A stretch of 64,000 bases of DNA from Escherichia coli. Its GTDB lineage: Bacteria > Pseudomonadota > Gammaproteobacteria > Enterobacterales > Enterobacteriaceae. The first letter of the stretch is position 1, and each line of letters starts with the position of its first letter. Under the pieces are notes generated by a model. That model worked only from the letters and a program-made list of their open reading frames with translations. It made no database searches and was not told the origin of the DNA. This document shows, piece by piece, positions 1 to 64,000 of the stretch. Position numbers and translations under genes: made by a program. The stretch is from assembly GCF_029227855.1 (NCBI RefSeq), contig NZ_CP074356.1; one strand, written 5' to 3'.

Positions 1-805
1 AGCCGCCACCGGAACCGCTGTTGTCTGAATGATAACTTCTACCAGATGCTTTTTTCTGAAGTACACATAAACAGGTAAAGACCATAATGGTGGTGAAAGT
101 AAAAAAGAAGAAAAATACAGCAATGGAAAAAGTTTTATCGGAGAACAGGAATAAATCTAAAAGATAGATTGCTGAAATACAGACACTGCTTTTACATGCG
201 CGACAAAAATTACTGCCTTGATGAAAAAACCAGAAAGGGAAGAACATCACTGCAAATACCCAAAAAATAGCAAAGTAGTAATGATCGCTGGAATACGCTG
301 ATTCACTTTCTGAAGGATTAGCCGAATATTGGTGTTGTGAAGTGAGTTGGTTATTTAAAGCGATTATAGCTAACTCTAATCCCTTAGCTAATTTTTGTTG
401 TTTAAATGCGGGTATCATGTTGCTACGGATGATATCTCCAGCCAGAGCATCGGTTACCTTTTCTTCCAGCCCATAACCTACCTGGATGCGGACAGTACGA
501 TCCGACAAGGCAACAATGATCAGTATCCCATCATTGCGTTTGGCATCTCCTAAACGCCAATTGTTAAAAACCCTTGTAGCATATTGTTCAATTGTCTCGT
601 CTTTGGTTGTGGGAATAATTAATACAGCAATTTGTACTTGGGTATTATTGAAAATAGATTCTAACTTCCGCGTCAGTTCTTTCTTTTCTTGTGAGTTTAA
701 GCTACTCGTAAGATCCGTAACTTGTTGCTGTAATGATGGGACAATAGTTGGTTGGGCTGCAACAAAGGAACACACGAATGTGAACATTAGTATGAAATAG
801 CGCAT
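1..805 (-). CDS. ygcG: TPM-domain membrane protein (YgcG-like), 5' portion; gene runs off the window start
   Basis: Unbroken minus-strand frame from ATG (complement of 803-805) to position 1; absent from the ORF track only because the edge truncates it. N-terminus [19 protein letters not shown] looks like a signal peptide, followed by a TPM-like core ([14 protein letters not shown]) and a hydrophobic segment. Divergent from queE as in K-12. Recalled similarity, not a search. Confidence 0.6.
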
Positions 806-1098
806 TATAAATTTCTCATTAAATCTGGATAAATAAATTGACGGCGGCATCGGTAATTTGAGATTCGTTATCATTAAAAACGAACACAGAAAAAATAAAT
901 ATAAATTTGGTGAATGTTTTTGACATGATTAAATCCCTTTACTTTATTTATTTCTGACATAATACGTTACTCCCTTTTATTATTAACGATCTGTTTCTCA
1001 TTTTTCTTTAAACCTGCCTGTAACAGAATGTTAATAAGACATGATTGTTGTGGCAGGATCTGCAATAATTAACAATTATCCACTTCACAGAGAATGCT

Positions 1099-1770
1099 AT
1101 GCAGTACCCGATTAACGAGATGTTCCAGACCCTGCAAGGTGAGGGTTACTTTACCGGCGTCCCCGCTATTTTTATTCGTTTACAGGGATGCCCGGTCGGC
1201 TGTGCCTGGTGCGACACCAAACACACATGGGAAAAGCTTGAGGATCGGGAAGTTTCCCTTTTCAGCATTCTGGGTAAAACGAAAGAGAGTGATAAGTGGG
1301 GAGCAGCAAGCAGTGAAGACTTACTCGCAGTCATCGGTCGTCAGGGATACACCGCGCGTCACGTGGTGATTACGGGTGGTGAGCCTTGCATTCATGATTT
1401 GCTACCACTGACTGACCTGCTCGAAAAGAACGGTTTTAGCTGCCAGATCGAAACCAGTGGTACTCATGAAGTACGCTGCACACCGAATACCTGGGTTACC
1501 GTATCGCCAAAGCTGAACATGCGCGGCGGCTATGAAGTGTTGTCACAGGCACTGGAGCGAGCCAACGAAATCAAGCATCCAGTGGGACGCGTGCGTGATA
1601 TTGAAGCACTGGATGAACTACTGGCAACACTGACCGATGATAAACCGCGAGTCATTGCGCTGCAGCCGATTAGCCAAAAGGAAGATGCTACTCGTTTATG
1701 TATCGATACGTGCATTGCGCGCAACTGGCGTTTGTCGATGCAAACACATAAATATTTAAATATTGCCTGA
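1099..1770 (+). CDS. queE: 7-carboxy-7-deazaguanine synthase (radical SAM, queuosine pathway)
   Basis: 223-aa ORF MQYPINEMFQTLQGEGYFTGVPAIFIRLQGCPVGCAWCDT..., matching recalled QueE/YgcF; position between ygcG and the CRISPR leader as in K-12. Confidence 0.9.
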   Translation: MQYPINEMFQTLQGEGYFTGVPAIFIRLQGCPVGCAWCDTKHTWEKLEDREVSLFSILGKTKESDKWGAASSEDLLAVIGRQGYTARHVVITGGEPCIHDLLPLTDLLEKNGFSCQIETSGTHEVRCTPNTWVTVSPKLNMRGGYEVLSQALERANEIKHPVGRVRDIEALDELLATLTDDKPRVIALQPISQKEDATRLCIDTCIARNWRLSMQTHKYLNIA

Positions 1771-1779
1771 TTAAACATT

Positions 1780-2108
1780 TATAAGCGTTATAAATGGGTG
1801 GAACCTGTAAAGACTTCTACTCATTTATATTCTTTGTCGCCTCTAAAAAACCTCCATTTTGCCCATCCTGGACTAATCATTATCATTTTCTACAAATTCT
1901 GTGGCGTTAATTTTTCGTTGGAGTGAAAATTATTACGTCGGAGTTTGGTGGATTTTAGTCGGTATAGAATTACTTTAAATATTTGGCTTTTCAATCAATG
2001 AATTAAGTGCTCTTTAACATAATGGATGTGTTGTTTGTGTGTTTCTGTTAAGTTGGTAGATTGTGACTGACTTAAAAAATCAATAATTAATAATAGGTTA
2101 TGTTTAGT
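1780..2108 (+). promoter_or_regulatory. CRISPR leader of array 1 (AT-rich, contains GTTGGTAGATTGT box also present in the array 2 leader)
   Basis: About 330 bp AT-rich non-coding sequence directly upstream of the first repeat; the box TAAGTTGGTAGATTGTGACTG near 2049-2070 recurs at 28329-28350 upstream of array 2. Confidence 0.5.
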
Positions 2109-2686
2109 GAGTTCCCCGCGCCAGCGGGGATAAACCGATTTTGGTGGCGGGGGTGACTGGGGGAATACTGAGTTCCCCGCGCCAGCGGGGATAAACCGTC
2201 CGAGCGCGTAATAGCGCGCGCCCGGAAACAGAGTTCCCCGCGCCAGCGGGGATAAACCGCGGCACCAGGGCTGAAAGGCGGGGCCGCTAAAGAGTTCCCC
2301 GCGCCAGCGGGGATAAACCGGCCAGCGGCGCTGAGTACGACGACCTGATTAAGAGTTCCCCGCGCCAGCGGGGATAAACCGTCAATACAACAGCAATGCT
2401 GGAGCTGGAAAAAGAGTTCCCCGCGCCAGCGGGGATAAACCGGTACCGTTGAGCAATGGTGGGTAAATGGTGCTGAGTTCCCCGCGCCAGCGGGGATAAA
2501 CCGATTTAGATACGGCACACAGGAATGCGCTGGATGAGTTCCCCGCGCCAGCGGGGATAAACCGCATGGGAGTCCAGATTACAAATTCCAGAATGGGAGT
2601 TCCCCGCGCCAGCGGGGATAAACCGCGTTTAGCTCCGCAATGTTGGATATCACTGATGAGTTCCCCGCACCAGCGGGAATAAACCA
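2109..2686 (+). CRISPR. Type I-E CRISPR array (orphan, queE-ygcE intergenic), 9 spacers
   Basis: Nine 29-bp repeats GAGTTCCCCGCGCCAGCGGGGATAAACCG at a 61-bp period (2109, 2170 ... 2597) plus a degenerate terminal repeat at 2658-2686; nine unique 32-bp spacers; leader on the queE side sets orientation. Confidence 0.95.
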
Positions 2687-3140
2687 CCATATAACCCGTT
2701 ATCTCTTTCTCAAGTTTTTATATTAGCAGTACTCGTATTAAGCAACATATCCACGTAACACCTCATGTTCAAAATAGCTCTCCATATATGAGAAGTTCAC
2801 AATTATCGATACAAAAAATCAAATTTAATCAAAGTGTTATTTGTATAATCCTTAAACCGTTAAGAAATTTTAACATATTATTTTTTTAATATTAATTAAT
2901 GCCTGTTAATTTTTTCTTTAGAATAACAGTGTATTTTTTAAGCTTGTTATTCATTGATTAAGTAATAAATCTGGAAATTTGTCTTTGTTTTGAGGCTAAT
3001 GAGTGATTTTACATAATCGCCTCTATACGCTGTTGATGAATAGTTCTTATGAATAAAGATATCCAGTTCATACTTTAAGTGAAAATTGATAAAGTACGGT
3101 TCGCGTTGTCTTTTATTCTAAGGACATCGAGTGTAGTTAA

Positions 3141-3278
3141 TATTCCTTGTAAAAACAGGGATAAACCGAACTAGTTAAAGTTTTTATTATGTTCCCTGCA
3201 TCAGCGGGGATAAACCGGACTTGTTATCATTTTTTAAGTTGTCGAACTTATGTTCCCCGCGCCAGCGGGGATAACCAT
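3141..3278 (+). CRISPR. Degenerate CRISPR remnant (three decayed repeat copies, one 32-bp spacer)
   Basis: Repeat-like copies at about 3141-3168 (TATTCCTTGTAAAAACAGGGATAAACCG), 3189-3217 (ATGTTCCCTGCATCAGCGGGGATAAACCG) and 3250-3278 (ATGTTCCCCGCGCCAGCGGGGATAACCAT); the last two are separated by exactly 32 bp. Confidence 0.6.
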
Positions 3279-3323
3279 TCAGGTATGTTCAGGCCGGGCA
3301 GTTTCCCGCCCGGCCTTCCTCAC

Positions 3324-4802
3324 TTACGCATTCGACCAGCTCTGGATCGAATCCGCATTCCCCAATTCCCCATGCATCACTTCATACGATTTTTTCAGGA
3401 TTACATCAGTATGTTTGGTTAACTCCTTGAAAATGCCTTTATTCATCGCGTTGTAGCGTTTGGCGTTGCTCTCAACAGGCATAAAGATATCTTTCACGCG
3501 AACCATTTTGTCGACAGCCGTTGCGTAATCCGGGTATAGCCCCAGACCTACCGCCGTATTAATCGCTGCCCCCAGGCTTGCACAACCGTTAATGGCGTTA
3601 CGGCGTGCCGGAAGGTTGAACACGTCGGCAAAAATTTGCATAAACAGATCGCTGTTCGAACCGCCGCCAGTAATGATCACATGCTTTGCAAAGTGATTCA
3701 TTTCATGACACATATTGTCGTAATTGTTCTTCAGCGTCAGCGCCACGCTTTCCAGAATCGAACGATATATCCATGCGTAATCCATGCTGGAATCAAAGCC
3801 GATCATAATCCCGCGTTTGTACGGTTCCCACGGATTGGTCAGCCAGTCCAGCACCGTCATCAGACCATTACAGCCTGGCGGCACACAAGACGCTTTTTTG
3901 TTGAGTAAATCTTCCGGTGAAAGATCCTGCGCCCTGGCATCCTGAATTAACGACTCGCCTAGCATGTCGCGCAGCCAGCTCACCGTCCACATGCCTTTGC
4001 GAATACCGTAACCTTCATACAGCAATGTTTGCGGAATAGAAGACATAATCGGCCAGTACGCTACCGGATCTTTCGGCAGTGCTTTGCCGTTCATCATCAA
4101 CGCGATGTAAGTGCCAAGAGAAATTACCGCAGTTTCATCATCCAGTAACCCGGCTCCCAGTGCTTCTACCGGTTTATCACTGGTGGTACAAACAACCGGC
4201 AGCCCAGCTGGGAAATGTGTCGCCAGCGCGGCTTGAGGAGTGATATGCCCAAGAACAGTGCCCGGCATTTGCACATCAAACAGCATATGACGGGGGATAT
4301 TAAACTTCTCCATGACTGCGGCATCTTCACTCCATGCCCAGGTCTTATAATCCACCGGCCACTGACCAAAATAGTTGGCGATATTGTCTTTAAACTCGCC
4401 GGTTAAGCGATGCGTCAGATAACCTGAAAAAGAGGTGACATATGCCACGTCAGGATTCGTATGTTCGTAAGGGCGTGTAACGCGTGCATCCTGCCAGCTA
4501 ATCAACGGCGCAGCTGGCGTGCCATCGGCTTTCAATAACGCACGGCAGCAACGGATGGATCCCAGACCAATACCGACAATATCTTCTTTATTCCCGGCAA
4601 ACTGACTCATCAAATCGTGACCGGCAAAACATAATGATGCCCATAAATCGTCGTCAGGATGTTCTGCGGTATCGGCATCTGGCGTGTGCATCGGCTGCAA
4701 TAAGCCTTTGCCTTCGCAAACCACATTACCTTCCAGATCATACATCACCACTTTTGTGCTCTGACTTCCACCATCAATCCCTATGATGTATTTTTTCGAC
4801 AT
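3324..4802 (-). CDS. ygcE: FGGY-family carbohydrate kinase
   Basis: 492-aa ORF MSKKYIIGIDGGSQSTKVVMYDL...; glycerol/xylulose-kinase-like N-terminus; K-12 synteny (yqcE-ygcE pair). Confidence 0.85.
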   Translation of the reverse strand: MSKKYIIGIDGGSQSTKVVMYDLEGNVVCEGKGLLQPMHTPDADTAEHPDDDLWASLCFAGHDLMSQFAGNKEDIVGIGLGSIRCCRALLKADGTPAAPLISWQDARVTRPYEHTNPDVAYVTSFSGYLTHRLTGEFKDNIANYFGQWPVDYKTWAWSEDAAVMEKFNIPRHMLFDVQMPGTVLGHITPQAALATHFPAGLPVVCTTSDKPVEALGAGLLDDETAVISLGTYIALMMNGKALPKDPVAYWPIMSSIPQTLLYEGYGIRKGMWTVSWLRDMLGESLIQDARAQDLSPEDLLNKKASCVPPGCNGLMTVLDWLTNPWEPYKRGIMIGFDSSMDYAWIYRSILESVALTLKNNYDNMCHEMNHFAKHVIITGGGSNSDLFMQIFADVFNLPARRNAINGCASLGAAINTAVGLGLYPDYATAVDKMVRVKDIFMPVESNAKRYNAMNKGIFKELTKHTDVILKKSYEVMHGELGNADSIQSWSNA

Positions 4803-4828
4803 GATTTTTCTCCTGTAATTTTCTGGAC

Positions 4829-6106
4829 TTACTTGCTGCTAGCCATAGCAGGGGCGCTATCAGCAGTACGAATTTTTTGGAACAGCAAAAAGGTAAAGAC
4901 GATCACCATGGCAAGCGCCGCCATGCCCATCAGCCACATATTGCGGTAGGCTTCTGCAGCGGGCAGGGTGTCTTGCCAGTAGCCGATAATCGAGTAAACG
5001 AAGACATCCGGCAGGAATCCAATCACCGAACAAATACCTACCGTGGTGCCCATAATGTAAGACGGTGTTCTCGCTTCGCCAGGGCAGGCCCAGTACAGCC
5101 CGCGTGAGGCGTAACAGGTGAATCCCAGCAGTAAAATCAGGCCAATCCCCATCGCGACCGATTGCGGGTTAGAGTTCGTGACGAGCAGGGCAGTTAACGC
5201 CAGCAAGCCGAGTACGGAAAGGATTTGGATCACGCGGGTAGGGGATTTCACTTTGCTGTAGGTGGTGATAATGCCGCCAAGTGGGCCGCACAGCGCGCGG
5301 AAGATTTTGTTGATCACAATCCCCATGTAGCTCGCCGCCACCAGCGACATGCCGTACATTTCGGTCAGATAGTTGGTGGAGTAACTCAGAATGGCGTAGA
5401 TGGTGAAGACGCCAAAAATCACCATGCTGCAATACCAGGTGGTGCTGATGCGCAAAACGGCCAGGATGTCGCTAAGCTGGAATGACTGTTTTTCTTCGTT
5501 ATTGGCACTGCGCAGATTGTTGTTATCGCTAACAAAAAACCAGCACAGAATCCCCAACAAGATGTAAACCACACTATAGATGATGATGACCGTTTTCAGA
5601 CTGGCGCTGTCATCCGGAGCGAAGCGAGAAAAGACCCACATGGTAAACACCGCCAGCGACATTACACCGACGCCGCGCAGCCCTTCCATCCAGCCCATAA
5701 TTTTCCCTTGCTCGCTATGATCGCCCAGCAATGAGGCGGCTTTAATCGACACCGACCACAGCATTAAAATAGTGGTTATCGCAAAGGCGACCTGAATACA
5801 GAGCATTACCCACAGCGGTGGATATGTTGCCATTAACAGACCCAGTAATCCGGTAATGATCATCGCGGAAGTAATCATTTTGCGGTGTGAAAATTTATCG
5901 GCAATAACGCCGCTGGGGGCATAAAGAATAATGGCCGCAATACCAAATGTACTCATTATTAAACCTATCTCGGTATTGCTGAATCCCATAAATTTCGCCA
6001 TGGGAATTTGATAAATATAACGTAAATACGCCAGGTCGAAACTAACGCCGCCGCTAAAACTAATTATCGCGAGGGTTATCCAACGGCGATATGAGTTGTG
6101 TTGCAT
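4829..6106 (-). CDS. yqcE: MFS-family transporter
   Basis: Track ORF 4829-6283; start taken at the internal ATG (MQHNSYRRWITLAIISFSGG..., 425 aa) because the upstream extension runs through the leader terminator; multiple hydrophobic helices. Confidence 0.8.
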   Translation of the reverse strand: MQHNSYRRWITLAIISFSGGVSFDLAYLRYIYQIPMAKFMGFSNTEIGLIMSTFGIAAIILYAPSGVIADKFSHRKMITSAMIITGLLGLLMATYPPLWVMLCIQVAFAITTILMLWSVSIKAASLLGDHSEQGKIMGWMEGLRGVGVMSLAVFTMWVFSRFAPDDSASLKTVIIIYSVVYILLGILCWFFVSDNNNLRSANNEEKQSFQLSDILAVLRISTTWYCSMVIFGVFTIYAILSYSTNYLTEMYGMSLVAASYMGIVINKIFRALCGPLGGIITTYSKVKSPTRVIQILSVLGLLALTALLVTNSNPQSVAMGIGLILLLGFTCYASRGLYWACPGEARTPSYIMGTTVGICSVIGFLPDVFVYSIIGYWQDTLPAAEAYRNMWLMGMAALAMVIVFTFLLFQKIRTADSAPAMASSK

Positions 6107-6130
6107 ATCGTATTCCCATTTGTAATAGAC

Positions 6131-6179
6131 AAAAAAAAAGAGAAAAGTAAGCCGCCCTTTCAGGTGGATTACTTTTCTC
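6131..6179 (-). terminator. Intrinsic terminator in the 5' leader of yqcE (11-bp stem GAGAAAAGTAA/TTACTTTTCTC followed by U9 on the minus-strand RNA)
   Basis: Perfect inverted repeat 6140-6150 / 6169-6179 followed on the minus strand by nine U (complement of A9 at 6131-6139), ending 24 nt before the yqcE ATG. Confidence 0.6.
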
Positions 6180-6354
6180 AGGTCTCTAGTAATTGCAATA
6201 AGAAATAACATGGAAAGCAGTGGTGTTGTGTGAGAGTAATCACGCTTCTGCTTTTTAAAATTATTTGACAATTCGAATATCACACTGTGATTACGATCAC
6301 ATTAGCGATTATGCCCTTATGATAAAAATTATCTCCAGTTACCAGAGATAATGA

Positions 6355-6401
6355 GAAAGGTAACTTCCCTCTCGCGGGGGAAGTTACCTTTCTTTTTTTT
6401 T
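6355..6401 (+). terminator. Intrinsic terminator in the 5' leader of ygcW (15-bp stem GAAAGGTAACTTCCC/GGGAAGTTACCTTTC followed by T9)
   Basis: Perfect 15-bp inverted repeat 6355-6369 / 6378-6392, 8-nt loop, then nine T at 6393-6401; the ygcW ATG at 6426 follows 24 nt later, so transcripts must pass the hairpin. Confidence 0.65.
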
Positions 6402-6425
6402 GCCTTACGGAAATTGGAGCTAACT

Positions 6426-7211
6426 ATGTCAATCGAATCTCTCAATGCGTTCTCAATGGATTTTTTCTCCCTGAAAGGTAAAACCGCTATTGTTACCGGC
6501 GGGAATAGCGGTTTAGGCCAGGCATTTGCCATGGCGCTGGCCAAAGCCGGCGCAAATATCTTTATTCCAAGCTTCGTTAAAGATAACGGCGAAACAAAGG
6601 GAATGATTGAAAAACAGGGTGTTGAAGTTGATTTTATGCAGGTGGATATCACCGCAAAAGGCGCGCCGCAGAAGATAATCGCCGCCTGTTGCGAACGTTT
6701 CGGTACCGTCGATATTCTGATTAACAATGCCGGTATTTGTAAGCTGAATAAGGTGCTGGACTTCGGTCGTGCCGACTGGGACCCGATGATTGATGTGAAC
6801 CTGACCGCCGCATTCGAGTTAAGCTATGAAGCTGCAAAAATTATGATCCCGCAGAAAAGCGGTAAAATCATTAATATCTGTTCATTATTCTCTTACTTAG
6901 GTGGACAATGGTCACCTGCATATTCTGCCACTAAACATGCTCTTGCCGGGTTCACCAAAGCTTATTGTGATGAACTAGGTCAATATAATATTCAGGTGAA
7001 TGGTATTGCTCCGGGATATTACGCTACCGATATCACTCTGGCGACCCGTAGTAATCCAGAAACTAACCAGCGCGTTCTTGATCATATTCCGGCAAACCGT
7101 TGGGGCGATACTCAGGATTTAATGGGCGCAGCCGTATTCCTCGCAAGTCCGGCATCGAATTATGTCAACGGACATTTATTAGTGGTCGATGGCGGTTATT
7201 TAGTGCGCTAA
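6426..7211 (+). CDS. ygcW: Short-chain dehydrogenase/reductase (SDR)
   Basis: Track ORF 6351-7211; start taken at internal ATG (MSIESLNAFSMDFFSLKGKTAIVTGGNSGLGQAF..., 261 aa) with GGAG RBS; TGxxxGxG Rossmann motif. Confidence 0.85.
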   Translation: MSIESLNAFSMDFFSLKGKTAIVTGGNSGLGQAFAMALAKAGANIFIPSFVKDNGETKGMIEKQGVEVDFMQVDITAKGAPQKIIAACCERFGTVDILINNAGICKLNKVLDFGRADWDPMIDVNLTAAFELSYEAAKIMIPQKSGKIINICSLFSYLGGQWSPAYSATKHALAGFTKAYCDELGQYNIQVNGIAPGYYATDITLATRSNPETNQRVLDHIPANRWGDTQDLMGAAVFLASPASNYVNGHLLVVDGGYLVR

Positions 7212-7280
7212 TCCATAACGGTGGTTTCTGTTTTCTCTTATTAATGATTATTCCATTTTTATTATCAGGAAGGAATTACT

Positions 7281-8735
7281 ATGTCTTTATCTCGCGCAGC
7301 GATTGTCGACCAGCTAAAGGAAATTGTTGGTGCAGATCGCGTAATTACCGATGAAACAGTATTAAAGAAAAACAGTATTGACCGTTTTCGCAAATTTCCG
7401 GATATTCATGGCATTTATACTTTGCCGATTCCGGCAGCGGTCGTAAAACTCGGTTCCACAGAACAAGTATCCCGTGTGCTGAATTTTATGAATGCGCACA
7501 AAATTAACGGTGTGCCGCGTACCGGTGCTTCCGCTACCGAAGGTGGGCTGGAAACCGTTGTGGAAAACTCGGTGGTGCTCGACGGCTCCGCCATGAATCA
7601 AATCATTAATATTGATATTGAGAATATGCAGGCCACGGCGCAATGTGGCGTTCCGCTGGAGGTGCTGGAAAACGCGTTGCGTGAAAAAGGTTACACCACG
7701 GGGCATTCTCCGCAGTCAAAGCCGCTGGCGCAGATGGGCGGCCTGGTAGCAACCCGCAGTATCGGGCAGTTCTCCACACTCTACGGCGCAATCGAAGATA
7801 TGGTCGTTGGTCTGGAAGCAGTACTGGCAGATGGCACCGTAACACGCATTAAAAACGTACCACGCCGCGCGGCAGGCCCGGACATTCGTCACATCATCAT
7901 CGGCAACGAAGGTGCATTGTGCTATATCACTGAAGTAACTGTGAAAATCTTTAAGTTCACCCCGGAAAACAACCTCTTCTACGGCTATATCCTGGAAGAC
8001 ATGAAAACCGGCTTCAACATCCTGCGTGAAATCATGGTGGAAGGGTATCGTCCGTCGATCGCTCGTTTGTATGACGCTGAAGATGGCACCCAACACTTCA
8101 CCTATTTTGCCGATGGTAAATGTGTGCTGATCTTTATGGCTGAAGGTAACCCTCGCATTGCGAAGGCGACAGGCGAAGGGATTGCGGAAATCGTGGCACG
8201 TTACCCGCAATGCCAGCGAGTGGACAGCAAGCTGATCGAAACCTGGTTTAATCACCTGAACTGGGGGCCGGATAAAGTGGCCGCTGAACGTGTGCAGATC
8301 CTCAAAACCGGCAACATGGGCTTTACCACCGAAGTGTCCGGCTGCTGGAGCTGCATCCACGAAATCTACGAAAGCGTTATTAACCGTATTCGTACCGAGT
8401 TCCCGCACGCCGACGACATCACCATGCTGGGCGGTCACTCCTCTCACAGCTACCAGAACGGTACCAACATGTACTTCGTTTACGACTACAACGTTGTTGA
8501 CTGTAAGCCGGAAGAGGAAATCGACAAGTACCACAATCCGCTCAACAAAATCATCTGCGAAGAAACCATTCGCCTCGGCGGTTCGATGGTGCACCACCAC
8601 GGTATTGGTAAACATCGCGTTCACTGGAGCAAACTGGAACACGGCAGCGCGTGGACGTTGCTGGAAGGTTTGAAAAAACAGTTCGATCCTAACGGCATTA
8701 TGAATACGGGTACTATCTATCCGATTGAAAAATAA
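7281..8735 (+). CDS. ygcU: FAD-linked oxidase (GlcD / alkyl-DHAP-synthase-like)
   Basis: 484-aa ORF MSLSRAAIVDQLKEIVGADRVITDE...; FAD-binding PCMH-type architecture by recalled similarity. Confidence 0.85.
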   Translation: MSLSRAAIVDQLKEIVGADRVITDETVLKKNSIDRFRKFPDIHGIYTLPIPAAVVKLGSTEQVSRVLNFMNAHKINGVPRTGASATEGGLETVVENSVVLDGSAMNQIINIDIENMQATAQCGVPLEVLENALREKGYTTGHSPQSKPLAQMGGLVATRSIGQFSTLYGAIEDMVVGLEAVLADGTVTRIKNVPRRAAGPDIRHIIIGNEGALCYITEVTVKIFKFTPENNLFYGYILEDMKTGFNILREIMVEGYRPSIARLYDAEDGTQHFTYFADGKCVLIFMAEGNPRIAKATGEGIAEIVARYPQCQRVDSKLIETWFNHLNWGPDKVAAERVQILKTGNMGFTTEVSGCWSCIHEIYESVINRIRTEFPHADDITMLGGHSSHSYQNGTNMYFVYDYNVVDCKPEEEIDKYHNPLNKIICEETIRLGGSMVHHHGIGKHRVHWSKLEHGSAWTLLEGLKKQFDPNGIMNTGTIYPIEK

Positions 8736-8827
8736 TGTGTGAGGCAGCGTTCCGCTATGAGGGGCGTTGCCTTTTCGGCTTCTCAGGCGAGAAGCCGTTC
8801 TTATTACCGGACAATGAAGGGGTAAAG

Positions 8828-10165
8828 ATGAACACTTCACCGGTGCGAATGGATGATTTACCGCTTAACCGTTTTCACTGTCGAATTGCTGCGCTCACTT
8901 TCGGCGCGCACCTGACCGACGGTTATGTTCTCGGCGTCATTGGTTACGCCATTATTCAGCTTACGCCCGCCATGCAACTGACGCCGTTTATGGCGGGAAT
9001 GATTGGCGGCTCGGCGCTACTTGGCCTGTTTATCGGTAGCCTGGTTTTGGGGTGGATCTCCGACTATATTGGTCGGCAAAAAATCTTCACCTTCAGCTTT
9101 TTGCTGATTACGCTCGCTTCGTTCTTGCAATTTTTTGCCACCACTCCAGAGCATCTTATTGGACTACGCATTTTGATCGGCATTGGTCTGGGAGGCGATT
9201 ACTCAGTCGGTCACACCTTGCTGGCTGAATTTTCCCCGCGCCGCCATCGCGGTATTTTGCTTGGCGCATTCAGTGTGGTGTGGACCGTAGGCTATGTGCT
9301 GGCAAGTATTGCCGGACATCACTTTATTAGCGAAAGCCCGGAGGCCTGGCGCTGGCTGCTGGCATCAGCGGCGTTACCAGCCTTGCTGATTACGCTGCTA
9401 CGTTGGGGAACGCCAGAATCGCCACGCTGGCTACTGCGCCAGGGGCGTTTTGCAGAAGCTCACGCTATCGTGCATCGCTATTTTGGTCCCCATGTTTTAC
9501 TGGGCGATGAAGTGGCAACAGCGACCCATAAACACATCAAAACCTTGTTCTCTTCGCGCTACTGGCGGCGCACAGCGTTTAACAGCGTCTTCTTTGTCTG
9601 CCTAGTAATCCCATGGTTTGTGATTTATACCTGGCTGCCAACTATCGCCCAAACTATTGGTCTGGAAGATGCGCTGACCGCTAGCCTGATGCTTAATGCG
9701 TTGTTAATTGTGGGCGCGCTGCTGGGATTAGTTCTGACGCACCTGCTGGCACATCGCAAATTTTTGCTGGGAAGTTTTTTGTTGCTGGCGGCAACGCTGG
9801 TAGTAATGGCCTGTTTGCCTTCCGGCAGTTCATTAACGCTGCTGCTTTTTGTTCTCTTCAGCACCACCATTTCGGCAGTCAGTAATCTGGTGGGCATTTT
9901 GCCTGCGGAAAGTTTTCCTACTGACATTCGCTCGCTGGGCGTCGGTTTTGCCACCGCCATGAGTCGGTTGGGCGCGGCGGTAAGTACTGGCCTGCTGCCG
10001 TGGGTGCTGGCGCAGTGGGGAATGCAAGTCACCTTATTGCTCCTGGCGGCAGTGTTGTTGGTTGGTTTTGTCGTGACCTGGCTATGGGCACCAGAAACCA
10101 AAGCACTCCCGCTGGTGGCGGCGGGAAATGTTGGAGGTGCGAATGAACATTCTGTTAGCGTTTAA
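8828..10165 (+). CDS. ygcS: MFS-family transporter
   Basis: Track ORF 8735-10165; start at internal ATG with GAAGGGG RBS (MNTSPVRMDDLPLNRFHCRIAALTFGAH..., 445 aa); polytopic membrane protein. Confidence 0.8.
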   Translation: MNTSPVRMDDLPLNRFHCRIAALTFGAHLTDGYVLGVIGYAIIQLTPAMQLTPFMAGMIGGSALLGLFIGSLVLGWISDYIGRQKIFTFSFLLITLASFLQFFATTPEHLIGLRILIGIGLGGDYSVGHTLLAEFSPRRHRGILLGAFSVVWTVGYVLASIAGHHFISESPEAWRWLLASAALPALLITLLRWGTPESPRWLLRQGRFAEAHAIVHRYFGPHVLLGDEVATATHKHIKTLFSSRYWRRTAFNSVFFVCLVIPWFVIYTWLPTIAQTIGLEDALTASLMLNALLIVGALLGLVLTHLLAHRKFLLGSFLLLAATLVVMACLPSGSSLTLLLFVLFSTTISAVSNLVGILPAESFPTDIRSLGVGFATAMSRLGAAVSTGLLPWVLAQWGMQVTLLLLAAVLLVGFVVTWLWAPETKALPLVAAGNVGGANEHSVSV

Positions 10166-10922
10166 AGCCGAACCGGATGCCGGAATGCTGGCGGAAAAAG
10201 AGTGGCAGGCGGCGGCTCAGGGTAATAGCGGACCGGATGTTTCGCTTCTGCGAAGTTTGCTCGGTGCTGATGAACAGGCTGCCGCCGCGCTGCTGATGGC
10301 GCAGAGAAAAAACGGTACGTCGATGTCTTTAACCGCGTTGAGCATGGGGGATGAACGGGCGTTGCACTGGCTGCGCTATCTTATGGCTCTTGGGTTTGAG
10401 GAAGCTGTATTGCTGGAGACGGCGGCAGATCTGCGCTTTGCGCCGGAATTTGTCGCTCGCCATATTGCCGAATGGCAGAACCAGAATCCGCTGGAGCTGA
10501 TAATTACTGGCTGCCAAAGCAGCGAAGGGCAGAATGGGCAAACGCCATTTTTGCTGGCGGAAATGCTGGGCTGGCCCTGCTTCACCCAGGTGGAGCGTTT
10601 TACTCTCGACGCGCCGTTTATCACCCTTGAACAGCGTACTGAAAACGGGCTGCGCTGTTGCCGGGTTCGCTTGCCTGCGGTGATTGCCGTGCGTCAGTGC
10701 GGTGAAGTGGCCTTGCCAGTACCGGGAATGCGTCAGCGAATGGCGGCGGGGAAAGCAGCAATTATCCGTAAAACTGTTGCTGCCGAATCGCCAGCGATGC
10801 AGTGTCTGCAACTGGCAAGAGCAGAGCAACAACGCGGAGCGACGCTGATTGATGGGCAAACGGTAGCAGAAAAAGCGCAAAAGCTATGGCAGGACTATTT
10901 ACGCCAAAGGATGCAGCCATGA
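10143..10922 (+). CDS. ygcR: Electron-transfer flavoprotein beta-like subunit (FixA-like)
   Basis: Track ORF 10128-10922; start at ATG after GGAGGT RBS (MNILLAFKAEPDAGML...); ETF-beta family by recalled similarity. Confidence 0.8.
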   Translation: MNILLAFKAEPDAGMLAEKEWQAAAQGNSGPDVSLLRSLLGADEQAAAALLMAQRKNGTSMSLTALSMGDERALHWLRYLMALGFEEAVLLETAADLRFAPEFVARHIAEWQNQNPLELIITGCQSSEGQNGQTPFLLAEMLGWPCFTQVERFTLDAPFITLEQRTENGLRCCRVRLPAVIAVRQCGEVALPVPGMRQRMAAGKAAIIRKTVAAESPAMQCLQLARAEQQRGATLIDGQTVAEKAQKLWQDYLRQRMQP

Positions 10923-11779
10923 ATATCGCAATTGTGACAATAAATCAGGAGAATGCCGCAATAGCGAGCTGGCTGGCAGAACAGGATTTCAGCGGTTGTA
11001 CCCTGGCACACTGGCAGATTGAACCTCAGCCCGTAGTGGCGGAACAGGTGCTGGATGCGCTGGTGGAACAGTGGCAGCGAACGCCTGCGGACGTTGTTCT
11101 CTTTCCGCCGGGAACGTTTGGCGATGAACTGTCGACCCGGCTGGCCTGGCGTTTACATGGAGCAAGCATCTGCCAGGTGACTTCGTTAGATATTCCAACC
11201 GTAAGCGTGCGCAAATCCCACTGGGGAAATGCGCTAACGGCGACGCTGCAAACAGAAAAACGCCCGCTATGCCTTTCCCTGGCGCGTCAGGCGGGAGCAG
11301 CGAAAAACGCCACGTTGCCCTCTGGTATGCAGCAACTGAACATTGTCCCAGGTGCGCTTCCCGACTGGCTGGTTAGCATAGAGAATCTGAAAAATGTTAG
11401 CCGCGACCCATTAGCTGAAGCCAGACGGGTGCTGGTGGTGGGGCAGGGCGGAGAGGCAGATAACCAGGAAATCGCTATGCTGGCAGAAAAGCTGGGAGCC
11501 GAAGTGGGCTACAGTCGGGCGCGAGTGATGAACGGTGGCGTTGATGCTGAAAAAGTGATTGGTATTTCCGGACATCTGCTGGCACCTGAGGTGTGTATTG
11601 TTGTTGGCGCTTCCGGCGCAGCAGCGTTAATGGCGGGCGTACGCAATAGCAAGTTTGTGGTGGCGATTAATCATGACGCCAGCGCAACGGTATTTTCACA
11701 GGCAGATGTTGGCGTGGTTGATGACTGGAAAGTGGTGCTGGAGGCACTGGTGACAAACATTCACGCAGAATGCCAATAA
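10919..11779 (+). CDS. ygcQ: Electron-transfer flavoprotein alpha-like subunit (FixB-like)
   Basis: Track ORF 10886-11779; start at ATG overlapping the ygcR stop (MNIAIVTINQENAA...); ETF-alpha C-terminal FAD-binding region. Confidence 0.8.
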   Translation: MNIAIVTINQENAAIASWLAEQDFSGCTLAHWQIEPQPVVAEQVLDALVEQWQRTPADVVLFPPGTFGDELSTRLAWRLHGASICQVTSLDIPTVSVRKSHWGNALTATLQTEKRPLCLSLARQAGAAKNATLPSGMQQLNIVPGALPDWLVSIENLKNVSRDPLAEARRVLVVGQGGEADNQEIAMLAEKLGAEVGYSRARVMNGGVDAEKVIGISGHLLAPEVCIVVGASGAAALMAGVRNSKFVVAINHDASATVFSQADVGVVDDWKVVLEALVTNIHAECQ

Positions 11780-11789
11780 CGTGCAGCCG

Positions 11790-11870
11790 GATGATCCTGC
11801 CTACGGTTCCGGGCTGGGGACTTGTAAGCCTGATAAGACGCGTCAAGCGTCGCATCAGGCGCTGAATGTC
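11790..11870. repeat. REP (repetitive extragenic palindromic) elements between convergent ygcQ and ygcP
   Basis: GCCTGATAAGACGCGTCAAGCGTCGCATCAGGCGC-type palindromic units typical of E. coli REP sequences. Confidence 0.5.
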
Positions 11871-11925
11871 GGATGTTGCGTGCAGCCTACAAATCACACA
11901 AATTCAACTCGTTACGAGTATCCCG

Positions 11926-12501
11926 TCAAAGCAATTTTTTCGCTAACGTCCAGACCCCGGTATTCGTGGTGGAAAGCGCCACAACACCCGCGTTAATCGC
12001 ATTACGCGCATCTTCTTCATCGCACACCAGCCCGCCGGCAATCAGCGGTTGGCGGATTTTCTCCGTCACCCAGCCCAGCACTTTAGGCATACAGCCTGGC
12101 AGGATCTCAATACAATCCGGATTCGATTGCGCAACTTGCTTATCAATGTTGTGAAACGAAATCGAATCAACAATAAACAGGCGATGAATACAGAAAAAAC
12201 CTTCCGCTCTTGCCGCTTTCAGCATCGATGCTTTCGTGCTGATAATGCCGTCCGCCTCGGTCACCAGTTTCAGAAACTGAATCACCACTTCTTTGTTCGA
12301 TGCGCCTTCCAGCAAATCAACATGAATAAAAGCATATTTCCCGGCGTTCTTAATCTTTTTAACGATATTACTGATGGTGCAGATATTGCCGTACAACACT
12401 GAAATAAACTGGCATTCAGAATCGATTGCCAGTTGCAGGCTGGCATTATCTTTAACGGCAGCAATCACCGGATTCTGGCGGAGCAGGTGTAAGAGGGGCA
12501 T
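11926..12501 (-). CDS. ygcP: GlpP-family (glycerol-3-phosphate-responsive-type) antiterminator homolog
   Basis: 191-aa ORF MPLLHLLRQNPVIAAVKDNASLQLAIDSECQFISVLYGNI...; recalled similarity to the Bacillus GlpP antiterminator family. Confidence 0.8.
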   Translation of the reverse strand: MPLLHLLRQNPVIAAVKDNASLQLAIDSECQFISVLYGNICTISNIVKKIKNAGKYAFIHVDLLEGASNKEVVIQFLKLVTEADGIISTKASMLKAARAEGFFCIHRLFIVDSISFHNIDKQVAQSNPDCIEILPGCMPKVLGWVTEKIRQPLIAGGLVCDEEDARNAINAGVVALSTTNTGVWTLAKKLL

Positions 12502-12517
12502 AAATTATCCTTATTAT

Positions 12518-12778
12518 TTATCCAAAGCGGTAGGTGATGCCGAATCCGGAAGGCGGATAGCGCCACTGTTGTAGTGTTGATTCGTCGCACAGCAAACGGC
12601 AGGTGCCACACTCCAGGCAGCCGCGATAATCAACGCGTAAGTCACCTTCCGGTGTGAGCGAAAAAAGACCAGCTGGACAAGCGTTAATCAACCGTTGTAC
12701 CGTCTGGCGCTCAACGGAGTCAGCCGGAACAATGTGCGGCGCATCGGCAACGCGCCAGAGATTACGGGCTACAGACAT
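12518..12778 (-). CDS. ygcO: Ferredoxin-like protein (FixX-like)
   Basis: Track ORF 12518-12814; start taken at MSVARNLWRV... (86 aa); cysteine-rich motif CLECGTC. Confidence 0.75.
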   Translation of the reverse strand: MSVARNLWRVADAPHIVPADSVERQTVQRLINACPAGLFSLTPEGDLRVDYRGCLECGTCRLLCDESTLQQWRYPPSGFGITYRFG

Positions 12779-14040
12779 CGCAGACTCCTGATAACATCGC
12801 CCGCCAGATGCCACAGGCCGTGACGACGTAAATGACGCCAGAATAACTGGCGCAGCGGTGGAACAGGTTTATCACCCTGATCCCATAAATCACGGGAAAT
12901 ATCCTGCATTAACGCAGGCCACGCACGGTACCATCCAGGGCGTTGCAAAAGCGCCGGAACATGCTGATAACGTTGTAGAACATCCCATAGCAGGCTGCGC
13001 TCTACGTTGTGATGATAAAGCGCAAACAGATTTTGCGGCTCGCGGTGCTGGCAGGCGCTTATCAGCGTTTGTGCCGCCGCCTGCGCGCCAGTCAGCGCCA
13101 TATCCATGCCGCGCACGGAAATTCCGGTATTGACGCAACTGCGCAACGCATCGCCCACCAGCAGCCAGCCGTTACCGGCGTATTGCACCGGCATACTGTG
13201 CAAGCCACCTTCTGGCACCAGATGCGCACCATACTCCAGTGATTCCGTGTTTTTGATAAGCGGGCGCACTGCCGGATGCGTTTTAAAGCGAGCCAGCAGC
13301 TCGCTTGCCGGAACACGACTTTGCGTAAGGGAAGAGAGCGGGCAAACAATCCCTAACGAGAGCGTTTGTTGATTAGTATAAAGAAATGCGCCGCCGGGTA
13401 AGTCATCACAGATCCCGCCGCTGAACAGCAACGCTGCGCCTTCGTTATTCTCCAGATGAAAACGTTCTTCAATAGCGGATGTTTCCAGCGACAGCACTTC
13501 TTTGATCCCCAACGCCATCGCTTCGCCAGCAGGACGAGTCACTAACCCGTGACGTTCAGCCAGGACGCTGTTGGCACCTTCTGCCAGCACCACATAACGG
13601 GCGCGGAGAATATCGTCACCACAAATGACACCACACACCCTGCCGTTTTCTTCATACAGCGCATCCACCGTCGCACCGGGGATGCATTCGACACCTTCTT
13701 TTTCGGCTTCGGCAACCAGCCACGGATCGAACCGTGCACGTAATACACTCCAGGATTCACGGCCGGGCTGTAAGCTGGAAAACGTCGTTGCGCCATCCGG
13801 CGTTAGCAGAGAAAGGCTTTCGTGAGTGATGCGTCGTTCAAGAGGCGCGGTCAGATGAAATTGCGGGAGGAGTTCCGCGAGCGCATGGGTGTATAAACGC
13901 CCGCCGGAAAGATTTTTGCTGCCGGGGATTTCAGCGCGTTCCAGTAACAGAACGGACAAACCTGCCCGCGTGCAGCGTAACGCGCAAGCGGTGCCTGCTA
14001 TACCCGCACCAATAATAATAATGTCGCAGTTGTCTTCCAT
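12769..14040 (-). CDS. ygcN: FAD-dependent oxidoreductase (FixC / ETF-quinone-oxidoreductase-like)
   Basis: Track ORF 12769-14070; start at MEDNCDIIIIGAGIAGTACALR... (423 aa) with dinucleotide-binding GxGxxG motif. Confidence 0.8.
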   Translation of the reverse strand: MEDNCDIIIIGAGIAGTACALRCTRAGLSVLLLERAEIPGSKNLSGGRLYTHALAELLPQFHLTAPLERRITHESLSLLTPDGATTFSSLQPGRESWSVLRARFDPWLVAEAEKEGVECIPGATVDALYEENGRVCGVICGDDILRARYVVLAEGANSVLAERHGLVTRPAGEAMALGIKEVLSLETSAIEERFHLENNEGAALLFSGGICDDLPGGAFLYTNQQTLSLGIVCPLSSLTQSRVPASELLARFKTHPAVRPLIKNTESLEYGAHLVPEGGLHSMPVQYAGNGWLLVGDALRSCVNTGISVRGMDMALTGAQAAAQTLISACQHREPQNLFALYHHNVERSLLWDVLQRYQHVPALLQRPGWYRAWPALMQDISRDLWDQGDKPVPPLRQLFWRHLRRHGLWHLAGDVIRSLRCL

Positions 14041-14117
14041 GTCATGCCCCAGATATCCAGAACACAACACCCTAACATGGCGTTACTTAAGGGAAATTGA
14101 CCGCCGACACACTCTTA

Positions 14118-14483
14118 TCATTCGCCGCGATAGATACAGCCTGCAGTACAGGTTTCTTTTACCATCACCGCACTTAACAGCGGCACAACCGGTTTAACTT
14201 GATCCCAAATCCATTTTGCTAAAACTTCGCTGGTTGGGTTTTCCAGACCTGGAATATCATTGAGATAATGGTGATCGAGACGCTCGTAGGTTGGCTTAAA
14301 CGCCGCTTTCAGTTCAGCGAAATCGATAATCCAGCCCGTATGCGGATCGACTTCCCCGGTGATTTCCAGTCGCACCATAAAGGAATGCCCGTGCAGGCGA
14401 CCACATTTATGCCCTTCCGGGACGTGTGGTAAGCGGTGAGCGGCTTCGAAGGTGAAATCTTTAAATAACGTGGTGGACATCAT
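14118..14483 (-). CDS. queD: 6-carboxy-5,6,7,8-tetrahydropterin synthase
   Basis: Track ORF 14118-14567; start at [35 protein letters not shown]... (121 aa); PTPS family Cys/His motifs. Confidence 0.85.
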
Positions 14484-14798
14484 AATTTCTCTACAGGACG
14501 ATAAAACCGCCGTAGAGTACCGGAAAGCCTGTTTTTTCGCATTACTAAAAACGGGTTTGTTGCGCAAAATGACCGATTTAACTTAATTGTGGCCGATATT
14601 TATCTATTTTTCATAGAGTTAATAAATCTATTTTGTTGTTAAAGACTATTGCTAAAACAGGTTAGTCGATTTGGTTATTAGTTATCGCTATCCCGTCTTT
14701 AATCCATCCCCTTCGCGCCGTTAACCTTACCTTCTCTTCTGTTTTATGGGCGCTGACAGGGCCGATAAACAGCTTTGCTTACTGGAACATAACGACGC

Positions 14799-16598
14799 AT
14801 GACGACACAGGTCCCACCTTCCGCTTTGCTTCCGCTGAACCCGGAGCAACTGGCACGCCTCCAGGCGGCCACAACCGATTTAACGCCCACCCAGCTTGCC
14901 TGGGTTTCTGGCTATTTCTGGGGAGTGCTTAACCAGCAACCTGCTGCGCTTGCAGCGACGCCAGCTCCTGGTGCAGAAATGCCGGGTATAACGATTATCT
15001 CTGCTTCGCAAACCGGCAATGCGCGTCGGGTCGCCGAAGCATTACGCGATGATTTATTAGCGGCAAAACTGAACGTTAAGCTGGTGAACGCGGGCGACTA
15101 TAAATTCAAACAAATCGCCAGTGAAAAACTGCTTATCGTGGTGACGTCAACACAAGGGGAAGGGGAGCCGCCGGAAGAAGCCGTCGCGCTGCATAAGTTC
15201 CTGTTCTCCAAAAAAGCGCCGAAGCTGGAAAACACCTCGTTTGCTGTGTTTAGCCTCGGCGATAGCTCTTATGAATTTTTCTGCCAGTCCGGGAAAGATT
15301 TCGACAGCAAGCTGGCGGAACTTGGCGGTGAACGCCTGCTCGATCGTGTCGATGCCGATGTTGAATACCAGGCTGCCGCCAGCGAATGGCGCGCCCGCGT
15401 GGTTGATGTACTGAAATCGCGCGCGCCTGTCGCAGCACCTTCACAATCCGTCGCCACTGGTGCGGTGAATGAAATCCACACCAGCCCATACAGCAAAGAA
15501 GCGCCGCTGGTGGCGAGTCTCTCTGTTAACCAGAGAATTACTGGACGTAACTCTGAAAAAGACGTTCGCCATATCGAAATTGACTTAGGCGACTCTGGCC
15601 TGCGTTATCAGCCGGGCGATGCGCTGGGTGTCTGGTATCAGAACGATCCGGCACTGGTTAAAGAACTTGTCGAACTGCTGTGGCTGAAAGGCGATGAACC
15701 CGTCACCGTTGATGGCAAAACGCTGACTCTGAGTGAAGCGCTACAGTGGCATTTTGAATTGACGGTTAACACCGCCAACATCGTTGAGAACTACGCCACG
15801 CTTACCCGCAGTGAAACGCTGCTACCACTGGTGGGCGATAAAGCGAAATTGCAGCATTACGCCGCGACCACCCCAATTGTCGACATGGTGCGTTTCTCTC
15901 CGGCGCAACTGGATGCCGAAGCGCTGATTAATCTGCTGCGTCCGCTGACCCCGCGCCTGTATTCCATCGCCTCCTCGCAGGCGGAAGTCGAGAACGAAGT
16001 ACATGTCACCGTTGGTGTGGTGCGTTACGACGTGGAAGGCCGAGCCCGTGCCGGTGGTGCCTCCAGCTTCCTCGCGGATCGCGTGGAAGAAGAGGGTGAA
16101 GTCCGCGTCTTTATCGAACATAACGATAACTTCCGCCTGCCAGCCAATCCGGAAACGCCGGTGATTATGATTGGCCCAGGCACCGGCATCGCGCCGTTCC
16201 GCGCCTTTATGCAGCAACGCGCCGCCGACGAAGCGCCGGGGAAAAACTGGCTGTTCTTTGGCAACCCGCACTTTACGGAAGATTTCCTCTACCAGGTGGA
16301 ATGGCAGCGCTACGTCAAAGAGGGCGTGCTGACGCGTATCGATCTTGCCTGGTCGCGCGATCAAAAAGAAAAAATTTACGTACAAGACAAACTGCGCGAA
16401 CAGGGCGCAGAGCTGTGGCGCTGGATCAATGACGGTGCCCACATTTATGTCTGCGGCGACGCTAATCGCATGGCGAAAGACGTTGAGCAGGCACTTCTGG
16501 AAGTGATTGCCGAATTTGGTGGCATGGACACCGAAGCGGCGGATGAATTTTTAAGTGAGCTGCGCGTAGAGCGCCGTTATCAGCGAGATGTCTACTAA
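14799..16598 (+). CDS. cysJ: Sulfite reductase [NADPH] flavoprotein alpha component
   Basis: 599-aa [33 protein letters not shown]...; flavodoxin plus FAD/NADPH domains; cysJIH order. Confidence 0.95.
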
Positions 16599-18310
16599 TG
16601 AGCGAAAAACATCCAGGGCCTTTAGTGATCGAAGGAAAACTGACAGACGCCGAGCGCATGAAGCTTGAAAGCAACTACCTGCGCGGCACCATTGCGGAAG
16701 ATTTAAACGACGGTCTGACCGGCGGCTTTAAGGGCGATAACTTCCTGCTGATCCGCTTCCACGGCATGTATCAGCAGGATGACCGCGACATCCGCGCCGA
16801 ACGTGCTGAACAGAAGCTGGAGCCACGTCATGCAATGCTGTTGCGCTGCCGTCTGCCGGGTGGCGTGATTACCACCAAACAGTGGCAGGCGATCGATAAA
16901 TTTGCCGGTGAAAACACCATCTATGGCAGCATTCGCCTGACCAACCGCCAGACGTTTCAGTTCCACGGCATTCTGAAAAAGAACGTCAAACCGGTGCACC
17001 AGATGCTGCACTCGGTCGGTCTTGATGCGCTGGCGACTGCTAACGACATGAACCGTAACGTACTCTGCACCTCGAACCCTTACGAGTCGCAGCTACACGC
17101 GGAAGCGTATGAATGGGCGAAGAAAATCTCTGAACATCTGCTGCCGCGTACCCGCGCGTATGCGGAGATCTGGCTCGATCAGGAAAAAGTCGCCACCACC
17201 GATGAAGAACCGATCCTCGGTCAGACTTATTTGCCGCGTAAATTCAAAACTACGGTAGTGATCCCGCCGCAGAACGATATCGATCTGCATGCCAACGACA
17301 TGAACTTCGTGGCAATCGCCGAAAACGGCAAGCTGGTGGGCTTTAACCTGTTGGTGGGCGGTGGGCTTTCTATCGAACACGGCAACAAGAAAACCTACGC
17401 CCGCACGGCGAGTGAGTTTGGCTATCTGCCGCTGGAGCATACGCTGGCGGTGGCAGAAGCCGTCGTGACGACTCAGCGCGACTGGGGTAACCGTACCGAT
17501 CGTAAAAATGCCAAAACCAAATACACGCTGGAGCGCGTGGGGGTTGAGACGTTTAAAGCGGAAGTGGAGCGTCGCGCGGGGATCAAATTTGAACCGATCC
17601 GTCCATATGAGTTCACCGGACGCGGCGATCGTATTGGCTGGGTTAAAGGCATTGATGATAACTGGCACCTGACGCTGTTTATCGAAAATGGTCGCATCCT
17701 TGATTATCCTGGGCGTCCGCTGAAAACCGGCCTGCTGGAGATCGCGAAGATCCACAAAGGCGATTTCCGCATTACGGCGAACCAGAATCTGATCATCGCC
17801 GGTGTGCCGGAAAGCGAGAAAGCGAAGATCGAGAAGATTGCCAAAGAGAGCGGGTTAATGAATGCCGTCACGCCGCAGCGTGAAAACTCAATGGCCTGCG
17901 TGTCATTCCCGACTTGCCCGCTGGCGATGGCCGAAGCCGAGCGTTTCCTGCCGTCTTTTATCGACAACATCGATAATTTAATGGCGAAACATGGTGTCAG
18001 CGATGAGCATATCGTGATGCGTGTAACAGGCTGCCCGAACGGTTGTGGTCGCGCGATGCTGGCGGAAGTGGGCCTGGTGGGTAAAGCGCCGGGTCGCTAC
18101 AACCTGCATCTTGGCGGCAACCGCATTGGGACACGTATCCCACGGATGTATAAAGAAAACATCACCGAACCGGAAATCCTGGCGTCGCTTGATGAACTGA
18201 TAGGGCGCTGGGCGAAAGAGCGCGAAGCGGGTGAAGGCTTCGGCGACTTTACGGTGCGTGCGGGCATCATTCGCCCGGTGCTCGATCCGGCGCGCGATTT
18301 GTGGGATTAA
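16598..18310 (+). CDS. cysI: Sulfite reductase [NADPH] hemoprotein beta component
   Basis: 570-aa [52 protein letters not shown]...; start overlaps cysJ stop. Confidence 0.95.
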
Positions 18311-18330
18311 CCATCAGCCCGGTCTTGTAG

Positions 18331-18362
18331 GCCTGATAAGACGCGTGAGCGTCGCATCAGGC
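18331..18362. repeat. REP-like palindromic element between cysI and cysH
   Basis: GCCTGATAAGACGCGTGAGCGTCGCATCAGGC, an imperfect palindrome of the REP type. Confidence 0.45.
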
Positions 18363-18383
18363 AAGGCAAACAGTGAGGAATCT

Positions 18384-19118
18384 ATGTCCAAACTCGATCT
18401 AAACGCCCTGAACGAACTGCCGAAGGTAGATCGCATTCTGGCGCTGGCAGAAACTAACGCCGAACTGGAAAAACTGGACGCTGAAGGCCGCGTTGCCTGG
18501 GCGCTGGATAATCTGCCCGGTGAATATGTACTTTCTTCCAGTTTCGGCATTCAGGCGGCGGTGAGCCTGCATCTGGTGAATCAGATTCGCCCGGATATTC
18601 CAGTGATCCTCACCGATACGGGTTACTTGTTCCCGGAAACCTACCGCTTTATTGACGAGTTAACGGACAAACTCAAGCTCAACCTGAAAGTGTACCGCGC
18701 TACCGAAAGCGCCGCCTGGCAGGAAGCACGTTACGGAAAACTGTGGGAGCAGGGTGTTGAAGGCATTGAAAAGTACAATGACATCAACAAAGTCGAACCG
18801 ATGAACCGGGCGCTGAAAGAACTGAATGCGCAAACCTGGTTTGCTGGCCTGCGCCGTGAACAATCCGGCAGCCGCACCAATTTACCGGTGCTGGCAATTC
18901 AGCGTGGCGTATTTAAAGTGCTGCCGATTATCGACTGGGATAACCGAACTATTTATCAGTACCTGCAAAAACATGGCCTGAAATATCACCCATTATGGGA
19001 TGAAGGATATTTATCGGTCGGTGATACCCATACAACCCGTAAATGGGAACCCGGCATGGCGGAAGAAGAAACGCGTTTCTTTGGCTTAAAAAGAGAATGT
19101 GGGTTACACGAAGGGTAA
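18384..19118 (+). CDS. cysH: Phosphoadenosine phosphosulfate (PAPS) reductase
   Basis: Track ORF 18231-19118; start at [20 protein letters not shown]... (244 aa); C-terminal ECGLH motif. Confidence 0.9.
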
Positions 19119-19136
19119 ATATTGCCGGATAAATTA

Positions 19137-19174
19137 AACGCCTCTGTCAGAAATGATGGGGGCGTTTTTATTTT
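19137..19174 (+). terminator. Rho-independent terminator after cysH
   Basis: Inverted repeat AACGCC...GGCGTT (19137-19142 / 19161-19166) followed by TTTATTTT. Confidence 0.5.
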
Positions 19175-19279
19175 GCGAGCAGCATTCCTGATTTTAAACG
19201 TGAACGCCGCTGGAAGAATTATCAGGTATAGAATGGCGTTGGGTGCTTGAGGCTGTCTGGCGTTAAGCATTCGCGAGGT

Positions 19280-19343
19280 TCCAGATGGACAAAAGCCCCA
19301 GGCGATATTTCTATCAACCTGAGGCCAGCGTTCGAACCTAAGC
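19280..19343 (-). ncRNA. Candidate Sok-type antisense RNA (sokX-like) opposite the hokX leader
   Basis: Minus-strand promoter-like elements TTGCCT (complement of 19374-19379), 17-bp spacer, TAACAT (complement of 19351-19356) overlapping the hokX SD/ATG, as in hok/sok loci; a weak hairpin plus U-run near 19280. Extent is approximate. Confidence 0.3.
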
Positions 19344-19382
19344 AATTCGAATGTTAGTCTCTTCTTTGCAGGGAGGCAAGAC

Positions 19383-19535
19383 ATGCTGACAAAATATGCC
19401 CTTGTGGCAATCATCGTACTGTGTTGTACAGTACTGGGATTCACGCTGATGGTAGGCGACTCGTTGTGTGAGTTGAGTATCAGAGAACGTGGTATGGAGT
19501 TTAAGGCAGTTCTCGCTTACGAATCGAAGAAGTAG
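19383..19535 (+). CDS. hokX: Hok-family small membrane toxin (type I toxin-antitoxin)
   Basis: 50-codon [53 protein letters not shown] with GGGAGG RBS 6 nt upstream; hydrophobic helix plus conserved Hok/Gef C-terminal pattern; below the ORF-track size cut-off. Confidence 0.75.
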
Positions 19536-19729
19536 CCACCACGCGGGGGTAAAACCCCGCGTATTGAATTGTGATGGTTTGGTCTCCTGCACCCTTTTTT
19601 AATTTATATTGTTTATGTGAATATTATGCCTATGTTTATTATTCATATATATTACGGATGAAAATTATTTGATTATTCATAATGTAAATATTTTATTGAA
19701 CGATATATATCACAGATAATTTTTAATAT

Positions 19730-22360
19730 ATGCGTAAATATCCTTTAAGTTTACTGAAGGATAAAAATATTGTGACTTTTTTTGATTTCTGGGGAAAAAC
19801 CCGACGCGGCGAGAAAGACGGGGGCGACGACTATCACCTTCTTTGCTGGCATTCGCTGGATGTAGCCGCGATGGGCTATTTAATGGTTAAAAGCAATTGC
19901 TTCGGGCTGACTGACTATTTTCGTCAACTAGGTTTCGCTGATACGGAGCAGGCAGCACAATTTTTCGCCTGGCTATTGTGCTGGCACGATACTGGAAAAT
20001 TTGCCCGCTCTTTTCAGCAACTTTACCTGCACCCACAACTCAAGGTTCCGGAAGGCGCAAGAAAGAATTACGAAAAGATCTCTCATTCAACGCTGGGCTA
20101 CTGGCTGTGGCATCATTATTTAAGTGAATACGAAGAATTGCTTCCTTCATCTTCACTCTCTCCGCGCAAACTTAAACGGGTGATGGAGATGTGGATGCCC
20201 ATGACTACCGGGCATCATGGTCGGCCCCCTGACCGTATTGATGAACTGGATAATTTTCTGCCTGAAGACAAAGCTGCCGCACGAGATTTTCTCCTTGAAA
20301 TCAAGGTACTGTTTCCGCTCATCGAGATCCCCGCATTCTGGGATGATGACGAGGGCATTGAACTTTTAAAACAACTTTCCTGGTATATCTCTGCAACCGT
20401 CGTACTCGCAGACTGGACGGGATCGTCAACGCGGTTTTTTCCACGCGTTGCACAGGCAATGGATATTAAAGATTACTGGCAGAAGGCTTTAGTTCAGGCT
20501 CAAAACGCCTTAACCGTCTTTCCTCCAAAAGCACAAACCGCGCCTTTCACCGGAATTAATACGCTGTTTCCTTTTATTGAGCACCCGACACCGTTACAGC
20601 AAAAGGTGCTGGATCTGGATATCAGCCAGCCTGGGCCACAGTTATTTATTCTGGAGGATGTGACTGGCGCAGGTAAAACAGAAGCGGCGCTTATCCTGGC
20701 CCACAGGTTGATGGCTGCGGGGAAAGCACAGGGTTTGTTTTTTGGCCTGCCAACAATGGCAACGGCCAATGCCATGTACGATCGGCTGGTAAAAACCTGG
20801 CTTGCTTTCTATTCGCCAGAATCCCGCCCCAGCCTGGTGCTGGCACACAGTGCCCGCACATTAATGGACCGCTTTAATGAATCACTCTGGTCCGGTGATT
20901 TAGTCGGGTCAGAAGAACCGGATGAACAAGCGTTCAGTCAGGGATGTGCGGCCTGGTTTGCCGACAGTAACAAGAAGGCGTTGCTGGCTGAAATTGGCGT
21001 CGGCACGCTGGATCAGGCGATGATGGCGGTGATGCCGTTTAAACATAATAATCTGCGGCTTCTGGGACTGAGTAACAAAATCCTGCTGGCTGATGAGATC
21101 CATGCCTGTGACGCTTACATGTCGTGCATTCTTGAAGGATTGATTGAGCGGCAGGCGCGTGGAGGAAACAGCGTTATTTTGCTTTCTGCCACGTTATCTC
21201 AACAGCAGCGCGACAAACTCGTTGCTGCCTTTGCGCGTGGTGCAGAGGGCCAGCAAGAAGCTCCGTTCCTGGAAAAGGATGATTACCCCTGGCTGACGCA
21301 CGTTACGAAATCGGATGTGCATTCACACCGGGTAGCAGCGCGCAAAGACGTTGAGCGTAGCGTGAGCGTGGGTTGGCTTCATAGCGAACAAGAGTGTATT
21401 GCGCGTATCGAATCGGCGGTAAGTCAGGGGAAATGCATCGCCTGGATCCGGAATTCTGTCGATGATGCTATTAAAGTTTATCGTCAGTTACTTGCCCGCG
21501 GCGTCATTCCTGCTTCCAGCCTTTCTCTTTTTCATAGCCGCTTTGCTTTTAGCGATCGCCAGCGAATTGAAACGGAAACGCTGGCACGCTTTGGTAAAGA
21601 AGATAGCTCACAGCGTGCCGGAAAAGTCCTCATTTGTACTCAGGTCTTAGAGTCGAGCGTTGATTGCGATATGGACGAAATGATTTCCGACCTTGCCCCC
21701 ATTGATTTGCTGATCCAGCGAGCGGGGCGATTACAGCGACATATCCGCGATATTAATGGTCAGTTAAAGCGTGACGGAAAAGACGAGCGTTCCCCTCCTG
21801 AATTGCTGATTCTGGCCCCCGTCTGGGACGACGCTCCAGGTGACGAATGGTTCGGCAGTGCCATGCGTAACAGTGCATATGTCTATCCCGATCATGGACG
21901 AATCTGGCTGACGCAGCGTGTACTGCGTGAGCAAGGCGCTATTCAAATGCCACACGCAGCCCGCCTTCTTATTGAATCAGTCTACGGTGAGGACGTGGTA
22001 ATGCCGGAAGGATTTGCCCGCAGCGAGCAGGAACAAGTGGGCAAATATTACTGCGATCGCGCAATGGCTAAAAAGTTTGTGCTGAACTTTAGGCCCGGCT
22101 ATGCCGCCAATATCAACGATTACCTCCCGGAAAAACTGTCGACACGTCTGGCTGAGGAGTCTGTTTCCCTGTGGCTGGCTACCTGTATTGCCGGTGTGGT
22201 GAAGCCTTATGCCAACGGTGCTCACGCATGGGAAATGAGCGTTGTCAGAGTGCGTCGAAGCTGGTGGAAAAACATCGGGATGAGTTTTCTTTACTGGAAG
22301 GGGAAGCGTTCAGGCAGTGGTGCATTGAACAGCGGAAAGATCCGGAGATGGCAAACGTGA
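19730..22360 (+). CDS. cas3: Cas3 HD-nuclease/helicase (type I-E); 3' end apparently frameshifted, with the conserved C-terminus continuing in the +1 frame to 22428
   Basis: 876-aa ORF with HD region (LLCWHSLDVAAMGYL...), DExH helicase motifs (GAGKTEAAL, LLADEIHACD). The last ~36 codons are low-complexity and basic, while ORF 22171-22428 in another frame encodes a tail resembling the K-12 Cas3 C-terminus. An in-frame GTG at 19772 is an alternative start. Confidence 0.85.
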   Translation: MRKYPLSLLKDKNIVTFFDFWGKTRRGEKDGGDDYHLLCWHSLDVAAMGYLMVKSNCFGLTDYFRQLGFADTEQAAQFFAWLLCWHDTGKFARSFQQLYLHPQLKVPEGARKNYEKISHSTLGYWLWHHYLSEYEELLPSSSLSPRKLKRVMEMWMPMTTGHHGRPPDRIDELDNFLPEDKAAARDFLLEIKVLFPLIEIPAFWDDDEGIELLKQLSWYISATVVLADWTGSSTRFFPRVAQAMDIKDYWQKALVQAQNALTVFPPKAQTAPFTGINTLFPFIEHPTPLQQKVLDLDISQPGPQLFILEDVTGAGKTEAALILAHRLMAAGKAQGLFFGLPTMATANAMYDRLVKTWLAFYSPESRPSLVLAHSARTLMDRFNESLWSGDLVGSEEPDEQAFSQGCAAWFADSNKKALLAEIGVGTLDQAMMAVMPFKHNNLRLLGLSNKILLADEIHACDAYMSCILEGLIERQARGGNSVILLSATLSQQQRDKLVAAFARGAEGQQEAPFLEKDDYPWLTHVTKSDVHSHRVAARKDVERSVSVGWLHSEQECIARIESAVSQGKCIAWIRNSVDDAIKVYRQLLARGVIPASSLSLFHSRFAFSDRQRIETETLARFGKEDSSQRAGKVLICTQVLESSVDCDMDEMISDLAPIDLLIQRAGRLQRHIRDINGQLKRDGKDERSPPELLILAPVWDDAPGDEWFGSAMRNSAYVYPDHGRIWLTQRVLREQGAIQMPHAARLLIESVYGEDVVMPEGFARSEQEQVGKYYCDRAMAKKFVLNFRPGYAANINDYLPEKLSTRLAEESVSLWLATCIAGVVKPYANGAHAWEMSVVRVRRSWWKNIGMSFLYWKGKRSGSGALNSGKIRRWQT

Positions 22361-22525
22361 TTTTAGTTACCGATGACGAAAGTTGCGGGTATTCGGCTAT
22401 GGAAGGATTGACTGGCAAGGTTGGTTGAGATGCCTGCGACAGGGCTCTCTGAATAGTTGATACACCGAAAAGGATGGAATGATGGACAACCGACCTGGGA
22501 TGGTCTTTTTTACGAGAGGATGCGT

Positions 22526-24088
22526 ATGAACTCGTTTTCACTTCTGACAACCCCGTGGTTGCCCGTTCGTTATAAAGACGGAACGACAGGCAAACTGGCG
22601 CCTGTCGATCTGGCGGATGAAAATGTTGTCGATATTGCTGCGCCACGGGCAGATCTCCAGGGAGCGGCATGGCAGTTTTTGCTGGGGCTACTACAAACCA
22701 GCTTTGCGCCAAAAGATCATCGTCGTTGGGATGATATCTGGGAAGACGGACTGGAATCTGAAAAGCTACGGGAAGCATTGCTGTCCTTAGAACACGCTTT
22801 CCAGTTTGGGCCAGATTCCCCTTCATTTATGCAGGATTTCGAGGCGCTCACAGGAGATAAAGTTCAGGTCGCTTCGCTACTGCCTGAGATTCCCGGCGCT
22901 CAAACAACGAAGTTTAATAAAGACCACTTTATCAAGCGTGGTGTAACGGAATACCTGTGCCCACATTGTTCTGCGTTAGCTCTGTTCTCCCTACAGTTAA
23001 ATGCGCCGTCAGGTGGTAAAGGCTACCGCACCGGTTTACGCGGCGGTGGGCCGATGACCACTCTGATTGAATTACAGGAATATCAGGGCAATCAACAAAC
23101 GCCCTTGTGGCGCAAACTGTGGCTCAATGTGATGCCGCAGGACGAAGCCGACTTACCGCTACCCAAAAAATTTGACGATCTGGTTTTCCCCTGGCTTGGC
23201 CCGACGCGTACCAGCGAACTGGCCGGTGCGGTGGTAACCGATGATCAGGTTAATAAACTCCAGGCGTACTGGGGAATGCCGCGGCGTATTCGTATTGATT
23301 TTAATACCACGACAGTCGGCAACTGCGATATTTGCGGCGAGCAGAACGACGCGCTCCTGAGCCTGATGACGACCAAAAATTACGGCGCGAATTATGCCAT
23401 GTGGCAGCATCCCTTAACGCCTTACCGTGTACCCCTTAAAGAGGGCGGCGAGTTTTACTCGGTCAAACCACAACCAGGCGGTTTAATCTGGCGCGACTGG
23501 TTAGGCCTTATCGAAACGGGTAAATCAGAAAACAATACGGAACTTCCCGCGCTGGTGGTGAAACTCTTTAATGCCAGCAGTCTCAAGCAGGCAAAAGTGG
23601 GCCTATGGGGATTTGGTTATGATTTTGACAACATGAAAGCGCGCTGTTGGTACGAACACCATTTCCCGCTACTGCTCAATAAAAAAGAAGGCCAGATACC
23701 GAAGCTGCGGCTGGCTGCGCAAACGGCTTCACGGATTCTGAGTCTGTTACGGAGTGCATTGAAAGAAGCATGGTTCTCCGATCCAAAAGGTGCAAGGGGT
23801 GATTTCAGTTTTGTGGATATCGACTTCTGGAACAAAACTCAGCATCGCTTCCTGAGGTTAGTGCGCCAAATTGAAGAAGGTCAGGATGCGGATGAATTAC
23901 TCGGCAAATGGCAAAAGGAAATTTGGTTATTCGCGCGTCAGGATTTTGACGAGCGTGTATTCACTAATCCTTATGAGCCCGTTGATTTGAAACGCGTCAT
24001 GACCGCGCGCAAGAAATATTTTACAACATCGGCGGAGAAGCAAAGTGCTAAAGCCGCCAGGGAGAAAAAGCAGGAGGCTGCTGAATGA
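22526..24088 (+). CDS. casA: Cascade large subunit Cse1 (CasA)
   Basis: Track ORF 22457-24088; start placed at the ATG 6 nt after a GAGAGG RBS (MNSFSLLTTPWLPVRYKDG..., 520 aa), matching the N-terminal pattern of K-12 CasA. Confidence 0.85.
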   Translation: MNSFSLLTTPWLPVRYKDGTTGKLAPVDLADENVVDIAAPRADLQGAAWQFLLGLLQTSFAPKDHRRWDDIWEDGLESEKLREALLSLEHAFQFGPDSPSFMQDFEALTGDKVQVASLLPEIPGAQTTKFNKDHFIKRGVTEYLCPHCSALALFSLQLNAPSGGKGYRTGLRGGGPMTTLIELQEYQGNQQTPLWRKLWLNVMPQDEADLPLPKKFDDLVFPWLGPTRTSELAGAVVTDDQVNKLQAYWGMPRRIRIDFNTTTVGNCDICGEQNDALLSLMTTKNYGANYAMWQHPLTPYRVPLKEGGEFYSVKPQPGGLIWRDWLGLIETGKSENNTELPALVVKLFNASSLKQAKVGLWGFGYDFDNMKARCWYEHHFPLLLNKKEGQIPKLRLAAQTASRILSLLRSALKEAWFSDPKGARGDFSFVDIDFWNKTQHRFLRLVRQIEEGQDADELLGKWQKEIWLFARQDFDERVFTNPYEPVDLKRVMTARKKYFTTSAEKQSAKAAREKKQEAAE

Positions 24089-24621
24089 GTATTGTAAAAG
24101 AGGAGCACAAAGCCACGCTGCGTAAATGGCACGAAGAGTTGCAGGAAAAACGCGGCAATCGTGCCAGTCTGCGGCGTAGCACAACGGTTAATGATGTTTG
24201 TCTGTCAGAAGGGTTTCGTTCTCTGCTGATGCAGACCCACACGTTGTGGAAAATTGAATCACAGGAGTGGCGTTTTACCGCACTGGCGCTGGTTGCCGCC
24301 GTTGCCGCCAATGTAAAAGCCATTGATGAACGGCAGCCTTTTGCCGCGCAGTTGGCGGCGGTAATGTCTGAGGGGCGTTTTACTCGCCTGTCGGCAGTCA
24401 AAACGCCGGATGAATTACTGCGCCAGTTACGTCGCGCGGTCAAATTATTAAATGGTTCCGTCAATCTTATCTCTTTGGCAGACGATATTTTCCGCTGGTG
24501 CCAGGAGAGCGACGATCTGCTCAATCATCACCGCCGCCAGCAGCGGCCAACAGAATTTATCCGTATCCGCTGGGCGCTGGAATATTACCAGGCTGGCGAC
24601 GCCGATAACGAACAAAATTAA
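24085..24621 (+). CDS. casB: Cascade small subunit Cse2 (CasB)
   Basis: 178-aa ORF MSIVKEEHKATLRKWHEELQEKRGNRASLRR...; overlaps the casA stop; position in the cascade operon. Confidence 0.85.
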   Translation: MSIVKEEHKATLRKWHEELQEKRGNRASLRRSTTVNDVCLSEGFRSLLMQTHTLWKIESQEWRFTALALVAAVAANVKAIDERQPFAAQLAAVMSEGRFTRLSAVKTPDELLRQLRRAVKLLNGSVNLISLADDIFRWCQESDDLLNHHRRQQRPTEFIRIRWALEYYQAGDADNEQN

Positions 24622-24635
24622 TAAAGGACTATCTC

Positions 24636-25691
24636 ATGACGACATTTATTCAGCTTCATTTGTTAACCGCTTACCCTGCTGCCAACCTTAACCGTGATGA
24701 CACCGGTGCGCCAAAAACTGTGGTACTGGGTGGAGCAACGCGTCTGCGCGTTTCCTCACAAAGTCTGAAACGTGCGTGGCGCACTTCTGCACTTTTTGAA
24801 CAGGCACTGGCGGGCCATATTGGTATTCGCAGTGGGCGTATTGCGCGTGAGGCGGCAACTATCCTGATTGAGAAAGGCATCGAAGAGAAAAAAGCCATCG
24901 AATGGGCGGCAAAAATTGCGGATTATCTTGGGAAAGCTAAAAACGACAAAAAACCAAAAGATCCGCTCACTAACGCCGAAACTGAACAGCTAGTCCATAT
25001 CAGCCCGGCAGAATTTGACGCCGTAAAAGCGCTGGCCCATCAACTGGCCGAAGAAAAGCGCGCGCCAAAAGAGGAAGATCTCGCTTTGTTACGTAAAGAT
25101 CGCATGGCGGTAGATATCGCTATGTTTGGTCGTATGCTGGCGAATAAACCCGAATTTAATGTTGAAGCCGCCTGCCAGGTCGCGCATGCATTTGGTGTCA
25201 GTGAAACGATTGTCGAAGATGATTTTTTCACCGCCGTTGATGATTTGCGCCAGGCTTCTGAAGATGCCGGTGCCGGGCATCTTGGTGAAACCGGATTCGG
25301 TTCTGCGCTGTTCTACACCTATATCTGCATCGATAAAGATCTGCTGGTCGAAAACCTCGGCGGTGACGAAGCGTTAGCTAATCAGACCTTGCGCGCCTTT
25401 ACGGAAGCCGCACTTAAAGTCTCCCCAACCGGCAAACAGAACAGCTTTGCCAGCCGTGCCTACGCCTCCTGGGCGCTGGCAGAAAAAGGCACTGAACAAC
25501 CACGCTCTCTGGCGGCGGCTTTCTATGAACCCATTAATGGCACCCGGCAGTTAGATGTGGCGGTGCAGCGTATTACAACGCTTCGCGAAAATATGAATAC
25601 GGTCTATGAACAGAAGACCGAATGCGCAAGCTTTGACGTGATGAACAAACAGGGAAGCATGAAGGACGTGCTGGACTTTATCTGCGCGTAA
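24636..25691 (+). CDS. casC: Cascade backbone subunit Cas7e (CasC)
   Basis: 351-aa ORF MTTFIQLHLLTAYPAANLNRDDTGAPKTVVLGGATRLRVSSQSLKRAWR... Confidence 0.9.
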   Translation: MTTFIQLHLLTAYPAANLNRDDTGAPKTVVLGGATRLRVSSQSLKRAWRTSALFEQALAGHIGIRSGRIAREAATILIEKGIEEKKAIEWAAKIADYLGKAKNDKKPKDPLTNAETEQLVHISPAEFDAVKALAHQLAEEKRAPKEEDLALLRKDRMAVDIAMFGRMLANKPEFNVEAACQVAHAFGVSETIVEDDFFTAVDDLRQASEDAGAGHLGETGFGSALFYTYICIDKDLLVENLGGDEALANQTLRAFTEAALKVSPTGKQNSFASRAYASWALAEKGTEQPRSLAAAFYEPINGTRQLDVAVQRITTLRENMNTVYEQKTECASFDVMNKQGSMKDVLDFICA

Positions 25692-25701
25692 GGGGCGGCT
25701 A

Positions 25702-26448
25702 ATGAGCCAATATTTGATTTTTCAGCTTCATGGGCCAATGGCATCCTGGGGCGTCGATGCCCCCGGCGAAGTGCGTCATACCCATGAACTGCCTTCGCGC
25801 TCAGCATTGCTGGGGCTGCTGGCTGCCGGGGTAGGGATTCGGCGTGATGATACCGAACGATTAAACGTGTTTAACCGCCACTATTCACTGGTGGTTTGCG
25901 CCAGCCGTAACCCGCGCTGGGCACGGGATTATCACACAATCCAGATGCCAAAAGAGGTGCGTAAAGCGCGTTATTTCAGCCGTCGCGAAGAGTTGAGCGA
26001 CCCTGATCTTCTGAGCGCGATTATCTCCCGGCGCGACTACTACACCGACGCCTGGTGGATGGTGGCGGTGGCAACAACAGCCGATGCGCCTTACAGCCTC
26101 GAACAGTTGCAGGGCGGTTTACGCCATCCAGTTTTTCCTCTTTATCTGGGGCGAAAAAGTCATCCGCTGGCGTTACCACTTGCGCCGTTACTGCTCGAAG
26201 GCAACGCGTCTGATGTCTTACGTAACGCATACCAACAGTATCAGGATAGTTTCCGCGAACTGAAAGTCTCACTCCCGAAACTTCAGGATGAATGCTGGTG
26301 GGAAGGGGAACACGACGGCCTGGTCGCGAGCAAAATATTACGTCGCCGGGATGTTCCTTTAAATCGTCAGCAGTGGCTGTTTGGGGAACGCACCATCAAT
26401 CAGGGGCCGTGGCTCAGCAAGGAGGAACCATGTACCTCTCAAGAATAA
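25702..26448 (+). CDS. casD: Cascade subunit Cas5e (CasD)
   Basis: 248-aa ORF MSQYLIFQLHGPMASWGVDAPGEVRHT...; same N-terminal pattern as K-12 CasD (MRSYLILRLAGPMQAWG). Confidence 0.9.
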   Translation: MSQYLIFQLHGPMASWGVDAPGEVRHTHELPSRSALLGLLAAGVGIRRDDTERLNVFNRHYSLVVCASRNPRWARDYHTIQMPKEVRKARYFSRREELSDPDLLSAIISRRDYYTDAWWMVAVATTADAPYSLEQLQGGLRHPVFPLYLGRKSHPLALPLAPLLLEGNASDVLRNAYQQYQDSFRELKVSLPKLQDECWWEGEHDGLVASKILRRRDVPLNRQQWLFGERTINQGPWLSKEEPCTSQE

Positions 26449-27076
26449 CCTTACATACCGGCCAGCTTTCGCCTGCGCAGTTGCTGCATCTGGTGGATCG
26501 CGGTGAATATGTAATGCATCAGTGGCTGTGGGATCTTTTTCCTGGCGGCAAAGAAAGGCAATTTCTTTATCGTCGGGAAGAACTCCTGGGGGCGTTTCGC
26601 TTTTTTGTCCTGTCGCAGGAACGCCCGGCGGAAAATGATATTTTCACCATCGAATGCCGACCATTTGCGCCAGAGTTGCGTACCGGACAATCCCTTTGTT
26701 TCAACCTGCGGGCGAATCCAACAATTTGTAAAGCGGGCAAACGCCACGACTTGCTGATGGAGGCGAAACGGCAGGTGAGGGGGCAGGTGGAAGGAAGTGA
26801 TGTCTGGTTGCATCAACAACAGGCGGCGCTGGACTGGCTGGCAGCGCAGGGGGAAAGAAGCGGTTTTACACTACTGGATACCTCGGTCGATGCCTACCGA
26901 CAACAGCAACTGCGGCGGGAAAACTCCCGGCAACTGATCCAGTTCAGTAGCGTGGATTATACGGGGATGCTTACGGTCACCGATCCTGGGTTATTTCTGC
27001 AACGTCTGAGCCAGGGGTATGGCAAAAGCCGCGCGTTCGGCTGTGGTCTGATGCTGATCAAACCCGGAGCAGAGGC

Positions 27077-27080
<4 letters not shown>
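26430..27080 (+). CDS. casE: crRNA endoribonuclease Cas6e (CasE)
   Basis: Track ORF 26292-27080; start at ATG after AGGAGG RBS (MYLSRITLHTGQLSPAQLLHLVDRGEYVMHQWLWDLFPG..., 216 aa); C-terminal GCGLM-type motif. Confidence 0.85.
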
Positions 27081-28290
<1,210 letters not shown>

Positions 28291-28386
28291 GTTATCTGTT
28301 CTTTAAAAATAAGGAAATGTTTTAATTTAGTTGGTAGATTGTTGATGCGGAATAAATTTGTTTAAAAACAGTTATGTATGCTTAGT
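28291..28386 (+). promoter_or_regulatory. CRISPR leader of array 2 (AT-rich, GTTGGTAGATTGT box)
   Basis: 96-bp AT-rich spacer between the cas2 stop and the first repeat; box TTTAGTTGGTAGATTGTTGATG shared with the array 1 leader. Confidence 0.5.
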
Positions 28387-29025
28387 GTGTTCCCCGCGCC
28401 AGCGGGGATAAATCGAGATCACCGTGTTAAATAACCGATTGAACGCCGTGTTCCCCGCGCCAGCGGGGATAAATCGGCCAGGCCAATACAGTTGGCGAAG
28501 AAGCGAAGGTGTTCCCCGCGCCAGCGGGGATAAATCGACACCGGGCTGGATAAAAAAACTATCGGGAAAGTGTTCCCCGCGCCAGCGGGGATAAATCGCC
28601 GTTTGATAGCTGTTCACGCTGGCTGATGCCGTGTTCCCCGCGCCAGCGGGGATAAACCGCGCAGTTCGCTACCGAGCGTGGTTTGCTGGTCGTGTTCCCC
28701 GCGCCAGCGGGGATAAACCGGCGCACAGCGACGCGAAATCAACGAAAATTTAGTGTTCCCCGCGCCAGCGGGGATAAACCGATTGCCAGATACTGTGTAT
28801 ATCCACCGACTAAGTGTTCCCCGCGCCAGCGGGGATAAACCGCAGGGAAACCGTTCGTACTTATCGACCTCAACGTGTTCCCCGCGCCAGCGGGGATAAA
28901 CCGAAGGGGACGGCTACGGGACGCCGCCTATTGATGTGTTCCCCGCGTCAGCGGGGATAAACCGGACGCACTGGATGCGATGATGGACATCACTTGGAGT
29001 TCCCCGCCCCTGCGGTAGAACTCCC
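28387..29025 (+). CRISPR. Type I-E CRISPR array (cas-associated), 10 spacers
   Basis: Ten 29-bp repeats at a 61-bp period (28387 ... 28936) plus a degenerate terminal repeat at 28997-29025; ten unique 32-bp spacers. Repeats 1-4 end AAATCG, repeats 5-10 end AAACCG. Confidence 0.95.
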
Positions 29026-29045
29026 AGCTCTCATTTTCAAACCCA

Positions 29046-30083
29046 TCAAGACGCCTTCGCCAGCTCCTTCACCAGCGGTAGCATTATCCGCATAACATCA
29101 CGGCAGCGACGTTCTATTCTTCCAGGAAGTGCCTTATCAATATGTTGTTGATTATCCAGTCTTACGTCATGCCAGCTATTTCCCGCAGGGAATGCAGCTG
29201 TTTTTGCGCGTTGCTGATAACCATCCTTATTCCCAAGATTCCAATTTGTTGCTTCTACCGAAAGTACGGCAATACCGGCTTTGTCGAAAACTTCGGCATC
29301 ATTACAACAGCCAGTACCCTTCGGATAATTTTTATTCAAACCCGGATTGGTCGTTGCGGCAATTCCATGACTACGCGCAATTGCCAGCGCCCTGTCGCGC
29401 GTTAATTTCCTTACTGCTTCAGGGGTTTTTACACCGCTGTTGAAATACAATTTATCGCCAACAATTAAGTTATCGAGATTAATCACCAGCAGCGTATTTT
29501 TCTTTTCGGTGTCACTCATCCGCTTGAGTAAATTCTCAGCGCCTAATTTCCCTTCCTCTTCGCCGCTGGTCGCCACAAATCGAATACCATACTCGGTAGG
29601 CGTATTTTTCAGGCGTTCTGCCAGTTCCAGCATGACACCTAAACCTGCAGCGTTATCATCCATTCCTTGTAACGTCAGTCCGCCGAGATTGGCATCGGCG
29701 TCAGCATCGCTCAGCGGGGCGTAAGTATCCAGATGCGCCATAATGATGATCTGCTGCGGCGCTTTGCCTTCATGAGCGGCAATCACCGTACTTCCCGTCA
29801 CGTTATGCCAGCTCTTGCGATTATCGCGGGCGGTATAAATATACCGACTATTAAATGTCCGAATATCACTGCGATAACCCATTTGCTGAAACTGTTGGCG
29901 AATATAATCGGCAGATAACATTTCTGCAGGAGTTCCGGTCATGCGTCCCGGAAAGAAAGTAGCAATATGTCGTGCCTGAGTATTAGCAAAATCGCCAGGT
30001 TTAGCTGACGAGGCGTGTACGGGGAGAATAAAGCATACGCCGAGCGCCAGGGCAGCGGTACGGTGGCGCAATGCGGAAAACAT
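29046..30083 (-). CDS. iap: Alkaline phosphatase isozyme conversion aminopeptidase
   Basis: 345-aa ORF MFSALRHRTAALALGVCFILPVHASSAKPGDF... with signal peptide; flanks the CRISPR array as in K-12. Confidence 0.9.
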   Translation of the reverse strand: MFSALRHRTAALALGVCFILPVHASSAKPGDFANTQARHIATFFPGRMTGTPAEMLSADYIRQQFQQMGYRSDIRTFNSRYIYTARDNRKSWHNVTGSTVIAAHEGKAPQQIIIMAHLDTYAPLSDADADANLGGLTLQGMDDNAAGLGVMLELAERLKNTPTEYGIRFVATSGEEEGKLGAENLLKRMSDTEKKNTLLVINLDNLIVGDKLYFNSGVKTPEAVRKLTRDRALAIARSHGIAATTNPGLNKNYPKGTGCCNDAEVFDKAGIAVLSVEATNWNLGNKDGYQQRAKTAAFPAGNSWHDVRLDNQQHIDKALPGRIERRCRDVMRIMLPLVKELAKAS

Positions 30084-30334
30084 AGTGAGTCCTTAAATAC
30101 CATGCAAATTTTTTTACCGCCATAGTATGAAACTGCCGATGCGCTAAAACAATTTCAAATCTTCCTAAACGCCCGAAATCCGGTGCCTTAAGCACTTTTT
30201 GATATTAGCTTTGCCAAATCGTTATTCCGTTAAGGAACTACTCATTCTAATTGGTAATTTCATTCGTTCTCTTACGCTCCCTATAGTCGAAACATCTGAT
30301 GGCAAGAAAATAGCGGTATTGCAAAGGAACGGTT

Positions 30335-31243
30335 ATGGATCAAAAACGACTTACTCACCTGCGGCAACTGGAGGCGGAAAGCATCCACATTATTCGCGAG
30401 GTGGCGGCAGAATTCTCAAATCCGGTGATGCTCTACTCTATCGGTAAAGATTCCAGCGTCATGCTGCATCTGGCGCGCAAGGCGTTTTATCCAGGTACGC
30501 TGCCTTTCCCGTTGCTGCATGTCGATACCGGCTGGAAATTCCGCGAGATGTATGAGTTCCGCGATCGTACGGCTAAAGCCTACGGCTGCGAGCTGCTGGT
30601 GCATAAAAACCCGGAAGGCGTGGCGATGGGGATTAATCCATTCGTTCATGGCAGCGCGAAACATACCGATATTATGAAAACTGAAGGCCTGAAACAGGCG
30701 CTGAATAAATACGGTTTTGATGCCGCCTTCGGTGGTGCGCGCCGCGACGAAGAGAAATCCCGCGCTAAAGAGCGAATCTACTCTTTCCGTGACCGCTTCC
30801 ATCGCTGGGATCCGAAAAATCAGCGCCCGGAGCTGTGGCACAACTACAACGGGCAAATTAACAAAGGCGAAAGCATCCGCGTCTTCCCGCTCTCTAACTG
30901 GACCGAGCAGGATATCTGGCAATATATCTGGCTGGAAAATATCGACATTGTGCCGCTGTATCTCGCTGCGGAACGACCGGTTCTGGAACGCGACGGTATG
31001 TTGATGATGATTGATGACAACCGTATCGACCTGCAACCGGGCGAAGTGATTAAAAAACGGATGGTGCGTTTCCGTACGCTGGGCTGCTGGCCGCTGACCG
31101 GCGCGGTGGAGTCAAATGCGCAAACACTGCCGGAAATCATCGAAGAGATGCTGGTTTCCACCACCAGTGAACGTCAGGGCCGCGTGATTGACCGCGACCA
31201 GGCGGGGTCTATGGAGCTGAAAAAACGTCAGGGGTATTTTTAA
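30335..31243 (+). CDS. cysD: Sulfate adenylyltransferase subunit 2
   Basis: 302-aa [50 protein letters not shown]... Confidence 0.95.
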
Positions 31244-31244
31244 G

Positions 31245-32672
31245 ATGAACACCGCACTTGCACAACAAATCGCCAATGAAGGCGGCGTCGAAGCCTGGAT
31301 GATTGCGCAACAACATAAAAGCCTGCTGCGTTTTCTGACCTGTGGTAGCGTCGATGACGGCAAAAGTACCCTGATTGGTCGCCTGCTGCACGATACCCGC
31401 CAAATCTACGAAGATCAGCTCTCATCGCTGCATAACGACAGTAAACGTCACGGCACCCAGGGCGAAAAACTGGATCTGGCACTTCTGGTGGACGGCCTGC
31501 AAGCTGAGCGCGAACAGGGCATCACCATTGACGTGGCTTACCGTTATTTCTCTACCGAGAAGCGTAAATTTATTATCGCCGATACCCCAGGGCACGAGCA
31601 GTACACTCGCAATATGGCGACTGGCGCATCGACATGTGAACTGGCGATCTTACTGATCGATGCCCGTAAAGGCGTGCTCGATCAAACCCGTCGTCACAGT
31701 TTTATCTCCACACTGTTGGGGATCAAACATCTGGTCGTGGCGATCAACAAAATGGATCTGGTGGATTACAGTGAAGAGACGTTCACCCGTATTCGTGAAG
31801 ATTATCTGACCTTTGCCGGGCAGCTGCCGGGTAATCTGGATATCCGCTTTGTGCCGCTCTCCGCACTGGAAGGTGACAACGTGGCTTCGCAAAGTGAAAG
31901 TATGCCGTGGTACAGCGGTCCGACACTGCTCGAAGTGCTGGAAACCGTGGAGATCCAGCGAGTGGTGGATGCCCAGCCAATGCGCTTCCCGGTGCAGTAC
32001 GTTAATCGCCCGAATCTCGATTTTCGTGGCTACGCCGGAACGCTGGCATCCGGTCGAGTGGAAGTCGGGCAACGTGTCAAAGTGCTGCCCTCTGGTGTGG
32101 AATCAAACGTCGCGCGGATCGTGACTTTTGATGGCGATCGCGAAGAAGCCTTTGCCGGAGAAGCGATCACCCTGGTGCTGACGGATGAGATCGACATCAG
32201 CCGTGGCGATCTGCTGCTGGCGGCAGACGAAGCGTTACCGGCTGTGCAGAGCGCGTCGGTGGATGTGGTATGGATGGCGGAACAGCCGCTTTCCGCGGGC
32301 CAGAGTTATGACATCAAAATTGCCGGTAAGAAGACGCGTGCTCGTGTTGATGGTATTCGTTATCAGGTTGATATTAATAACCTTACCCAACGCGAAGTTG
32401 AAAACCTGCCGCTGAACGGCATCGGCCTGGTGGATCTCACTTTTGACGAGCCACTGGTGTTAGATCGTTATCAGCAAAATCCGGTTACCGGTGGGCTGAT
32501 TTTTATCGATCGCCTGAGCAATGTGACCGTGGGTGCCGGTATGGTGCACGAGCCAGTTAGCCAGGCAACTGCTGCGCCATCTGAATTCAGTGCATTTGAA
32601 CTGGAATTGAATGCCCTGGTTCGTCGCCACTTTCCGCACTGGGGCGCACGCGATTTGCTGGGGGATAAATAA
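31245..32672 (+). CDS. cysN: Sulfate adenylyltransferase subunit 1 (GTPase)
   Basis: 475-aa ORF with GTP-binding motifs ([18 protein letters not shown]). Confidence 0.95.
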
Positions 32673-33277
32673 TGGCGCTGCATGACGAAAACGTCGTCTG
32701 GCATAGCCATCCAGTCACTGTACAACAACGCGAGCTACACCACGGTCATCGTGGTGTAGTGCTGTGGTTTACCGGCCTCTCCGGGTCCGGTAAATCAACG
32801 GTCGCCGGGGCGCTGGAGGAGGCATTACATAAACTCGGCGTCAGTACGTATCTGCTGGATGGCGACAATGTTCGCTACGGATTATGCAGCGATCTCGGTT
32901 TTAGCGATGCCGATCGTAAAGAGAATATCCGTCGCGTCGGTGAAGTGGCGAATTTGATGGTTGAAGCCGGACTGGTAGTGCTGACCGCATTTATCTCGCC
33001 ACACCGCGCCGAACGCCAGATGGTTCGCGAACGCGTAGGAGAAGGGCGCTTTATCGAAGTGTTTGTCGATACGCCGCTGGCGATTTGCGAAGCCCGCGAT
33101 CCAAAAGGCTTATATAAGAAAGCGCGTGCCGGTGAACTGCGCAACTTTACGGGAATAGATTCCGTTTACGAAGCGCCTGAATCGGCAGAAATTCATCTCA
33201 ATGGTGAACAATTAGTAACAAATTTGGTACAGCAATTATTAGATCTGTTGAGACAGAACGATATTATCAGATCCTGA
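32672..33277 (+). CDS. cysC: Adenylylsulfate (APS) kinase
   Basis: 201-aa ORF; P-loop GLSGSGKST; start overlaps cysN stop. Confidence 0.95.
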
Positions 33278-33326
33278 GACACCACCGGGTTTCCATGCCC
33301 GGTTCGTCAAAGTAACAGGATCAAAT

Positions 33327-33650
33327 ATGCGTAATAGCCATAACATTACACTAACAAATAACGACAGCCTTACTGAGGATGAAGAAACCACATGGTCACT
33401 GCCTGGTGCCGTGGTCGGTTTTATCTCCTGGTTATTTGCGCTGGCGATGCCGATGTTGATTTATGGCTCTAACACGCTGTTCTTCTTTATCTACACCTGG
33501 CCTTTCTTTCTGGCGCTGATGCCCGTCGCGGTAGTGGTGGGGATTGCGCTGCATTCATTGATGGACGGAAAGCTACGCTACAGTATTGTTTTCACCCTGG
33601 TGACAGTAGGCATTATGTTTGGCGCACTGTTTATGTGGCTACTGGGCTAA
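33327..33650 (+). CDS. ygbE: Small inner-membrane protein (DUF3561-like)
   Basis: 107-aa hydrophobic ORF MRNSHNITLTNNDSLTEDEETTWSLPGAVVGFISWLFALAMPM...; K-12 synteny. Confidence 0.8.
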   Translation: MRNSHNITLTNNDSLTEDEETTWSLPGAVVGFISWLFALAMPMLIYGSNTLFFFIYTWPFFLALMPVAVVVGIALHSLMDGKLRYSIVFTLVTVGIMFGALFMWLLG

Positions 33651-33843
33651 TTTGTACTTTCCCGTCTCCTCTGTTCATAATTCAAACCGTAACTAATAAT
33701 GAGATTATGTTCTGCACGCCCTGGGTATACGTAACAATGGACAAATGTGGTACATTTGCCCGCGTTGTCGCGGTATCCCCAACAGAGGATGTAGAGTCGT
33801 CTTCGGATGCATGGGATGATGATGCCGTTTTTCAGGGGGCAGG

Positions 33844-34155
33844 ATGGGTAAACTAACGCTGCTGTTGCTGGCTATTCTGGTCTGGCTACAGTATTCGCTG
33901 TGGTTCGGTAAGAACGGTATACATGACTATACCCGCGTCAATGATGATGTGGCGGCACAGCAAGCTACAAACGCGAAACTTAAAGCGCGAAACGATCAAC
34001 TTTTTGCCGAAATTGACGATCTCAATGGCGGCCAGGAGGCGCTCGAAGAGCGTGCGCGTAATGAACTCAGCATGACCAGGCCGGGCGAAACTTTTTATCG
34101 TCTGGTGCCTGACGCGTCGAAGCGCGCACAGTCTGCGGGGCAAAACAATCGATAA
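33844..34155 (+). CDS. ftsB: Cell division protein FtsB
   Basis: 103-aa [63 protein letters not shown]...; TM helix plus coiled coil. Confidence 0.9.
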
Positions 34156-34173
34156 ATCAGCCCAGGAATTAAC

Positions 34174-34884
34174 ATGGCAACCACTCATTTGGATGTTTGC
34201 GCCGTGGTTCCGGCGGCCGGATTTGGCCGTCGAATGCAAACGGAATGTCCTAAGCAATATCTCTCAATCGGTAATCAAACCATTCTTGAACACTCGGTGC
34301 ATGCGCTGCTGGCGCATCCCCGGGTGAAACATGTCGTCATTGCCATAAGTCCTGGCGATAGCCGTTTTGCACAACTTCCTCTGGCGAATCATCCGCAAAT
34401 CACCGTTGTAGATGGCGGTGATGAGCGTGCCGATTCCGTGCTGGCAGGTCTGAAAGCCGCTGGCGACGCGCAGTGGGTATTGGTGCATGACGCCGCTCGT
34501 CCTTGTCTGCATCAGGATGACCTCGCGCGATTGTTGACGTTGAGCGAAACCAGCCGCACGGGGGGGATCCTCGCCGCACCAGTGCGCGATACTATGAAAC
34601 GTGCCGAACCGGGCAAAAATGCCATTGCTCATACCGTTGATCGCAACGGCTTATGGCACGCGCTGACGCCGCAATTTTTCCCTCGTGAGCTGTTACATGA
34701 CTGTCTGACGCGCGCTCTAAATGAAGGCGCGACTATTACCGACGAAGCCTCGGCGCTGGAATATTGCGGATTTCATCCGCAGTTGGTCGAAGGCCGCGCG
34801 GATAACATTAAAGTCACGCGCCCGGAAGATTTGGCACTGGCCGAGTTTTACCTCACCCGAACCATCCATCAGGAGAATACATAA
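34174..34884 (+). CDS. ispD: 2-C-methyl-D-erythritol 4-phosphate cytidylyltransferase
   Basis: 236-aa [44 protein letters not shown]... Confidence 0.95.
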
Positions 34885-35363
34885 TGCGAATTGGACACGG
34901 TTTTGACGTACACGCCTTTGGCGGTGAAGGCCCAATTATCATTGGTGGCGTACGCATTCCTTACGAAAAAGGATTGCTGGCGCATTCTGATGGCGACGTG
35001 GCGCTCCATGCGTTGACCGATGCATTGCTTGGCGCGGCGGCGCTGGGGGATATCGGCAAGCTGTTCCCGGATACCGATCCGGCATTTAAAGGTGCCGACA
35101 GCCGCGAGCTGCTACGCGAAGCCTGGCGTCGTATTCAGGCGAAGGGTTATACCCTGGGCAACGTCGATGTCACTATCATCGCTCAGGCACCGAAGATGTT
35201 GCCGCACATTCCACAAATGCGCGTGTTTATTGCCGAAGATCTCGGCTGCCATATGGATGATGTTAACGTGAAAGCCACTACTACGGAAAAACTGGGATTT
35301 ACCGGACGTGGGGAAGGGATTGCCTGTGAAGCGGTGGCGCTACTCATTAAGGCAACAAAATGA
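34884..35363 (+). CDS. ispF: 2-C-methyl-D-erythritol 2,4-cyclodiphosphate synthase
   Basis: 159-aa [47 protein letters not shown]... Confidence 0.95.
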
Positions 35364-36389
35364 TTGAGTTTGATAATCTCACTTACCTCCACGGTAAACC
35401 GCAAGGCACCGGGCTGCTGAAAGCCAATCCGGAAGACTTTGTGGTGGTGGAAGATTTGGGCTTTGAGCCTGATGGTGAAGGTGAGCATATTCTGGTTAGA
35501 ATCCTCAAAAACGGCTGCAATACCCGTTTTGTGGCGGATGCACTGGCGAAATTCCTGAAAATTCATGCCCGTGAAGTCAGCTTCGCTGGGCAAAAAGACA
35601 AACATGCTGTTACGGAACAGTGGTTATGCGCTCGCGTGCCGGGCAAGGAAATGCCCGATCTGAGCGCCTTTCAACTGGAAGGCTGCCAGGTGCTGGAGTA
35701 TGCGCGGCACAAGCGCAAGCTGCGTTTAGGCGCGCTGAAAGGTAACGCCTTTACCCTGGTTCTGCGCGAAGTGAGCAATCGCGATGACGTTGAACAACGT
35801 CTGATCGATATTTGCGTAAAAGGCGTGCCTAACTATTTTGGTGCCCAACGTTTTGGGATTGGCGGTAGCAACTTGCAGGGCGCGCTGCGCTGGGCGCAAA
35901 CCAATACTCCGGTGCGCGATCGCAATAAACGGAGTTTTTGGTTGTCGGCAGCCCGCAGTGCGTTGTTTAATCAGATTGTTGCTGAGCGCCTCAAAAAAGC
36001 AGACGTTAATCAAGTTGTTGACGGCGATGCGCTACAATTAGCCGGACGTGGTAGCTGGTTTGTCGCAACCACCGAAGAACTGGCGGAATTACAGCGTCGC
36101 GTCAACGATAAAGAGCTGATGATAACCGCCGCATTGCCGGGCAGTGGCGAATGGGGAACTCAGCGTGAAGCGTTGGCATTCGAACAAGCAGCTGTCGCCG
36201 CAGAAACTGAATTACAAGCCTTACTGGTGCGCGAAAAAGTTGAAGCCGCGCGCAGAGCGATGCTGCTGTATCCGCAACAATTAAGCTGGAACTGGTGGGA
36301 TGACGTCACCGTAGAAATCCGTTTCTGGCTTCCGGCGGGAAGTTTTGCAACCAGCGTTGTCAGGGAACTTATCAACACAACAGGTGATT

Positions 36390-36409
<20 letters not shown>
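35360..36409 (+). CDS. truD: tRNA pseudouridine(13) synthase
   Basis: 349-aa [51 protein letters not shown]... Confidence 0.9.
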
Positions 36410-37771
<1,362 letters not shown>

Positions 37772-37910
37772 AACGTGAGGAAATACCTGGATTTTTCCTG
37801 GTTATTTTGCCGCAGGTCAGCGTATCGTGAACATCTTTTCCAGTGTTCAGTATGGTGCCTTGCACGGTAATTATGTCACTGGTTATTAACCAATTTTTCC
37901 TGGGGGATAA

Positions 37911-39050
37911 ATGAGCGCGGGAAGCCCAAAATTCACCGTTCGCCGCATTGCGGCTTTGTCACTGGTTTCGCTATGGCTGGCAGGCTGTTCTGACACTTCA
38001 AATCCACCGGCCCCGGTCAGCTCCGTTAATGGCAATGCGCCTGCAAATACCAATTCTGGTATGTTGATTACGCCGCCGCCGAAAATGGGGACGACGTCTA
38101 CAGCTCAGCAACCGCAAATTCAGCCGGTACAGCAGCCACAAATTCAGGCAACTCAACAACCGCAAATCCAGCCGGTGCAGCCAGTAGCTCAGCAGCCGGT
38201 ACAGATGGAAAACGGACGCATCGTCTATAACCGTCAGTATGGGAACATTCCGAAAGGCAGTTATAGCGGCAGTACCTATACCGTGAAAAAAGGCGACACA
38301 CTTTTCTATATCGCCTGGATTACTGGCAACGATTTCCGTGACCTTGCTCAGCGCAACAATATTCAGGCACCATACGCGCTGAACGTTGGTCAGACCTTGC
38401 AGGTGGGTAATGCTTCCGGTACGCCAATCACTGGCGGAAATGCCATTACCCAGGCCGACGCAGCAGAGCAAGGAGTTGTGATCAAGCCTGCACAAAATTC
38501 CACCGTTGCTGTTGCGTCGCAACCGACAATTACGTATTCTGAGTCTTCGGGTGAACAGAGTGCTAACAAAATGTTGCCGAACAACAAGCCAACTGCGACC
38601 ACGGTCACAGCGCCTGTAACGGTACCAACAGCAAGCACAACCGAGCCGACTGTCAGCAGTACATCAACCAGTACGCCTATCTCCACCTGGCGCTGGCCGA
38701 CTGAGGGCAAAGTGATCGAAACCTTTGGCGCTTCTGAGGGGGGCAACAAGGGGATTGATATCGCAGGCAGCAAAGGACAGGCAATTATCGCGACCGCAGA
38801 TGGCCGCGTTGTTTATGCCGGTAACGCGCTGCGCGGCTACGGTAATCTGATTATCATCAAACATAATGATGATTACCTGAGTGCCTACGCCCATAACGAC
38901 ACAATGCTGGTCCGGGAACAACAAGAAGTGAAGGCGGGGCAAAAAATAGCAACCATGGGTAGCACCGGAACCAGTTCAACACGCTTGCATTTTGAAATTC
39001 GTTACAAGGGGAAATCCGTAAACCCGCTGCGTTATTTGCCGCAGCGATAA
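37911..39050 (+). CDS. nlpD: Murein hydrolase activator lipoprotein NlpD (LysM + M23 peptidase-like)
   Basis: 379-aa ORF with lipoprotein signal (LWLAGCSD), Q/P-rich repeats, LysM and M23-like C-terminal domain; its 3' part is expected to hold the main rpoS promoter (established knowledge, not read directly). Confidence 0.9.
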
Positions 39051-39112
39051 ATCGGCGGAACCAGGCTTTTGCTTGAATGTTCCGTCAAGGGATCACGGGT
39101 AGGAGCCACCTT

Positions 39113-40105
39113 ATGAGTCAGAATACGCTGAAAGTTCATGATTTAAATGAAGATGCGGAATTTGATGAGAACGGAGTTGAGGTTTTTGACGAAAAGGCCT
39201 TAGTAGAAGAGGAACCCAGTGATAACGATTTGGCCGAAGAGGAACTGTTATCGCAGGGAGCCACACAGCGTGTGCTGGACGCGACTCAGCTTTACCTTGG
39301 TGAGATTGGTTATTCACCACTGTTAACGGCCGAAGAAGAAGTTTATTTTGCGCGTCGCGCACTGCGTGGAGATGTTGCCTCCCGCCGCCGGATGATCGAG
39401 AGTAACTTGCGTCTGGTGGTAAAAATTGCCCGCCGTTATGGCAATCGTGGTCTGGCGTTGCTGGACCTGATCGAAGAGGGCAACCTGGGGCTGATCCGCG
39501 CGGTAGAGAAGTTTGACCCGGAACGTGGTTTCCGCTTCTCAACATACGCAACCTGGTGGATTCGCCAGACGATCGAACGGGCGATTATGAACCAAACCCG
39601 TACTATTCGTTTGCCTATTCACATCGTAAAGGAGCTGAACGTTTACCTGCGAACCGCACGCGAGTTGTCCCATAAACTGGACCACGAACCAAGTGCGGAA
39701 GAGATCGCAGAGCAACTGGATAAGCCAGTTGATGACGTCAGCCGTATGCTTCGTCTTAACGAGCGCATTACCTCGGTAGACACCCCGCTGGGTGGTGATT
39801 CCGAAAAAGCGTTGCTGGACATCCTGGCCGATGAAAAAGAGAACGGTCCGGAAGATACCACGCAAGATGACGATATGAAGCAGAGCATCGTCAAATGGCT
39901 GTTCGAGCTGAACGCCAAACAGCGTGAAGTACTGGCACGTCGATTCGGTTTGCTGGGGTACGAAGCGGCAACACTGGAAGATGTAGGTCGTGAAATTGGC
40001 CTCACCCGTGAACGTGTTCGCCAGATTCAGGTTGAAGGCCTGCGCCGTTTGCGCGAAATCCTGCAAACGCAGGGGCTGAATATCGAAGCGCTGTTCCGCG
40101 AGTAA
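39113..40105 (+). CDS. rpoS: RNA polymerase sigma factor RpoS (sigma-38), apparently intact
   Basis: Track ORF 39077-40105; start at [40 protein letters not shown]... (330 aa); sigma-70 family regions 2-4; no internal stop. Confidence 0.95.
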
Positions 40106-40120
40106 GTAAGCATCTGTCAG

Positions 40121-40153
40121 AAAGGCCAGTCTCAAGCGAGGCTGGCCTTTTTG
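40121..40153 (+). terminator. Rho-independent terminator of rpoS
   Basis: Stem AGGCCAG...CTGGCCT (40123-40129 / 40142-40148) followed by TTTTTG, 16 bp after the rpoS stop. Confidence 0.6.
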
Positions 40154-40154
40154 T

Positions 40155-40875
40155 TGTGCACAGAAAACCCCCAGCTAGGCTGGGGGTTCCGGAAAGCTTT
40201 CAGCTTTAAGCCAGTTATTAAAACCCCTTTTGATTTGTTAAAACACCTTGCGGTCTGGCAACTGCAAGTGTCAAACAAGAAATCAAAAGGGGGTCCCAAT
40301 GGGGAACGAAAAGAGCTTAGCGCACACCCGATGGAACTGTAAATATCACATAGTTTTTGCGCCAAAATACCGAAGACAGGTGTTCTACAGAGAGAAGCGT
40401 AGAGCAATAGGCAGTATTTTGAGAAAGCTGTGTGAGTGGAAAAGTGTACGGATTCTGGAAGCTGAATGCTGTGCAGATCATATCCATATGCTTGTGGAGA
40501 TCCCGCCCAAAATGAGCGTATCCGGCTTTATGGGATATCTGAAAGGGAAAAGCAGTCTGATGCTTTACGAGCAGTTTGGTGATTTGAAATTCAAATACAG
40601 GAACAGGGAGTTCTGGTGCAGAGGGTACTACGTCGATACGGTGGGTAAGAACACGGCGAAGATACAGGATTACATAAAGCACCAGCTTGAAGAGGATAAA
40701 ATGGGAGAGCAGTTATCGATTCCCTATCCGGGCAGCCCGTTTACGGGCCGTAAGTAACGAAGTTGGATGCAAATGTCAGATCGTGTGCGCCTGTTAGGGC
40801 GCGGCTGGTAAGAGAGCCTTATAGGCGCATTTGAAAAACCTCCGGCTATGCCGGAGGATATTTATTTCTTTTGGT
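40155..40875 (+). mobile_element. IS200-family insertion sequence (IS200/IS605 family); ends approximate
   Basis: About 0.7 kb unit with a left-end hairpin (CCCCCAGCTAGGCTGGGGG, ~40166-40188), a single Y1-transposase gene, and a right-end hairpin CCTCCGGCTATGCCGGAGG (~40838-40856) followed by a T-rich run; IS200 lacks terminal inverted repeats, so ends are estimated. Confidence 0.6.
40299..40757 (+). CDS. tnpA: IS200 transposase TnpA (HuH Y1 transposase)
   Basis: Track ORF 40248-40757; start at MGNEKSLAHTRWNCKYHIVFAPKYRRQVFY... (152 aa); HxH motif (ADHIHMLVEIPP); near-identical to recalled Salmonella IS200 TnpA. Confidence 0.85.
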   Translation: MGNEKSLAHTRWNCKYHIVFAPKYRRQVFYREKRRAIGSILRKLCEWKSVRILEAECCADHIHMLVEIPPKMSVSGFMGYLKGKSSLMLYEQFGDLKFKYRNREFWCRGYYVDTVGKNTAKIQDYIKHQLEEDKMGEQLSIPYPGSPFTGRK

Positions 40876-40939
40876 TGGGGAGCCGGTGTGTTTGTGGGCT
40901 GGATAAGCCGCGATAGCGTCTCATCCGGCAATTTGCACC

Positions 40940-41347
40940 CTATGTGTTCATCATCTTGCGCACTAGCTGCATAAACAGCTCCTGCTCTTCTCCACTCAAA
41001 CGCCCCAAAAATTCCTCATCCACGCTGTCACCTATCGGTATCGCCGCAGCAAGTATCTTTTCGCCTTCGGCAGTCAGCCAGACAAAGCGTCGCCGCTTGT
41101 CAGCGGCGTCATGTTCACGTCTGACTAAGCCACGATTTTCCATTCTTGCCAACATTTCTGCCAGCGTTGCTTTGGTGCTGACGGCTGCTTCTATCAGTGC
41201 CACCTGTTCGATACCAGGCTTATCAGCAATGGCGCGCATCACCGCGTACTGTGGTTTGGTCAGGTCAGGTAACTCGTGCTGCCAGCGGGCCGTGTGTTGC
41301 TGAAAAAGCTGTCGTAACTGATGGAACGCTTTATTTCGTAACGCCAT
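40940..41347 (-). CDS. MarR-family transcriptional regulator
   Basis: 135-aa ORF MALRNKAFHQLRQLFQQHTARWQHELPDLTKPQYAVMRAIADKPGIEQVALIEAAVSTKATLAEMLARMENRGLVRRE...; winged-helix MarR pattern; divergent from the decarboxylase operon. Confidence 0.75.
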   Translation of the reverse strand: MALRNKAFHQLRQLFQQHTARWQHELPDLTKPQYAVMRAIADKPGIEQVALIEAAVSTKATLAEMLARMENRGLVRREHDAADKRRRFVWLTAEGEKILAAAIPIGDSVDEEFLGRLSGEEQELFMQLVRKMMNT

Positions 41348-41462
41348 GTAAACTCCGGGCTAATTCTCTGTCGCTATCATAGCGGTTTTTCAGTGACGAA
41401 GAAGATGTTGTTACTTTTCAATCCTTGCCGCTGTGGAAATGAAGGAGTATGTTAATAATAAC

Positions 41463-41476
41463 GTTCGTATACGAAC
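41463..41476. promoter_or_regulatory. Perfect 14-bp palindrome GTTCGTATACGAAC, candidate operator for the MarR-family regulator
   Basis: Perfect dyad 17 bp upstream of the UbiX-like gene ATG, in the divergent intergenic region. Confidence 0.4.
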
Positions 41477-41493
41477 AATTAAGAGAGTAAGCA

Positions 41494-42087
41494 ATGAAAC
41501 TGATCGTCGGGATGACAGGGGCTACCGGTGCGCCTCTTGGTGTGGCATTACTGCAAGCGCTGCGGGAGATGCCGAATGTCGAGACTCATCTGGTGATGTC
41601 GAAGTGGGCGAAAACCACTATTGAACTGGAAACGCCTTACAGCGCTCGCGATGTTGCCGCCCTCGCAGACTTCAGCCATAACCCGGCGGATCAGGCGGCG
41701 ACCATCTCCTCAGGTTCCTTTCGTACCGACGGCATGATCGTTATTCCGTGCAGTATGAAAACGCTCGCCGGTATCCGTGCCGGTTACGCCGATGGCCTGG
41801 TAGGGCGCGCGGCGGACGTCGTGCTCAAAGAAGGCCGCAAACTAGTGCTGGTGCCGCGTGAAATGCCGCTTAGCACCATCCATCTCGAAAATATGCTCGC
41901 ACTTTCACGCATGGGCGTGGCGATGGTGCCGCCGATGCCTGCCTTTTATAACCATCCCGAAACGGTAGATGACATTGTCCACCACGTGGTAGCCCGCGTG
42001 CTGGATCAATTTGGCCTCGAACATCCCCACGCCAGGCGCTGGCAAGAATTGCCGCAGGTCCGGAATTTTTCTCAGGAGAATGAATAA
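41494..42087 (+). CDS. UbiX-like flavin prenyltransferase (decarboxylase subunit B; Pad1/KpdB/EcdB type)
   Basis: 197-aa ORF MKLIVGMTGATGAPLGVALLQALREMPNVETHLVMSKWAKTTIELE... Confidence 0.85.
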   Translation: MKLIVGMTGATGAPLGVALLQALREMPNVETHLVMSKWAKTTIELETPYSARDVAALADFSHNPADQAATISSGSFRTDGMIVIPCSMKTLAGIRAGYADGLVGRAADVVLKEGRKLVLVPREMPLSTIHLENMLALSRMGVAMVPPMPAFYNHPETVDDIVHHVVARVLDQFGLEHPHARRWQELPQVRNFSQENE

Positions 42088-43514
42088 TGGCATTTGATAA
42101 TTTACGCAGCTTTTTACAGGCGCTTGATGACCACGGCCAGTTACTGAAAATCAGCGAAGAGGTGAACGCGGAACCGGATCTGGCAGCAGCAGCTAACGCC
42201 ACCGGGCGTATCGGCGACGGCGCGCCCGCGCTGTGGTTTGACAATATTCGCGGCTTTACCGATGCCCGTGTGGCGATGAATACCATCGGTTCCTGGCAGA
42301 ACCACGCGATTTCCCTCGGCCTGCCGCCAAACACCCCGGTCAAAAAGCAGATTGATGAGTTTATCCGCCGCTGGGATAACTTCCCCATTGCCCCGGAGCG
42401 CCGCGCCAATCCAGCCTGGGCGCAGAACACCGTCGATGGCGACGAGATCAACCTGTTCGATATCCTGCCGCTGTTTCGTTTAAACGATGGCGATGGCGGT
42501 TTCTATCTCGACAAAGCGTGCGTGGTTTCCCGCGATCCGCTCGACCCGGATAACTTCGGCAAGCAGAACGTCGGTATCTATCGTATGGAAGTGAAGGGCA
42601 AACGTAAGCTCGGCCTGCAACCGGTGCCGATGCACGATATCGCCCTGCATCTGCATAAAGCGGAAGAACGCGGTGAAGATCTGCCGATTGCCATCACCTT
42701 GGGTAACGATCCGATCATCACGCTGATGGGGGCCACGCCGCTGAAATATGATCAGTCCGAGTATGAAATGGCAGGCGCGCTGCGCGAAAGCCCGTACCCG
42801 ATCGCCACCGCCCCGCTGACCGGTTTTGATGTGCCGTGGGGCTCGGAAGTGATCCTCGAAGGGGTCATCGAAAGCCGTAAACGCGAAATCGAAGGGCCGT
42901 TCGGTGAGTTTACCGGGCACTACTCCGGCGGGCGTAACATGACCGTGGTGCGTATCGATAAAGTCTCTTACCGCACCAGGCCGATTTTCGAATCGCTGTA
43001 CCTCGGCATGCCGTGGACAGAAATCGACTACCTGATGGGGCCAGCCACCTGCGTGCCGCTGTATCAGCAACTGAAAGCCGAGTTCCCGGAAGTGCAGGCG
43101 GTGAACGCCATGTACACCCACGGCCTGCTGGCGATTATCTCCACCAAAAAACGCTACGGTGGCTTTGCCCGCGCGGTGGGCCTGCGTGCGATGACCACGC
43201 CACACGGTCTGGGCTACGTGAAGATGGTGATTATGGTCGATGAAGACGTTGATCCGTTCAACCTGCCGCAGGTGATGTGGGCGCTCTCTTCGAAAGTGAA
43301 CCCGGCAGGGGATTTGGTGCAGTTGCCGAATATGTCCGTGCTGGAACTCGACCCTGGCTCAAGCCCGGCCGGTATCACCGACAAGCTGATTATCGACGCC
43401 ACCACGCCTGTCGCCCCGGACAACCGTGGTCACTACAGCCAGCCGGTGGTGGATTTACCGGAAACCAAAGCCTGGGCTGAAAAACTGACCGCTATGCTGG
43501 CCGCACGTAAATAA
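42087..43514 (+). CDS. UbiD-family non-oxidative aromatic acid decarboxylase (subunit C)
   Basis: 475-aa ORF MAFDNLRSFLQALDDHGQLLKISEEVNAEPDLAAAANATGR...; UbiD family by recalled similarity. Confidence 0.85.
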   Translation: MAFDNLRSFLQALDDHGQLLKISEEVNAEPDLAAAANATGRIGDGAPALWFDNIRGFTDARVAMNTIGSWQNHAISLGLPPNTPVKKQIDEFIRRWDNFPIAPERRANPAWAQNTVDGDEINLFDILPLFRLNDGDGGFYLDKACVVSRDPLDPDNFGKQNVGIYRMEVKGKRKLGLQPVPMHDIALHLHKAEERGEDLPIAITLGNDPIITLMGATPLKYDQSEYEMAGALRESPYPIATAPLTGFDVPWGSEVILEGVIESRKREIEGPFGEFTGHYSGGRNMTVVRIDKVSYRTRPIFESLYLGMPWTEIDYLMGPATCVPLYQQLKAEFPEVQAVNAMYTHGLLAIISTKKRYGGFARAVGLRAMTTPHGLGYVKMVIMVDEDVDPFNLPQVMWALSSKVNPAGDLVQLPNMSVLELDPGSSPAGITDKLIIDATTPVAPDNRGHYSQPVVDLPETKAWAEKLTAMLAARK

Positions 43515-43524
43515 GGAGAACAAG

Positions 43525-43761
43525 ATGATTTGTCCACGTTGTGCCGATGAACAGATTGAAGTGATGGCGAAATCGCCGGTAAAAGATGTCTGGACGGTCT
43601 ACCAGTGCCAGCATTGCCTCTATACCTGGCGCGATACCGAACCGCTACGCCGCACCAGCCGCGAACATTACCCGGAAGCGTTTCGTATGACGCAGAAAGA
43701 CATTGATGACGCGCCAATGGTGCCGAGCATTCCGCCGCTGCTGGCGGAAGGTAAGCGCTAA
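43525..43761 (+). CDS. Decarboxylase small subunit D (zinc-ribbon-like, four Cys)
   Basis: 78-aa ORF MICPRCADEQIEVMAKSPVKDVWTVYQCQHCLYTWRD... with CxxC...CxxC; third gene of the B-C-D operon, 10 bp after subunit C. Confidence 0.7.
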   Translation: MICPRCADEQIEVMAKSPVKDVWTVYQCQHCLYTWRDTEPLRRTSREHYPEAFRMTQKDIDDAPMVPSIPPLLAEGKR

Positions 43762-43763
43762 AT

Positions 43764-43795
43764 AAAAGGTCCGATGCCCATCGGACCTTTTTATT
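43764..43795. terminator. Bidirectional hairpin terminator between convergent decarboxylase operon and ygbN
   Basis: AAAAGGTCCGATG...CATCGGACCTTTTT: GC-rich hairpin flanked by A-run and T-run. Confidence 0.5.
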
Positions 43796-43799
43796 AAGG

Positions 43800-45164
43800 T
43801 CAAATTACCGCCCATACGCACCAGGTAATTAAGAATCCGGTAAAACCGAGAATGGTCGTTAACACTGTCCAGGTTTTCAGACCGTCTGCTACCGACAACC
43901 CCAGATATTTGGTCACAATCCAGAACCCTGAGTCATTAATATGTGACGCGCCAAGCCCACCAAAGCAGGCTGCCAGCGTCACCAATACGCACTGAATCGG
44001 ATTCAATCCCATCACCGCTTCTGAGAGTAACCCGCCGGTTGTCAGGATTGCTACGGTTGCTGACCCCTGCGATGCACGCAGCGCCAGTGAAATAATAAAT
44101 GCGGCTGGTAACAGAGGCAGGTCAATCATTTGTAGCATGTTGGCAAGGGCTTTGCCGACGCCCGATTCCACCAGCACTTTGCCAAATACCCCTCCAGCAC
44201 CAGTAACCAAAATCACTACCGCCGCGGTGGGAAGGGCTGAGCCCATAATGTCGCTGGTGTGTTGTAAGCTCCAGCCGCGACGTAAAGCCAATAACCAGAA
44301 TGCCAGCACCAGCGCAATCATTAGAGCTACCATTGGTGAGCCGATCAGCTGTAGCGTACCAAGCAGGGGATGCGAAGGCGGCATCAGTGTTGCGGAAACC
44401 GTACCCGCCATGATAATCGCGATAGGAATAACAATTAGCGAGGTGACCAGCGCGACGCCCGGTGGATTTATTTTATCGCTTAATTTTGTCGCGCCTTCCT
44501 CACTGGCCGGAGCCAGTTGCATCTGTTCCAGTACTTCCACCGACATCGCATATTGGCACTTATTGATTATTTTCGCTGCAAAGTAGCCAACAATCCCTAC
44601 GGGAATAGAAATCGCAATACCGATGATGGTTAGCCAGCCGATGTCTGCGTGGAGTAACCCCGCTGCGGCGACAGGGCCTGGATGCGGCGGTACCGCCACA
44701 TGAACAGTTAGCATGATTCCAGCGACAGGCAGGCCAAATTTGAGTGGCGATATTTTGGCAACCTTGGCAAAACCGTAAATGATTGGCGCAAGAATAATAA
44801 AGCCGACATCAAAGAAGACGGGAATACCGAGGAAGAACGCTGCCAGAGTCAGCGCAGCGATAGTTCGTTTGTCACCTAACTTGCGACTGAAATAATTAGC
44901 CAGTGACTCTGCACCACCAGAGTGTTCGATCATACGCCCCAGCATAGCGCCCAGACCAATAATAATAGTGACGGAACCAAGCACACCGCCCATCCCGGCG
45001 ATCATCACTTTACCCACTTCGCCCGCCGGTATACCCGCCGCAAGTGCGACTAACAGGCTGACGAGGAGCAGAGCAACGAATGGTTGTACCTTTGCCTTGA
45101 TGACCAGCAGCAACAGCATGATTACGCCAGTTAACGCAATGCATAACAATGTAATTGTGGACAT
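43800..45164 (-). CDS. ygbN: GntP-family permease
   Basis: 454-aa polytopic membrane ORF MSTITLLCIALTGVIMLLLLVIKAKVQPFVALLLVSLLVALAAG... Confidence 0.85.
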   Translation of the reverse strand: MSTITLLCIALTGVIMLLLLVIKAKVQPFVALLLVSLLVALAAGIPAGEVGKVMIAGMGGVLGSVTIIIGLGAMLGRMIEHSGGAESLANYFSRKLGDKRTIAALTLAAFFLGIPVFFDVGFIILAPIIYGFAKVAKISPLKFGLPVAGIMLTVHVAVPPHPGPVAAAGLLHADIGWLTIIGIAISIPVGIVGYFAAKIINKCQYAMSVEVLEQMQLAPASEEGATKLSDKINPPGVALVTSLIVIPIAIIMAGTVSATLMPPSHPLLGTLQLIGSPMVALMIALVLAFWLLALRRGWSLQHTSDIMGSALPTAAVVILVTGAGGVFGKVLVESGVGKALANMLQMIDLPLLPAAFIISLALRASQGSATVAILTTGGLLSEAVMGLNPIQCVLVTLAACFGGLGASHINDSGFWIVTKYLGLSVADGLKTWTVLTTILGFTGFLITWCVWAVI

Positions 45165-45252
45165 GGGAAACCCTGTCTGAAAGTTATAGTTAACCTACCC
45201 CATCCGTAGATGGGGGGATGTATGGGTACGTTGTAATTAGGGATTTAACGAA

Positions 45253-46029
45253 TTAGCGCCAGGCGTCAAACCAGCCAAGCCCTTCTTCGGTGAGGCCACG
45301 AGGTTTATATTCACAACCGATCCAGCCCTGATATCCCACCTCATCGAACAGGCGGAACAGCCACGGATAGTTGATTTCTCCATCGTCCGGTTCATGTCGA
45401 TCAGGTAGTCCGGCAATTTGTACGTGCGCATATTTCCCGGCGTAGTCGCGGATTAAATGCGTCAGGTTGCCATCTACTTTTTGCGCATGAAAAGTATCTA
45501 GTTGAATAAACACGTTATCTCGCGCAACTTCTTCAACAATAGCCAGTGCCTGATACTGGCTGGAGAAGAGATAATGAGGCTTAACGCCGGGGCTGAGTGC
45601 TTCAACTAATATTCGCTTGCCGTGTGGCGCAAAGCGGTCGGCAGCGTAGCGGAGATTATCGATAAATACTGCCCTGTACCGTTCAGCATCTTCGCCAGCG
45701 GGCACGACGCCTGCCATCACATGGACTTGTTCACAATTGAGCGCCAATGCATATTCCAGTGCCAGGTCGATGTCTGCGTGTGCTTCGTGCTCACGTCCGG
45801 GAAGGGCGGATAATCCCCATTCCCCCGCATTAATATCTCCGGGAGCGGTATTGAACAGCGCCAGTGTCAGATGGTTTTGCTCCAGTTGCTTTTGGATTTG
45901 CAGGGTGGAGTAGTCATAGGGAAACAGAAATTCCACAGCATCGAACCCGGCTTTTCGCGCTGCGGCGAAGCGTTCAATAAAAGGCACTTCGGTGAACATC
46001 ATGGATAAATTAGCTGCAAAACGAGGCAT
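45253..46029 (-). CDS. ygbM: Hydroxypyruvate-isomerase-like (2-oxo-tetronate isomerase type) TIM-barrel protein
   Basis: 258-aa [43 protein letters not shown]... Confidence 0.85.
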
Positions 46030-46033
46030 TGCA

Positions 46034-46672
46034 TTAACTCCTTAATTCCGCAATTTCACCTGCGGTCAGATAACGGATCGGGCGGTCACCGAGAATAAAA
46101 ATCAGCTTTGCCGTTTCCTCCAGCTCTTCCATATTGTTGGCGGCTTCTTGCAGGCTTTCACCGCAAACCACTGGGCCATGATTTGCCAGTAAAAAAGCCT
46201 GATTGTCTGCTGCCAGTTCCGCCAGATCCTGTGCGATGCGTTTATCGCCCGGTCGGTAATAAGGCACCAGCGGGACATTTCCCATCCGCATCACCACGTA
46301 TGGTGTGAACGGACGAATAACGTTGCTGCTGTCCAGCCCTTGCAGGCAGGAAAGCGCCGTCGACCATGTGCTGTGCAAATGCACCACCGCTTTACAGCGC
46401 GGATTGTTGCGATACAGCGCCAGATGAAAGAGCACCTCTTTCGAGGGTTTGTCACCACTTAACCATTCGCCATCCGCGGCGACTTTGGAAAGCCGCTGCG
46501 GATCGAGATTGCCCAGGCATGAACCTGTCGGTGTCGCCAGTAAATTCCCGTCAGGTAAAAGCAGCGACAAATTGCCAGCCGAACCGGTTGCATAGCCGCG
46601 CTGAAAGAATGAACTGGCAATCCGCGTCATCTCCTCTCGCAAAGACTGCTCTACTTTTGCGAAATCGCTCAT
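46034..46672 (-). CDS. ygbL: Class II aldolase/adducin-family protein (3-oxo-tetronate 4-phosphate decarboxylase type)
   Basis: 212-aa [45 protein letters not shown]... Confidence 0.85.
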
Positions 46673-47931
46673 GATAAAAACTCTCTTTGGGCTCGTGAAA
46701 AAAAGGCTTCATCACCGAAGTTGCCAGATTTAAGGGCGAGTGAGACAGGTTTATCCAGTGCGTTTACCCACGGCACGCCGGGAGAAATGGTTGGGCCAAT
46801 ATGAAACCCTTTTATTCCCAGGCTCTGTGTGACTACGCCGGAGGTCTCACCGCCTGCGACAATAAAGCGTGTCACGCCTTCCGCTGCTAACCGCGCCGCT
46901 AGTTGAGAAAACAGTGTTTCTACTGCCTGACTGGCTTTATGTGCACCGTATTGCTGTTGAATTGCTGCCAATGCGTCAGTGCTGGCAGTGGCAAAAACCA
47001 GTGGAGCAAGTACACTTTCCTGGCCCAGAACCCACTCTGCCAGTTCGTGTGCATAAGCGGCCAGAGTTTCAATTGAGAGGCAGCGTGCCACATCAACTTC
47101 ACGGGCTGGTGCAATTTGACGGTAATGTGCTACCTGGCAGTTGGTCATTTGAGAGCATGAACCGGAGAGCACTACGCCGCGCCCAGCGAGCGGATGCCCT
47201 GCTTTGCGAGCCTGGTTACCGTTTTCTTGCGCCCACTGCCGGGCAAGGCCAATCGCCAGACCAGAACCGCCCGTTACCAGTGGGGTATCGCGCAAGGCTT
47301 CTCCCTGAATTTCCAGATGGTGTTCGGTCAGCGCATCAAGCACCGCGTAGCGGTAGCCCTCTTGCTGTAAGCGAGCCAGCTCTTGACGAACGGCATCCAC
47401 ACCTTGTTCGAAAACATGTGCCGAAACGACGCCGCAGCGCCCTGTGGATTGCGCTTCAACCAGACGGGGAAGATAGCTGTCGGTCATGGGATTTACCGGG
47501 TGATGGCGCATCCCGGATTCGGCCAGCAGTTGATTCATTACGAACAAATACCCCTGATAAACCGTACGTCCGTTGACCGGCAGGGCCGGAGAGAAGACCG
47601 TAAACGGCGTGTCGAGAGCATCCATTAATGCATCGGTAACCGGGCCGATATTACCTTTCGCCGAACTGTCGAAAGTAGAGCAGTATTTGAAATAGATCTG
47701 TTTGCAACCTTGCTGTTGCAACCAGCTCAGTGCCGCCAGCGATTGCTGTGTGGCTTCAACCACCGGACAGGAACGCGTTTTCAGGCTGATCACCAGTGCG
47801 TCGATTGCTTCCGGCATTTTACCTGTTGGAACACCGTTAATTTGTACCGTTGGTAGACCGTTTTCCACCAGAAAACTGGCGATATCCGTCGCGCCGGTAA
47901 AATCATCGGCGATAACGCCAATCTTGATCAT
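46669..47931 (-). CDS. ygbK: DUF1537-family four-carbon acid sugar kinase
   Basis: 420-aa ORF MIKIGVIADDFTGATDIASFLVENGLPTVQINGVP... Confidence 0.85.
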   Translation of the reverse strand: MIKIGVIADDFTGATDIASFLVENGLPTVQINGVPTGKMPEAIDALVISLKTRSCPVVEATQQSLAALSWLQQQGCKQIYFKYCSTFDSSAKGNIGPVTDALMDALDTPFTVFSPALPVNGRTVYQGYLFVMNQLLAESGMRHHPVNPMTDSYLPRLVEAQSTGRCGVVSAHVFEQGVDAVRQELARLQQEGYRYAVLDALTEHHLEIQGEALRDTPLVTGGSGLAIGLARQWAQENGNQARKAGHPLAGRGVVLSGSCSQMTNCQVAHYRQIAPAREVDVARCLSIETLAAYAHELAEWVLGQESVLAPLVFATASTDALAAIQQQYGAHKASQAVETLFSQLAARLAAEGVTRFIVAGGETSGVVTQSLGIKGFHIGPTISPGVPWVNALDKPVSLALKSGNFGDEAFFSRAQREFLS

Positions 47932-48836
47932 GATTTCGCTCCCGGTAGAGTGATGCCAGAGAAAATCTTGATAACTGCGCTATCGTCTTCTTTCCCGTAA
48001 CCCGCGTTACTGGCGCTGGTGAACATATTCAATGCTGTTGAGGCCAATGGCAGCGGGAAGTGCAGGGCTTTGGCTGTATCGGCAACCAGACCAAGATCCT
48101 TAACAAAAATATCGACGGCTGAATGCGGGGTGTAATCGCCATCCACCACATGACGCATCCGGTTTTCGAACATCCAGGAATTTCCGGCGGCATTGGTCAC
48201 GACGTCATACATCACATCCAGCGGGATCCCCGCACGGGCTGCAAGTGCCATCGCTTCGGCTCCGGCAGCAATATGTACGCCCGCTAACAACTGGTGAATA
48301 ATTTTTACGGTCGAACCTAGTCCCGGTTCTGCACCTATGCGATAAACTTTTCCGGCAACGGCTTCCAGCACGGGTGCCAGTCGTTCAAAGGCAATATCGC
48401 TACCGGAGGCCATGACAGTCATTTCACCGTTAGCGGCTTTTACTGCACCACCAGAAACTGGCGCATCCAGCATTTCCAGATCGAATCCAGCCAGAGCGGT
48501 AGCAATTTCTTGCGCATCAGCACTAGCGATAGTGGAAGAAACCATTACTGCCGTACCGGGTTTCAGATGTTGTGCAACGCCTGTTTCACCAAACAGCACC
48601 TGTTTAACCTGGGCCGCATTGACCACCAGCACCAGCAGAGCGTCCAGTTTTTCGGCAAACGTCGCGGCGTTATCAGAAACCCCGCAAGCACCTGCCTCTT
48701 TCAACGTAGCGCAGGCATTGCTGTTCAGGTCTGCGCCCCAGGTAGAAAGACCTGCGCGGACACATGACAGTGCTGCTCCCATTCCCATTGACCCTAAGCC
48801 AACGATACCGACATGAAACTCAGATCCCGTTTTCAT
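47928..48836 (-). CDS. ygbJ: 3-hydroxyisobutyrate-dehydrogenase-like NAD-dependent dehydrogenase (L-threonate dehydrogenase type)
   Basis: 302-aa ORF MKTGSEFHVGIVGLGSMGMGAALSCVRAGL... with Rossmann GxGxxG. Confidence 0.85.
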   Translation of the reverse strand: MKTGSEFHVGIVGLGSMGMGAALSCVRAGLSTWGADLNSNACATLKEAGACGVSDNAATFAEKLDALLVLVVNAAQVKQVLFGETGVAQHLKPGTAVMVSSTIASADAQEIATALAGFDLEMLDAPVSGGAVKAANGEMTVMASGSDIAFERLAPVLEAVAGKVYRIGAEPGLGSTVKIIHQLLAGVHIAAGAEAMALAARAGIPLDVMYDVVTNAAGNSWMFENRMRHVVDGDYTPHSAVDIFVKDLGLVADTAKALHFPLPLASTALNMFTSASNAGYGKEDDSAVIKIFSGITLPGAKS

Positions 48837-49031
48837 CTGCTCTCCTTGTTAATTTAAGTGATATTTTGTTTGATATTGTGAATATAGGCGCTGGAAGATA
48901 ACGATATGGTGAGCTGATTCACAAAAATTAACATTGTGTGTTATTTTATGTGAACTAAGCGTTAGTTGCGCCGCGCACGTTTCGCAGGCAAATAGCGTAG
49001 AATGTCAGCAGGACAAAGGAAGGAGCAAAAG

Positions 49032-49799
49032 TTGATACCCGTAGAGCGTCGCCAAATCATCCTTGAGATGGTAGCTGAAAAAGGCATTGTCAGTATTGCT
49101 GAACTAACGGACAGAATGAATGTGTCACATATGACCATTCGTCGGGATTTACAAAAACTGGAGCAGCAGGGAGCCGTTGTGCTGGTGTCCGGAGGCGTCC
49201 AGTCTCCGGGACGCGTGGCGCATGAACCTTCTCATCAGGTAAAAACTGCGCTGGCAATGACGCAAAAAGCGGCTATTGGCAAGCTGGCGGCAAGTCTTGT
49301 TCAGCCGGGAAGTTGTATCTATCTGGATGCGGGAACGACCACGCTAGCGATAGCACAGCATCTGATTCACATGGAGTCACTGACTGTGGTCACAAACGAT
49401 TTCGTTATTGCGGACTACTTGCTCGACAACAGTAATTGCACAATTATTCACACTGGCGGTGCAGTGTGTCGGGAAAACCGTTCCTGTGTCGGGGAAGCCG
49501 CTGCGACCATGCTGCGCAGCCTGATGATTGATCAGGCTTTTATTTCTGCATCGTCATGGAGTGTGCGGGGGATTTCTACGCCAGCGGAAGATAAAGTCAC
49601 GGTGAAACGGGCGATTGCCAGTGCCAGCCGCCAGCGAGTTTTGGTCTGTGATGCGACGAAATATGGTCAGGTGGCGACATGGCTGGCGTTACCATTAAGC
49701 GAGTTTGATCAGATTATTACAGACGACGGTTTGCCGGAGAGTGCCAGTCGCGCGCTGGCGAAGCAGGATCTCTCTTTGCTGGTAGCGAAAAATGAATAA
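49032..49799 (+). CDS. ygbI: DeoR-family transcriptional regulator
   Basis: Track ORF 49002-49799; start placed at TTG after AGGAGCAAAAG RBS (MIPVERRQIILEMVAEKGIVSIAELTDRMNVSHMTIRRDLQKLEQ..., 255 aa); the ATG at 49002 is an alternative. Confidence 0.8.
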   Translation: MIPVERRQIILEMVAEKGIVSIAELTDRMNVSHMTIRRDLQKLEQQGAVVLVSGGVQSPGRVAHEPSHQVKTALAMTQKAAIGKLAASLVQPGSCIYLDAGTTTLAIAQHLIHMESLTVVTNDFVIADYLLDNSNCTIIHTGGAVCRENRSCVGEAAATMLRSLMIDQAFISASSWSVRGISTPAEDKVTVKRAIASASRQRVLVCDATKYGQVATWLALPLSEFDQIITDDGLPESASRALAKQDLSLLVAKNE

Positions 49800-49849
49800 T
49801 GGCCTGCAATAACACCGGGTTACTCATGCTTCACAGAAGAAGCATGAGA

Positions 49850-50506
49850 CTACTTTATTTTATAAAATGACAGCCGCCCGCTTTTCGGCGATCCGGTATC
49901 AATATAAATCTGGTTTGCGAATGTCTGAATGTTATCAAACATCATATGTCCAAATATAAAATAATCAGCGCCGTTTATTTGTTGTAACTCGCCATTAAGC
50001 GATTTCTGCACACGATCAACAGGCCAGAGTAGTTCTCTCTCCGCTATTTCTTTGCCAAAGAGATATTCATTCCCCGGATAATCTGCATGTGCGATGACAT
50101 ATTTTATTATGTCGTTAGTGATTTCAATAATATGTGGAAGGCGATGAAATTTCAGCAACAGATTTATTGCTTCTTGTTGTTCCGTCTCATTTAATTCAAA
50201 GAACCAGTCGCCGCCGCTGGCAAGCCACATATTTCCATCGCCAGTTTCGAATGCATCAAGCGCCATCGCTTCATGGTTGCCTTTAACCGATGTAAACCAG
50301 GGCTGGTTTAACAGGCGTAGTACGTTAAGACTCTCCGGCCCACGATCAATATTATCGCCGACAGAAATAAGTAAGTCGGTTTCAGGGAAAAAAGAGAGTT
50401 GATGTAAGCGGGATTGTAATAATTGATAGTCACCATGAATATCACCAACGGCCCATATATAACGATAGTGATGGGCATTAATTTTTTGATAGCGTGTAGA
50501 TGGCAT
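49850..50506 (-). CDS. pphB: Serine/threonine protein phosphatase 2
   Basis: 218-aa ORF MPSTRYQKINAHHYRYIWAVGDIHGDYQLLQSRLHQLSF...; calcineurin-like metallophosphatase motifs (GDIHG, GDNIDRG). Confidence 0.85.
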   Translation of the reverse strand: MPSTRYQKINAHHYRYIWAVGDIHGDYQLLQSRLHQLSFFPETDLLISVGDNIDRGPESLNVLRLLNQPWFTSVKGNHEAMALDAFETGDGNMWLASGGDWFFELNETEQQEAINLLLKFHRLPHIIEITNDIIKYVIAHADYPGNEYLFGKEIAERELLWPVDRVQKSLNGELQQINGADYFIFGHMMFDNIQTFANQIYIDTGSPKSGRLSFYKIK

Positions 50507-50611
50507 GGTTTTACCCTGTAAAATAAGATTTCCTATTATACAGGGTGTTTTTATTTGATTCGTCAGTTGTCGTTAATATTCCCGATAGCAAAAGACTATC
50601 GGGAATTGTTA

Positions 50612-53173
50612 TTACACCAGACTCTTCAAGCGATAAATCCACTCCAGCGCCTGACGCGGAGTCAGTGAATCCGGGTCGAGGTTTTCCAGTGCCTCGACCG
50701 CAGGCGAAGTTTCTTCTGGTACGGACAGCAAAGACATCTGCGTGCCATCTACCTGCGTCGCGGCGGCATTCGGCGAAATGCTCTCCAGCTCACGCAGTTT
50801 CTGCCGCGCGCGTTTGATCACCTCTTTTGGCACGCCCGCAAGGGCTGCAACCGCCAGGCCGTAGCTTTTGCTCGCCGCGCCATCCTGCACGCTGTGCATA
50901 AAGGCAATGGTGTCGCCGTGCTCCAGTGCATCGAGATGCACGTTGGCGACGCCTTCCATTTTCTCCGGTAACTGGGTCAGCTCGAAATAGTGGGTGGCAA
51001 ACAACGTCAACGCTTTAATCTTATTCGCCAGATTTTCCGCGCACGCCCACGCCAGCGACAGACCATCGTAAGTGGACGTCCCGCGCCCAATCTCATCCAT
51101 CAGTACCAGACTGTACTCGGTGGCGTTATGTAAAATATTGGCGGTTTCGGTCATTTCCACCATAAAGGTTGAACGCCCGGATGCCAGATCATCCGCTGCC
51201 CCTACGCGGGTAAAGATGCGATCGATAGGTCCAATCTCGACTTTTTGTGCCGGTACATAGCTGCCGATGTAGGCCATCAGCGCAATCAGTGCGGTCTGGC
51301 GCATATAGGTACTTTTACCGCCCATATTCGGACCGGTAATGATCAACATGCGACGCTGCGGCGACAGGTTCAGCGGGTTGGCGATAAACGGCTCATTCAG
51401 CACCTGTTCAACCACCGGATGGCGGCCTTCGGTGATGCGAATACCCGGTTTATCAATAAAGGTCGGGCAGGTGTAGTTCAGGGTATAGGCCCGTTCCGCC
51501 AGGTTCACCAGCACGTCGAGTTCCGCCAGTGCGCTCGCGCTCTGTTGCAACGCTTCCAGATGCGGCAACAGCAGGTCGAACAGCTCTTCATAAAGCTGTT
51601 TTTCCAGTGCCAGTGCTTTGCCTTTTGAAGTGAGAACTTTGTCTTCGTACTCTTTTAGCTCTGGAATAATGTAGCGCTCGGCGTTTTTCAGCGTCTGGCG
51701 ACGCATGTAATTGATGGGTGCCAGATGGCTTTGTCCACGGCTGATCTGAATGTAATAACCATGAACCGCGTTAAAGCCGACTTTCAGGGTGTCCAGGCCA
51801 GTACGTTCACGCTCGCGGACTTCCAGACGCTCCAGATAATCGGTCGCGCCGTCAGCCAGCGCGCGCCACTCATCCAGCTCTTCGTTATAGCCCGGTGCGA
51901 TAACACCACCGTCGCGTACCAGCACCGGCGGTGTGTCGATGATTGCTCGCTCCAGCAGATCGCGCAGCTCGGCAAACTCGCCCATTTTTTCACGCAGCGC
52001 CTGTACCGGAGCGCTATCGACATTTTCTAACTGCGCGCGCAGCTCCGGCAGTTGCTGGAAAGCGTGACGCATACGGGCCAGATCGCGTGGGCGAGCAGTT
52101 CGTAAAGCCAGACGCGCCAGAATACGTTCCAGGTCGCCGACCTGACGCAGTACCGGCTGCAGCTCGGCGGTGAAATCCTGCAATGCGCCAATAGTTTGCT
52201 GGCGCTCAAGCAAGACGCGGGTATCGCGCACTGGCATATGCAGCCAGCGTTTCAGCATACGGCTGCCCATCGGCGTGACGGTGCAGTCGAGCACAGAAGC
52301 CAGCGTATTTTCCGCACCACCCGCCAGGTTCTGGGTGATTTCCAGATTACGACGCGTCGCGGCATCCATAATGATGCTGTCCTGCTCACGTTCCATGGTG
52401 ATGGAACGAATATGCGGCAGAGTCGTACGTTGGGTATCTTTCGCATACTGCAACAGACAACCGGCAGCACAAAGTCCGCGCGGCGCGTTCTCGACGCCAA
52501 AACCGACCAGATCGCGGGTGCCAAATTGCAGATTCAACTGCTGGCGCGCGGTGTCGATTTCAAACTCCCACAGCGGGCGACGGCGCAGGCCGCGACGGCC
52601 TTCAATTAACGACATTTCAGCAAAATCTTCTGCATACAGCAGTTCCGCAGGATTAGTGCGTTGCAGTTCTGCCGCCATCGTTTCCCGGTCAGCCGGTTCG
52701 CTCAGGCGAAAACGACCGGAGCTGATATCCAGCGTCGCGTAGCCGAAACCTTTGCTGTCCTGCCAGATAGCCGCCAGCAGGTTGTCCTGACGCTCCTGCA
52801 ACAGGGCTTCATCGCTGATGGTGCCTGGCGTAACGATACGCACAACTTTGCGCTCAACCGGACCTTTGCTGGTCGCCGGATCGCCAATTTGTTCGCAGAT
52901 GGCAACGGACTCGCCCTGATTCACCAGTTTGGCGAGGTAGTTTTCCACCGCATGGTAGGGAATCCCCGCCATCGGGATCGGCTCTCCCGCCGAAGCACCG
53001 CGTTTGGTCAGTGAAATATCCAGCAGTTGCGATGCGCGTTTTGCGTCGTCATAAAACAGTTCATAAAAATCACCCATCCGGTAAAACAGCAGGATCTCGG
53101 GATGCTGGGCTTTCAGCTTGAGATATTGCTGCATCATGGGCGTATGGGCATCGAAATTTTCTATTGCACTCAT
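50612..53173 (-). CDS. mutS: DNA mismatch repair protein MutS
   Basis: 853-aa [47 protein letters not shown]...; Walker [10 protein letters not shown]. Confidence 0.95.
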
Positions 53174-53459
53174 GGGGTTATGTCCGGTTCCCTGATATTA
53201 AATGGGGTGTGATGGTTTTTATTTTCGTTGTAATCACATAAGGCGCACATGATACCGGAGTTAATCATTTCAGGGGAAGAAGCGAACGGCGAGTTCTTGA
53301 GGGTGATTCCGGGAAAGATGCTGTTTTGCAGCTTTTGCGTGATGATTATGAAGCAAGTACGCAAAATTGCGTCGGTTGAATAAACCTCCTCCTTCAGAGC
53401 CATAGTCCCCTTTCAAATTAAGTTGTAATATAAATACACCTTAAGAGTATGGAGGCAGC

Positions 53460-53804
53460 ATGTCCGGCAAGCGTATCTCTCGTGAAAAACTGACGATTAA
53501 AAAAATGATCGATCTTTATCAAGCGAAATGCCCGCAGGCGTCAGCGGAGCCGGAGCATTACGACGCGCTGTTTGCCTACGCGCAAAAGCGGCTGGATAAA
53601 TGTGTGTTCGGCGAAGAGAAACCAGCCTGTAAGCAGTGTCCGGTGCACTGTTACCAGCCTGCAAAGCGTGAAGAGATGAAACAGATTATGCGTTGGGCCG
53701 GGCCGCGAATGCTGTGGCGTCATCCGATCTTAACCGTGCGTCATCTCATCGATGACAAGCGTCCGGTGCCGGAGTTGCCAGAAAAATATCGTCCAAAGAA
53801 ATAA
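53460..53804 (+). CDS. ygbA: Nitrous-oxide-stimulated-promoter family protein
   Basis: 114-aa ORF MSGKRISREKLTIKKMIDLYQAKCPQASAEPEHYDALFAYAQKRLDKCVFGEEKPACKQCPVHCY...; K-12 synteny next to mutS. Confidence 0.8.
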   Translation: MSGKRISREKLTIKKMIDLYQAKCPQASAEPEHYDALFAYAQKRLDKCVFGEEKPACKQCPVHCYQPAKREEMKQIMRWAGPRMLWRHPILTVRHLIDDKRPVPELPEKYRPKK

Positions 53805-53842
53805 ATCTGCCGGAGAGCCATACTCTCCGGCAAATAAGGCGT

Positions 53843-54271
53843 TTACGCTTTGGTGGCAATCAGGATGGCTGATGCTTTGATCAATGCAATAACGCGCGAG
53901 CCAGTGGTGAGTTTCATTTCATCCTGACTTTCATTTGTTACCACTGCCACAATTTCAAAACCCGCATCCGTTTTGATATGGACAGTGGCGTTCACTGCGC
54001 CTTCGGTGATTGTCGACACGCTGCCAGCAAACTGGTTGCGAGCAGAGAATTTCAGTCCACAGTCTTCCGTTGCCAGCGTTACCCACGGGGCTTTAATCAG
54101 GGCAATCGCTTCTTTCCCTTTCGCCAGACCCAGAGCCTGCTGGCTGCTGTGAGTCACAATTGCCACCAGCTTTGCACCACCTGCCAGCGTCAGTTCTACT
54201 TCGTCATTCACCGCGCCCATTGCTACTGCGCTAACTGTTCCGGTTAATTGATTTCTTGCTGAAACTGCCAT
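53843..54271 (-). CDS. Tandem TOBE/Mop-domain protein (molbindin-like)
   Basis: Track ORF 53843-54310; start placed at the ATG following an AAGGAGG RBS (MAVSARNQLTGTVSAVAMGAVNDEVELTLAGG..., 142 aa); two repeats of the SARNQ...G.V Mop signature; 45 bp downstream of the fhlA stop, same strand. Confidence 0.7.
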   Translation of the reverse strand: MAVSARNQLTGTVSAVAMGAVNDEVELTLAGGAKLVAIVTHSSQQALGLAKGKEAIALIKAPWVTLATEDCGLKFSARNQFAGSVSTITEGAVNATVHIKTDAGFEIVAVVTNESQDEMKLTTGSRVIALIKASAILIATKA

Positions 54272-54315
54272 ACTGCCTCCTTTCATTGAATGTTGATCGA
54301 GTATAACCACATCTG

Positions 54316-56394
54316 TTAAATCAATGCCGATTTATCAATTCCCAGTCGCTTCATCCGTGACAGCAGAGTCGTGCGTTTCAGCCCCAGACGTTGCGCAGCG
54401 CCTTTAGGCCCGGCAACCACGCCGTTTGTTTCTTTCAGCACGCGAACAATCAACTGATATTCATCTTCGCCCTCCTGGGCGACAACCGTTGCGGCAGGCG
54501 GCGTTTCTGGTTCCGGTAAAACAATATCTGGCAGTGACAGCTGCAGCACGTTGCCGCGTGTTAGCAATACCGCGCGCTCGATGACGTTTTCCAGTTCGCG
54601 CACGTTACCCGGCCACTCCATGTTGCTCAAGGTGCGCAACGTCTCGGCAGGAATGCTGTCGATATTGCGCCCCAGACGACGGGCAATTTTGAAGGTAAAG
54701 GCTTTCGCCAGCAGCGGAATATCTTCCGGACGCTCGCGCAGGGGCGGCAGGTGGATCGGGAATACGTTCAGGCGGTAATAGAGATCGCTACGGAACTCTC
54801 GGTCGGCGACCATTTTTTTCAGATCGCGGTTAGTCGCGGCAATTAAACGTACGTCCGTCTGAATGATTTTGTTGCTGCCGAGGCGTTCAAACTCCTGTTC
54901 CTGTAATACACGCAGCAACTTCGGCTGTAACTCCAGTGGCATATCGCCCACTTCGTCGAGGAACAGGGAGCTTTTATCCGCCAGTTCAAAACGACCAATG
55001 CGCTGGGCGCTGGCACCGGTAAAAGCCCCACGCTCATGACCAAACAGATCGCTCTCCAGCAATCCGGCAGGCATCGCCGCGCAGTTCATTTTTACCATGC
55101 GGCGATTATTACGCCCACTGAGATTATGGATAGCACGGGCAATCAGCTCTTTACCTGTACCAGTTTCACCGAGAATCAGCACGGTACTGTCGCTTTGCGC
55201 CACCATTTCAACTTGTTTAAGTACGCTGTACATGGCTTCGCTGCGGCCAATAATCTCGCCAAATTCACTATCAACATTGTTGAGCTGCTCGGTCAGGGCG
55301 AGGTTTTCATCAACCAGCCGTTCTTTCAGACGATGGATTTCCTGATAGGCGAGGGCGTTATCGACAGCGATTGCCACACGTTCGGCAATCTGGCGCAGTA
55401 AATTCAGATTGGTAGTGGTAAACACTTTCTCTTCGCATTGCGCCAGTTTCAGCACGCCCAGCATGGTGTCGCCAGACATCAGCGGTAACAGGCACAAGGT
55501 TTGAATCTGGTTGCCCCAGGTGTCGAACAACATGCGTTCATAGGGGGCTAAATCGTCCCGCTCGTGGAGATTAATCAGCAGCATCTCTTTGCTTTTGAAC
55601 ACGCGTTCGGTGAGGGTTCCGGCTTCATCGACTTCGCTCTGTTCGTGGGCGGGATGCTGTTTATCAAGATAGTGAGTGGAGTAGATGTTGAGTTTGTTTT
55701 TACGGTGGCTGCGTAAGACGATGCTGATATCGTCAATGTCGAAGTAGTAATGGATTTCTTTGGCGACTTCGCTGACCAGTTCGTCCATATCCAGGCGGGA
55801 AAGCACCGCGTTGGTGATGGCGACCAGGATACGGAAGTTATCGCGCTCCCGGCATAACAACTCATAGTCGACATTATTGACGACGCGGCTCTGGATTTGT
55901 TCGGTGACGACAGAAACGATCTGCGTAAATGTTTGCAGACGATTGAACTCTTTTTCGCTCCAGGGGCGATCGTCATAACGAATAAATTCACAGCCACCAA
56001 AAATATGCCCTTCCGCCGCCAGTGGCATCAGGCAATAGTGACCAAATTTGGGGTATAGCCCACCTGCGGCCAGCTGCGGCCAGGTTTCACAAAATTCTTC
56101 GTAACTGCAATGCAGCGTATCAGGGCGCGACAAAATGCTGCGTACCGGACCGTGTGCCAGAACAGTTTCGTCTTCATATTTAATGGGGGTGTCTTTTTCA
56201 CGCGATGCGTAATAAGACGCACGTTGAGTCTGCGCTTGCCACAACACAATAGCCGCGTTGTCGGCGAGCGCAGAACGCTTTACCAGTTGCGAAAGAGCCT
56301 CACACAGCGAGGCCAGATCGGGCTGCTGCAATAGTGTCCGAGTGATGTCGAACAACCCTTGTTGTCCGAGATCACTCATCGGTGTATATGACAT
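54316..56394 (-). CDS. fhlA: Formate hydrogenlyase transcriptional activator (sigma-54 enhancer-binding protein)
   Basis: Track ORF 54316-56430; start at MSYTPMSDLGQQGLFDITRTLLQQPDLASL... (692 aa); GAF domains, AAA+ sigma-54 activation domain (GETGTGKE, GAFTGA), C-terminal HTH. Confidence 0.9.
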   Translation of the reverse strand: MSYTPMSDLGQQGLFDITRTLLQQPDLASLCEALSQLVKRSALADNAAIVLWQAQTQRASYYASREKDTPIKYEDETVLAHGPVRSILSRPDTLHCSYEEFCETWPQLAAGGLYPKFGHYCLMPLAAEGHIFGGCEFIRYDDRPWSEKEFNRLQTFTQIVSVVTEQIQSRVVNNVDYELLCRERDNFRILVAITNAVLSRLDMDELVSEVAKEIHYYFDIDDISIVLRSHRKNKLNIYSTHYLDKQHPAHEQSEVDEAGTLTERVFKSKEMLLINLHERDDLAPYERMLFDTWGNQIQTLCLLPLMSGDTMLGVLKLAQCEEKVFTTTNLNLLRQIAERVAIAVDNALAYQEIHRLKERLVDENLALTEQLNNVDSEFGEIIGRSEAMYSVLKQVEMVAQSDSTVLILGETGTGKELIARAIHNLSGRNNRRMVKMNCAAMPAGLLESDLFGHERGAFTGASAQRIGRFELADKSSLFLDEVGDMPLELQPKLLRVLQEQEFERLGSNKIIQTDVRLIAATNRDLKKMVADREFRSDLYYRLNVFPIHLPPLRERPEDIPLLAKAFTFKIARRLGRNIDSIPAETLRTLSNMEWPGNVRELENVIERAVLLTRGNVLQLSLPDIVLPEPETPPAATVVAQEGEDEYQLIVRVLKETNGVVAGPKGAAQRLGLKRTTLLSRMKRLGIDKSALI

Positions 56395-56467
56395 TTTGTT
56401 CTTCCAGGAAAGCACCGCAAAGCGGTGCAAAAGGTCATTGACTAACTATAGGAGATTTAGAATTTTA

Positions 56468-57478
56468 TTAGCATATACGCGGAAGCGGTTCGGCGTGTGG
56501 TAAATCGAGGGTTCGTTTCACGCCATACAGACCGGCAAGACGAACACCTTTACGTTCCACCACTTCACCAATCAGCGCCGCGTCTTTCCCCAGTGGATGG
56601 GAATGTAACGCTGCCAAAACTTGCTCTGCCGCGTTGCGTTCAACGGCGATCACCAGTTTGCCTTCGTTGGCAAAGTTAAGGGCGTCCAGTCCCAGCAGTT
56701 CGCAAACGCCGCGCACAGCAGGTTTAACCGGCAGTGCCGCTTCTGAAATTTCAATACCGCAACCGCAGGCTGCCGCGAACTCATGAACTACCGCGTTTAC
56801 ACCACCACGGGTGGCATCACGCAGCGCTTTCACGCCGGGAATGTCACGCAGCGTCTGAATAAGCGGCGTTAGTACCGCGCAGTCGCTGACCAGTTCGCCG
56901 TCCAGCCCCAGTTGCTCACGCAGGTTAAGGATAGTCGCCCCGTGGTCGCCGAGCGTGCCGCTAACCAGTAATACATCGCCTGCGGTTAGCGTCTGTGCGC
57001 CCCAGTGAATATTCGCCGGAATTGCGCCCATGCCAGCGGTGTTGATAAACAGTTTATCTGCCGCGCCGCGCTGCACCACTTTAGTATCGCCAGTGACGAT
57101 GGCAATGCCTGCCGCGCGGGCGGTTTCTGCCATGCTGGTCACTACGGCTTTCAGTGTCTCCATCGGCAATCCTTCTTCGAGGATAAAGCCACAGGAGAGA
57201 TAGCGCGGAATAGCGCCACTGACCGCTACGTCATTCGCGGTGCCGCAAATCGCCAGCTTGCCGATATTACCGCCAGGAAAGAACAGCGGGTCAATGACGT
57301 AACTGTCGGTGGAGAACGCCAGACGGTCGCCTTCCGCTACCAGCTGCGCCAGATCAAGACGGGCCTGATCTTCCTGCTCTGCCAGCCACGGGTTGGCAAA
57401 GGCTTCCATAAACAGGCTGTTGATTAATTGCTGCATCGCCTGGCCGCCGCTACCGTGGGCGAGTTGGATATTATTCAC
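56468..57478 (-). CDS. hypE: Hydrogenase maturation protein HypE
   Basis: 336-aa ORF MNNIQLAHGSGGQAMQQLINSLFMEAFANPWLAEQEDQARLD...; C-terminal PRIC. Confidence 0.9.
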   Translation of the reverse strand: MNNIQLAHGSGGQAMQQLINSLFMEAFANPWLAEQEDQARLDLAQLVAEGDRLAFSTDSYVIDPLFFPGGNIGKLAICGTANDVAVSGAIPRYLSCGFILEEGLPMETLKAVVTSMAETARAAGIAIVTGDTKVVQRGAADKLFINTAGMGAIPANIHWGAQTLTAGDVLLVSGTLGDHGATILNLREQLGLDGELVSDCAVLTPLIQTLRDIPGVKALRDATRGGVNAVVHEFAAACGCGIEISEAALPVKPAVRGVCELLGLDALNFANEGKLVIAVERNAAEQVLAALHSHPLGKDAALIGEVVERKGVRLAGLYGVKRTLDLPHAEPLPRIC

Positions 57479-58596
57479 GCTTCACTCTCCTGCTGACGAT
57501 ACTGATACCACGCGGCGCACGCTCCTTCGGAGGAAACCATCAGCGCACCAAACGCGGTTTGAGGATTACAGGTGTTACCAAACAGCGGGCATTGATGCGG
57601 CTTACATTTGCCCGTTAATACTTCGCCACAACGTGCGCGCGGGTCATCGCAGACCTGCTGCGGTGCCGGGCGGAAATGCGCTTCGGCATCGAATCGTTGA
57701 TAATCCGGCGTCAGGTGTACACCAGAAGATTCAATCACGCCTAAGCCGCGCCATTCGCTGTCGCCGTTGACACAGAACACATCGGCAATCGCCTGTTGCG
57801 CCAGCAGGTTACCGGCATCCGGCACCACCCGACGATACTGATTCTCTACCTTGCTGTGGGCCGCTATTTTCTGCTCCACCAGCATGACCACGCCTTGCAG
57901 TAGATCAAGGGGTTCGAAACCAGCGACCACCAGCGGACGATGAAAATCGCTGGCGATAAAATTATAGGCATCAGTGCCGATAACCATACTAACGTGACCG
58001 GGCGCAAGAAACGCGTCGATACCGTTATCCGGCTCTTCCAGCAAACTGCGCAGCGTCGGGATAAGCGTAATATGCTGGCAGAAGAAGTAAAAATTCTGCA
58101 CATCACGCGCTTTCGCCTGTTGCAGAGTGATGGCCGTCGTCGGCATGGTGGTTTCAAAACCTAAGCCGAAGAACACCACTTTGCGGGTTGGATTCTCCTG
58201 CGCCAGTTTCAACGCATCCATCGGCGAGTAAACGATGCGCACATCGGCACCGCGTGCTTTTGCCTGCAACAGCGATCCCTGTTTCCCCGGCACGCGCATG
58301 GCGTCGCCAAAGGTACAGAAGATGACTTCCGGATGGCTGGCAATCTCCACGCAGGTGTCGATTCTACCCATCGGCAGTACACACACCGGGCAACCGGGAC
58401 CGTGGATAAACTCAACGTTTTCCGGCAGCAACTGGTCGAGGCCGAATTTAAAAATGGCGTGGGTATGACCACCGCACACTTCCATAATCCGCAGAGGGCG
58501 TTCGGCGGTGTAAGAGAGATGTGAAGCACGTTCGCGCAGATGCTCAATTAACTGCATCACCTGTTCCGGCGAGCGATATTCATCAACAAAACGCAT
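57475..58596 (-). CDS. hypD: Hydrogenase maturation protein HypD
   Basis: 373-aa [52 protein letters not shown]... with CGGHTH and GPGCPVC motifs. Confidence 0.9.
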   Translation of the reverse strand: MRFVDEYRSPEQVMQLIEHLRERASHLSYTAERPLRIMEVCGGHTHAIFKFGLDQLLPENVEFIHGPGCPVCVLPMGRIDTCVEIASHPEVIFCTFGDAMRVPGKQGSLLQAKARGADVRIVYSPMDALKLAQENPTRKVVFFGLGFETTMPTTAITLQQAKARDVQNFYFFCQHITLIPTLRSLLEEPDNGIDAFLAPGHVSMVIGTDAYNFIASDFHRPLVVAGFEPLDLLQGVVMLVEQKIAAHSKVENQYRRVVPDAGNLLAQQAIADVFCVNGDSEWRGLGVIESSGVHLTPDYQRFDAEAHFRPAPQQVCDDPRARCGEVLTGKCKPHQCPLFGNTCNPQTAFGALMVSSEGACAAWYQYRQQESEA

Positions 58597-58868
58597 TATT
58601 TTTCCTCGCCATACAACAGCGCACCGACATCCGGCTCAACGTCAAACATGTTTTGTAAGGCGTCGAGAGTGTCGCGCGCTTCGGCTTCATTAATTACGCT
58701 CATGGCAAAGCCAACGTGAACCAGTACCCACTGGCCCACGCGCGGCTGACCGTTTTCATCGCAGCTGCCGACTAACGTTAAATCGACATCGCGCTGAATG
58801 CCGCAGACGTCGACTTTCGCCTGGTTGCCGTCAATGGTGCGGATCTGGCCGGGAACGCCTATGCACAT
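58596..58868 (-). CDS. hypC: Hydrogenase maturation chaperone HypC
   Basis: Track ORF 58596-58895; start at [30 protein letters not shown]... (90 aa), the conserved MC(L/I)G(V/I)P N-terminus. Confidence 0.9.
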
Positions 58869-59731
58869 CGCTGTGTCTCCAGCCAGTTCAGCCACTGGTC
58901 CATCCCTTCGCCGCTGGTGGCGGAAATAAGGATGATTTCAATTTCTGGATTGACTTCGCGGGCGCAGGCGATGCACTTCTCAACGTCAAAGTTGAGATAC
59001 GGCAGCAAGTCAACTTTGTTGAGCAGCATCAGCGAAGCTGCGGCAAACATATGCGGATATTTCAGCGGTTTGTCTTCACCTTCGGTAACGGAAAGCACCG
59101 CCACTTTGTGTTTTTCACCGAGATCGAAGCTGGCCGGGCACACGAGGTTGCCGACGTTTTCGATAAACAGAATACCGTTATCGTCCAGTGGCAGGCGCGG
59201 TGCGGCGTCGGCAATCATCTGTGCGTCAAGATGGCAGCCTTTACCGGTATTCACCTGAATCGCTGGTGTGCCGGTAGCGCGAATGCGTGCGGCATCGTTC
59301 ACGGTTTGCTGATCGCCTTCAATAACCGCGCACGGAACGCTGTCTTTCAGGCGCATTAAGGTTTCCGTCAGCAGGGTGGTTTTACCGGAACCAGGGCTGG
59401 AAACCAGGTTGAGCACCAGTTGCTTGCGGGCAGCAAAGCGCGCGCGGTTGCGTTCAGCCAGACGGTTATTTTTGTCCAGCACGTCAATTTCGACTTCCAG
59501 CATCCGACGCTGGCTCATGCCCGGCGCGTGAGTGCCCGCTTCGCCATGACCGTAATGCAGGTCGCCTTCTTCAGTCTGGCTGGGGGTAAATTCAGGCGTT
59601 TTAATGCCGGTGATTTTCATCTTCGGGCGTGCCGCCGGGGCAAATGGCGCGCTACGAAACGCGGAATGAGGGTTATGTTCATCACCCTCGATATACAGGT
59701 TGCCTTCACCGCAACCGCATGTTGTACACAT
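58859..59731 (-). CDS. hypB: Hydrogenase nickel-incorporation GTPase HypB
   Basis: 290-aa [28 protein letters not shown]...; metal-binding N-terminus, P-loop GSGKTTLL. Confidence 0.9.
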
Positions 59732-59734
59732 CGC

Positions 59735-60085
59735 TCACTCCTGGTCTATTTCTATCCGCCGAATCTGTAAACCGTCGTCTGCCACAATCTGTAGCATGTC
59801 ACCATGACACTGTGGACAGCGGCGGACGCGCTGGGTCAGTAGCGTCACATACTGTTGGCATGTTTCACACCAGCATTCGGCCTCTTGTTCTTCGAGGTGC
59901 AGTTTACAACCTTCCGCCACGCTGCCGCGGCAAACCAGATCAAAACAAAAGGCAAGAGAGCTGGTTTCGACACAAGAAAATGCGCCAATTTTGAGCCAGA
60001 CCCCAGTTACGCGTTTTGCGCCGTGTTTTGCGGCCTGCTGTTCGATCAATTCCAGTGCCCGTTGGCAGAGGGTTATTTCGTGCAT
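59735..60085 (-). CDS. hypA: Hydrogenase nickel-insertion protein HypA
   Basis: Track ORF 59735-60097; start at MHEITLCQRALELIEQQAAKHGAKRVTGVWLKIGAF... (116 aa) with GGGAGG RBS; zinc motif CxxC...CxxC. Confidence 0.9.
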   Translation of the reverse strand: MHEITLCQRALELIEQQAAKHGAKRVTGVWLKIGAFSCVETSSLAFCFDLVCRGSVAEGCKLHLEEQEAECWCETCQQYVTLLTQRVRRCPQCHGDMLQIVADDGLQIRRIEIDQE

Positions 60086-60116
60086 ATCGCCTCCCATTAA
60101 CTATTGCCAGCTACAA

Positions 60117-60131
60117 GCAATAATTGTGCCA
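60117..60131 (-). promoter_or_regulatory. Sigma-54 (-24/-12) promoter for the hyp operon
   Basis: Minus strand reads TGGCACAATTATTGC (GG-N10-GC spacing), about 30 bp upstream of the hypA start. Confidence 0.5.
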
Positions 60132-60244
60132 GTGTTGATTATCCCTGCGGTGAATAATGTCGATGATGTCGAAATGACACGTCGACACGGCGACGAAATT
60201 CATCTTTAGCTTAAAAATCGCTTTAATAACAATAAATTAAAAGT

Positions 60245-60260
60245 TGGCACAAAAAATGCT
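60245..60260 (+). promoter_or_regulatory. Sigma-54 (-24/-12) promoter for the hyc operon
   Basis: TGGCACAAAAAATGCT with canonical GG/GC spacing, 36 bp upstream of the hycA ATG; FhlA is encoded nearby. Confidence 0.55.
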
Positions 60261-60296
60261 TAAAGCTGGCATCTCTGTTAAACGGGTAACCTGACA

Positions 60297-60758
60297 ATGA
60301 CTATTTGGGAAATAAGCGAGAAAGCCGATTACATCGCACAGCGGCATCGTCGCCTACAGGACCAGTGGCACATCTACTGCAATTCGCTGGTTCAGGGGAT
60401 CACGTTATCGAAAGCGCGCCTGCATCACGCCATGAGCTGCGCGCCGGACAAAGAACTCTGTTTCGTCCTTTTTGAACATTTTCGCATTTACGTCACCCTG
60501 GCGGATGGCTTTAACAGCCACACCATCGAGTATTACGTCGAAACAAAAGATGGTGAAGACAAACAGCGGATTGCGCAGGCGCAACTGAGCATTGACGGCA
60601 TGATTGATGGCAAGGTCAACATCCGCGATCGCGAACAGGTTCTGGAACACTATCTCGAAAAAATCGCTGGCGTTTACGACAGCTTATACACCGCCATTGA
60701 AAACAATGTGCCGGTGAATTTAAGCCAACTGGTAAAGGGACAAAGCCCGGCAGCATGA
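60297..60758 (+). CDS. hycA: Formate hydrogenlyase regulatory protein HycA
   Basis: 153-aa ORF MTIWEISEKADYIAQRHRRLQDQWHIYCNSLVQGITLSKARLHHAMSCAPDKELCFVLFEHF... Confidence 0.9.
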   Translation: MTIWEISEKADYIAQRHRRLQDQWHIYCNSLVQGITLSKARLHHAMSCAPDKELCFVLFEHFRIYVTLADGFNSHTIEYYVETKDGEDKQRIAQAQLSIDGMIDGKVNIRDREQVLEHYLEKIAGVYDSLYTAIENNVPVNLSQLVKGQSPAA

Positions 60759-60882
60759 GCTGAGGCTTTGCCCGTTTTGCAGGCGTTACGCCTGTTTGGG
60801 GATGGGCGTGTCGATGAGTGTCGAAAATGACATTTCATCGGCATGTTTTCGTCAAAAATGACAATCACCTGAGGAATGCCTG

Positions 60883-61494
60883 GTGAATCGTTTTGTAATT
60901 GCTGACTCCACGCTCTGTATCGGCTGCCACACCTGTGAGGCCGCCTGTTCAGAGACGCATCGCCAGCACGGCCTGCAATCAATGCCGCGCCTGCGAGTGA
61001 TGCTCAATGAAAAAGAATCTGCGCCGCAGCTCTGTCACCACTGTGAAGATGCGCCCTGTGCGGTGGTCTGCCCGGTTAACGCCATCACCCGCGTTGATGG
61101 GGCCGTGCAGTTGAATGAAAGCCTGTGCGTAAGCTGCAAACTGTGCGGCATCGCCTGCCCGTTTGGCGCAATTGAATTTTCCGGCAGCCGTCCGCTGGAT
61201 ATTCCGGCAAACGCCAATACCCCGAAAGCGCCACCGGCACCGCCTGCTCCGGCGCGTGTCAGCACATTGCTTGACTGGGTGCCAGGTATTCGCGCGATCG
61301 CCGTCAAATGTGACCTTTGTAGCTTTGATGAACAAGGTCCGGCCTGCGTGCGGATGTGCCCGACTAAAGCCCTGCATCTGGTGGATAACACCGATATCGC
61401 CCGCGTCAGCAAACGTAAGCGTGAGCTGACCTTTAACACGGACTTTGGCGATCTCACCTTGTTTCAGCAGGCTCAAAGTGGAGAGGCTAAATGA
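60883..61494 (+). CDS. hycB: Formate hydrogenlyase iron-sulfur subunit HycB
   Basis: 203-aa ORF with four CxxCxxCxxxCP ferredoxin motifs (CIGCHTCEAAC, CHHCEDAPCAVVCP, CVSCKLCGIACP, CDLCSF...CVRMCP). Confidence 0.9.
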   Translation: MNRFVIADSTLCIGCHTCEAACSETHRQHGLQSMPRLRVMLNEKESAPQLCHHCEDAPCAVVCPVNAITRVDGAVQLNESLCVSCKLCGIACPFGAIEFSGSRPLDIPANANTPKAPPAPPAPARVSTLLDWVPGIRAIAVKCDLCSFDEQGPACVRMCPTKALHLVDNTDIARVSKRKRELTFNTDFGDLTLFQQAQSGEAK

Positions 61495-63317
61495 GCGCAA
61501 TTTCCCTGATCAATAGCGGCGTGGCGTGGTTTGTCGCCGCCGCTGTTCTGGCATTTCTCTTTTCTTTTCAAAAGGCGCTAAGCGGCTGGATAGCCGGAAT
61601 TGGCGGCGCGGTGGGTAGTCTGTATACGGCAGCCGCGGGCTTCACTGTACTGACTGGCGCGGTTGGCGTGAGCGGTGCGCTGTCGCTGGTAAGCTACGAT
61701 GTGCAAATCTCTCCGCTTAACGCGATTTGGCTGATTACGCTCGGCCTGTGCGGTCTGTTTGTCAGCCTCTACAACATTGACTGGCATCGCCACGCGCAGG
61801 TGAAGTGCAACGGCTTGCAGATCAATATGTTGATGGCTGCTGCCGTCTGTGCCGTCATCGCCAGCAACCTCGGTATGTTCGTGGTAATGGCAGAAATCAT
61901 GGCCTTGTGCGCGGTGTTCCTCACCAACAACAGCAAAGAGGGCAAACTGTGGTTTGCACTGGGGCGTCTTGGCACTCTGCTGCTGGCGATTGCTTGCTGG
62001 CTGCTGTGGCAGCGTTACGGCACGCTGGATCTGCGCCTGCTGGATATGCGTATGCAACAGCTGCCGCTCGGTTCCGATATCTGGCTGCTCGGTGTGATTG
62101 GCTTTGGCCTGCTGGCCGGGATTATTCCGCTGCACGGCTGGGTGCCGCAGGCACATGCTAACGCCTCTGCGCCAGCTGCCGCGTTGTTTTCCACGGTAGT
62201 CATGAAAATTGGCCTGCTGGGCATTTTAACCCTGTCACTGCTGGGCGGTAATGCACCGCTGTGGTGGGGAATCGCGCTGCTGGTGCTCGGCATGATCACC
62301 GCGTTCGTCGGTGGTCTGTATGCGTTGATGGAACACAACATCCAGCGCCTGCTGGCTTACCACACCCTGGAAAATATCGGCATTATCCTGCTGGGGCTGG
62401 GCGCTGGCGTAACGGGTATCGCGCTCGAACAACCGGCGCTGATTGCTCTTGGCCTGGTCGGTGGTCTGTACCATCTGCTTAACCATAGCCTGTTCAAAAG
62501 CGTACTTTTCCTCGGGGCGGGGAGCGTCTGGTTCCGTACCGGTCATCGCGATATCGAAAAACTCGGTGGTATTGGCAAGAAAATGCCGGTTATCTCCATC
62601 GCCATGTTAGTTGGGCTGATGGCAATGGCTGCGTTGCCGCCGCTGAACGGGTTTGCCGGGGAATGGGTTATCTATCAATCCTTCTTCAAACTGAGCAATA
62701 GTGGCGCGTTTGTTGCCCGTCTGCTGGGGCCGCTGCTCGCAGTGGGTCTGGCAATTACCGGTGCGCTAGCGGTGATGTGTATGGCGAAAGTCTATGGCGT
62801 CACGTTCCTCGGCGCGCCGCGTACCAAAGAAGCCGAAAACGCCACCTGTGCGCCGCTCCTGATGAGCGTAAGCGTAGTGGCACTGGCGATTTGCTGCGTA
62901 ATTGGCGGTGTTGCTGCGCCGTGGCTGCTGCCGATGCTCTCTGCTGCTGTACCTCTGCCGCTGGAGCCTGCTAACACCACCGTTTCTCAACCCATGATCA
63001 CGTTGCTGCTGATTGCCTGCCCGCTGCTGCCATTCATCATTATGGCGATTTGCAAAGGCGACCGTTTGCCGTCGCGTTCCCGCGGCGCGGCCTGGGTGTG
63101 CGGCTACGACCACGAAAAATCAATGGTGATTACCGCTCACGGTTTTGCCATGCCGGTGAAACAGGCGTTTGCGCCAGTGCTGAAACTGCGCAAATGGCTG
63201 AATCCGGTGTCGCTGGTGCCGGGCTGGCAGTGCGAAGGCAGTGCGTTGCTGTTCCGCCGGATGGCGCTGGTTGAACTGGCGGTGCTGGTGGTGATTATTG
63301 TTTCACGAGGAGCCTGA
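61491..63317 (+). CDS. hycC: Formate hydrogenlyase membrane subunit HycC (NuoL/antiporter-like)
   Basis: 608-aa polytopic membrane ORF MSAISLINSGVAWFVAAAVLAFLFSFQKALSGW...; start overlaps hycB stop. Confidence 0.9.
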   Translation: MSAISLINSGVAWFVAAAVLAFLFSFQKALSGWIAGIGGAVGSLYTAAAGFTVLTGAVGVSGALSLVSYDVQISPLNAIWLITLGLCGLFVSLYNIDWHRHAQVKCNGLQINMLMAAAVCAVIASNLGMFVVMAEIMALCAVFLTNNSKEGKLWFALGRLGTLLLAIACWLLWQRYGTLDLRLLDMRMQQLPLGSDIWLLGVIGFGLLAGIIPLHGWVPQAHANASAPAAALFSTVVMKIGLLGILTLSLLGGNAPLWWGIALLVLGMITAFVGGLYALMEHNIQRLLAYHTLENIGIILLGLGAGVTGIALEQPALIALGLVGGLYHLLNHSLFKSVLFLGAGSVWFRTGHRDIEKLGGIGKKMPVISIAMLVGLMAMAALPPLNGFAGEWVIYQSFFKLSNSGAFVARLLGPLLAVGLAITGALAVMCMAKVYGVTFLGAPRTKEAENATCAPLLMSVSVVALAICCVIGGVAAPWLLPMLSAAVPLPLEPANTTVSQPMITLLLIACPLLPFIIMAICKGDRLPSRSRGAAWVCGYDHEKSMVITAHGFAMPVKQAFAPVLKLRKWLNPVSLVPGWQCEGSALLFRRMALVELAVLVVIIVSRGA

Positions 63318-63319
63318 GA

Positions 63320-64000
63320 ATGAGTGTTTTATATCCGTTAATTCAGGCGCTGGTGTTATTTGCCGTTGCGCCGCTGCTCTCCGGTATAACCCGCGTGGCG
63401 CGCGCCCGCTTGCATAACCGTCGCGGGCCGGGCGTGTTGCAGGAGTATCGCGACATTATCAAACTGCTGGGTCGCCAGAGCGTTGGCCCGGATGCCTCCG
63501 GCTGGGTGTTCCGCCTGACGCCGTATGTGATGGTGGGCGTCATGCTGACTATCGCTACTGCGCTGCCGGTGGTGACCGTTGGTTCTCCGCTGCCGCAGCT
63601 GGGCGATTTGATCACTTTACTGTATCTCTTTGCCATCGCGCGTTTCTTCTTTGCCATTTCTGGTCTGGATACCGGTAGCCCGTTTACCGCTATCGGCGCG
63701 AGCCGTGAAGCGATGCTTGGCGTGCTGGTTGAACCGATGCTGCTGCTTGGTCTGTGGGTCGCCGCACAGGTTGCCGGTTCCACCAACATCAGCAACATCA
63801 CCGACACCGTTTATCACTGGCCGCTGAGCCAGAGCATTCCGCTGGTGCTGGCGCTTTGTGCCTGTGCATTCGCCACCTTTATCGAAATGGGCAAACTGCC
63901 GTTCGACCTGGCGGAAGCCGAGCAGGAGTTGCAGGAAGGTCCGCTCTCTGAGTATAGCGGCAGCGGCTTTGGCGTCATGAAATGGGGTATCAGCCTGAAA
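63320..64000 (+). CDS. hycD: Formate hydrogenlyase membrane subunit HycD (NuoH-like), 5' part; runs off window end
   Basis: Open frame from ATG at 63320 (MSVLYPLIQALVLFAVAPLLSGITRVARARLHNRRGPGVLQEYRDIIKLLGRQ...) to the window edge; not in the ORF track because it is truncated. Confidence 0.85.
   Translation, partial: MSVLYPLIQALVLFAVAPLLSGITRVARARLHNRRGPGVLQEYRDIIKLLGRQSVGPDASGWVFRLTPYVMVGVMLTIATALPVVTVGSPLPQLGDLITLLYLFAIARFFFAISGLDTGSPFTAIGASREAMLGVLVEPMLLLGLWVAAQVAGSTNISNITDTVYHWPLSQSIPLVLALCACAFATFIEMGKLPFDLAEAEQELQEGPLSEYSGSGFGVMKWGISLK

Follow-up and report, generated by a model that had tools for sequence, protein, structure and literature searches.

In the 64-kb window (the whole stretch of Escherichia coli DNA that was analyzed), six uninterrupted genes occupied positions 43800–49799 between ecdD and pphB, with ygbN, ygbM, ygbL, ygbK, and ygbJ on the minus strand and ygbI running divergently on the plus strand. 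We consider it very probable that these genes constitute the intact, wild-type version of E. coli's chromosomal module for L-threonate catabolism. L-threonate is a product of ascorbate breakdown.

Neither the list of open reading frames nor the alignment to K-12 revealed an internal stop or frameshift in any of the six genes. Each protein matched its own NCBIfam equivalog model over the full model length and above the curated cut-off, and all six carried the expected Pfam domains. The sequence-only reading had named these six genes and called all of them full length; the equivalog and Pfam matches confirmed the identities, and coverage of the models from end to end confirmed the lengths. Careful alignment found no frameshift in this window, and it did find one in the ygbK of the K-12 reference. 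The 6-kb stretch was 100% identical to that of E. coli JNEC-KY178, in which RefSeq annotates the same six genes. The catabolic genes adjoined one another in the same orientation, a transporter gene (ygbN) and a regulator gene (ygbI) were linked to them, and the ygbI-ygbJKLMN unit was also observed in E. albertii, Serratia, Pluralibacter, Pantoea, Entomohabitans, Succinivibrionaceae, and a Desulfovibrio, with more than 10 loci outside the genus. The cluster is an ordinary, already described E. coli feature, and its routine annotation was confirmed.

The first enzyme, the L-threonate 2-dehydrogenase LtnD of the beta-hydroxyacid dehydrogenase family, was encoded by ygbJ (47928–48836, minus strand, 302 aa; PDB 3G0O). 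It matched NF043037 with 474 bits (cut-off 350; model positions 3–296 of 297) and contained NAD_binding_2 plus NAD_binding_11, and the paralogue models stayed below their own cut-offs. The stop codon of ygbJ overlapped by 4 nt the start of ygbK (46669–47931, minus strand), which encoded the full-length 3-oxo-tetronate kinase OtnK of 420 aa. This DUF1537 protein (SBD_N plus NBD_C) scored 594 bits against NF043035 (cut-off 350; 1–417 of 418), with PF07005 at residues 4–228 and PF17042 at residues 253–411. Its residues 1–418 aligned with the Salmonella structure 3DQQ and residues 4–419 with H. influenzae HI1011 (1YZY), and its C-terminus retained the GVPW and KSGNFG motifs conserved in 3DQQ, 1YZY, and 5DMH. 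The start of ygbL (46034–46672, minus strand, 212 aa) overlapped the ygbK stop (ATGA, 4 nt). Its product, the Aldolase_II decarboxylase OtnC (PDB 6VOP), matched NF043034 with 335 bits (cut-off 250), and fuculose-phosphate aldolase models fell below their own cut-offs. After a 4-nt gap followed ygbM (45253–46029, minus strand, 258 aa), encoding the 2-oxo-tetronate isomerase OtnI, a xylose-isomerase-like TIM barrel (AP_endonuc_2, PF01261) with 396 bits against the OxoTetrIsom model NF043033 (cut-off 325); the E. coli structure is PDB 1K77. Orthologues of the enzymes with solved structures aligned over their full length. The GntP-family permease gene ygbN (43800–45164, minus strand, 454 aa) lay 88 nt downstream of ygbM, and its product matched NF007332 with 824 bits (cut-off 524; 1–454 of 454) and Pfam GntP_permease with 515 bits. 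The spacing suggested that ygbJ, ygbK, ygbL, and ygbM form one translationally coupled unit.

The proposed link to four-carbon acid-sugar catabolism agreed with the four-step pathway of Zhang et al. (2016), whose enzyme chemistry we took from the summaries in PMC12540250 and PMC12994016; the organisms whose enzymes were assayed there were likewise taken from secondary sources. The same two reports describe the pathway steps and the loss of L-threonate growth upon gene deletion, and in vivo as well as in vitro validation is listed for b2736, b2738, and b2739 (PMC12506659). For orthologues, the literature thus records both the conversion to dihydroxyacetone phosphate and growth with L-threonate. 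On this scheme, L-threonate would enter through YgbN, the presumed L-threonate/H+ importer, and LtnD would oxidize it to 2-oxo-tetronate. OtnI would isomerize the latter to 3-oxo-tetronate, OtnK would phosphorylate that compound at C4 using ATP, and OtnC would decarboxylate the resulting beta-keto acid to dihydroxyacetone phosphate, which would feed glycolysis. Growth of this strain on L-threonate is predicted from its gene content. As far as the summaries of Zhang et al. (2016) describe them, their L-threonate/D-erythronate clusters (e.g., that with the H. influenzae HI1011 kinase, PDB 1YZY) share with this one LtnD, OtnI, the DUF1537 kinase OtnK, OtnC with its class II aldolase fold, and a GntP permease; the present cluster has no D-erythronate dehydrogenase gene. 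The three-step L-threonate pathway (2-OtnK with 2-OtnC; Guo et al., 2024) likewise begins with LtnD and ends with dihydroxyacetone phosphate. However, it has no isomerase and uses a decarboxylase with an F_bP_aldolase domain, whereas OtnI is present here and OtnC is an Aldolase_II protein.

Model matches and annotation detected no D-erythronate 2-dehydrogenase gene among the six genes between ecdD and pphB. We take the Haemophilus cluster to include such a gene. The sequence-only reading had connected the gene set with L-threonate as well as D-erythronate; the presence of LtnD upheld the former, and the lack of the second dehydrogenase in the cluster spoke against the latter, so that only L-threonate use is predicted from the cluster. 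It is nevertheless conceivable, if unlikely, that the cluster also serves D-erythronate, through promiscuity of LtnD or a dehydrogenase encoded elsewhere. Both substrates meet at 2-oxo-tetronate, and the three enzymes that act after it would therefore serve either one, but D-erythronate entry requires a separate D-erythronate 2-dehydrogenase (PMC12994016). None of the cluster's genes, which number exactly six between their neighbors ecdD and pphB, encodes this enzyme.

In K-12 MG1655, the same six genes (b2735–b2740) occur in the same order, orientation, and position by pphB-mutS. Nucleotide identity to K-12 was ~99.3%, and the proteins were 98–100% identical and equal in length in five of six cases, with the same residue as K-12 at 254 of 255 positions in YgbI, 301 of 302 in YgbJ, 212 of 212 in YgbL, 256 of 258 in YgbM, and 451 of 454 in YgbN. 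The exception was YgbK, which had 420 aa here, in Salmonella, in Haemophilus, and at 26 other loci, and 388 aa in K-12. A lineage-specific 1-nt deletion at codon 383 of the K-12 gene (the T at 46783 is missing) yields a 388-aa product that ends in ISPACRG and is devoid of the conserved C-terminus GVPW...KSGNFG; as a result, 91 nt ahead of ygbL go untranslated. This allele also accounts for the seeming interruption of the K-12 operon between ygbK and ygbL. The literature searched contained no report of the K-12 ygbK frameshift, which may still have been described elsewhere. It is a tentative reading, held at somewhat less than even confidence, that K-12 otnK is a lineage-specific null or crippled allele and that the K-12 data on this cluster describe a pathway whose kinase step is broken.

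The regulatory gene ygbI (49032–49799, plus strand) encoded a DeoR-family repressor of ygbJKLMN, with 255 aa from a TTG start, 484.5 bits against NF040890 (cut-off 400), an N-terminal HTH_DeoR domain (PF08220), and a C-terminal DeoRC sensor domain (PF00455). The longest reading frame began at ATG 49002 and comprised 265 aa (the old "f265"). TTG 49032 was the better-supported start: GGAAGGAG precedes it, RefSeq adopts it, and Pluralibacter and Pantoea have an ATG at the aligned position. In K-12, ChIP-exo and RNA-seq established YgbI as a repressor: deletion of ygbI de-represses ygbJKLMN, the operon is tightly repressed in glucose medium, and the single ChIP-exo site lies between ygbI and ygbJ, overlapping the ygbJ promoter (PMC8464067).

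The divergent control region (48837–49031, 195 bp) contained four TCAC-N7-AACA motifs found by motif search (48847–48861, 48867–48881, 48919–48933, and 48939–48953), which are candidate YgbI operators. These were four of the six matches in the 64-kb window, for which 2.0 were expected in total, and three of the motifs together with a TGTGA half-site were retained from Escherichia to Serratia and Pantoea. A CRP-like site, GGTGAgctgatTCACA (48908–48923), was centered at −41.5 relative to a −10-like TATATT (48886 to 48881, minus strand); this geometry was derived by hand. A scan for consensus promoters did not exceed the number of hits in shuffled sequence and picked up no ygbJ promoter. We infer that the TCAC-N7-AACA motifs may be YgbI sites and GGTGAgctgatTCACA a CRP site. 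YgbI would then bind the intergenic region through the four repeats, from roughly −80 to +30, and block a ygbJ promoter that would be class II CRP-dependent. With a genome-version offset presumed to be 1978, the reported 31-bp ChIP-exo site mapped to ~48954–48984, where it adjoined the motifs without covering them. The perfect palindrome AACTAAgcgTTAGTT (48953–48967), which lies under the mapped site, was rejected as an operator, as it was not conserved even in E. albertii. In the K-12 control region, three SNPs lay near the candidate operators and the CRP-like site, and another one at the −10-like element.

In K-12, the cluster has been linked to no phenotypes other than growth on L-tartrate (PMC8464067) or meso-tartrate after loss of ygbI, and these leave room for another physiological substrate. 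The ygbI deletion gained L-tartrate growth, from which its authors proposed that YgbI controls tartrate catabolism (PMC8464067), and in the meso-tartrate evolution study ygbI mutations and ygbJKLMN over-expression arose in both independent lines. The nearest paralogue models also belonged to tartronate-semialdehyde reductases for LtnD and hydroxypyruvate isomerase for OtnI. The true substrate could accordingly be L- or meso-tartrate or another C4 dicarboxylic or sugar acid, with the L-threonate activity merely annotated from orthologues. Yet the scores of the four enzymes exceeded the L-threonate-pathway equivalog cut-offs by a wide margin and fell well short of the paralogue-model cut-offs. 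The tartrate phenotypes, moreover, require loss of the repressor, the authors of the evolution study call the activity promiscuous and "underground", and the data come from K-12, whose truncated kinase makes them uninformative on the complete pathway. We therefore regard a tartrate-like substrate as improbable.

Several observations would fit a cryptic, decaying remnant that is structurally intact here and unused. The 6.1-kb cassette that contains the cluster (43769–49850) was missing from 824 of 5426 complete E. coli genomes (~15%), including the O157:H7 type. IS elements interrupted the cluster in strains such as H2 (ISVsa5) and H43 (ISApl1), and the K-12 copy is frameshifted and tightly repressed in glucose medium (PMC8464067). 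However, 84% of the complete genomes kept at least 80% of the cluster. In this strain the six reading frames were intact, with 0–5 residue differences per protein from K-12 apart from the YgbK tail, and the conservation of gene order and control-region motifs across genera argues for purifying selection. The remnant explanation is thus very improbable, and an intact L-threonate module is the reading we retain.

The cassette was bounded by terminators on both sides. At the left edge, a bidirectional hairpin terminator shared with K-12 (43764–43792) lay between the convergent ecdD and ygbN. It folded at −17.3 kcal/mol (z −4.2) on one strand and at −18.4 kcal/mol (z −4.9) on the other, with a T run after the hairpin in both cases. 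The left junction fell at 43761/43762 against K-12, 43768/43769 against O157:H7, and 43811/43812 against B2/ST131; the K-12 and O157 junctions flank or enter this terminator. The right boundary of the variable segment had been placed at about 43800, which was within 40 bp of all three junctions. The segment missing in K-12 (ecdBCD/marR/IS200) ends at 43761, and the cluster did lie, as supposed, beyond it toward mutS. At the right edge, a hairpin (49823–49848; −20.9 kcal/mol, z −5.1) separated the convergent ygbI and pphB. Homology to O157:H7 restarted at 49851, and divergence from K-12 jumped from ~0.7 to 5–8% at this ygbI/pphB end, marking a second mosaic junction.

The order rpoS, slyA-like marR, kpd/ecdBCD, o454 (ygbN), and mutS was that of pattern IV of the mutS-rpoS/o454-nlpD region (EPEC E2348/69 type; Ewers et al., 2014, PMC4209514), with the slyA-like regulator and kpd/ecdBCD located between rpoS and o454 as annotated by RefSeq in the strain with 100% identity. 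It differed by an extra IS200C copy (40159–40864) between the rpoS terminator and marR. An Rfam scan of 39000–54000 gave no match inside the ygb cluster; its sole match was the IS200-associated STnc490 (40166–40289). The 3.6-kb segment of IS200, marR, and ecdBCD that separates ygbN from rpoS is missing in K-12. An insertion ("island") of the ecdBCD segment in this strain was rejected, as Entomohabitans has the same mutS-ygb-ecd-marR-rpoS order. Deletion in K-12 is thus the simpler reading, and the layout is probably ancestral because it is common to another genus.

These results assign the strain to a mutS-rpoS mosaic class that has already been published and indicate that the ygb block is gained and lost as a unit, with a recombination junction at either end. 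It cannot serve as the fixed boundary anchor for which it had been recommended, being itself a variable cassette; ygbN (o454) is usable as a typing anchor only where strains carry it. K-12 would also mislead as the yardstick of an intact cluster, its ygbK appearing to be a defective allele. If that is true, the split into ygbJK, ygbLM, and ygbN in RegulonDB, the "tartrate" role of YgbI, and any missing L-threonate growth in K-12 would all be affected, and natural isolates with the 420-aa kinase would possess an L-threonate-inducible, CRP-dependent catabolic operon that is absent from K-12.

The interval 43800–49799 was packed by six long ORFs, with hardly any spare DNA. Five lay on the minus strand, namely ygbN (43800–45164, 454 aa), ygbM (45253–46029, 258 aa), ygbL (46034–46672, 212 aa), ygbK (46669–47931, 420 aa) and ygbJ (47928–48836, 302 aa), and ygbI was divergent on the plus strand and ended at 49799. 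The ygbJ/ygbK and ygbK/ygbL junctions were 4-nt ATGA-type overlaps, and gaps of 4 and 88 nt separated ygbL from ygbM and ygbM from ygbN. The longest ygbI ORF began at ATG 49002 (265 aa). TTG 49032 (255 aa) was the better start, because a Shine-Dalgarno sequence (GGAAGGAG) was located 5 nt upstream, RefSeq chose this codon, and it lined up with the ATG start in Pluralibacter and Pantoea. Stable hairpins flanked the block (43764–43792 and 49823–49848).

All six proteins matched their own NCBIfam equivalog models end to end and well over the curated cut-offs, among them YgbJ as L-threonate dehydrogenase (474 bits, cut-off 350), YgbK as 3-oxo-tetronate kinase (594, cut-off 350), YgbM as 2-oxo-tetronate isomerase (396, cut-off 325), YgbN as a GntP family transporter (824, cut-off 524) and YgbI as the repressor YgbI (484.5, cut-off 400). 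The paralogue models (tartronate-semialdehyde reductase, hydroxypyruvate isomerase, fuculose-phosphate aldolase, gluconate permeases and other DeoR regulators) all remained under cut-off. Pfam architectures were consistent with these identities, and full-length alignments were obtained with solved orthologue structures of the kinase (3DQQ, 1YZY), YgbM (1K77), YgbJ (3G0O) and YgbL (6VOP). The ORF listing and these matches bore out the sequence-only reading, in which six full-length genes had been given the same identities. The 6-kb stretch was 100% identical to E. coli JNEC-KY178, a human clinical isolate from Japan, where RefSeq annotated the same genes. RefSeq/PGAP labelled ygbM 'HPr family phosphocarrier protein', though it encodes a TIM-barrel isomerase. 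The label arises because NCBIfam NF007441 (PRK09989) bears that name and outscored NF043033, the 2-oxo-tetronate isomerase model (588 vs. 396 bits); this looks like a naming error, now in thousands of genomes.

The careful alignment that the intact-gene claim called for revealed a one-nucleotide frameshift in ygbK of K-12, not of the window. The five other proteins were equal in length to those of MG1655 with 0–3 residue differences, and YgbK had 420 aa in the window vs. 388 aa in MG1655. In the nucleotide alignment, K-12 ygbK was without one T in codon 383 (window 46783; about 2863482 in NC_000913.3; about 6983 in L002, the MG1655 locus), after which the frame ran through four aberrant residues and ended, with a 91-nt untranslated gap between the shortened gene and ygbL. 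The 36 residues lost from the C-terminus included GVPW and KSGNFG. Three solved homologues, those of Salmonella and Haemophilus among them, had kept these motifs, and a distantly related DUF1537 kinase still showed them in recognisable form. In other taxa, the 26 related loci that were not truncated all matched the query YgbK to residue 411–420. The exact K-12 66-mer with the deletion allele was found in 371 of the 4579 genomes having ygbK, and the 60 matches listed were all K-12 laboratory derivatives or strains with K-12 DNA. Judged by the C-terminal conservation, the related loci and the 66-mer distribution, the wild-type ygbK is that of the window, and the frameshift belongs to the reference strain K-12. 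The frameshift accounts for the RegulonDB split of ygbJK from ygbLM at a '92-bp intergenic' gap, and also for the transcript across ygbK-ygbL that was observed nonetheless (PMC4168707). A literature search of limited scope found no mention of it.

In the four-step route published by Zhang et al. (2016), as outlined in PMC12540250 and PMC12994016, LtnD (YgbJ) would oxidise L-threonate to 2-oxo-tetronate, OtnI (YgbM) would isomerise this to 3-oxo-tetronate, OtnK (YgbK) would phosphorylate the latter, and OtnC (YgbL) would decarboxylate the OtnK product to DHAP. The genes b2736, b2738, and b2739 are listed with both in vivo and in vitro validation (PMC12506659). We infer the substrate of YgbN from context. 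Tartrate has been suggested as the role of the cluster, and K-12 ygbI mutants point to it; however, this use depends on repressor loss, was seen in a kinase-truncated K-12 background, and is regarded as a promiscuous activity by its own authors. The description 'cryptic remnant' agrees with the recurrent losses of the cluster, but it does not fit 84% retention, intact ORFs, and a gene order and control motifs conserved across genera. As to D-erythronate, it enters the same route only via a separate D-erythronate 2-dehydrogenase (PMC12994016). No gene for that enzyme was found in the ygb cluster, whose neighbours were ecdD and pphB, and therefore only L-threonate use is predicted from it. Of the two acids to which the gene set had been linked, L-threonate was the one with a complete enzyme set in the cluster.

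By ChIP-exo, the whole K-12 genome had a single YgbI site, which lay in the intergenic region of ygbI and ygbJ and overlapped the ygbJ promoter; ygbI deletion de-repressed ygbJKLMN (PMC8464067). In the window, the motif TCAC-N7-AACA occurred four times in this 195-bp region (48847, 48867, 48919, and 48939), out of six matches in the 64-kb window vs. 2.0 expected by chance. Three of the four copies were conserved in an alignment of Escherichia, Entomohabitans, Pluralibacter, Pantoea and Serratia. In the same alignment, TGTGA-N6-(T/G)C(A/G)C and a −10-like TATATT were conserved as well. Measured from the first base of the −10 element, the centre of the CRP-like site (48908–48923) lay 29.5 nt upstream and therefore at position −41.5, a class II geometry. 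The motif copies, their conservation and this geometry point to a putative CRP-dependent ygbJ promoter with YgbI operators on either side, at about −80 to +30. With an assumed offset between genome versions, the reported ChIP-exo interval would correspond to about 48954–48984, beside the outermost repeat. K-12 differed from the window at four control-region positions (48887, 48904, 48913, and 48924); three were in or beside the operator-like and CRP-like sites, one adjoined the −10-like element, and ST131 sided with the window at three.

The right boundary of the variable island had been placed at about 43800, which was correct to within 40 bp: the K-12 junction was at 43761, 39 nt past the ygbN stop codon and at the base of the terminator that the window shares with K-12. 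The segment 40163–43761 was extra compared with K-12 and comprised IS200C with STnc490 RNA, a MarR/SlyA-like regulator and the hydroxyarylic acid decarboxylase genes ecdBCD. O157:H7 retained the ecd segment to 43768 and resumed at 49851, the whole 6.08-kb ygb block being missing. B2/ST131 diverged left of 43812, within the last ygbN codons, and carried flavodoxin and MBL-hydrolase genes in place of the window's segment. The island junction therefore depends on the comparator. At least 80% of the cluster was present in 4576 of 5426 complete genomes and 824 had no match, so that the proposed anchor is not fixed but itself a variable cassette. The block was ~0.7% diverged from K-12, with a step to 5–8% exactly at the ygbI/pphB border; this jump and the comparator junctions indicated that both cluster ends are mosaic junctions. 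The regions 49850–52160 (pphB and the 3′ two-thirds of mutS) and 53361–53760 were unusually divergent, with 92–96% identity to K-12, ST131 and O157:H7, next to a ygb block 99.3% identical to K-12. The sharp step at the ygbI/pphB terminator is indicative of mosaicism through recombination in mutS-pphB.

The IS200C copy (40159–40864; Rfam STnc490 match at 40166–40289) directly followed the rpoS terminator and was missing from O157:H7 and most of the pattern-IV genomes compared. In JNEC-KY178, an IS1A (4346–5113 of its locus) had inserted in the nlpD-rpoS interval, a short distance ahead of the rpoS start, and would split rpoS from the nlpD-internal promoter; the window (39113–39121) had no IS1A and was otherwise near-identical. 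The type I-E cas operon was complete from cas3 to cas2 (about 19730–28290), had a hok/gef gene upstream and was located between two CRISPR arrays (about 2050–2690 and about 28390–28960). BLAST offsets suggest that the window is one 61-bp repeat-spacer unit short of JNEC-KY178 in each array.

The four layouts compared are the published patterns I–IV of the o454-nlpD/mutS-rpoS region, and the window had that of the EPEC E2348/69 type (pattern IV), plus an added IS200 (PMC4209514). Entomohabitans teleogrylli, of another Enterobacteriaceae genus, showed the same order, mutS-ygbI-ygbJKLMN-ecdDCB-marR-rpoS-nlpD (5156–20129 of its locus), so that the composite layout of the window would most simply be ancestral, with K-12 and O157:H7 as deletion derivatives. 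Unlike the window, it had no pphB between mutS and ygbI, which suggests that the Escherichia lineage acquired pphB later. The ygb cluster is an already known, ordinary feature, and its earlier interpretation was essentially right; the useful corrections are that D-erythronate use is not predicted, that the cassette is variable, and that the frameshift lies in K-12, not in this strain.

Follow-up and report, generated by a model that had tools for sequence, protein, structure and literature searches.

A ModG-like tandem Mop gene follows fhlA in part of Escherichia coli and has been deleted in lineages that include K-12

The gene that lies between fhlA and ygbA in this strain of E. coli, here called mop, is likely to encode a cytoplasmic molybdate (or tungstate) binder of the ModG type, and to be an ancestral gene that stands as the final one ahead of the fhlA terminator. 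It was studied in a window of 64,000 nucleotides, which is the whole stretch of DNA that was analysed. The gene is an ordinary and already annotated accessory gene. Its existence, place and predicted function are on record, and in view of its prior annotation and its mention in two papers (PMC4209514; PMC7232297) it is not a discovery; nor does anything in its product depart from a well-understood protein family. A search of the literature on the enterobacterial protein found no functional study, only descriptive mentions, and a 2020 review of the molybdoenzymes of pathogens mentions neither Mop nor ModG.

The features of the locus, with their positions in the window, are:

53843..54271, minus strand: mop, a modG-like coding sequence of 142 amino acids plus stop codon (RefSeq WP_000301062.1; c3292 in strain CFT073)
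54316..56394, minus strand: fhlA, 692 amino acids, upstream of mop
54272..54315, minus strand: the fhlA-mop spacer, 44 nt
54276..54283, minus strand: Shine-Dalgarno sequence AAAGGAGG, 4 nt upstream of the mop ATG
54300..54305, minus strand: TATACT, a -10-like box in the fhlA-mop spacer
54074..54262, minus strand: first Mop/TOBE domain, amino acids 4-66
53861..54046, minus strand: second Mop/TOBE domain, amino acids 76-137
53795..53835, minus strand: intrinsic terminator, a 14-bp GC-rich hairpin with a T-rich tail
53460..53804, plus strand: ygbA, 114 amino acids, the convergent downstream neighbour of mop

The mop reading frame runs on the minus strand from the ATG at 54271 to a TAA at 53843..53845, a distance of 142 codons, and the stop codon of fhlA occupies 54316..54318 on that strand. 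The list of open reading frames also contains a longer reading of 155 amino acids from a GTG at 54310; all of the orthologues begin with MAVSARNQ behind the ribosome-binding site, so the 142-amino-acid protein is the correct product. The GGAGG core of the ribosome-binding site is kept in nearly all of the orthologous spacers. An earlier note on this DNA had described a 142-amino-acid protein with two TOBE/Mop repeats and a strong ribosome-binding site, encoded 45 bp past fhlA on the same strand. The reading frame agrees with the Pfam and NCBIfam matches on the nature of the protein, the AAAGGAGG element stands where such a site was claimed and the two genes do share a strand, the distance between them being 44 nt and not 45. 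That note named no annotated gene at this place in K-12, and K-12 does lack it; in other strains the gene is annotated, as the RefSeq entry and c3292 of CFT073 show. All of the E. coli records listed carry the annotation 'TOBE domain-containing protein' with one exception, which is called a 'molybdopterin-binding protein'. Beyond ygbA, between that gene and mutS, there is a small open reading frame of 44 amino acids (53249..53383, plus strand); in the related genomes L001 and L002 a hypothetical protein, likewise of 44 amino acids, is annotated at its position on the strand opposite to mutS.

The Pfam TOBE domain occurs twice in the mop product, at amino acids 4-66 (E=1.6e-17) and 76-137 (E=6.2e-16), with no other domain, and the NCBIfam model TIGR00638 'Mop' also has two matches in it, scoring 142 bits where the cutoff is 55. 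The best solved relative is Azotobacter vinelandii ModG (1H9J; E=5e-33 over residues 1-140), with about 49% identity over the full length, followed by the C-terminal di-Mop domain of E. coli ModE (E about 1e-15) and then by single-domain Mop and Tub proteins. We built an AlphaFold (AF2) monomer model on a 32-sequence alignment that spans Escherichia to Caballeronia and includes a Neisseriaceae genome and A. vinelandii ModG. The model has a mean pLDDT of 96.6 and its top Foldseek matches are the three ModG structures 1H9J, 1H9K and 1H9M, with TM scores of 0.94-0.95 and an rmsd of 1.3-1.4 Å (0.95 and 1.3 Å for 1H9J). The ligand residues were assigned from the list published for Tub, a tungstate store of the Mop family (PMC11980592), which aligns without gaps to each half of the protein with identical numbering. 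In Tub the type-1 site uses the backbone of Ala20-Val21-Asn22, and the type-2 site uses Ser4, Arg6, Lys60 and Ala61 together with Ser40 of the adjacent chain (PMC11980592). The predicted ligand residues of the mop product are S4, R6, A20-V21-N22, T40, K60 and A61 in the first domain and S76, R78, A92-V93-N94, T112, K132 and A133 in the second, with a glycine ahead of each type-1 loop (G19-A20-V21-N22 and G91-A92-V93-N94). Apart from V93I in some sequences, the ligand residues are invariant in the 32-sequence alignment, ModG included. The earlier description of the protein as a molybdate-binding type is consistent with its sequence, which is that of a tandem-Mop molbindin with the predicted oxyanion-contacting residues complete in both halves. 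Sequence, fold and ligand residues all give good support to the view that the mop product is a full-length orthologue of A. vinelandii ModG.

ModG (PDB 1H9J, 1H9K, 1H9M) is a cytoplasmic di-Mop molbindin whose length of 141-145 amino acids compares with 142 here, and the mop product resembles it in consisting of two Mop domains only and in keeping both types of ligand site in both halves. It is the genetic setting that differs. In the literature, modG of A. vinelandii is part of a mod locus and serves the molybdenum supply of nitrogenase; ModG is described as aiding molybdenum homeostasis and nitrogenase synthesis in that organism, and modG is ModE-controlled to judge by the title of a reference cited in the same paper (PMC11980592). 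In contrast, mop follows fhlA in a cluster devoted to hydrogenase maturation and the regulation of formate hydrogenlyase (FHL), and has no ModE operator-like pattern. Each half of the mop product also aligns residue for residue with single-domain Mop proteins, among them Clostridium pasteurianum MopII (1GUG), Sporomusa Mop (1FR3) and Eubacterium limosum Tub (9BEB), at E values of about 1e-9 to 1e-5, matching them at the type-1 (A20, V21, N22) and type-2 (S4, R6, S/T40, K60, A61) positions. The single-domain proteins are 7-kDa hexamers, whereas the mop product has two domains fused, so that a trimer of it would give the same six-domain particle. The OB-like TOBE fold is shared with the TOBE domain of the ABC ATPases ModC, WtpC and MalK; unlike these, the mop product is without an ATPase domain and the similarity is weak (E from 1e-12 to 1e-6, with scores far below the cutoffs).

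The synteny of mop was surveyed at 80 loci, using one genome per species. In 36 of the 80, fhlA is directly upstream of mop on the same strand, with spacers of 36-101 nt, and these loci come from about 11 genera (Escherichia, Citrobacter, Pseudocitrobacter, Klebsiella, Raoultella, Kluyvera, Pluralibacter, Enterobacter, Yokenella, Lelliottia and Kosakonia). The gene is present in E. albertii, in a cryptic lineage of Escherichia and in E. fergusonii (see also PMC7232297). This adjacency across genera indicates that the Enterobacteriaceae inherited the arrangement from their ancestor and that alleles of the K-12 type arose by deletion. Among more distant Enterobacterales (Serratia, Hafnia, Edwardsiella, Cedecea, Mangrovibacter and others), the relatives share 55-73% identity and are located elsewhere. 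In L071 (labelled Martelella alba) and L073 (Sodalis sp.) they adjoin genes for a WtpA-like oxyanion-binding protein and ModD.

Several genomes have kept mop and lost fhlA. In Raoultella sp. BIGb0138 (L014), fhlA is reduced to its final 45 nt or so, and the gene upstream of mop is now one for a 6-phospho-beta-glucosidase. Enterobacter sp. BIGb0383 (L031) has mop with no match to fhlA within the fetched locus, and the open reading frame upstream closely resembles, by eye, the glucosidase of L014. In Phytobacter and Kosakonia sp. S29 the order is hypE, a tail of about 40 nt of fhlA, and mop. A related copy in Salmonella, 89% identical, is isolated, with an IS21 istB fragment and fimbrial usher genes as its neighbours (5001..5429 of L084, Salmonella enterica GCA_034444905.1, and again in L085), and is not at the fhlA/SPI-1 locus. 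It retains about 55 nt of upstream DNA that include the GGCTATACT box and the ribosome-binding site, which suggests that mop moved horizontally as a self-sufficient unit. Its retention in the Raoultella, Phytobacter and Kosakonia sp. S29 genomes and its relocation in Salmonella show that mop does not depend on fhlA. The two independent deletions of fhlA, one in BIGb0138 and the other in Phytobacter and Kosakonia sp. S29, both spared the last 40-50 nt or so before mop (4950..5018 in L014; about 4870..5000 in L036, L041 and L076). The retained tail could be important for the expression of mop, or this could be a coincidence.

Within E. coli, 1892 of 5426 complete genomes (about 35%) have mop, always as a single chromosomal copy; carriers include the extraintestinal pathogen CFT073 and the ST131 strain JJ1886. 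The earlier note had named no such gene in K-12 and had asked if it is present and intact there and in other strains. MG1655 has a gene-free gap of 36 bp between fhlA and ygbA with no trace of mop, and BL21 and O157:H7 resemble it there; intactness holds among the carriers, where 1889 of the 1892 copies span 80% or more of the gene and nearly all are full length. Alignment of the two haplotypes gives a clean gap that opens just past the stop codon of fhlA and closes at that of mop. A stop-codon-to-stop-codon deletion of about 473 bp has thus removed mop in lineages that include K-12, B and O157. We rejected an insertion in phylogroup B2 as the origin of the difference because mop occupies the same site in E. 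albertii, cryptic Escherichia, E. fergusonii, Citrobacter, Klebsiella and others. About 65% of E. coli have lost the gene and all of these have the FHL genes at the locus. Because so many complete genomes are without it, mop is dispensable, and any role in storage would be auxiliary.

Traces of this polymorphism are already in the literature. The CFT073 gene c3292 is listed as a 'putative molybdenum-pterin-binding protein', and a longer fhlA-mutS amplicon (1,673 bp against 1,208 bp) is the marker of 'pattern III' strains, one restriction type of which consists of phylogroup B2 strains only (PMC4209514). The window strain has two type I-E CRISPR arrays (2109..2686 and 28387..28964), both made up of ten 29-bp repeats with a period of 61 bp, those of the second array differing from those of the first by 1-2 bases, with a full cas3-casABCDE-cas1-cas2 operon in between, on the plus strand at about 19730..28300. 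Type I-E CRISPR-Cas is unusual in phylogroup B2, so its occurrence here suggests that mop may not be restricted to that phylogroup. The window also contains kpdBCD-like genes for a hydroxyarylic acid decarboxylase at 41500..43800 (the subunit C reading frame is 42087..43514), located in the polymorphic mutS-rpoS region between rpoS (39077..40105) and ygbN (43800..45164, minus strand), and this fits one of the strain-specific patterns of PMC4209514.

The 44-nt spacer between fhlA and mop contains no hairpin or terminator (fold z = +0.53). A terminator hairpin at 53805..53835 (-25.4 kcal/mol, z = -5.35) begins 7 nt past the mop stop codon, and a homologous hairpin stands directly 3' of fhlA in K-12 and BL21. 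Since the spacer has no terminator and the fhlA hairpin is now behind mop, the gene appears to lie inside the fhlA transcription unit. Co-transcription of the two genes is plausible from the sequence, and the simplest way for mop to be expressed would be by read-through from fhlA. The fhlA gene is also transcribed from promoters of the hyp operon. The hairpin is common to fhlA/mop and the convergent ygbA (window 53805..53835; 1614..1639 of the BL21 locus, L002), and its stems show compensatory changes between the haplotypes with mop (GCCGGAGAG/CTCTCCGGC) and without it (GCCGGACAG/CTGTCCGGC). YgbA has 114 amino acids here and 117 in K-12 and BL21.

The -10-like box is about 26 nt ahead of the mop ATG and is conserved as GG(C/T)TATA(C/A)(T/A) in Escherichia, Citrobacter, Kluyvera and Pluralibacter and in the relocated Salmonella copy; the rest of the spacer varies. 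Its conservation and its transfer with the Salmonella copy make a weak promoter belonging to mop itself possible. A consensus scan of the minus strand near mop found no canonical sigma-70 promoter and, by eye, the TATACT box has no acceptable -35 element. A sigma-54 promoter was rejected on direct reading of the spacer, where the GG-N10-GC spacing does not occur. The ModE operator pattern TATAT-N6-8-TAYAT has no match in the whole window, and there is thus no sign that ModE controls mop. An Rfam scan of 53300..56600 (E of at most 1) found no RNA element such as a Moco riboswitch. A regulatory element within the 3' end of fhlA was also considered and rejected: the entropy of synonymous codons over the last 40 codons is 1.15-1.27 against a mean of 0.86 for the gene in an alignment of only nine gap-free sequences, and values above the mean indicate no excess of conservation.

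For the oligomeric state, the binding and preference of ligands, the expression and the physiology of the mop product we infer the following from this evidence. One chain would form two Mop/TOBE beta-barrel domains and, by analogy with the crystals of ModG, three chains would assemble into a pseudo-hexamer with room for up to eight oxyanions. Two of these would be located on the three-fold axis, held by the backbone amides of A20-V21-N22 and A92-V93-N94, and the other six at domain interfaces formed by S4/R6/K60/A61 with T40 and by S76/R78/K132/A133 with T112. The protein most likely serves as a buffer or store of molybdate for the enzymes that use molybdenum cofactor. Because its gene stands last, directly ahead of the fhlA terminator, the protein is probably produced alongside FhlA and the Hyp proteins in fermentation, at the time when the molybdenum enzyme FDH-H is built, and its own weak promoter may add to expression from the operon.

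A more ambitious reading, which the earlier note had advanced as a link between molybdenum availability and FHL expression, is that the molybdate-binding protein tunes that expression, for example by titrating free molybdate away from ModE/MoeA or by touching FhlA, and is co-transcribed with fhlA for that purpose. The short spacer and the adjacency kept in about 11 genera speak for it, as does the lack of a terminator between the genes; molybdate is known to influence the expression of FHL (PMC3149613), and ModG has its reported role in molybdenum homeostasis and nitrogenase synthesis in A. vinelandii (PMC11980592). We nevertheless regard it as improbable, and the link as claimed is unsupported. 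The mop product has no DNA-binding or other output domain, the gene outlasts fhlA in Raoultella sp., Phytobacter and Kosakonia sp. S29, the Salmonella copy stands without fhlA, and the relatives in other Enterobacterales have unrelated or transport contexts, some distant ones lying beside WtpA-like and ModD genes. Moreover, the known molybdate input to hyc and fdhF in K-12-type strains runs through ModE (with MoeA), alongside FhlA and formate (PMC3149613), in strains that lack mop as do about 65% of E. coli. Taken together, the lack of an output domain, of a ModE operator and of an Rfam element, the independence from fhlA and the frequency of loss make a dedicated regulator from molybdenum to FHL unlikely. 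An indirect effect on FHL through the buffering of free molybdate is possible.

The preferred reading, a molybdate buffer or store, also has to be set against one in which the protein is mainly a tungstate binder ('TudG'-type) that sequesters tungstate competing with molybdate in the synthesis of the FDH-H cofactor. Sites of the Mop family bind both oxyanions, Tub takes tungstate and molybdate alike, and ModG-type architectures are reported from more tungsten-using than molybdenum-using gut species (PMC11980592). The L071 and L073 relatives beside WtpA-like binding proteins point in the same direction. The closest solved relative binds molybdate, however, nothing in the sequence discriminates between the two anions, and we know of no tungstoenzyme in E. 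coli, which we count against a tungstate function; we hold it to be distinctly improbable.

Far less credible still is that mop is the decayed fragment of a second modE gene, although the NCBIfam ModE model does match residues 3-140 with its C-terminal half and the gene has been labelled 'modE' (PMC7232297). The mop product shares with the C-terminal di-Mop region of E. coli ModE (PDB 1B9M, 1O7L, 1H9S) a tandem Mop fold (TM 0.88-0.90; about 34-36% identity) and, with the first Mop domain of ModE, the common SARNQ, T..S and KA ligand motifs. Unlike ModE, it is without an N-terminal winged-helix DNA-binding domain, and the second Mop domain of ModE has lost its motifs (ADNQ, with no KA) while that of the mop product keeps all of its ligand residues and is predicted to be ligand-competent, which marks the protein as ModG-like and not as a remnant of ModE. 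The match to NF007957 scores 88 bits against a cutoff of 369 and covers only profile positions 124-261, and ModG is a nearer relative of the protein than ModE is (E=5e-33 against 1e-15; 48% against about 34% identity). With its own ribosome-binding site and an ATG 44 nt past fhlA, mop has no space for a helix-turn-helix remnant, and it is under strong purifying selection. Together, the score, the closeness to ModG, the ligand residues, the start signals and the selection refute descent from a modE fragment.

That selection is seen in a dN/dS of 0.02-0.10 (pairwise Nei-Gojobori against 13 orthologues), a range like that of fhlA from the same loci. In the database 2759 proteins match the product at E values of at most 1e-10, and relatives of the same length with 77-99% identity occur in E. 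fergusonii, E. albertii, Citrobacter, Klebsiella, Raoultella, Kluyvera, Pluralibacter, Enterobacter, Kosakonia, Pantoea and some Salmonella. A chance open reading frame or a pseudogene without a product, for which only the absence from K-12 speaks, is refuted by this dN/dS, by the constant 142 amino acids between genera, by the completeness of the E. coli copies and by the high confidence of the predicted structure.

The gene is one that K-12-centred knowledge has overlooked, and the practical value of recognising it is small. A predicted dedicated cytoplasmic molbindin is encoded in about 35% of complete E. coli genomes and in most Enterobacteriaceae, and what remains of interest is the conserved placement of its gene beside fhlA and its function in enterobacteria. 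If the protein affects the supply of molybdenum to FDH-H or to other molybdoenzymes, it could explain differences between strains in anaerobic metabolism. We consider it improbable that mop, as a conserved terminal cistron of the hyp-fhlA operon, couples the cytoplasmic molybdate pool to the biogenesis of FDH-H and FHL or to ModE-sensed signalling. If that were true, the textbook molybdenum-dependence of FHL would have been derived from strains (the K-12, B and O157 lineages) that are missing one component, and pathogens that carry mop (B2/ExPEC, Klebsiella and Citrobacter) would differ from them in niches that are low in molybdenum or contain tungstate.

Follow-up and report, generated by a model that had tools for sequence, protein, structure and literature searches.

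Genes and features of the hypA-hycA region

The DNA analysed here, referred to as the window, is a stretch of 64,000 nucleotides from Escherichia coli, in which the 211-bp segment at 60086-60296 forms the spacer between the hypA and hycA genes. Both genes had been named in a preliminary description made from the sequence alone, and the names proved right, as NCBIfam models and the RefSeq annotation of identical DNA gave the same identities for hypA and hycA (Table 1). For comparison we used 81 orthologous spacers from Enterobacteriaceae (Escherichia, Salmonella, Citrobacter, Enterobacter, Klebsiella, Raoultella, Kluyvera, Lelliottia, Kosakonia and others). At the ribosome-binding site of hypA, the hexamer GCCTCC is kept in nearly all 81 of them. 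The protein encoded by fhlA matched its NCBIfam equivalog over the full length (residues 1-692, with a score of 1548 bits against a cut-off of 830), and fhlA, hycA and hypA are all intact in the window. An Rfam scan of 59500-61200 returned no family above threshold.

The control region of the formate regulon between the hyp and hyc operons of E. coli K-12 was studied by the Böck laboratory between 1990 and 2000. The feature described here is already known and corresponds to this classical region, in its ordinary K-12 arrangement. A 1.1-kb segment around the spacer was found in 5,425 of 5,426 complete E. coli genomes, with at least 99% identity in 5,357 records; the segment is 100% identical to that of strain 7/2. 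The alignment with K-12 that the preliminary description had proposed was carried out. The spacer matched that of K-12 MG1655 at 210 of 211 positions, and the single difference, at 60220, leaves the arrangement of every motif unchanged. The position is polymorphic and falls in an AT-rich arm, with the IHF-like core described below 7 nt downstream; the G allele was recovered as an exact 61-mer from 484 complete E. coli genomes, ATCC 11775 (the type strain) among them. No difference from K-12 was seen in the hycA-hycB spacer. The divergent sigma-54 (NtrA-dependent) region listed for K-12 in EcoCyc under hycAp and hypAp has the same genes, the same -24/-12 elements and the same repeat block as the window, and it also shares the IHF-like site and the downstream hycA-hycB block, the G/T change at 60220 being the only difference in the hypA-hycA spacer.

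Table 1. Positions of genes and sequence elements in and around the hypA-hycA spacer (window coordinates)
Feature	Position	Strand	Details
fhlA, cognate activator	54319..56394	-	follows hypE as the last gene, on the same strand as hyp
hypA CDS	59735..60085	-	116 aa, ATG at 60085; ORF list, NCBIfam HypA subfamily, 241.8 bits
hypA ribosome-binding site, GGGAGG	60090..60095	-	read from the sequence
P_hyp, sigma-54 promoter TGGCACAATTATTGC	60131->60117	-	GG at 60130-60129, GC at 60118-60117; TGGCAC-N5-TTGC exact
UAS1 conserved core, ATGTCGAtgaTGTCGAAATGACAcGTC/ATGTCGATGATGTCGAAATGACACGTC	60157..60183		GTC-n6-GTC-n5-GAC-n2-GTC; putative FhlA binding block
UAS1 clade-specific extension, ACACGGCGACGAAATTC	60184..60201		contains GACGAAAT at 60192-60199
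Sole spacer difference from K-12 MG1655	60220		G in the window, T in K-12; within none of the motifs
IHF-like core, TAACAATAAATTA	60227..60239	+	one mismatch to WATCAANNNNTTR; within AT-rich 60205-60243
P_hyc, sigma-54 promoter TGGCACAAAAAATGC	60245..60259	+	GG at 60246-60247, GC at 60258-60259; one mismatch (ATGC for TTGC)
hycA CDS	60297..60758	+	153 aa, formate hydrogenlyase regulator; ORF list, NCBIfam HycA equivalog, 301 bits
UAS2, second FhlA-type block	60808..60863		GTGTCGATGAGTGTCGAAAATGACA (60808-60832) and TTTCGTCAAAAATGACA (60847-60863)

Two divergent sigma-54 promoters

The preliminary description had placed back-to-back, outward-facing -24/-12 elements of the sigma-54 type in the spacer, and both were found exactly where it had put them. 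Across the 64 kb of the window, TGGCAC-N5-TTGC is matched exactly at one place only, the element upstream of hypA, TGGCACAATTATTGC. When one mismatch was allowed, 11 matches were obtained against 7.5 expected; as one-mismatch matches are not rare, the motif count alone proves little. What is not due to chance is the arrangement, an outward-facing pair 113 bp apart with predicted leaders of about 20-26 nt. Transcription from P_hyp is predicted to start at about 60105, leaving a leader of 20 nt to hypA, and that from P_hyc at about 60271, leaving 26 nt to hycA. The GG and GC dinucleotides lie one helical turn apart in both promoters, and both -24/-12 motifs were present in 81/81 orthologous spacers, from Escherichia to Kosakonia.

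Published data from K-12 lend experimental support to both promoters. A sigma-54 ChIP-seq study (PMC4591121) lists CTGGCACAATTATTGCT at 20 bp from hypA with a FAT score of 201, and TTGGCACAAAAAATGCT at 26 bp from hycA with a FAT score of 91, each of them an EcoCyc-confirmed promoter; the predicted leaders of 20 and 26 nt are equal to these tabulated distances, and the same study gives hypA as activated by FhlA and formate. The same spacer is listed in a genomic SELEX study (PMC8743547), and in Salmonella the hyp and hyc operons are sigma-54 dependent and bound by sigma-54 (PMC3844500).

The two promoters mirror each other from -26 to +1, 60105-60131 and 60245-60271 forming a 27-nt inverted repeat with 22/27 matches that includes the AGCTGGCA stretch following the -12 element. 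Beyond -12 the symmetry is kept in Escherichia only, and it is probably a lineage-specific trait rather than a functional element. The 26-nt leader of hycA (60272-60296) is unusually conserved across genera (TCTC...TTAAaCGGGTAACCTGACA), with one extra A before the ATG in E. coli and E. albertii.

A conserved repeat block between the promoters

Outside the promoters and ribosome-binding sites, the alignment of the 81 spacers revealed two conserved segments, namely 60157-60183 and the sequence AAATCAAnnnnTTAAAAnc just upstream of the -24 element of hyc. Nowhere else in the 64 kb are RTGWCR hexamers as dense as in the first of these, designated UAS1. Its core sequence TGWCGARATGACA was present in 69/81 spacers, and nine spacers of the Klebsiella/Raoultella type carry in its place a palindrome of the same units, TGTCGATGAC-N(10-18)-GTCATCGACATGTC. 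UAS1 is centred at about -98 from the predicted hyc start and about -68 from the predicted hyp start; enhancers typically lie about 70-150 bp upstream of the promoter that they activate (PMC3844500), and we took the position of UAS1 to agree with this range.

All the half-site strings reported in the preliminary description are present, among them the 47-mer TGTCGATGATGTCGAAATGACACGTCGACACGGCGACGAAATTCATC at 60158-60204. Within the block, however, conservation is confined to the left part (60157-60183), and the other named half-site, CGACGAAAT, turned out to be clade-specific: a GWCGAMA unit downstream of the core (GACGAAAT) occurs in only 16/81 spacers, all from Escherichia, Salmonella and some Citrobacter. 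For the shorter motif GWCGAAAT the window holds 6 copies where 5.25 would be expected, two of them lying 24 bp apart in the spacer. While the repeats in the marked block are real, the IHF-like site at 60227-60239, which takes up most of its AT-rich right part, had been overlooked. A terminator-like match at 60195-60180 was rejected as a by-product of the inverted repeats of the enhancer; such matches occur at chance frequency, and no transcript is expected there.

The IHF-like core TAACAATAAATTA lies directly upstream of the -24 element of hyc. Taken alone, this match is not above chance, the window containing 54 matches to the IHF motif against 51 expected. The position is nevertheless conserved across genera as AAATCAAnnnnTTAAAAnc-TGGCA, and it recurs at hydN.

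The FhlA-type motif at other FhlA-dependent promoters

The motif YGTCR-A(2-4)-[ACT]-TGACR gave three matches in the window against 0.055 expected, figures that are indicative only, because the motif was derived from these same sites. One match lies at 60167 in UAS1, and the other two lie in the hycA-hycB spacer. A further match was found in the enhancer of fdhF, and none in 267 kb of related loci outside the hypA-hycA and hycA-hycB spacers. More broadly, GTC-N5/6-GAC with an A-rich spacer, together with TGWCG units, was found at fdhF, hydN, hyfA and in the hycA-hycB spacer. The 16-bp FhlA consensus published by Leonhartsberger in 2000, CATTTCGTACGAAATG, was searched for in the form given in PMC4987338. 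It had no match in the window at up to three mismatches, and its best match in the spacer had mismatches at 7 of 16 positions. As its fit was equally poor at fdhF and hydN, this consensus is a weak and non-discriminating criterion.

The upstream activating sequence of fdhF, CGTCAAAACTGACG, is a GTC-N6-GAC element with an A-rich spacer, like TGTCGAAATGACA in UAS1 and CGTCAAAAATGACA in UAS2. It differs from the hyp-hyc block in serving one promoter only and in having additional TTTCGTCA repeats, and no IHF-like site adjoins the -24 element in the fdhF sequence that we read. The FhlA- and sigma-54-dependent hydN-hypF region has the same order of elements as hyc, with a TGTCG/TGACA-rich block followed by an AT-rich IHF-like site and then the -24/-12 element. 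Its enhancer, GTCATCGTCAC-TA-GTGTCGATGAC, is built of the same TGWCGATGAC units as the hyp-hyc block, although hydN has a single promoter, its units form a divergent palindrome and its -12 element (TGTGAA) is weaker. Over the stretch that covers the IHF-like site and reaches into the -24 element, hydN and hyc (60222-60249) are identical at 24 of 28 positions (TTAAATAACAGTAAATTAAAAACTGGCA versus TTTAATAACAATAAATTAAAAGTTGGCA), which suggests that the two may share a common promoter cassette. Upstream of hyfA, CGACACGGGTGTCGAA is close to CGACACGGCGACGAA at 60183-60197 of the window.

A comparable layout is found at other IHF-assisted bEBP enhancers, for example at norVW, with three NorR sites, and at pspA, activated by PspF. 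Several activator sites precede the -24/-12 promoter there by about 70-130 bp, with a DNA-bending site between, and norR-norV also has a divergent arrangement of genes. The recognition sequence of NorR is different (GT-N7-AC), however, and the divergent partner at norVW and pspA is not driven by sigma-54.

On these comparisons the repeat block is a well supported candidate for an FhlA enhancer. That it likely contains upstream activating sequences for FhlA had been suggested in the preliminary description, and the recurrence of the motif type at fdhF, hydN and hyfA and the family-wide conservation of its core agree with this. A preprint states that FhlA binds upstream of both fdhF and hyc, along a single face of the helix. 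A different regulator of the block, either ModE or a GlrR-type protein acting on TGTC-N10-GACA, is very improbable: ModE is reportedly required for maximal hyc expression, and TGTC and GACA tetramers do occur in the block, but their spacings are 5, 13, 14 and 22, never 10, for which reason the GlrR-type reading was rejected; moreover, the motif recurs specifically at the FhlA-dependent fdhF, hydN and hyfA, and, according to the literature, it is FhlA that binds upstream of hyc.

A second FhlA-type block in the hycA-hycB spacer

The scan for RTGWCR density identified, as one of the two clusters ranking next after UAS1, a second block of the FhlA type in the hycA-hycB spacer, here called UAS2. 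Its first part is a near-copy of 60157-60179, with 22/23 aligned bases identical and two single-base indels, and its second part resembles the fdhF element. Its conservation exceeds that of any element in the hypA-hycA spacer, the 16-mer TTTCGTCAAAAATGAC being exact in 77/81 genomes and the first part being present in 78/81. The block ends 20 nt before the start codon of hycB, and no -24/-12 element was found between the two.

Just past the stop codon of hycA, at 60780-60794, a short hairpin (CAGGCG-TTA-CGCCTG) is followed by TTTGG. It was observed only in the long (124-146 bp) hycA-hycB spacers of the Escherichia type; at the same site, Salmonella and Citrobacter have other inverted repeats with CGTGACG/CGTCACG units.

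Spacing of the enhancer and helical phase

The hypA and hycA genes are divergent in all 80 related loci, with spacers of 188-223 bp. Measured from the UAS1 anchor, the predicted hyp start lies at 67-69 or 78-80 bp and the predicted hyc start at 75, 86-89 or 97-98 bp, while the two predicted starts are 144, 154-155 or 164-168 bp apart. A further class with spacings of 55/111, seen in Klebsiella oxytoca-type sequences, is an artefact of anchoring and was discarded. Indels around UAS1 thus follow increments of about 10-11 or 22 bp. In Kluyvera, Pseudocitrobacter and Superficieibacter, UAS1 has slid by one helical turn toward hyc with the start-to-start distance kept (166-168 bp). This pattern fits an activator that binds the helix from one side and has to keep in phase with each of the two promoters, with the limit that the spacing classes follow phylogeny and represent only about five independent events.

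Proposed mechanism of activation

We consider it very probable that the spacer holds two divergent sigma-54 promoters acted upon by FhlA at UAS1, with the aid of IHF at hyc, and with hyp activated via UAS1, UAS2 or both. For K-12 it is established that the enhancer is bound by formate-activated FhlA and that sigma-54 RNA polymerase waits at both promoters in closed complexes. In the window the polymerase would likewise sit in closed complexes at both -24/-12 elements, P_hyp (start at about 60105) driving hypABCDE-fhlA and P_hyc (start at about 60271) driving hycABCDEFGHI. FhlA activated by formate would bind UAS1 at 60157-60183, its presumed contacts reaching to about 60201 in Escherichia. IHF, in the role that we assign to it, would bend the AT-rich DNA at 60205-60243 and thereby allow FhlA, bound at about -98, to touch the closed complex at hyc and open it by ATP hydrolysis. 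P_hyp would likewise be activated by FhlA, from UAS1 (at about -68), from UAS2 (at about -700 to -760) or from both. The hyc operon encodes hydrogenase 3 and the anti-activator HycA, and the hyp operon encodes maturation proteins and FhlA. As HycA belongs to hyc and FhlA to hyp, the two promoters would close a negative as well as a positive loop.

Which enhancer serves P_hyp

The preliminary description had taken an enhancer shared by both promoters as known for this locus. The phase-locked spacing of UAS1 to both promoters speaks for sharing, but the presence of UAS2 argues against UAS1 being sufficient; a single shared enhancer is therefore not established. In its main points the preliminary interpretation was correct, though incomplete. 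Full-text literature searches returned no statement on which enhancer serves hyp.

We give about even chances to a separation of roles, in which UAS1 together with IHF would activate P_hyc only and UAS2 would activate P_hyp over a distance of about 0.7 kb. UAS2 contains the 25-bp module of UAS1 and in addition CGTCAAAAATGACA, which is like CGTCAAAACTGACG of fdhF, and it is near-invariant in 77-78/81 genomes. Since the 20 nt between UAS2 and hycB hold no -24/-12 element, the block is not the enhancer of a local promoter. The Böck laboratory reportedly described the hycA-hycB block as the enhancer of the hyp promoter, located about 0.7 kb upstream of P_hyp, and a separation of roles would agree with this literature of the 1990s. 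Two points weigh on the other side. The quantised spacing between UAS1 and P_hyp would be left unexplained, and the UAS2b part lies 20 nt from the start of hycB in 65/77 carriers, so that its conservation may reflect a role in the initiation of hycB translation.

It is possible, though we regard it as the less probable reading, that UAS1 is one bidirectional enhancer which activates both P_hyc and P_hyp with nothing else needed. UAS1 is the sole conserved non-promoter block between the two promoters, its distance to P_hyp shifts only in steps of about 10-11 bp, and the one-turn slide mentioned above keeps the starts 166-168 bp apart. Against this, UAS2 is the more conserved block and needs a function, and the roughly 68 bp that separate the centre of UAS1 from the hyp start are a short distance for looping, with no conserved bend site between. 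Deletion and footprint work has also reportedly assigned the hycA-hycB block to hyp.

Because UAS1 is phased with both promoters and the more conserved UAS2 lies 0.6 kb away within the hyc unit, a three-node assembly can also be proposed, in which FhlA at UAS1 and at UAS2 and both closed complexes would be held in one looped structure. We regard such an assembly as unlikely. If true, it would depart from a scheme of one enhancer per promoter, and transcription through UAS2 might feed back on the activation of hyp.

Significance

The description of this locus, one of the first cases of divergent sigma-54 promoters controlled by a formate-sensing enhancer-binding protein to be characterised, carries little weight as a discovery; the strain has the K-12 arrangement unchanged. 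The comparative results are of modest practical value for the engineering of FHL and hydrogen production and for the modelling of bEBP enhancers. The useful outputs are the definition of a family-wide enhancer part (60157-60183), the misfit of the quoted 16-bp FhlA consensus to natural sites, the whole-turn indels around the enhancer and the near-invariant second FhlA-type block before hycB.

Motif-like sequences within the coding regions

Four RTGWCR hexamers occur at 59771-59830 in the 3' part of hypA, over C-terminal coding sequence that includes the CPQCHGDM codons. This cluster, which we take to lie near the reputed internal promoter of hypB, is most likely a coding coincidence.

Within hycA, a sigma-54-like motif in sense orientation, TGGCACATCTACTGC, was observed at 60366-60380 (+ strand, codons 24-28) with one mismatch. 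No conservation is seen at its synonymous sites, and the intragenic ChIP-seq sites named in the text consulted do not include hycA. The motif is probably a chance occurrence. An enhancer inside the hycA reading frame, at the fdhF-like sequence 60456-60497, was considered and rejected, as no excess of synonymous-site conservation was found there in a codon alignment of 81 genes. In the same alignment, an excess of synonymous-site conservation in hycA was seen only in the first five codons.
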